36,314 nucleotides of DNA from Jimgerdemannia flammicorona (lineage: Eukaryota), in NCBI GenBank assembly GCA_003990765.1, contig RBNJ01000224.1, forward strand, positions 1 through 36,314, read 5' to 3'. Positions 1 to 36,314 of the stretch are shown here, in pieces. Every line of letters starts with the position of its first letter. Position 1 is the stretch's first letter. The position numbers and the translations under genes were made by a program. Below the pieces are notes generated by a model that ran no database searches, was not told the origin of the DNA, and saw nothing but the letters and a program-made list of their open reading frames with translations.

Positions 1-66
1 TTTTATAGTCCCTTGGACTCCGTCTTTATTACCAGTCTATGAATAAGTATACAATATCACCACCCA

Positions 67-3000
67 CTATCCGATCCCCATTGGGGGGCCCCACCCTACC
101 TTGTCATGTATAAAGACTACCCTCTCACCAACAACTCCAACTCTCCCACCACTCTGACCACAGATTTTCACCACCAAGCGGTGCCTCTGCCCCCCCTGCA
201 GCCCCCAACCAAGCCACCAGCCTGTCAAGATATCCTCCATAAGGAACTGCCACCTTGCTAACCGGCTTCCCAAGCTCTGTCGCTTCTCCTCCTCAAATAC
301 AAATAGCCAGTGGCCGGCCAGCCCAACCCAAATAGCCAATACCCAGCCTAGAGTAATCCACTCTTCCCCAACCCCTCCTATCAATCGATCCCTCAGGTCC
401 TCCCACCTCTCCCGTATATCATCACCCCTACACCTTACCCCCAAGCAGTCTCCAACTGCCTGCCAAAAGTCTCCCAACACCTCACACTCCCCTAGCCAAT
501 GTTCCGGCATCTGTATCAATCCCCCTTCCTGCCCTACATTATGGCACTCCTCGCAGTCAAAGCAGCCCCCTACAACAAGGTGTCCTGAGTGGAAGTTAAG
601 CATTACATTCCTCCTCAGTACATGCCACCAGACTACTCAGTACTTCGGCGGCATCCAATTTTTCACTGTGGCACTCCAGGTCCAAACCCCATGCCAGTCC
701 CACTCCTCACCAATTCCAACTCCTTGCCAACTACTAGGCCACAGATCCTGGCCTGGACCCCTTTGGCATTCAATTCCATCACTAATGTTGAACTCCAGTA
801 AAGGCATGCCTCCCAGAAGAATGCTATCCCATCTTCACATCACCGGGTCCCAAGCCCTCTCCCCCTCATCCCCTTACCAGCAAATACCAATGTGGTGTGC
901 CCCCTCAGCTATCCCCCACCAGAAGCCTTTATATCTCAGTTGCATAGTATTCTGAAGCCCAACTAATGAAAGAAGATCACTAGTCAAGCCTCTAGGTGAT
1001 GTCCGCCTCTCCCATATCTTCTGCAGTAGGGAGACCCAGCCCCCTCCATGCAACTCCACCGCCCTCCTCAGCCACCAAACCCTCAAGCAGTGTAGTCTTT
1101 TGGGGAAGTCCACCAGCCCAAGACCACCTCTCATCACCGGTAGGGACAAAGTCTCCCAACCAATCTGACTCTGTCTGCCAGCCCAAATCCATCCCTTGGC
1201 CACCTTCACCAATCTCTTCACTACCCAGGCTGAGAAGTCCAGATGATAGGCCAAATACCACAGCTTCGGCAGCCAGTATACATTCAAAATCGAGATCCTT
1301 CTTGCCAGAGAGAAGTGTCTACCCCCCCAACCCCACAGGTCCTCCTCCCAAATTCCAATCCTCTGCTCCTACCACAGCCTGGGCAAAACAGACCCATAGA
1401 CTGACAAATAGATACCCAAGTACTGCACTGCCTCTCTGGTGGGGACAATTGTTCCAATAACTTCTCCGCCCACCAAGCTATTGCCCAGCACCATTGTTTC
1501 ACACTTGTGCCAATTCAGCTTTGCCCCAGAGTTCTCCTCATACTACTCCACTGTCTTCTGGAGCTCCTCGACATCCGCAGTCACTCCCAAACCAACCACC
1601 ATGTCGTCTGCAAAGGCTCCAACCTTCCAGCCAATGCCATAGATAGAGAGCCCCATGATCTTCCACTGAATTCTGTCCATTAGAGGTTCCAAGGAAAGAG
1701 CATACAAAATGGGGGACAGTGGGTCTCCCTGGGGTACTCCCCTACCCAGAGGGAAAGCCACCCCTCGATGCCCATTGCACATGAGTGCAGCCCTACTCCT
1801 TTCCAGTAGGCTGACCATTGCCGACCGAAATGGGCCTAGAACTCCAATTCTATCTAATACTTTCGCCAGTCAGACTCGCCACACCCGGTCATAAGCCTTC
1901 TCCTGATCTAAGAAGACAAGACACCCATCTAGACCACAGGCTCAAGCACCTTCAATAACTCCATGTACCCAGGCTGTGCCATCTCTAATAAGCCAACCCC
2001 CTATGAAGCCCCTCTGCTCAATACCCACAATTTGCTGGGCTACCTTCTGTAGCCTTGCGACCACCACCTTAGTCACCAACTTCCTGTCCATATCTAGCAA
2101 CATTATCAGCCGCCAGTTCTTCCAATCCTCTCGCCTTCCCTTGTTCTTATAAAGCAGCATTACCAGCCCAAGGTCTTGCTCCCCCACCCATCTCCCTGAC
2201 TGTAATATAGAGTCACACAGTGCTGTCAACTCCCCCAATATGCCCAGGACTCCAACCATTTGCTTCCAGAAATCCCAGGGGAGGCCATCCTCTCCAGGCG
2301 CCATACCCAAGGCTGTCGTGGCAAGAACCTGGTGGATCTTGTCCTCCTTTACAGGTATCACCAGGTCACCTAGTCCCTCAGCTTGTAGTGGGTGCCAATC
2401 TTCTAATGTTTGGTCAATGGCTGTAGCATCCACCCCACCCTCCTCCTCACTCCACAATCCACTCTATCGTGCCTTCAGCATTCCAAGGATGTCCTGTACA
2501 CCATGCACTAGTACATCATCTGAGCCAAGTACCCCTTCTCACCACTGCTGTACCCTTCTCGCTCAAAGTGTCCTTGTGAGAAACTTGGAAGGCCTCTCCC
2601 CTTCCTCCAGCCCCTGTCAATGAAGCCATGCCACCAGGCCTTGCACCCTTGACTCTTCCTCTTCCCGTAGCACCTATTGCAGTTCCCCAACCTCTATCCT
2701 CACCCTTGTTATTCTCCAATTCTCTTCTCCCTCCACTGCCGCCAGTCTCGCCCACTCCTCCAGGAGCCTAGCCAATCTAGTAGAAGCCCAATACACTTTC
2801 TGCCTTCGCTGCTTCCCAGCCACTCTGCCAGCCTCACTCCAATACATCCTGGCCATCTCTTTCATCCTCATCCACTGAACCCCAATCGCAGCCCCTTCCT
2901 GCTGCCAATTCGCCACCTTCAGCTGAATGTCTTTCGCCCACTCCTCCCACTGGGCCTCATCATCCAATAAGGAGGAATTTAGGTGCCAATGTCCAGGCCC

Positions 3001-3723
3001 ATCTCTACTTTCCCCAAAACACCCCTGTCCCAAGAGGCCCCAGTGATCTGACCATGGACACCATTCTACCTCTATCATCTTCCAAACATCGCAGCCCCAA
3101 CAGTCGGCTGTCAGAATCCAGTCAATCCTTGTCCCCAGACCACCAGCCCAATACATATATACCCTCCTGTCCCCCCAGTGCTCCCTACCAGCATCCACCA
3201 GTACTCCTAGCCTTTCAACCTCCTCCCATATCACTAACCCCCCACTCCTGCTCTCCGCACCCCATTCTCCATCAGTTCTATCCAGCCGTACATCCCGAAC
3301 CATATTGAAATCTCCTCCAAGCATATCCAACCCAGCTTCAGCAAGGATCCCACTCTCCAGGAGCCCTTTCACTCAATCCACATGCTCCCCCCATACAGCA
3401 GGGCAGTAACAGGAGCCAACAGTGACTAGCTCCCAACCTGCATGAATCCACTCACCCCAGACCAGTCTCTCCCCCCAGCTCCTCACATCCTTTATCTCCC
3501 CTCTGCCTTTCCGAACCAGAATCCCAACCTTGCTATTCCAAGTTGCCATACCACCTCATTCCTTAGTCCATTTCATCCTATTAGCATCATCCTCACACCT
3601 GACATCCTGCAAGAGGAAGAGATTGGCCTCCAATCCCTTCAACCAAATAAAAATGTTCCTGCATCGAACCGCACCCCTCAGCCCATTCATGTTCAAAGAA
3701 AAAATATTGGTTGTACTGTTCAT
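67..3723 (-). pseudogene. LINE ORF2 (APE endonuclease, reverse transcriptase, C-terminal Cys/His domain), disrupted by stops and frameshifts
   Basis: APE motifs SLNMNGL, FLLQDVR, GGDFN, RIDWIL and SDH. RT motifs APGEDGLP, WRLIMLLDMDRK, QRGF, DQEKAYDRV, GVPQGDPLSPILY, AFADDMVV and YLGI. C-terminal CFDCEECH...HWLGEC. Confidence 0.95.
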
Positions 3724-3753
3724 AGTAAAATACGGTTTGTTCTCAATCAATTC

Positions 3754-5772
3754 CTACTGCTCCATGCCCCTCTCCTCCTGCGCTGTGTCCAGATTATGTT
3801 CAGCTATCACCTCCTCCTCTTCAGCCCTCTGAGCCTCCAGTCCAGCCAACAGCTCATTCATCTCCTCATCAGCCTTCTCCTCAAACTCTTCTCGGTACTC
3901 GATGCAAGCCTTCTGCCAAAGCTGCAACCTATGATGCCTGTTCCAACAGTACTCAGCCTTCTCCCCAGCAACCACCGCCAACTCTGCCTCCCTCTCCTTA
4001 TCTACCTCATACCCTTCCTCCTCTAGATACACTGCGAGAATTTCCGCCTTCAGTGCCATCACCACTCCTTCCCCCTGTAAAATTCTTGTCCAGTGCTCGT
4101 CACCTATCCCATGCAAGTCCACCTCCCCCAGCTCTTCTGCCGCCAGGTTATTCATCATCTGGCACATCCAAAGTAGGTTCCCCACCTCCTTTCTATCAGG
4201 GGTCGCCGGCCTCCCTCCATCCAGTATCGTGGTGTCAGCTCCCACACTCACGTCCTCATCCCACACCTCCAGGACATCCACCAGTTCCTCCTCCCCTGCC
4301 GCCACTACTCGGTCCCCATCCAATACCTCCAGAATGCTAAATTTCACCTGCTGGGTCCCCAGCATCGTCATATCCTCCCCAGACTTGTTCCTGGAACTGA
4401 TAAGAGGGGAAGGGGTGGGGGAATTCTCCCAGACTTCATCCCAAACCTCCAAGGTGCTGTCAGCATATAGGTCACTAATCTTTGCCTCCTTAGCCTTCCC
4501 TGACTTTGCCCCATCATTTCCACTCCTCTCCCCAGCCCAGACACTTGCTCCGGCCCCTTCTGCACCCGTCTTTATGCTCGCATTCTTCTGTGGTCCACCC
4601 CCCAGCTTAGCCAGCAGATCCTTCTACCTCTTCCGCCCCTGAGCCCTTTCCCACTGCACCTTGTCCACTCGAATCCTCTTTCCATCCACCACCTCCAGGA
4701 GCATCAACTCCTTGAAAGTCTTCCAGGCCTTAGCTTGCCATTCCACAGCCCCATCCAGCTCCTCCAGCGCTTCCAATAAATCTTCCTCCTCTTCTTCACT
4801 TCCTTTCACCCACATCACCTTGCACAGGAAAGCCCCCCAGACCAACACCGAAGGCCAGTCCCTCATCTTCTCAGTAGCCTCTTTCCCAGCCAGCCGAATC
4901 CTCACATCCATATCCCCAGTCCTGAGCGTGGTCCCTTCCCAGACCCTGAATCCGATATCCACCACCTCTCCATACTCTGCCATGACATCCTCCACTCTCT
5001 TCCTCATCTCCATTGCTGTCACCATGGGTACTCCTTTCACCAGCAGTTGGACTACCCTCGGATCCCATTTCAAACACCTCGCCATCGGAACGTACACCTT
5101 CCCAACCACTAATCCAACCTTCAGCACCTCCTCCAGTGGTTCCACCTCCTCAAATTCCACCTCCACCCCCTCTAGTCCCTTCAGAAACTTCACCGAAGCC
5201 GCTCCCGCCACCTGCTTAGCGATAAGCCCCAACACCATTTTTGCCGTCACTGCTAAGCCCCGGAAGCACAGCATGACTGTGAATGCCAAGATCGACTTCT
5301 TGAGTAACGGGGCCACTGTCAGTCCCATTACACCATCCGCCAAGTCCCCGGGCCTCATGCCCTTCCCACAGCTCGGCTTACCATCAGCAGTCCCATCTAG
5401 ATTTTTTTCCAGATCACCCGTCACACCCCCATCAGCAGTCCCTGCCCCAGCCACTACCCCCCCAGCTCCACTCCTATGGCCCTCTAGAGAGATACCCCAA
5501 AGAGGTTGCTGCCTGGAAGCTGTCACTGGTACCTTCCCCCCTCTCAGCCAGCTCTCCAGTCCTGCTCCCTGCTGACCCCCCTTCACCTTCTCCGCAAAGC
5601 TCACCCTGCCAGACCCTTGACCTCTAGCTCCGCCCCCTCTTCCACTGCGGTCCCCCGCCAGCAGGCCCCTCATACTTCCCCCCAAGCCGGGGCCTCTCCC
5701 TACTTGCTGCCATTTAAATGCTCCAGGGTCACCCTGCCCAGTACATACCTCCGGATGCTCGTTGGTCACCAT
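3754..5772 (-). pseudogene. LINE ORF1 (Tx1-type RRM-like domain plus acidic C-terminal region), frameshifted
   Basis: ORFs 4624..5772 and 3754..4452 lie directly upstream of ORF2. The segment LLVKGVP...YGEVVDIG...LRTGDMDVRIRL...PSVL resembles Tx1-clade ORF1. It is homologous to 20266-22260. Confidence 0.8.
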
Positions 5773-5859
5773 GACACTAGTAGCTTTTCTCCAGAAACTG
5801 TGTCAAAAGTATTACCAAAGGGTTGTGTAACCTGAATGTTACCAGAGAAAGATGTTGGT

Positions 5860-8800
5860 CGAGGTTGCCTTGTCTATCATTCTATCTTTAGCTGCCCTCA
5901 GATCTAATTTCAACTCAGCTACCTTCTTGGCCAACTGATAGCATTACTCTCCTGATATTTTCTTTCCTTCCAACAGCCTCAGCTGCTATTGGAGTCTCTG
6001 CTTCACTCTTCTCTCTCTATCCTTCTACTCTCTCCTAGCTACCTCCCCAATATCACATCAGTAAGCATCTGTCAAATGTTTAAATTTACTCCACCACTGC
6101 TCTATTAGCTATCCACTATTCTTCTACCACAATACTTCTTGCCTTACAATTGCTATAAATTGTTCTCACTCTATCTGCCTTTTGAGTAGAGCTACATTAA
6201 GTCTCCAGTAATCTCTATCTCTACCTATCACCTAAAATCTCCCCTGCACCTCAACTCCTCAGTGGTCTGACCAGAGATACCACCATATCCCCACTGAATT
6301 CAGTATATTACCCCAATATTCTGCTCTCAGGATCCAATCAATCCTTATTCCCACCAAGTTCTCTCTAACCGAGTACTACCTAGTAAAGAGCCCTGGTCTC
6401 TCCCCTTGACATTACTATATCCCATCAACTAATCCTATATCCCACTCAACCTAAAGCCATTATGAGAGTCTAGCTGACACAGCCACACCCACTCCATCAT
6501 TAGATCTATCTAGTATCCTGTTATATACCATATTGAAATTCCTCCTCAGAATGTCTAGCCCAATCCCTTCTCAGCCTCCCAAAGTCAGCCAGCCCTCCAT
6601 CTATTGGTTTCACTCTCTGCCAACTGCTGGCAAGTAAGCAGAGCCTATAATAAGCCCATTGCCAGCTCCTTCTTTTAATCTTCCTCAAACCAATCAATTA
6701 TTATAAGCTGCAATCTCCACCAGCTCACCTCTCTCTAAACCAATCAAGATCCCTGCCTTCTCATTTCACCCTATACTGCCATACTATTCTTTGCTCTATT
6801 CTATATAATCTTGCTCACCATAGGCTCAAATATCCTAAAAAAAATACCACATTATACCTTCTGACCTTTAGCTAATGAAATAGATATCTTCACTTTATAC
6901 TATCATATAGACTATTGATATTTAGCATAGATTGTTCATCATCATAGAGAAGAATGTTTAAAGCTCCACTGGAATTGCCACTATCTTTTCAGCCCAACTA
7001 AGGATTATTTTCTTTCATTTTTTACAGATGGCTCTCTAGATATAGGTACCATTCATACTGCTACAGAAGATATCTACTCTCTCAGATACTACTTTCCTAA
7101 TATCAGTTATCTGGGTCTCATCTACCTCATATCCTTCATTATCCAGAAGTGCACTACCATTGCTATCACTAGTTTTGGCCCCTGTAATGCAATATTGAGG
7201 AATCCTTCCCAAGCCTCCTGAGATCTATTGAACATATCTACTTCCTTGATATCTTTCTCTGCTAGCTCCTCAAGTACTGCCTGATACTAATAATCTGCAG
7301 TAATCACTAGAGGTCTAGAGGTAGTAGGCCTTGGGGTCCTACTCAGCTCCTATAGTATCTTTCTGTCTATCAATATATCAGAGGCTATGTCCACTAGATC
7401 ATCCTTCTCAGCATTTTTCTCTAGCTATACTATCTCACCTATCTCTAGATATTCTCAATGAACATTTGCTACTCTTGCCATGCAAACATCCTTCAACTAG
7501 ATCTCAGGTACTATCTCAATAATGTCCTCAAAGCTCCCTTTATCTATCTCCTCCTTATCAGCCCACTTCCCCTCACTGGTGCATGAGCAGAGTTCTCTAC
7601 ACTCTCTAGTTATAAAAAGGATACCTCAGCTGTCTCTATCTCCTCCATCTGACTATTGGTCATTTCTATCTATACTTCTTCCTCCATTTTCACACCCTAG
7701 AGGACTGTCTGCAGGTGCTTCCAGTTCACCTTCTACCACCTCTTCCTTCTCTCATTGGTCAGAATCCAGATCCAGTCCTTGGCAAACTCCTCTTATCTCC
7801 TCTTATGCAGTTCCTTTGTAGCCTCTCTCTCCTCTAGAGCAAGTAGCAATTCCTCCTCCTCTAATTCAGATCCTTTTCTTCTCCACACCTTGTACTCCTG
7901 TCCTCTAACATGAATCACCTCTGGCCAGTCCCTTCCTAGCCCTGTGGCCTCTTTGCCCTCCAGCCTCACCATGATCTCACAGTTGCCATTCTTTAGCTTA
8001 GTCCCCTTCTAGAATATAAATCCAAAGTCAACCATCTTGCCAAAGCCTGCCAGTATCTCTACTACTATCCCCTTCATCTCCTGTCTCCCAAGAGTTGGTA
8101 GCCCTTCTACCACCAGACATACTGCATGTAGATTCTACCTCAGATATCTCATCATTTCAATCTTGACACTCTTAACTACTAACTCTTTCTCCAGGGCCTT
8201 TACTATCTCCTCCTCCTCCACAAAGCTAATCTCCACTGTCTCTGCTGACAGAATAAACTTTAGGGACTCTGCACTAGCCATCTCCTCTCCCACTAGCTGT
8301 AAAACCTCCCTGGCAGACAAACTCAGTCTCAGAAAATTTGCCAAGATTACTCATATTGATACTGATTTGTAGAAAAAAGGACATACCACTAGTTCTTCAG
8401 AGCCAGCTACTATTGTCACCTTCCTCTTACTTCCTGAGATACTGGTAGTCACCCCACCAGCTCCAGGAAGCTTACTAGTAGATTTACTCCCAGCTACTAG
8501 CCCAGCCACTGGCCCAGCCTCAGGAATACCAGTCCCAGCTATCCCACCTCCAGACCCCTGACTCCTGGCAGTCACCTGACCTGCCATCTGACCAGTTACC
8601 TAACTCCCCCCCTGTTAATACTATGTCTCCTCTACTTTATTCTCATAGGCCTAGTAGTAGTCCTCCTGTCCCTCATTACTATATACCAGCTCTCAATATC
8701 AGCTGACTACTACTGACACCTGTCCCTCTAGTAGCAAAACTTTTAAAGAGGCTCAGACCAGGTCTCCTCCTCTCTAAGCACTCAGAGCTTGATGAGCTTA

Positions 8801-8980
8801 GGTCACCATTTGATGAAAACTTAATAGATTCAGATGAATCTTGCTATAAATTGTTACCAGACTTCTACTGCATCTAGTACATCAGTATAGATGAAGTGAA
8901 AACTTAAAAACATATTGCTTTTTATAAAAAGATGTCTGTGTGACTTAGCTCACTCTAAGTAGTTTAAGCAAAAGAAGTTC
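5860..8980 (-). mobile_element. Older related LINE (copy 2), 5' portion only (ORF1 plus APE domain), heavily mutated
   Basis: ORF1 start context GGTCACCAT at 8801-8809 matches copy 1. ORF1-like segment at 7850-8420 (EISFVEEEE..ALEKELVV). APE remnants LNINSL (~6920), NFN (~6540) and WSDH (~6265). It breaks off at ~5860 where copy 1 begins. The 5' boundary is approximate. Confidence 0.8.
7012..7200 (+). pseudogene. RNase H domain fragment from a different retroelement, antisense within LINE copy 2
   Basis: Translates LSFFTDGSLDIGT (7012-7050), followed by an eroded PSxSRS..L..LVLAP helix motif typical of RNase HI in non-LTR elements. Confidence 0.5.
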
Positions 8981-8983
8981 TAC

Positions 8984-9953
8984 TAATAGATATATTACTT
9001 ATAATCCTGATCTAGTAGTAGTTGATAAAATTATCCAAATTAATAATAAAGAAAACTGATCAAGGCTTTGTAAGAATTATTTTACTAAAAGTTCTCAATA
9101 AGGATATATTTGCTTATATTCAATATTATGATGATTGATTTAAATATTATAATGAAATAAATAATACTAAAAATGATATTTTCTCTACTTAATAAGATTT
9201 AAATTCAGAGAAAAGTAAGAAAATTGTTGAAAAATAATTAGAAGAGGATAAGATAAAAAAAAAACCATTTAGAGAAGACCAAAGAAAAGAGTTTAGAAAT
9301 TGTTATAATTTTCATAGTATTTCTCTTAAATATATGGTAAAAAGTATTATTAAATAAACTGCAAAAGTTAAAATTGAATATGAAAGTTTTAAGAAAACTA
9401 TTAAGGAACTTTTATTAGATTATTCTGAATTAACAGATGAGGATATAGAAAATAAAAAAGTTTATTAATTAGAAGGAGAACTATAAGAATTATTAGAAAA
9501 AATCAAAAATAGTAAATTAGATAAACTCAATAAGGTTGTATAAGAATTATCAAGAAATGGGAAGTAGATACCAAAACTCACTTTATCTCTTTTACTGAAA
9601 TTAGTAAGAAATGGAATGATAAAAAAGAAGTATCTTTAAAAGAAAAAATTAGAGATAATTTAGAAATCATTTAGTAAAATTATATTATGATTGAAAATCA
9701 AGAAAGAGAAATTTAAAAATTATGAGAGAAAGTAAGAGATAATGCAGAATTATTGAAAAAAGTAAGAGAAATAATTCAAATATAAGAAATACTGCTTAAT
9801 TTACCCAATAAGCCCTTGCCTTCTTTATCTAAAAAGCAAAATAGATTTCAATACTTAAGAATAGAAATAAAAGTTAAGGCTCAGAAATTAGTAGAAAAAA
9901 TTAAGTCTCAAACTTAAGAAATAGTTGCTTAGATAGAAGTTAAGACTAAGTAG
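8984..9953 (+). pseudogene. Cargo gene 1, copy A (5'-truncated): Lys/Glu-rich coiled-coil protein resembling MRE endobacterial hypothetical proteins
   Basis: Reads as one largely continuous frame with repairable stops, ending LPNKPLPSLSKKQNRFQ...KSQT*EIVA*IEVKTK-stop (9951-9953). Homologous to 31200-32337. Confidence 0.65.
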
Positions 9954-9954
9954 T

Positions 9955-10545
9955 ATGAAAGAACTACTTTATACTGTTTTAGAATTAGAGAAATAAGATA
10001 AAGGCACAACTTGTAACTTTTGCTCTAATTTTAATAAGAGAAATAAAGTAGTTTGTCAAATCAGAACTTAGAGCAAAGTAAGTTATAGAATAGTTAGTAA
10101 TACTTATACTTGTGAAGAGTATGAGAAAAAATTTAAAAATGATAAACTATCTAAATGTGAGAAATATTGACAATTAAAGACTAGAATAAGTTTTTACTAT
10201 AGTTGTTCTAACAGTAATAAAAGAGAACTTCTGGTCTTATCTCATAAAGAAAGAGCATCTACTAGATATGAATGATAAATAAATACCTTATAAGAATAAT
10301 TAAACAATACTGAATAAACAATAGCCAAAGAAAGAGAAACCTATAATAATTTTATAGAAAAATCTGAAGAGTAAAGTAAAAAACAGAAGCAAGAATTATT
10401 AGATAAAATTAAAGAATTAGAGACAGAAGTAGAAAGATTAAAAAAATTAACTCTCAAAGAACTAATAAGGGAAATTAATGAATTAAAAGCCCAATTAAAG
10501 AAACAAAATAGCTGATTCATAACTTAAATAGAGGTCAAAAAGTAA
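9955..10545 (+). pseudogene. Cargo gene 2, copy A: N-terminal Cys-rich (zinc-ribbon-like) region plus C-terminal coiled coil, MRE-like
   Basis: ATG at 9955, one base after the gene 1 stop. MKELLYTVLELE..TCNFCSNF..VCQIRT..TCEE..KCEK...KQKQELLDKIKELETEVERLKKLT...FIT*IEVKK-stop. Single frame, no introns needed. Confidence 0.7.
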
Positions 10546-10575
10546 CTTTGATTAAAAGTAAAAAAGTAAATATTT

Positions 10576-12404
10576 TTATTTATTGACAGCATAAATTAGT
10601 TTTAGATAAGTAATATCTTTGAATTTATTCTGAACAAAGAGATGAATATTGTGGTAGAGGTACTCCTAGTATTTTAATTATATAGGAAGAGGCTTAAGTA
10701 CTGAAAATGACAAAGTTTTTATTTTTTCTATAATTTGAAAAGTTGGGGATTTACTAGTCTTTAATAACTTGAATTTCTGAAAAAGACTATTTACAGCTTC
10801 TTGGACTTTCACAGTACTTAAATTAACTCTAGTGAAAAGAAAATATTGAAACTTTTATAAGCTAAGTAATTTTTTAAAGTAAGTTTCTAGACCACTTATA
10901 ATGTTAAAATATTGAAAACCTTCATCATCATTATAACATTAAGCTTTATTTGGTCTAGTAATGCTAGATCTTTTTATCAAATCAATAATATGATCTATAT
11001 AATCTACTATAGTCTTATGATAAAGTCTTTTAATTAATCTGAAGCTACCATCATCTTTGAATTTAGTATAGTCCAGAACTATAAAGTTCAATTTAATACT
11101 TTCATAATAACTAATAATTATCAGATATAGATAAAATCAAAGAGTAGTATTATTTTTATTTTATCTATCTGTATTATTGTATTTAAATATTTCTCACCTT
11201 TATTTAATTGTTTAATTCTATTAAAGATCAGACTAAGTATACTATTTGGACTCTTTCTAAATAGTTCATTTTTATCTAATATATAATTAATTTGCTCATA
11301 TACTACTTTATCTTAGATACTAAACAAATGTACTTTATAAGTACTAAGATAATATACTTTATTAATCTATTGATCTGAATGAGATATATAGATATTTTGT
11401 ACTCAATTATAGCTATAATGAGCCACCATATTAATACTATAATATAGTATCTCATATTTTGCTATAATAATAGAATAATTTTAGTCAATTAGCTCTCTCT
11501 GTTTTTTTATCAACTTGGTGTTTTTGTTATAATAGTTTTATTCTAATTTGGCTTTAGTAAGATGCTCTTTATATCTTTTTAATAAATCCTGAGTCTCTTC
11601 TTCTTTATGAGTTTTAAATTATAAGTCATTCTATAAGTATTGGTAAGTATTATATAAATCAGTTTTAGGGCTTATGATTTGGATATATGGAGTCAACTGA
11701 TGCTATAATTTATAAAACACATTATATTTAAGAACATTCAGAAAAGTGCTATCTTTTAGATCAGCTAAGAAGTTATAGTGAATGGACTTATAACTCATTT
11801 CTACAGATAAAAAGATAATTAATTGGGTAACTCAATTAATATTTCTCACTGAACTGGGTGAACCATAAACTTTGGTATAATTTATGAGAAAATTCTTAAC
11901 CATAGTAAGTATATCTTTGTCAATAACCATCTTGATTTTTTACTAGGATATTCTTTTTATATTACCATAGAGCTATGATAAAAAACCATTATTTAGCAAA
12001 TAATTTCTGATATTTTTAAAATAAGTTTGATCAATTTTCAGCATATTTAAATAGGTTTTCTGGAAAAGAGATGTATTATAATTCTAGTATAGATAGTTCT
12101 CTTATTAGCTTAAGCCCTATTCTTGAGATATCAACTAATATTGATCACTTCTCTATCTATGACTTTGAATTGAGCTATCAAAAAGATATCTTGTTCTAAC
12201 TTAGAGAGAACTTAAAAGGCTTTATGCATCTCAGCAAATACTTTCTTGGAAACTTTAGCTGAGTATCTACAATTATATCTTATTTTTAAAAAATAAAGTA
12301 TCTTCTCATATTTAGTTACATTTTTATCATTTATTATATATATATATATATATTATATACAGTTTGTCTGGTTTTGTTAAATTTCTTATATACAATATAC
12401 ATAC
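10576..12404 (-). pseudogene. DDE transposase, Sola1-like, copy A (central and C-terminal part)
   Basis: Eroded motifs AHYSYN(W)VQNI, VYYLSTYKVHLF, QINYILDKNE, (DN..GQ)NKNN, LNFIVLDYTKFKDDGSFRLIK (consensus GHTKF..D..FGLIK) and C-terminal YLYHNI..FV..KDIT. Stop at 10576-10578. The superfamily call rests on recalled motifs. Confidence 0.75.
12335..12352. repeat. (TA)9 microsatellite
   Basis: Directly visible. Confidence 0.9.
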
Positions 12405-14002
12405 TGTCATGTAATGGTCACTGAGTCCTTCAAATATATCAGATTCTCTTTAAGATATATCTCTTAGACTAACTCAAGTTTTGTTATAAGTAAGTTCTTA
12501 TTGGAGTACCTTTCCAAGATCTTATAGTTCTCAAACTTCATATCTTTAAACTGTCTTGTTATCTTAAATTACTTGTAAGAAATTATATATATTACACTGA
12601 GAGGAACTGACTTTATTTCAGAGAAAATAAGAGGGATATTTATATAAAATATAATTCAATAATTGCTAAGATATAAGACTAAATATAAATTCCAATAACT
12701 AAATAAAATACTGGAATATAGAAAACTGCCAAGTTTGAGTATTAACATAGATAGTTGTATAAGTTCAGAATACTAGTATAATTTTGGTAGTATAGAAAAA
12801 GAGTACTAGAATAATTCTAAGTTATATAAGGTCAGAGTACCAGTAGTGGAATAGCAGTTATATAGAAAAAAAATATAGATATAATTTAGTATAATCTAGA
12901 GCAGAATGTTCAGAACTATGGAGACTTCATCCTCATTAGAGGTCAGGATGTCTTGGTAGAAGATAAGATCAGCTTCATCTATTTTGTATACTTTATTATA
13001 CATTTTGTATATATTGTACTCTTTGCATACTTTACACTCTTCATACATATTGTACAAGATGACATCATTATGGATGACATCATTATGTTTGACAGGAAAA
13101 TTAGGGGCTCTCCAATCTATGAGGTTCTCTTTTACAAAATAGAGAATGAATATAAGATCTTAGAGAGGTCTGATCTGAATACTGAGGCCTTAGAATATAG
13201 AGATCAATTCTTGCAAGAATTGATCTAAGTTGTCCTGGAGGATGGGATATCAGAACTCTTCTATCTCATTACTATTAAGAGTGATAGTAGACTGGACTTC
13301 TGTTATCACTCTGACTTTTAGTATATTGATATAGTGGACTGACAGATCTCTGAAGTCTGTGACTCTAGTATACTCTAAGTTAGGAGATTGACCATAGTGC
13401 ATATCTGAAGATCTGATAAATCTTCTTAGCTATTCTTGTTTTATATATATCCATGGGAGTGGCATCTTGTTATTCTTGAGGGCTAGTCTGAGGGAACTCT
13501 CAGTAGAGAAGGTTTCCTATTTTATACTCCTGCCATATTTAGAGGTATTTGGTAGTAATGGTGATCCTTATTTCTATTTTGTAATAGTAGAAGATAAAGC
13601 AATAAAGATCTCCAGTATCTAGATTGAGGCTAGGAGTTCTTCTTATATGGGTCCTCATGGCTCTTCTGATATCTTAGAACATCCTTTCTTCAACTGAGAA
13701 GCCTTGATGGTTTCTTGATCTTATGATTTGGCAAGCAGCAGATATTTTATTTATAGTAAGTCTTTGAGCTATTTTGGAATTAGTGGGTCTTGTTGAGTTA
13801 CTACTACTGCAGTTTCTTGGTCTTTCTTTTATATTTCTCAAGATATCTGCCCTGTAGTCACAATGACTCACAGTTGATCATCATTACTTATCTTATAGTC
13901 TGGGTAAGTCATACTATATGATCTCTTTGTACTCTGATCTAGTGGCTTGTAAGGAAAGGCTGTCTCCTGTGCTAATGTCATTATTCTGAAGTCACTATTA
14001 CA
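12405..14002 (-). repeat. 3' LTR of the Gypsy element (~1.6 kb)
   Basis: TGTCA...TTACA termini. Direct repeat of 19622-20171 plus 26050-27097. Confidence 0.93.
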
Positions 14003-14351
14003 TCTTTCTCCTAAATATGAATCTTTTCTTATATGTTCTTATTTATTGATCTAATCTAAAAAATTTGCTGATCCCATAACCTCTGGCAGAGAGTTGAAAA
14101 GTGGTATTTATAGGCTGACATCTTTCTTATGTTTTTGGTATGATAGTGAAGAGTCACTCTCTTCATATAGAGTAAGGGCCTGATTCTGATCTTGACCAAT
14201 CAGTTAATAGTTAGAACTCCTCTGGCTTTAAAAGTCTTATGAATAAGTAGTTGCTAGTACTATATCTCTTAGAGAATAGTCTAGACAGATTGCCTGTTGG
14301 TTACAAAATATGCTGTTATAATTTATGAACTAAAACCTCATAGGCAGTCAT
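12900..14351 (-). pseudogene. Putative accessory ORF3 of the Gypsy element, running from the end of pol through the PPT into U3
   Basis: The frame from ATG 14351 is in phase with ORF 13674..13871. It continues (one indel in this LTR, absent in the other LTR) through KTRIAKKI.QIFR...IPNLEYTRVTDFRDLS to HEEYKVCKEYNICEMHNKVHEIDEAD. All stops are explainable by C>T/G>A changes. Confidence 0.55.
14003..14012 (-). promoter_or_regulatory. Polypurine tract (AGGAGAAAGA)
   Basis: Purine run immediately before the TG start of the 3' LTR on the minus strand. Confidence 0.75.
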
Positions 14352-14369
14352 TATGTTTTGCTTCTCTTA

Positions 14370-15560
14370 TATAGATTCATAGTACTTCTTGAGTCTGTTC
14401 CTATATATCATAGTAGGCAGTATGGTTCCTAAGAGTTTTCTAAGCCAGAAGGTAGTTTTCTTGATATCTTACATATAGAAGGGTCCTTCTCATTTGGGCT
14501 CTAGTTTTCATAACTATGAGGCTTCTATCATATTTTGATATAGTAGGACCTTTTCTCTAATTTGGATGGGTTCTAGAGTCTTGTAATTTTTTTCCACATT
14601 CTTCCTTATTAGTGCTTGTAACTTGATGGTATAATCTTTAGCCTTCTTTCTGATTTGATATAGTCTCCAGATTTCTAAGTCAATCTGTCTCTAAGTTAGG
14701 TCTAGATTTATAACTGAGATTCCATCAGAATCTTCTTTTCTGAAGAGCAGTTCTCTTGGGGTAAAGTGTGTACTCTGTGACTATATATCTCATAAGACAG
14801 AGAGAGTAGTTGGGAGGTAGTTATCCCAATTCTTATATATATTTGAGATCTTTGCCAGGATATTCTTAAGGGTCTTGTTGGTCCTTTCTGTTTATCTATT
14901 TCCTTAAGGATGGTATATAGTGGTCTTGATATACTGAATCTTATATTTCTGATACATTATTTCATGGAATCTATTGACAAATTCTGTACCACAGTCTGTA
15001 GTGATTTGCCTTGATGTCTTGTAGCAGCAGATAATTTTTCAGTACAGAAAGTTGGCTATAGAGAGAGCATTGACTTCTTATAATGCTTCTACTTCTATCT
15101 ATTTAGTAAAGAGGTCTATAATAACTATAATGTAGTGATTTCCTAATAGTGTTACTGGTAGTGATCCAATGATATCTATTGCAATGTAGTGGAAAGAGAT
15201 TGGCTCAATTCTTGATAACCTGGGTGTCTGATCTTGCTGATCTTATTTCTGTTTTTGGCACTTATCATACCCTTTGACAAATTGACACAGATCTTCTTCT
15301 ATCTTGGGCCACTATATAGTTCTTCTTGCCTTATTATATATATTGATTCCTCCTAGGTATCCTTGTTTATATACTTTCTTCATTACTTGATACTTCTTAT
15401 GTTCAAGTATTATAAGCTTTTCTTCTTTTCTGAGTGTAATGTTGTCTAGTTCAAATTGTTTCTAAGTCTGGTTGATGATAGTGATAGTCTAGGGTTCAAG
15501 ATGATTAGGCATCTTCTACTGCCTAAGATAGCTGATTAATCTATAGTATAGCTCCTTATT
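14370..15560 (-). pseudogene. Gypsy integrase (zinc-binding domain, DDE core, GPY/F)
   Basis: IAIDIIGSLP, YIIVIIDLFTK, TTDCGTEF, YHP.GN..TERTNKTLK, EGPFY and NRLKKY. Confidence 0.9.
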
Positions 15561-15589
15561 CATATTAAATAGTCTTGATGGAGGTATTT

Positions 15590-16800
15590 TGGGATATCTT
15601 TGAGAGTGCATCAGCATTGATATTGATTCTTCCTGAGCAGTGCTTGACAGTATAGTCATACTCTTGTAGTATCTGATATATATTCCTTTGTGGTTCAGTA
15701 TGTGGAATAGTCAGGCAAGGGCAGAATGGTCTGTTGAATGGTGAAGTATTTCTCAGCCAGATAGTAGTAGAACTTATCTACTGCCCAAACTACTACTAAG
15801 TATTCAAGCTTATATGACTCATAGTTCTGTTCTGCTCTATGGATATCTTGGTTTATATAGGAGATAACATATTCATGTCCATCTTTCTTCTCAGCTAGGA
15901 CTGCTCCAAGTCCTATAGTACTTGCATCTGTCTGCAGGATGAACTCTAGATTTCAATCTGATCTTCTGAGATAGATGTTTGGATCAATCTGGTCTTGAGT
16001 TCATTAAAGATTTCTTGGTACTTCTTGATTTATTCAAACTTGGTCTCCTTCTTCAGTAGCTCATAGATAGGTACTATAATATTGGAGTATCCTTTGATAA
16101 ATCTTCTATAGTAGGAGACCAGTCCAAGGAAGACATAGACTTCTATTGTTATTCTGGATCTTGAGTAGGCTACAACAGCCTCAATCTTTATAGAGTCTAT
16201 ATGGATTCTGGTCTGGTTGATAATGTGACTTAGGTAGGTAATTTCCTGAATATTTCTTGGACTTGATATAGAGGTCATACTCCTTGAATCTCTTGAGGGC
16301 TAGCTATATATAGTTGATATATTCCCTTATAGTATTGCTGAAGATGATCACATTATCAATATAGATAAAGAGCCATTTTCCAATCTCATTACTGAAGACT
16401 CTGTTCATTATTTACTGAAAACTTGCTGAGATATTATATATTCCAAATAGTATTCACAGATAGATGTAGATATTATCAGGTGTGATGAAGGCTAATTTCT
16501 CACTGGCATCTTGAGTGAGGCCAATCTGATAGAAGTCTGAGAACAGATCCAAGGTAGTATAGTATTTGGCTTCATTTTCAAGAGTAGTAAGAATTTTCTA
16601 AATATTCAGCAAAGGCTGCCTATCCTTCTTAGTAATTGCATTGAGCTTCCTATAATCAATACAGAGTCTTAGAGCAAACTCTCCAGGCTTGCTTCCTTTC
16701 TTTAGAGCAAGGACAACAGATAAAGCCTAAGGACTGATAGCTTGCTTGATGATTCCAGTTCTGCTCACAGCTATTCTTTGTAGGCAGGTGGTATGGGTCT
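15590..16800 (-). pseudogene. Gypsy reverse transcriptase and RNase H
   Basis: IDYRKLNAITKKD, LDLFSDFYQI, LYIDNVIIFS, FLGLVSYYRRFIKGYS, QTDASTIGLGAVL, DHSAL and NADALSK. Confidence 0.93.
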
Positions 16801-17034
16801 GGCTTTCTGGTAGATGTACTTGGTATCATCAGTATTGACTTCATAGTAGTATTTAGATTCTTGATTGTGGATATCTCTGAAGTCTGTAGTAAGTACTCCT
16901 TCATTCTAATATAGGATTTTAAGAAGTTGTTCCTCTAGGGGAAAGTTTTCTCTAATGGTATATGTGTACTTGTTCTGGTCCTTTTCTTTCTTATACTCAA
17001 GTTTGGTAATCTTGGTAGTAGTATAGACTCCTCT

Positions 17035-17445
17035 TCCAGTAGATCCAAAGCCTTGTTCTTCTCTCTTAGTCTTGATGAGTTTGATGACTTTAGTGATTTG
17101 GGCTTCTTGACTTTGTGGATCAGCATCTGGCCAATCCTGTCATACTTCTTGATTTTGAATAGAGTGGTGGAGTTGTGATTCCTGACTATAAGGAAGATCT
17201 CACCAGTATAATTAAAGTCAATAACTTCTCCTTTAACTGGGATTTTGCTCTTGATCAGACTGCTTCTAGTCTTGATAATTCTGGCATAGTTCTCTGATAA
17301 CTTGACTCCAATTCCAGTACTAAGTAGAGTAGTGATCTGTAGTTTGAGAGTAGTATCTTGAATACTGGTAAGGTCTATTCCTATGACTCCTTCAGTCTTA
17401 TATTCTGGGATTTTGGCTTCAGGGTAAAACTTCTTAACTTTGAGA
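17035..17445 (-). pseudogene. dUTPase domain within Gypsy pol, between protease and RT
   Basis: All five trimeric dUTPase motifs in order: KIPEYKTEGVIGIDL (I), KTRSSL (II), VIDFNYTGEI (III), DRIGQML (IV) and REEQGFGSTG (V, after one frameshift). Confidence 0.9.
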
Positions 17446-17829
17446 GTAATATCTAGTTCTTATTCCTCCTCATCATCACTATCAGCTTGAAGCTCTGGAG
17501 ACTGGTCATCTTCTTTGGCTTTCTTTTTTACTTCAGCAGCTTCTTGCTCATACTTTTGTTGGTAGATTTTTCTGACTTTACTGATATAGGACTAGTAGTC
17601 ATTCAGGTATTCAGAGCAGTACATCTTAGTATCATGGGGATATCTTCCTTGAGGAGCATAGCCATTGATGATCTTGTTGTACCACTGCTTATCTATAAGC
17701 TTAGATGTCTTACTCTTATTCTTGTTCTTATTCATGAAGACTTCTGTATCCTCTTCTATGTCTGATAGAACTTTTTTGTAGATATTGATAGAGACTTATA
17801 TCTTTCTTTCTCTATAGTTGATTTGTATC

Positions 17830-18150
17830 TTCTGGACATTGAGATCAATAATAGCCTTGGTCTTGTGAAGCCATTGGTTACTAATGAGAATGTCATAGTT
17901 AGTGCTACTTATAACAATCATATCTACTGGAATTGTAGCTTCTCCTATCTTGATGGAGACTTCTCAGATTTTGCCTAAGAGTGTAGCTCAGATACCATCT
18001 GCTATAATATAGATCATCTTAGTAGACTCTTTAATATCCCAGCCTAGATGGTTAATTATCTTCTTACTCATGAGGCATCCTCCAGCACCAATATCAATGA
18101 TGGCATCAAAGATATAATCTTCAATCTGATATGGGGTATAGACTGATGTC
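17830..18150 (-). pseudogene. Gypsy aspartic protease
   Basis: FDAIIDIGAGGCLMS (eroded DTG) and downstream YDILISNQWL..TKAIID. Confidence 0.85.
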
Positions 18151-18199
18151 TTACACTAATCTTCAAATTCTTTACCTAAGTCTTCTTAATTATCTTCTT

Positions 18200-19560
18200 A
18201 TGTATTGTGAGCTTCTATGATCTTATACTCTTGGTTTTTTACTATAGTTGTAAGTCCCACTCTTAACTACTATCTAAAGGCAGAGACTTCAGTTAGTTGT
18301 CTAAAAGTAGCATTGACCTTCTATTTCTTGAGGTCCTTATAGATATTATACTGATAGATCTTAGTCTTGCACAGCTTCTGTTCTTTCTTGCTTTCACTTT
18401 CTCCTGAGACTGGAGTAGTACCTTCAATAATTTGGCAGGCAGTTTTGTCTAACTTTATATCTTGATCAATCTTCTCAGATTGGGTCTTGCTTTGAATAGT
18501 AATAGCTGAAGTCTTCTTTAGTCTTCTAACTGGCTTACTGTTGCTCTTCTTATCATAGGACTTAGACTGGGTTCTAGTACCTTCAGTGAAAAAGTAAAAT
18601 TTAGACTTCTCATAGTATTCTTCATTATTAGTATCACTAATTTCCTCAATAACTACTATATTTATTTATTCTCTGGTTCTGGTAACATTACTTAGTTGGA
18701 CTTTGTGTCTTGTTTTGATCATACGACTCTTTATATAGTAGTCTTCTTCTCTACATCTGAAGTATGTGATATTGTGTTCTTTTATAGTAGCTACAAATCT
18801 CTGTACTGGTCTCCTATTAGTGCTTCAGACTTCTCTAACAATATTACTAAGATATATAGTTATTTCAGCAAACTACTTGGTGAGTTCTTTTACTGGGTCA
18901 GCTTTGGCTATCTTAGTGATAGGTGGGGATAGTTGTCTGTTTACAACTATGATAGGTATGATATTGATTTGTTTTGGCTCCATCTTGATACTAGTAATTT
19001 GCTCTATTAAGTATTCAGTAGAGTATCTAGTAGTTCAATATCTCTATGCAAAGACCACTTTCTGGTCAAGGATTAGAGCAGCTAGAGTAGACCAGATTGC
19101 TAGGGCAATTTCAGAGTGAACTCCTTTAAAGAAGGTTGAATCTGCTATTTGTTCCTTGAGAGCATCATTATAGCCAGCCAAGATAATCTGGTGGCAGATT
19201 TAGTTATAGAATGAGTTAGGATCTTCACTGAGTCTCTGGCAGATAGTGTTGAGTTGATCCTTGAGAGCTTGCTTGATCTCTTCAATATAGTATATTATTC
19301 TGAAGAAGACCTTCATGTTGGCAAGTTTGGCTATACCAGCATCAGTAATAGTGGCTATATTGAACTTGTCTCTAGCAGATCCTCTGAGGCTAACTGATAG
19401 AAGGACTAATTGTGCATCCATAGTAAGAGCTTATATACCAGCAAATTGTTCAAAGTCTTCAATGAAGATCGGGATTGACTCTTTAGTAATATATCCATAG
19501 AATATAGAAGGACATATTTCTATTTTATCTTAAATTCTTATAGGGGTGACTTTTGTAGTC
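18200..19560 (-). pseudogene. Gypsy gag
   Basis: Capsid-like FIEDFEQ...SLRGSARD...ICQRLSEDPNSFY, and an eroded CCHC knuckle (YFRCREEDYYIKS) near 18720-18765. Position between PBS and protease. Bounds approximate. Confidence 0.8.
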
Positions 19561-19605
19561 AGAATAGTTATTGTGGGAGTTATTTGTTTTTCAGCTTGAA
19601 AGTGA

Positions 19606-19618
19606 GGAATGAGTACCA
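19606..19618 (-). promoter_or_regulatory. Primer binding site (TGGTACTCATTCC)
   Basis: TGG begins 3 nt after the CA end of the 5' LTR on the minus strand. The cognate tRNA was not identified. Confidence 0.7.
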
Positions 19619-19621
19619 AGT

Positions 19622-22600
19622 TGTCACATAGTGATCACTGAGTTCTTTAAATATGTCAGATTCTCTTCAAGATATATCTCTTAGACTAACTCAAGTTTTG
19701 TTATAAGTAAGTTCTTATTGAAGTACCTTTCCAAGATCTTATAGTTCTCAAACTTCTTATCTTTAAACTGTCTTGTTATCTCTTAGATTGCTTACAAGAA
19801 ATTATATATATTATATTGAGAGGAACTGACTTTATTTCAGAGGAAATAAGAGGGGTATTTATACAAAATATAATCTAATGATTGCTAAGATATAAGGCTA
19901 AATATAAATTCCAATAACTAAATAAAATACTGGAATACAGAAAACTGCCAAGTTTCAGTGTCAGCATAGATGGTTGTATAAGTTTAGGATACTAGTATAA
20001 TTTTGGTAATATAGAAAAAGAGTGCTGGAATAATTCTGAGTTATATTAAATCAGAGTACTAGTGGTAGAATAGCAGTTATATGGGAAAAAAATGCTGGTA
20101 TAATTCAGTATAACTTAGAGCAGAATGTTCAAGACTATGGGGGCTTCATTCTCATCAGAGATCAGAATATCCAAGGAGTGTTAGACCTTTCTCAGTTACC
20201 ACTCATGTTACATATACTTTTACAATACACTTTCAAGCATTTATTGGAGAAAGGTACTAAGGCAATAGCAACCAACAAGTAAGCTGACATATTTACTAGG
20301 TTGGGTGGACCTGAAGCCTTCAACTGGCAATATATTAGATGTGGATATAAACTATAAATAGGGACATTCAGTAGTCTGAGTGAATAGGGCAGTTCAGATA
20401 GTAGTAGTAGTACTGGAGATAGAGTAGGAGAGCAGAAGGAGAGGAGCTTTGCAGATATATTGAAGAATAGTGGATGGCTTATGAGATCTCATAGAGGATA
20501 GATGGAGAGGAAGAGAAAGCAGAGAGAAGAAGAAGTAGGAGGTACTAGACCTCTGCTAGTAGAAAGAAGAGCTAGTAGTGATATAGCTGGAAATCTAGAA
20601 AAAAATCCAGATGTGACTGCTGATGGGAGGGCTGGGCAGATGGGTTCAAAGAGGAAGAGAGATCTGGCTGATATTGTGATGGGGCTGGTGGTAGCACTAT
20701 TACTCAAGAAGTCAATCTCAGAGTTTGCAGCAATCTTGTGCTTCTGAGGCTTAGCAGTGATAGCAAGGATGGTTCTGGGGATTATCTCAGAGTAAGTGGC
20801 TGGGGTAGCATTGGTGAAATTCCTGAAGGAACTGGAAGAGGTTGAGATGAGATTTGAGGAGGTAATCCTACTGGAGGAAGCTTTGAAGACTGAAGTGGTG
20901 GTAGAAGAGGTAGTAGTCCCTATGGTGTAGTGTTTGAGGTAAGACCCCAGGGTGGTTTAGTTGCTGGTGAAGGGGGTGTCTACAGTGACAAAGGTTGAGA
21001 CTAGGAGGAGGATAGAGGAGGTAATGGTAGAGTATAGTGATATGGTCAATATTAGATTTCAGATATATAAGGGGACTACTTTCTGAATAGGAGATGTTGA
21101 TGTCAGAATTAGACTGGCAGAAAGAGAGGCTACTGGGAAGCTGAGTGACTGGCCTTCAGTTATGATGTAGAGGGCCTTCATCTGTAAGGTATCAAGGGTG
21201 AAGAGGAGTGAGGAAGAGGAGAAGGATCTGCTGAAGACTCTGGAGGAGATGAGCAGAGCAGTTGAGTAGAGGGCAAAGGCCTGGAAGATGTATGAAGAGA
21301 CAATACATTTGGAAATTGTGGATAAGAAGTATATTCATATAGATAAGAGGTAGTGAGAGAGGGCTCAAGGGTACAAGAGACAGAGAGAGTTATTGACAAG
21401 TATGGATAGAGAGATGAAGAAGAAGGCTGATAGAGCTGTAAAGGCTGGAGAAGCTGAGATGAGTATCTGGACTAGTAAGAGAAGAGGGAAGAGAGAGGAA
21501 GATCTAGATGGGGCTGGGAAGATGCCAGGCAGTGATCTATATACTGATGGTATATTCAAGGTCTGAGAAGAGGAATTGGATGATACTCCTCCTCCACTTA
21601 TCAGGAGGGGTCTAGCTGGGAAGAGCAAGGCAGTGAAGGATGTACTGATGCATAGTGCCCAGTAAGTTCACATTAGAGTTCCTGATATAGCAAAAGGGGA
21701 ACAGGTGGTAGCAGTTGGTAAGGATGAGCTAGTGGATATCTCAGAGGAGAGGTGGGATAAGACTACAAGTATAAGAACTAATACTATAATGCTGGATATT
21801 AGGAGGTCAGCAATACCAGGAGGGAAGGAGGTAGGGAACCTACTGTAGATGTATCAGATGATGAATAACTTTGCAGCTGAAGAGTTGGGAGAAGTGGACC
21901 TAAGAGTAATGAGCAAGAAGCATTGGGCACAGATTCTGTATAGAGATAGAGTGATAGAGATGCTGAAGATAGAGGTCCTTATAATTCTTCTGAAGGATGA
22001 GGGGTATGAGATTGATAAGAAGAGGGAGGCTGAGCTAGCTATTGTTGCTAGTGAGAGGGCTGCCTTCTATTGGGTAGACCATTATGGACTAAAACTCTAG
22101 CAGAAGGCCTACCTGGAGTATCATGAAGAATTTGAAGAAAAGGAAGATAGGGAGATGGCTGAACTTCTGGTTGGATTGGAGATAAGGGAGACTGAAGAGG
22201 AGGGATTGGCTGCTGAATGTAACTTGGACATAGCTCAGAAGGCAGACTTGTAGAGGATAAGTAGAACACTACTTATAGATATTTTTCCAATGAATAGTAT
22301 AACTAATATTTTTTCTCTGAACATAAATAGATTATAGGGATCTGGGTGATAGAAGAACATTTTCACTTAGCTAAAGAGATTGGAGGCTGATCTCTTTCTA
22401 CTGTAAGATATATAGTGTGAGGGTGAGGAGGATCAGATAGAGTGGACTAGAGAATGGAGAGAGGCTACTGCTTAGATTGGCAAAGTGATAATTCTGATGA
22501 GAAAAGGTAGAGGAGATTTGGATAGTACTAGGAGCTGGAGGGACCATTTGATCTGGGGAGAATGGCATTAATCTGGGTGGGAGCCAGTAAGAGTTGGCTC

Positions 22601-25600
22601 TTGCTACTGCTCTATAGCTAGGGGTGAGCAGATTATATGGATTAGGAATCTTTTAGAGGAGAGCATTCTCTTGGAGAAAGGAGTTGATATTCTGGAAGGT
22701 GACTTTAATATGGTGTGGAATCTTCAGTTAGATAGAACTGATAGAGGAAAGAGTGCAGAGAGGAAGAGTAGTGGTCTGGATACATGAGAGGAGGTGGAGA
22801 ACCTTAGCTCCTTAGGAGATATGGGCAGAACATAGTGTAGAGAAAAGAGGGTCTATATACACTAGGTGAATGAACTGAGTATGAGAATTAATTGGATTCT
22901 AACAGCCAAATACTGGGGCATAGATGTTTGGAAGACTCTGAAGGTAGAGTAGTATCTGTAGTCTGATTACTGGAGGCTATTAGAGCAGGAGTAGTTTGGG
23001 AGGAGTGGAGATAGACCCAGACATTGGCATTTTAACTCCTTTCTGCTAGCTGAGAAAGTATTGTGGGACCTATGGGTGGAGGACATTCAAGTGAAGATTG
23101 CTAGCTAGATATGTAAGGGTTCATCTGTAAGTATCTATTGAATGAAGTTGAAAGAGACTGTGAGGGTTTATTGGAGAGAGACTGGTAGGGATACTGAGAG
23201 GCAGAGAAGAAATAAAGTTAGATATACTTCAAATCAGTTAATTAGATTACAGATAGAATAGGCAGATTTGATATCTTCTGAAGAGATAGGTGGATGGAGG
23301 TTAGAACAAGCAAAATTGAAGATAGTAGAGCTGCAACAAATACTGAGAGAGGAGGAAGAAGTATATATGAAAGGAATGGCAGTCAGGCTGAGGTAGCAGG
23401 AGCTTGAGGAGGAGAAGAGGCCTACTAAGTACTTGTCAAGACTCCTTCAGGCCAGCAGGATGCAGCATCAATGAGATGGGGTTCTGGATGTAGAGAGGAA
23501 AATAGTACATAGTATGTAACAGATCTTGGAGATATAGAAGGAGAGGTAGAAGGGTCTGTGGAGTGAGGAGGAAGGGGGTGAGGATGAGGAGGCAATTGGA
23601 GACATGCTAGAGGATTGAGATCTGCTATAAGTAGAGGGTATTAGTGACTTGATCCTACTAGTCCAAAAGGAGGAGATCTAATAAGTCCTTGTAGCAACTA
23701 AGCTTGGGACAGCACCAGAAGAGGATGGGTTACCTTGGGACTTTTGGAAGAAGATAGTGAAGATTCCTGGAGTGATAGGAGAGATGATAGCTCTCTGTGA
23801 CTATATTCTTCTGAATGGTGAGTGGGTTGGTGAGCAGAACTTGGAGTTGGTGGCCTTATTATATAAAGACAAGGGAAGAAGGGAGAACTGGAAGAACTGG
23901 AGACCAATCATGCTTCTGGATATAGACAGGAAGATAGTGACCAAAGTGATTGTTGTAAGGCTACAGAAGATTGCCCAACAGATACTGAGTGAGGAGCAGT
24001 GGGGCTTTTTTGGAGGCAGGCTTATCAGAGATGGAACTGCCTGAGTTTATGGCATTATTGAAGAAGTATGAACTTGTGGATTAGATAGAAGACTGGTCTT
24101 TTTAGACCAGAAAAAGGCCTATGACCACATTCAGTGGGTGTGGCTGGATAAGATACTAGATAGAATTAGTGTTCTCTCAAGATTTCAAGCTTCTATATTA
24201 AATTTGTTAGAGGGAAGTAGGACAGCACTGATGTATAATAGTCACCAGGGTCTAGTATTTCCATTGGAAAGAGGAGTTCCTTAGAAAGATCCATTGTCTC
24301 CTATCCTCTATGCTTTTTTATTAGAATTTTTAATAGATAGGATATGACAGAAGATGGCAGAGCTCTCTATATATGATATGGTGTGGAAGGTGGGGGCCTT
24401 TGTAGATGATATGGTAGTTGGACTTGGCTTAGTGGTGAATGTTGAGGTACTTAAGGAGATAGTGGAATGGTATGAGATATACTTTGGGGTGAGACTTAAC
24501 TGGCATAAGTGTGAGATGATGGCACTGGAGACCAGGTTAGTGAAAGGAGATGTCATTGGAACAATTGTCCCTACAGGAGAGGCAGTGAGGTATTTGGGTA
24601 TCTTCCTTTTTATATATGGTTCAGTCTTATCATGGGTGTGATGAGAGAGGAGGGTAGCTATTTAGGGAGAGACTCTTAGAGGTTGAAGAGGTCACCACAT
24701 CTCCCTAGTAGGCTGGATATCAATCCTGAATATCTACTGGTTCTCCAAGCTGTGGTATATTGCTTATCATTTGGACTTTTCAGCTTGGGTAGTGAAGAGA
24801 CTGATGAAACTGGCTAGAGATTGGATTTGGGTAGGGAGGTGGTCTCAGATCAGTTGGGACGCTCTTGCAACACTGGTGGTTTGGGGAGAGCTAGGCCTAG
24901 TGGATTTTCCTAAGAGGCTGTATTGCCTGCAAGCTTGGTGATTGAAAAGGGCTGTTGAATTACAGGGAGGAGACTGGGTACTACTGATACAGAAGGTGTA
25001 AGAGATGAGATTCTCTCCATGAGGGTCCTTGGCAGATTTGTTATCTCTAGTGAGTATAGATGGAAGCTGATGACTATGGTATAAGGGCTTCTGGTGAGGG
25101 GTGGTAGATAGAGTACACCAATAGACCTATACTGGTAAAGTAATAAGAGGAAGATGCTGTGGGGTCCAGCTATGTGGTAATAGAACAGACTGTTTCTGAG
25201 AGATATTCCACTTACTGAGTTTGATATTGGTGAAGGAGTAGAGTATCAGTGGGGACTTGGTCAGGATCTATGGCTAAGTAGTTGGCAAACAGTGAGAATT
25301 GATAAGGAGTAGGACTGGGCAGGAGTCTGATCATAGAGTGCTGAGATATGGAGGTAGCTTTCTCCCAAGTTCTGAGTGGTATGATGGCAAATACAGTAGA
25401 GAAATATCATATTGAATTTCTGTACTGGATATCTGGTAGATGGTAGATGACTAGATTGTAAGGAGTATTATAATATAAAGTAAGTTAAGAGATTTTTACA
25501 GATACCAGAATATTGACTGAGAGAGTGTAAGGTTCTGAGGAACTTTTGAATAGTAATAGAAGACCAGACGGGTGTAGAGAGGAGGCCAGATGGAGAGAGA

Positions 25601-26004
25601 GATCACTGGGAGGATTTGAAATCTCAGTTAGTAGGTGGTGTAGACAATGGATAGCTCACTATAGGGTGGGTTCTAGCTGAATGGGTAGGGCTGACTGAAC
25701 ATTAGCTCTTTGTTTTTGAGGAGAGATATGTAGTAGATAGATATACAGGAGAAGTTGTTAAGATGGGAGGGATTGATGAGAGATTTGCTGACTGAGTAGT
25801 GGGTTGGTTGGAGTCCCCAGAGTGGGTGACACCACTATCTGGTAGAAGGGATCTGTGAACAGAGTGGACAGATAGTGATAGTGAATGATAAAGTGGTCTT
25901 TCATCAAGAGAGGGTAGGGAGGGGGGGCTCTAGGGAGATTAGGTAGGGGTGAGTATAGTATGTTATATAGAGAATAGATAGTATATTAATAAAAGAAGGA
26001 GTCT

Positions 26005-26035
<31 letters not shown>

Positions 26036-27097
26036 GAGATCAGGATATCTTTGAAGGAGATGAGATCAGCTTCATCTATTTCATGTACTTTATTGTGCAT
26101 TTCACATATGTTGTACTCTTTGCATACTTTGTACTCTTCATGCATATCATGTGGGATAATGTTATCACTGATGATGTCATCACATTTGGTGGAAAAATCA
26201 GGAGCTCTCTAATCTATGAGGTTTTTTTCTACAAAATAGAGAATAAATATAGAATCTTAGAGAGGTCTGACCTAAATGCTGGGGTCTTGGAATATAGAGG
26301 TCAATCCTTACAAGAATTGATCTAAATTATCCTGGAGAATGAGATACCAGAACTCTTCTACCTCATCACTATTAAGGGTAATAGTGGACTGGGCTTCTAT
26401 TGTCACCCTGGCTTCTAGTGCATTGATATGGTGGGCTGACAGATCTCTGAAGTCTGTGACTCTAGTATACTCTAAGTTAGGGATTGACTATGGTATATGT
26501 CTGAAGATCTGATGAATCTTCTTGGCTATCCTTATTTTATATATATCTATGAGAGTAGTATCTTATAATTTTTGAAGGCTGGTCTGAGGGAACTTCTGGT
26601 AGAGAAAGTTTTTTATTTCATACTCCTACTATATTTGGAGGTATTTAGTAGTAATAGTGATTCTTTTTTCTATTTTACAGTAGTAGAGAATAAAGTAATA
26701 AAGATCCTCAGTACCCAGGTTGAGGCTAGAAGTCCTTTTTATATGAGTCTTTATGACTCTTCTGATGTCTTAGAACATTCTTTCTTCAACTAAGGAGTCT
26801 TAGTGGTTTCTTGACCTTAAAGTTTAGTGAGTAGCAGGCATTTTTTTTATAGTAAGTCTTTGAGCTATTTTGGGATTGGTGGGTCTTATTGAGTTATTGC
26901 TACTATAGTTCCTTAGTCCTTCTTTTATATTCTCAAGATGTCTGCCTTATGGCCACAATGACTCATAGTTGGTCATTATTACTCATATTGTAGCCTGGGT
27001 GAGTTATGCCATATGATCTCCTTATATTCTAATCTAGTGGCTTGTAAGAAAAGGCTATATCCTATGCTGATGTCATTATTCTGAGGTCACTGTTATA
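19622..27097 (-). repeat. 5' LTR of the Gypsy element, split into 19622-20171 and 26050-27097 by a LINE insertion
   Basis: Both pieces align end to end with 12405-14002. Candidate TATA box TATAAATA (minus) at 19856-19863. Confidence 0.92.
20172..26035 (+). mobile_element. Full-length LINE copy 3 (same family as copy 1), heavily mutated
   Basis: ORF1 remnant ~20266-22260. ORF2 remnant 22290-25946 (NWRPIMLLDIDRK, DQKKAYD, AFVDDMVV, VRYLGI). AATAAA followed by A27 (26009-26035). TSD AGAGATCAG(A/G)ATATC at 20157-20171 and 26035-26049. Confidence 0.95.
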
Positions 27098-27101
27098 ATA
27101 C

Positions 27102-27443
27102 TTATAAATATATAGAACTACCTCTATATTTATACAGTCTTACTCTTTTAATACTTTTGTTTTTTTCTCAGTTCTTGAGAAGTTTCTGATAATTCTCACT
27201 TCTTAAATTTGATTCCTACTGACTTCATCCAGAAATATCTTCTTGGTAAGATGGATTTATACTTCTATTAGAATTATTAGAATTGATATATAATTGTTAT
27301 TAAATTTCATAGGTAATTCTCTCTTTATCCAAATATTCTTAAATAGCTTTGGTGTCAGATAATTTAAAAATGTAAGGAGCAATTTTCTCACCTTGTTCAT
27401 GTTTCAAAATGCTTTTGATGGTACTGTAATTTTTCGGTTCCAT
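27102..27443 (-). pseudogene. Probable N-terminal part of the copy A transposase, displaced by the Gypsy insertion
   Basis: MEPKNYSTIKSILKHEQGEKIAPYIF... from ATG 27443 on the same strand as the transposase. It is contiguous with 12404 once the Gypsy element and TSD are removed. Confidence 0.5.
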
Positions 27444-27918
27444 AGTGGATTTGATGTAAACTAGTTTTATATAACTATTTATATAGGAATAGTCATACAT
27501 ATATTCACATAAATTATGTCATTTACGTTAAAAAAAAAAATTGTTAAATAGCATTGAATATATTATCAGTAGTTATAGAATACGTACTATCATAATTAGT
27601 CCTATAATATCATTAAACTGTTTGTTTGTGATAGGATTTGTATTGCTGGTTTTGGCTACGATAACAATAACTTATGATGAAATTGAAGGTATGCGTTATA
27701 TATTTACTATGCACAGGTCAGTCTCACTTTGTCGAATTTCTTTACAGCATTAAATAAAGGATTTTCTTTATAATAATGGATGGAAACACGGAGAGAAGCA
27801 GAGCAGAGCAATATCATTGAACAGAAAATTTACACCAGTGCTTTATCTTGGCAACACTTATTGATAAATCCCATAGTTCTTTTTCTCCTTATCTACATTT
27901 CTTGCTCGCCTCCACAAC

Positions 27919-29113
27919 TCATCCTTCCAGTATTATCTTCGGCATTCTCAACACTTGGCGGACTGTTGTTTCCGCTGTCCGAAGTACGAATTGATTAATC
28001 TCTTCAAGTAATTCCTCTTGCCTCGTCACCTCGTCCTAATAGTAAAACGTCACCGCATAAAAGCCAATCATAAACATCAAATTTGTCTGAACACGTACGT
28101 GAAATATCGCCATCATCCGGAGGATGGCCTTATATTGGCTCCGGCCGTTAAAGCTGAATGGTATGAGAGCAGAAGCGAGCTCGGTCACAAGAAAGCGGCC
28201 ATCAGGAAGCAAGTTTAGAGTGTAGAGCGTCAGCCGGGTGCCTGAAAAGACAGGGATAATTATCAAAAAAAAATATATTTCTCCACGATCCCTATAAAAT
28301 CATATCATTACACAACTGCTACAAACCAATCGCTTGAGTGCTGAACACTTTAATCTTCGTTGCGAGTTTTATATCGCAGTCAAGATAATCCTGTAGCACT
28401 GTTATCAGATTCAAAATGTCCATTCGGAGGGTTTTTTTTGGTGTCGTCCAATGTATGACCGATAGTTGCGTTTGAAGGGGGGCCAGCGACTTCCATGTGC
28501 CATACATCAAGGCCATCAGAGTTTCTTGCTGCTTTCGCGTCAACAAGCACAGTTCCGGAGTTGGTGGATGATTTTGCCATTTTAGCAGTGTGAGCATGAG
28601 ATTCTACCCAATCGAAATTGAGTGTCATGAATGTAGTCTCGTAAAACTTGAAGAGGGATGCTATATGATAGATGATGTATTTTCGCTCGTCGATTTTCCG
28701 GCTCATCGTTGAACAGACATCGACGAGATTGAAGCTTATATTTTAAAAGAGATGTGACAATCAATATTTCATAGGCACAATCGATGGATGTTAACGGTAA
28801 AACTTACAAGTCAATGAGAACTTTCTCGCAATATAGTCGGAACAGCTCATCCCCAACATCCGGTACTTTGATCTGGATTGCCTGCTTAAAGTCGTCGCCT
28901 GTTTTCTGTAGTATAATAAAGTAAGTACCAAGATTGGAATTTTGTATGAAGAAATTTCAAGGGATACGTGCCTTGAGAGCATCATCGATGTACTTTTCCA
29001 AGGCAGGTGTCCAAAAAGCAGGGTTTTTTACGCGCACCGACGATACTTCCTGGGTCGCACTGGAATTTGAAATATTTTGCTACTACAAGCTTTGGTTCGG
29101 AACTGACAGACAT
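27919..29113 (-). CDS. Five-exon hypothetical protein with a putative PD-(D/E)xK/REase-like domain; two apparent +1 frameshifts (pseudogene or homopolymer sequencing error)
   Basis: Exons 29113-28972, 28905-28808, 28734-28327, 28241-28099 and 28035-27919, joined by phase-consistent short introns (one GC-AG, three GT-AG). Motifs ERKYI, FDWVESH, VLVDAK, HMEVAGPP, DDTKK and TVRQVLRMP. The region is CpG-rich and unmutated. Frameshifts fall at A-runs near 29025 and 28435. Confidence 0.75.
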
Positions 29114-29167
29114 GGTTGAAGTGGTTGAAGTGGTTGAAGCGAGAAATTTCGTGTTTTACGCGACGAG

Positions 29168-29193
29168 GTCACGTGCAAATATGATCACATGAC
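29168..29193. promoter_or_regulatory. Paired E-box-like motifs (GTCACGTG and ATCACATGAC) upstream of the host gene
   Basis: 55-80 bp upstream of ATG 29113. GTCACGTG is the Cbf1/bHLH consensus. Confidence 0.45.
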
Positions 29194-29247
29194 TGTTTGT
29201 CTGAAAAAAAAATTCCTAGTGTGTAAACACATCTCTTTGCCCATACG

Positions 29248-29480
29248 TCCGTGCCTGTCATTTAGACGGCGGCTGTTGATGGAAGTGTGAAGGGGAGACC
29301 ATCATGCCTGTTATTTAGACAGTGATCTCCTCATTATAGTCACCTGCTGGCTGATTTGACATTTAGTTGATCAGTTTAGTAGAGGTGCATGTAGGAAGAC
29401 TTCATGCCTATCATTTAGATGGTGAACTTCCCTGTGTGCAAAGGTAGGCTACCATGCCTGTGCCTGTCATTTAGATGGCA
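29248..29480. repeat. Cluster of four imperfect direct repeats TGCCTGTCATTTAGAYGG
   Basis: Copies begin near 29252, 29305, 29405 and 29461. Confidence 0.75.
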
Positions 29481-30141
29481 GAGTGGTGGATAGTTTCTTA
29501 CTAAATTAGACCTCTTTTTTGGCTTTTCCTACTGTCTAATATTGAGTATAACTTTTAGGCTAGACATTATAATATCTCTGATCAATTAACTACCCACTTG
29601 AGGTCTGTGCTTTTATCTATAAGCAGAAACTTATACAACTAGTAGTGCACTAAGTATATATTTTTACTATGTCATTTGGTAATTATATATTATATTAATA
29701 TAGTCTGTCTTTTATACTAGAATTATCTAAAGAATTCATCAGAATGTGTTGGTCATACATATATAAAGAAGTTAATAATTAGGTAGATATGAAGAATGAT
29801 AGTAGTTCTTGTTAGATAGAAATAAAAGTAATACTGTAATGATTTGATTAGGGCTATTAGTGTCAATAAAAGCAGGCATACAACTCATGCTAAAGAAGTT
29901 AAGAATTTCTCAATAAAAATAAGTTTAATGTTATAATACTAAGAGATTGTTTCATCATTTATCAGCAATTATATATACCAACCAGCAATAAAACTTTAGA
30001 GGATCAAATAAAAGAGTATGGCCAACTCTTTATATTGAAGACTTAGAAAAGACATTAATAAAAAATTGAGTAAACCTCATCAGAAAATTATTTATTTTGA
30101 AAACAGAGCTGAAATTCAAACAGGAATGAAGAAATTATATC

Positions 30142-30816
30142 TGATATCACAAGTTCACTTTGTCTAGTTTTGTTGCAGCATGCCCTATATGATAATATAA
30201 TATCTAGGAAAATATATGAGGCATACTGCATAGTGCTCCGAATGAGTCAATCTGGATGGAATTTAAATCCCATCTGGATGGATTCGAATCAACCATTGTT
30301 TTGATTTCCAAATTAGACAATTAAATATTTACATCAATAACTTGATGAATAATCATCCAAATTTGATGATCTTGGTGTTATCTGAAAGCCCTTAATAAGG
30401 TCTTTCTAATGATACCAAGTACATTAAAATAAGATTACGTGTTGCCGAGATATTGAGGAAAACATTCTCTTTGACAAAATTTTCAAAATCAGCAATTCAG
30501 ACGGTTTCTTTCATAACTCAGCAATACATAATCCGATTTCAATGTTCTTAGTATCATTAGATAGGCCTTATTAAGGGCTTTCAAATTACACCAAGATCAT
30601 CAAATTTGGATGATTATTTATTGAGTTATTGATATAAACATTTAATTGTCTAATTTGGAGATCAAAACAATGGTTGATTCGAATCCATCCAGATGAGATT
30701 TGAGTTGATCTGGATGGGATTCAATTGAAATCAATCTGAATCCAATCTGGATTAAATTGACTTATTAGGAGCACTAGTGCTGCAACAAAACCAGACAAAG
30801 TGAATATTTGACATCA
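30142..30816. repeat. Small palindromic (hairpin) element, ~120 bp when reconstructed, interrupted by a MITE
   Basis: 30142-30180 (TGATATCACAAGTTCACTTTGTCTAGTTTTGTTGCAGCA) is the near reverse complement of 30778-30816. Confidence 0.75.
30231..30776. mobile_element. Non-autonomous hAT-type MITE with long inverted arms
   Basis: Termini TAGTGCTCC...GGAGCACTA. Inverted arms of ~200 bp (30268-30465 vs 30505-30703). 8-bp TSD ATACTGCA (30223-30230) / GTGCTGCA (30777-30784), both one transition from ATGCTGCA. Confidence 0.8.
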
Positions 30817-31199
30817 CTCTATTATTTATTTTTGCTGCTGCTTTGCTTGTAACTTTTTAATTATTCAATATTCATAATATAATTTGATTAGAGTAAGCAA
30901 ACTGAAAGTATAACCTAATTTTCTCTGTTTTCATGCTTTTTTTAAAGTCTTTACTAATACTGATAGAACTTTGATATATGTATCATAATTAGGCAGAATA
31001 TAATTTTTTTATAGAACATTTCTTTATTTTCATACTATAACTGGATTATTATTAGTAAAATATAAAAATCTGGTATATTTCTTTCATTCAGAACCACCTT
31101 AAAGAAAAATAACCATTGTTTTTTGTTTTGACTAAAATAATCTATATACTTAATATAATCTTATAAAAAGAAATATATAAGTATATAAAAGAAAAATAA

Positions 31200-32337
31200 A
31201 TATAAATTTATAATAAAAATATAATCAATAAACTCTAAGAGAGAAATAAAGAATTATTAAATCAAACTAAACAATTAAAAGCACTATTATAAGTTAAGCA
31301 ATTAAATAATGAAGAAATTAAATAAGAGATAACTAAATATTTAGTGAATAGATATATTACTCATGATCCTGATCTAGCAGTAGTTAATGAAATTGTTCAA
31401 ATTAATAATGAAGAATATTGACCAAGACTTTGCAAGAATTATTCAGCTGAAAGTTCTTTGTAAGGATATATTTGCTTGCTTTATCAATATATTCAATATT
31501 ATGATGATTGATTTAAATACTATAATGAAATAAATAATACTAAAAAAGATATTTTCTCTACTCTACAAGGTTTAGATTTAGAAAAAAGTAAGAAATTATT
31601 TAAAAATGAATAGAAGAGGATAAGATAAAAAAGAAACCATTTGAAGAAGACCAAAGAGAAGAGTTTAGAAATTGTAATGATCTTCATAGTATTTCTCTTA
31701 AAGATATGATAAAAGATATTACTAAATAAACTGTAAAATTTAAAAATAAATATAAAAGTTTCAAAAAAACTATTGAAGAACTTTTATTAGATTATTCTGA
31801 ATTAATAGAAGAGGATATAGAAAATGAAAGAGCTTATTGATTGGAAGAACCATCATAAAAATTATTAGAGAAAATCAAAAATAGTAAATTAGATAAACTT
31901 AATGAGGTTATTATGAGAATTAACAAGAAATAGGAAGAAGATACCAAAACTCACTTTATCTCTTTTACTGAAATTAGCAAGAAATAGAATGATAAAAAGA
32001 AAGCATCTTTAAAAGAAAAAATTAAAGATAAGTCAAAATTGTTGAAAAAAGAATATGAGAAAAATACTATTCAGAAAGTCAAGATTAAGGAACTTCAAGT
32101 AGAATTATATAAGCAAAAAGATTATTAGCAAAATAGTATAAAAAAAACAAAACTCAAGAAGTAGAAAAAGAGAACTTACAAAGATAATTATATTTATTTA
32201 AAAAAGCTTTATCTAAAATACTAAGCAAGTTTAAAATATTAGGAATAAAAATAAAAAGTAAATTTTTACAATTATCAGAAAAAGTTAAGTCTCAAACTTA
32301 GGAAATAGTTGCTTGGATAGAAGTTAAGACTAAGTAA
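31200..32337 (+). pseudogene. Cargo gene 1, copy B (MRE-like coiled-coil protein)
   Basis: YITHDPDLAVVNEIVQINNEE...KPFEEDQREEFRNC...KSQT*EIVAWIEVKTK-stop (32335-32337). Start position uncertain. Confidence 0.65.
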
Positions 32338-32572
32338 TAGTGAGAGAGTTAATTTATATAATCTTGAAATTGGAAGAGTAGAATAGAGAGAATAATTATG
32401 ATTTTTACTCTTACTTTAAAAATAGTGAAAATAAATCTGCTTGTCAAATCAGAACTTATAGTAAAGTAGCTGGTAAAATAATTGAAAATGACTGTATATG
32501 TGAAAACTGTAAAGAAAAGTTTTTAAATAGTAAATTACTTAAATGTGAAAGATATAGAAGATTAAAAACTAA

Positions 32573-34473
32573 CATTCGGACCTTTCACTCGGACCAAACA
32601 GTTGGCTCTGCATCTAAGCCACCAGGATGGTGAGCTTCTTAAGTTTTGGAGGCCACAAATATAGGCTCCAAGGAGTGCCGACAGGTGTACCTCATCCCTT
32701 AGGTATAGGAGTCCCACCTGGTCTTTTCGGCATAGCCATAGCTTCTAGTTTCAGCAAGTTACAAGGATTTCAAGAATTTCGAGGCAAGATGGGCAAAATG
32801 ACACAGGCAAGATGGGCAAGATGGGCAACATGGATAACACGGGCAACACGGGCAAGACGGGCAAGACGGGCAAGATGGCAAGATGGGCGACATGGGCAAG
32901 ACGGGCAAAACTGGCAAAACGACACAGGCAAGACAGGCAAGACAGGCAAGACGGGCAAGACGGGCAAGACGGGCAAAACAGGCAAAACAGACAAGATGGG
33001 CAACACAGGCAAGACGACAAGACGGGCGACATGGGCAAGATGGGCGACATGGGTAAGATGGGCAAAATGGGCAAAATGATATGGGCAAGACCAGCAAAAC
33101 GGGCAAGATGGGCAATACGGGCAAGACAGCAAGACGGGCGACATGGGTAAGATGGGCAAAACAGGCAAAACGACAGGGCAAGACCGGCAAAGCAGGCAAG
33201 ATGGGCAACACGGGCAAGACAAGATGGGCGACATGGGCAAGATGGGCAAAACGGACAAAATGACAGGCAAGACAGGCAAGATGGGCAAGACGGGCAAGAC
33301 GGGCAAAATGGGTAAAACAACACGGGCAAGACTGGCAAAACAGGCAAGATAGGCAATACGGACAAGACGGCAAGACAGGCGACATGGGCAAGACGGGCAA
33401 AACAGGCAAAATGACAGGGCAAGACTGGCAAAGCGGGCAAGATGGGCAACATGGGCAAGACAAGATGGGCGACATGGGCAAGACGGGCAAAACGGGCAAA
33501 ACGACAGGCAAGACGGGCAAGACAAGCAAGACGGGCAAGACGGGCGAGACAGGCAAGATGGGCAAGACGGGCAAGATGGGTAACACGGGCAAGACGGGTA
33601 AGATGGGCAAGACGGCAAGATGGGCGATATGGGCAAAACAGGCAAAACGACACGGGCAAGACGGGCAAAACGGGCAAAATGGGCAAGACGGGCAAAATGG
33701 GCAAGATGGGCAAAATGGGCAAAACGAGCAAGATGGACATAACGGGCAAGATGGGCATAACAGGCAAAACAGGCAAGATGGGCAACATGGGCAAGATGGC
33801 AAGATGGGCGACATGGGCAAGATGGGCAAAATGGGCAAAATGATATGGGCAAGACCGGCAAAATGGGCAAGATGGGCAACACAGGCAAGACAAGACGGGC
33901 GATATGGGCAAGATGGGCAAAACGGGCAAAATGACAGGCAAGACAGGCAAGACGGGCAAGACGGGCAAGGCGGGTAACATGGGCATGACGGGTAAGACGG
34001 GCAAGACGGCAAGTCAGGTGACATGGGCAAGACAGGCAAAACGGGCAAAACGACACAGGCAAGATGCAGGTAACATGGGCAAGATAGGCAAGACGGGCAA
34101 GATGGCAAGACAGGCGATATGGGTAAGATGGGCAAAATGGAAAAAATGACATAGGCAACCGGGCAAGACAGGCAAGATGGGTAAGATGGGGAGGCACTAA
34201 TAGGGGTAGGCCAGGTGCACTAGATACCAAGTACTTGAGGTGGTTGGGGCTCACAACCCATACCCACTCTTGGGTGGGGCAGACTGGGTAGGAGGATCTA
34301 GTTACTCGGGCAGTGAGGTCGCAACTCACATCCTAAAGGTGCTTAGATTGTTATTGGTTTGGAAATTGTAGTGTGAGAGTAGGGTGGGGTGAGATGCAGA
34401 ATGTGGCTGCTGGTATGGCATGAGGATTTTAGATAGTTAATAAATGGGGCTCCGGCCTATAGAGGAAAAAAAA
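32573..34473 (+). mobile_element. Non-autonomous poly(A) retroposon containing a ~1.4-kb VNTR
   Basis: Perfect 17-bp TSD AGAAGATTAAAAACTAA (32556-32572 and 34474-34490), AATAAA at 34439-34444 and an A-tail from 34466. No RT or endonuclease coding capacity. Confidence 0.85.
32781..34190 (+). repeat. Minisatellite/VNTR, 9-bp unit GGGCAAGA(C/T) with variants and higher-order blocks
   Basis: Directly visible. It produces the repetitive GKT/GQD/ARR and LPV/CPS ORFs in all frames. Confidence 0.97.
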
Positions 34474-34907
34474 AGAAGATTAAAAACTAAACTGAATTTT
34501 GACTTTCAGATTAATAAATATATTTGCTATTATATTAGACATATTGAAAATACAGAGGAAAAAGAACTTTCACTTTTACTCAATAAAGAGATAAGTCAAT
34601 TAGCATTTTATAAAAGATAGATAAATGCTTTATGAGAAAAAAAACAGATCAATTAGCAGTAAAAGTAGATACTCATCTTGAAGTCTTGGGAGTTATTGAA
34701 AACTGGCCTAAAAAACAGAAGTAAGACTTATTAGATAGAATAAAGATATTAGAAGCTGAAGTAGCAAGATTAAAAAAGCTAACTTCTTAAGAATTAGTCA
34801 AGAAAATTAATAAGTTAAAAGTCCAATTAGAGTAATAAAATAGTCAATTTATAACTTAAATTGAGGTTAAAAAGTGATCTTGATCAAAAGTAAAGAAGTA
34901 AATATTT

Positions 34908-36314
34908 TTATTCATTGATAGTATAATTTGGTTTTAGATAAGTAATATCTTTTAATTTATCCTAAACAAAGGGGAAAATATTGTGATAAAGGTATTCCTG
35001 ATATTTCAATTCTATAGAAAGAGGTACTAGTACTAGAAATGACAAGATCTTGATTGTTTCTATAACTTTTAAAGCCTCAGATTTATTAATTTTTAATAGT
35101 TTGAATTTTTGGAATAGACTATTGGCAATTTCTTATACTTTGACAGTATCTGAATTTACTTTGATAAAAAGAAAATGTTGAAACTTTTATATATCAGACA
35201 GCTTCTTGAAGTATATTTCAAAACTACTCACAATGTTAAAATATTGAAAACTATCTCTGCTATTATAATACTATACTTTATTTAATTCAGTAATACTAGA
35301 CATTTTTACTATATTGACAATATGATCTATATATTCTACTATGATTTTACAATAAAGCCTTTTAATTAGGCCAAAACTGCTACATATCATATTTAAATTT
35401 GATATAACTTGGAACCATAAAGTTCAATTTAATACTTTCATAATATCTATAAATTGCCAAATATAAATAAAACCAAAGAGTAGCATTATTCTTGTTTTAT
35501 ATATCTATCTATATTATTACAAGTGATTTTTAAGTACTCTTTATCTCAGTTCAATTGCTTAATTCTATTAAAGACTAGGCTAAGTATATTAATCAGATCC
35601 TTTTTGAGAAGTTCATTCTTATCAAAAATATAATTAATTTGCTCATAGACTACTTTATCTTAGATTCTAAACAAATGTACTTTATGAGTACTAAGATAAT
35701 ATACTTTACTGATCTGTTGATCAGAATGAGGCATATAGACATTTTGAGTTCAGTTATAACTATAATAGGTAATAGTATCAATACTATAATATGATATTTT
35801 ACCTTTTATTATATTGATAGAATAATTCTGATTGATCAGCTTTCTGTATCCTTCTACTAGCTTTGTATTTTTATTATAATAGTTTTGCTCTAATTTGGCT
35901 TTGATAAGATGCTCTTTATATCTCTTTAATGAATCCTGGATCTCTTCTTCTTTGTAAGCTTTGAATTGTAAGTTATTCTATAAATATTGACAAGTATTAT
36001 ATAAATCAGTTTGGGGGCTCATAATTTGGATATATAGAGTCAACTAATATCACAATTTGTGAAATATATCATATTTGAGCATATACAAAGTACTATCTTC
36101 TTCTAGGCTAGCTAAGAAGTTATGGTGAATAGACTTATAGCTCATTTCTGTAGGTAAAAAGATAATTAATTAGGTGACTTGATTAATATTTCTCACTAAG
36201 CTAGGTGAACCATAAACTTTGACATAATTTATAATAAAATTCTTGACTATAGTAGCCATATTTTTGTCAATAACTATTTAGTTTTTCACTGAGACATTCT
36301 TTTTACATTACTTT
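34908..36314 (-). pseudogene. DDE transposase, Sola1-like, copy B (partial)
   Basis: Homologous to 10576-11965. KITCNNI...KNKNNA and LNFMVPSYIKFKYD..SFGLIK. Stop at 34908-34910. Confidence 0.75.

Follow-up and report, generated by a model that had tools for sequence, protein, structure and literature searches.

A non-coding retroposon with a central minisatellite, built like the hominoid SVA elements and probably copied by LINE enzymes

Results

An insertion in an old AT-rich repeat

The window, by which we mean the whole stretch of DNA that was analysed, is 36,314 nt long. Its plus strand contains a retroposon insertion of 1901 bp (32573-34473) with a GC content of 0.53 and sharp edges, set in flanks in which the GC content is 0.22-0.25 and there are 0 CpG in 3 kb. 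The parts of this insertion, its duplicated target (TSD) and the corresponding empty site are as follows.

32556-32572, plus strand: 5' copy of the TSD, 17 bp, AGAAGATTAAAAACTAA, recognised as a direct sequence repeat
32573-32782, plus strand: unique head, ~210 bp, of balanced base composition
32783-34190, plus strand: VNTR core, ~1.4 kb, of GGCAAGACG units, delimited by TRF, self-BLAST and a motif scan
34191-34465, plus strand: unique tail, ~275 bp, G-rich and C-poor, as in the sense strand of the resident LINEs
34439-34444, plus strand: AATAAA polyadenylation signal, 21 nt upstream of the A-tail
34466-34473, plus strand: A-tail, 8 A in the sequence (9 with the first base of the TSD)
34474-34490, plus strand: 3' copy of the TSD, 17 bp, with 17 of 17 bases the same as in the 5' copy
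10170-10187, plus strand: paralogous empty site, a single diverged copy of the target, ACAATTAAAGACTAGAAT, uninterrupted and without the insert (self-BLAST and sequence)

The TSD is the sole 17-mer in the 36,314-nt window, with the VNTR excluded, that has a direct repeat at a spacing of 500-7000 bp. The A run occupies 34466-34474 and its final A is the first base of the TSD, so that the length of the tail is just 8-9 A. The DNA that received the insertion is an old AT-rich repeat with a second copy in the window. By self-BLAST, 31347-32571 and 34709-36311 match 8985-10183 and 10377-11965, respectively, at 77-78%, and it is this second copy that contains the empty site. (In the AT-rich flanks genetic code table 6 opens all frames, an observation that is uninformative.) The combination of TSD, polyadenylation signal, A-tail and empty paralogous site is the signature of target-primed reverse transcription, and these data demonstrate the insertion, its boundaries and that signature. 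The position of the A-tail places the first nick on the bottom strand, at 5'-TCTTCT/ATAT-3'. A first-pass annotation of this DNA had proposed a unique head, a 1.4-kb VNTR, a unique tail, poly(A) and a 17-bp TSD, and all of these features are present. It had also taken the perfect TSD, AATAAA and A-tail as hallmarks of target-primed reverse transcription, a reading to which the empty paralogous site adds support.

The VNTR core, head and tail

TRF describes the core as an array with a period of 9 bp and 148.6 copies of the consensus GGCAAGACG between 32806 and 34135, and reports in addition a higher-order period of 241 bp with 4.2 copies. Self-BLAST sets the limits of the array at 32782-34190. 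With about 150 units the array makes up 74% of the element, in agreement with the GC-rich minisatellite core that had been noted at first pass. A two-unit motif, with three mismatches or fewer allowed, matched the window 120 times, and since all 120 matches fell inside 32783-34186 (shuffle mean 0.28), the rest of the window is free of the repeat. Purines dominate the sense strand of the VNTR (A 0.39, G 0.36, T 0.07), on which there are 10 non-overlapping G3N1-7 quadruplex motifs, versus 0 on the antisense strand; the remainder of the window has 4, both strands summed. Judging from these motifs, the G-rich sense strand of the VNTR can form G-quadruplexes.

Within the head are an ATG (32627), two T4 runs (32644 and 32724) and 5 CpG, and TCGGACC is present twice in its first 40 nt. 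The tail has a T4 run at 34427 and the composition A.24, C.16, G.35, T.26, which is near that of the LINE A sense strand (A.24, C.15, G.38, T.23). In RNA folding, neither the head nor any of three 3' ends exceeded shuffled sequences in stability (z from -0.64 to +1.47), and a search of the window for the origin of the head and tail by self-BLAST, local alignment and Smith-Waterman gave no match above chance.

Coding capacity and type of transcript

The sense frames through the VNTR contain 5-11 stops. Recurrent units of 8, 13, 14 and 17 nt shift the sense frame within the array, and so does the 241-bp period, which cannot be divided by 3. In antisense all three registers are open for 410-469 codons, and this follows from the sense strand being only 7% T. 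Besides its ATG, the head has an ORF of 150 aa that runs into Gly-X-Y-like repeats, and one sense ORF matched Pfam Collagen with 51.6 bits. We reject a collagen-like gene, as the match is a trivial product of GGC-NNN-NNN periodicity and the frame is broken by the odd units. A head ORF of 55 aa gave 3 matches at E <= 1e-3 among 1.84 billion representatives, and these were discarded as homologues, all being low-complexity, multi-stretch matches within long proteins. An antisense peptide encoded by the tail had 0 protein matches, and the best tblastx match of the element to LINE A had an E of 0.008. Pfam, tblastx, protein searches and frame analysis detected no coding capacity for a reverse transcriptase (RT) or endonuclease in the element. 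The element is non-coding and non-autonomous, as the first-pass annotation had held in describing a non-RT element; there is no credible ORF and no protein homologue.

In the element Rfam returned 0 matches at E <= 1, including 5S and 7SL/SRP, and ARAGORN found 0 tRNAs. These searches detected no head of the Pol III type and so agree with the earlier remark that no Pol III A/B boxes could be recognised. A Pol III SINE was rejected on this ground and also because the T4 runs at 32644, 32724 and 34427 would terminate Pol III. From the lack of a Pol III head, the internal T4 runs and the lack of an ORF it follows that this is a non-autonomous retroposon of the Pol II type, and its intermediate was most likely a polyadenylated Pol II-type transcript.

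Resident LINEs and the mobilising partner

Three LINE copies are present in the window.

1-5872, minus strand: LINE A, the younger copy, GC 0.53, 99 CpG; candidate relative of the mobiliser
5873 to about 8990, minus strand: LINE C, a distant relative of LINE A, collinear with it at ~35% protein identity
20172-26034, plus strand: LINE B, full-length and CpG-decayed, with AATAAA, A26 and a TSD; candidate relative of the mobiliser

LINE A has an open ORF1 of 392 aa, but its RT and endonuclease pieces are frameshifted and ORF2 is broken; its 3' end, AATAAAGACGGAGTCCAAGGGACTATAAAA, is cut off by the start of the window. The RT piece of LINE A matches Pfam RVT_1 with 34.9 bits, and its best relative of solved structure is human L1 ORF2p, a weak match (E 9e-4 to 2.5e-3). 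The Tx1-like label given to these LINEs at first pass is putative. Look-up matches of the LINE RT piece fell in Eukaryota, with Rotifera, Mucoromycota and Chordata among the taxa. The endonuclease piece appears APE-like by eye only; it has no Pfam match, and no relative was found for it among solved structures. Only 6 homologues of the LINE ORF1 were found, and an ORF1 pattern gave 19 matches in a viral contig collection, of which 0 were confirmed. LINE B is bounded by a 15-bp TSD (20157-20171 and 26035-26049, 14 of 15 identical), has its AATAAA about 15 nt upstream of A26, and is 65% identical to LINE A by self-BLAST. LINE A and LINE B are both defective. The window also contains a Gypsy dUTPase, whose matches are phage-like dUTPases.

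It was of interest to compare the ends of the element with those of these LINEs, since the first-pass annotation had described them as echoes of the LINE ends and had suggested a search for a partner LINE sharing them. The strings that it quoted are present. When the whole head and tail were compared with the LINE ends by local alignment, however, 37-76 of 300 shuffles scored equally, so that there is no significant local similarity at this scale. The terminal 40-45 nt fared better. Measured against 5000 random windows from the LINE interiors, their empirical fractions were 0.023, 0.022, 0.025 and 0.063, that is, they scored above 94-98% of these windows, and the comparisons with LINE A and with LINE B are mutually dependent tests. 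What remains of the echoes is a resemblance of the termini at marginal p values of 0.022-0.063, which is suggestive of termini that mimic those of a LINE. A whole-window Smith-Waterman search gave a single tail match above 60 shuffles (170 versus a shuffle maximum of 161). This match lies in LINE C, in a stretch collinear with the ORF2 region of LINE A, and was set aside as probably compositional. The bottom-strand nicks of the element (TCTTCT/ATAT) and of LINE B (ATCTCT/GATG) both come after TCT, in a sample of n=2 insertions; the motif common to them is possibly YTCT/R, compared with the TTTT/AA preferred by human L1.

From co-residence, the shared insertion signature and the weak terminal resemblance, we infer that a LINE of this kind was the partner. 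Capture that depends on poly(A), the “relaxed” mode known for SVA, needs no more than these three. The element was most likely copied via RNA with LINE enzymes.

Related copies in public sequencing runs

Contigs from four public runs (X1, X2, X4 and X6, of nine listed) were aligned at a likeness of at least 80%. X1 is a soil metagenome, X2 a run from a single organism and X6 an RNA library. The matching contigs are all 365 nt or shorter, and metagenomes may mix strains and species. One X1 contig of 311 nt matches the head from 32578 to 32780 with 6 differences, and the 108 nt that it carries upstream of the head are unlike this locus, which implies a second copy in other surroundings, its start no more than 5 nt from that of the present copy; these 108 nt could instead belong to a longer 5' part of the element. 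Two further X1 contigs cross the junction of head and VNTR (32760-32866) with 10-12 differences. The first-pass annotation had considered that other copies might lack the VNTR, and these contigs carry it.

Tails were recovered from all four runs. The X1 tail contigs have 0 and 3 differences and those of X4 have 1 and 8; a contig from X6 has 3, and its presence in an RNA library is by itself no proof of transcription. In X2 there is a tail contig with 6 differences at a word depth of 933, and another variant of the tail that has 13 differences plus 4 gaps; the two tail variants of this run are about 98% and about 90% identical to the present copy. Two X1 contigs have about 18 further A past 34474, an X1 tail variant departs from the present copy beyond 34342, and in another X1 contig the likeness is limited to the final ~45 nt of the tail (from 34430), the sequence upstream being different. 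As regards 5'-truncated copies in the family, word depth in X1 was 21.7-35.7 for tail contigs versus 14.4 for the head contig, contig depth being no measure of copy number. X2 has tail contigs and no head contig, and missing cover proves nothing in data with such short contigs. The same reservation applies to the head, which is without cover in X2, X4 and X6, and to the flanks of this locus (32300-32551 and 34484-34651), which are without cover in four of four runs. In X4 and X6 the cover of the VNTR continues into unlike GC-rich sequence that may come from other organisms, and VNTR joints at a likeness below 95 are unreliable. The junctions of VNTR with tail and of head with VNTR are differently registered in the contigs, a weak indication that the VNTR may vary between copies.

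Neither the contigs of the four runs nor the metagenome, viral and prokaryote-genome collections yielded a second copy that is complete and has a TSD of its own. One tail pattern gave 0 loci in the metagenome, viral and prokaryote-genome contig collections, and a second gave 0 loci in the metagenome contig collection. The separate search with head and tail that had been suggested at first pass thus yielded related heads, tails and A-tails in contigs, but not a full copy with a distinct TSD. Related copies do exist elsewhere. The head copy behind another flank, the tail variants and the longer A-tails appear to support a family, as opposed to a single retrocopy, and, as far as short contigs can indicate, they argue for several copies and subfamilies with head, VNTR and tail.

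Age of the copy and loss of CpG

The element contains 75 CpG, compared with 2 in LINE B (5.8 kb), 1 in LINE C (3.1 kb) and 0 in the flank (3 kb). The ratio of observed to expected CpG is 0.71 in the VNTR, 0.42 in the head and 0.20 in the tail; it is 0.29 in LINE A (99 CpG) and 0.01 in LINE B and LINE C. This genome destroys CpG very efficiently. The final dinucleotide of 105 nine-base units is CG in 30, TG in 48 and CA in 20, so that about two thirds of the CpG positions of the VNTR are now TpG or CpA. Comparison with the other copies points the same way. Among the 32 differences listed (25 more exist), 16 are a CpG elsewhere that has been lost here, 4 are a CpG here that has been lost elsewhere, and 12 are other changes; in the head, 5 of the 6 differences are the loss of a CpG in this copy. 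The first-pass annotation had argued from retained CpG and an unmutated TSD that the element is young. CpG is only partly retained, as the 30 CG-ended units show; by this measure the copy is younger than the neighbouring LINE B, LINE C and flank, but it is already visibly decayed. The intact TSD has no CpG and hence carries little information on age.

Discussion

Origin of the element

As a whole, these results make it probable, in our judgement, though with some reserve, that the insertion is one copy of a multi-copy, non-coding and non-autonomous retroposon that consists of head, 9-bp VNTR, tail and poly(A) and is mobilised in trans by a LINE. In the mechanism that we propose, RNA polymerase II would transcribe a source copy from approximately its first base, and the RNA would be cleaved and polyadenylated about 21 nt past AATAAA. 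An L1/Tx1-type LINE resident in this genome would then capture the poly(A) RNA in trans through its ORF2 protein, which combines endonuclease and reverse transcriptase. The endonuclease would nick the bottom strand at 5'-TCTTCT/ATAT-3', the T-rich 3' end would prime reverse transcription on the A-tail, and a staggered second nick 17 bp away would give rise to the duplication. Slippage or unequal exchange may alter the length and composition of the VNTR between copies. The VNTR may have a role in the recruitment of the LINE machinery, and one may speculate that it is the quadruplex-prone character of the repeat that aids capture.

Among the alternatives, the one to which we give the most weight, and still consider unlikely, is an internally deleted derivative of an autonomous LINE outside our sample. 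The head would then correspond to the start of its 5' UTR, the tail to its 3' UTR and the VNTR to a repeat that has expanded within a UTR. Such an element would still be non-autonomous and moved in trans, and would not be a composite of unrelated modules. The composition and purine skew of the tail do match those of LINE sense strands, ATGGTGA near the 5' end of the element is reminiscent of how ORF1 begins in LINE A and LINE C, and one X1 contig has only the last ~45 nt of the tail in common with it. The termini resemble those of LINE A and LINE B at p 0.02-0.06, TCGGACCTTTCAC and TCGGACCAAACAG being compared with TAGACCTTTCTC and TCGACCAACATC, and the terminal motif TAGATAGTTAATAAA with TAGATAGTATATTAATAAA within the same comparison. 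Beyond these termini, however, the element has no significant similarity to the three LINE copies of the window, all of which are free of the VNTR motif, and the sole whole-window match of the tail, that to LINE C, is probably compositional.

A processed retrocopy of a host Pol II mRNA or lncRNA with a minisatellite, present in low copy number and copied by a LINE once or a few times, would not be a self-propagating family, and we think this origin quite unlikely. It accounts for the TSD, AATAAA and A-tail, which are the same as in processed pseudogenes, and for the failure to recover a complete second copy; the head ATG, the 150-aa ORF and the Collagen match of a sense ORF (51.6 bits) also speak for it. 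But this match is trivial for a GGC-NNN-NNN repeat whose frame is broken by 8-, 13-, 14- and 17-nt units and by the 241-bp period, and there is no real protein homologue. A head behind another flank, tail variants in both X2 and X1, and A-tails of varied length are also more variety than a gene and one retrocopy would provide. It is very improbable, finally, that retroposition was not involved, and that we are dealing with a DNA-level insertion or recombination beside an A-run and a chance repeat, or with an artefact of assembly. With its 8-9 A the tail is short, and it borders on A-rich flanks, so that the A-run alone is weak evidence. Against this stand the perfect 17-bp repeat, which is the only such repeat in the window and lies exactly at both edges, the single uninterrupted paralogous target, the AATAAA at the expected distance, and the other copies, which end at the same point with longer A-tails.

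Comparison with known elements

If the element is, as we favour, a LINE-mobilised family, it has to be distinguished from other sequences that likewise depend on LINEs. Processed pseudogenes carry an identical insertion signature and rely on LINE proteins in the same way. However, retrocopies trace back to a gene and are not known to build families that propagate themselves, split into subfamilies and keep a defined 5' start, whereas for the element the evidence from contigs favours a family. Pol III SINEs also use LINE partners as non-autonomous elements, but the element differs from them in its length of 1.9 kb, its internal T4 runs, its AATAAA and the lack of a tRNA, 5S or 7SL head.

EhSINE1 of Entamoeba histolytica has its 3' end in common with EhLINE1, the endonuclease of which is restriction-enzyme-like; the element, by contrast, has no clear 3' end in common with the LINEs of the window. 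EhSINE1 is described as about 0.55 kb long, with one to four repeats of 26-27 nt in variable copy number, and as abundant, transcribed, polyadenylated and thought to use the machinery of its LINE (PMC2996970). As far as that description goes, the two elements are alike in being non-autonomous, in having no plausible ORF and in having an internal repeat. Polyadenylation is documented for EhSINE1 (PMC2996970), whereas for the element it is deduced from AATAAA and the A-tail. They differ in scale, the array of the element comprising about 150 units and 74% of its length. On this published account EhSINE1 is the nearest microbial analogue documented.

In primates, elements of the SVA class are the youngest mobile elements and among the most mutagenic. 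The hallmarks given for SVA are insertion at TTTT/AA, a TSD of 4-20 bp, poly(A), 5' truncation and AATAAA, its modules are a (CCCTCT)n hexamer, an antisense Alu-like region, a VNTR and a SINE-R, and its mobilisation in trans by machinery of the L1 type has been shown experimentally, as presented in PMC3287187. VNTR composite retrotransposons have been termed “specific to hominoid primates” in the articles concerned (PMC4432496, PMC7353768). SVA, LAVA, PVA, FVA and the present element are alike in being non-coding, 1-3 kb in length and made of unique 5' and 3' modules on either side of a long G-rich VNTR, which varies between copies in SVA and may do so in the element, with an end formed by AATAAA and poly(A) and a TSD of 4-20 bp; mobilisation in trans is, for the element, our own inference. 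With its central VNTR between unique 5' and 3' modules and its poly(A) end, the element has the architecture of the VNTR composite class. Membership in SVA itself was considered and rejected, since the modules are missing by eye, there is no Rfam match at E <= 1 and the VNTR unit measures 9 bp. In sequence the element is unrelated to SVA; it has no (CCCTCT)n hexamer, Alu-like part or SINE-R. The VNTR unit of SVA measures 36-42 or 49-51 bp, compared with 9 bp and a 241-bp higher order here, and the hosts of SVA are hominoids, whereas the host of the element is an AT-rich, CpG-depleted, non-primate eukaryote.

In the literature searched, which omits most subscription journals and Repbase, we found no VNTR-cored retroposon outside primates, and in titles and abstracts the term “SVA-like” was applied to no other taxon. 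We therefore offer, tentatively and at a little under an even chance, a broader proposal. The element would be an independent counterpart of SVA and LAVA in an AT-rich, CpG-depleting, non-primate eukaryote present in soil samples, possibly a fungus, as had been supposed at first pass. It would belong to a recently active and possibly transcribed family, with a quadruplex-prone core between ends that mimic those of a LINE, and the core would help the RNA to compete for LINE proteins. If this is true, the VNTR-cored class is a recurrent solution and not a primate peculiarity. A distant, convergent example would provide a test of the idea that a G-rich core of tandem repeats is an adaptation for hijacking the LINE machinery, and a second, independent system in which to study VNTR-cored retroposons. 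There is also a consequence for annotation: as the Pfam Collagen match illustrates, it is easy to mistake elements of this kind for minisatellites or collagen-like genes. By analogy, then, the element is built like SVA and most likely moves like SVA.

Repeats around the retroposon

The AT-rich host repeat that flanks the element (the 1901-bp retroposon at 32573-34473) belongs to a family from which the empty-site comparison for the element was drawn. Under the standard code, neither copy of this family contains an ORF of at least 100 aa. A large palindrome of 437 bp, with an 84% match to its own reverse complement, lies at 30265-30701. Elsewhere, one LTR of an LTR retrotransposon houses LINE B, which is nested there with a 15-bp TSD.

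Repeat features
8985-11965 and 31347-36311: AT-rich repeat family, ~3 kb, copies 77-78% identical
12405-27095, minus strand: LTR retrotransposon, with LTR pair and interior domains
12405-14000, and 19622-20171 plus 26035-27095, minus strand: its LTRs, mutual identity 82-89%
15695-15952, interior of this minus-strand element: RNase H
16935-17459, interior of this minus-strand element: dUTPase domain (Pfam, 69 bits)
4624-5802, minus strand: ORF1 of LINE A, open

LINE A and its ORF1

LINE A has inserted into LINE C, an older and distantly related LINE on the same strand, with the junction at 5868-5880; the 5' end of LINE A was set at ~5872 by homology to the CAAGG start of LINE B. No Pfam family scored above threshold in ORF1 of LINE A, and a search among 5.8 billion proteins returned only six homologues (43-61% identity), all of them unnamed and three residing on a single 27-kb contig. 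Public annotation therefore covers the lineage of this LINE poorly.

Loss of CpG

The flanks of the element (31347-32557 and 34491-36314) contain no CpG in 3 kb, and the old LINE copies are almost CpG-free, with two CpGs in LINE B (20172-26034) and one in LINE C (5873-8990), an observed/expected value of 0.01. LINE A, which does bear CpG, is 65% identical to LINE B. The head of the element differs from that of another copy at six positions and has lost a CpG at five of them. As a whole, this extreme depletion points to a C-to-T process, methylation-linked or RIP-like, that would be very strong in this genome. The VNTR array of the element (32783-34190) shows a strand bias. At the CpG position of its 9-base units TG occurs 48 times and CA 20 times, a more than two-fold ratio, and therefore the C-to-T change or the homogenisation of units in this array is strand-asymmetric.
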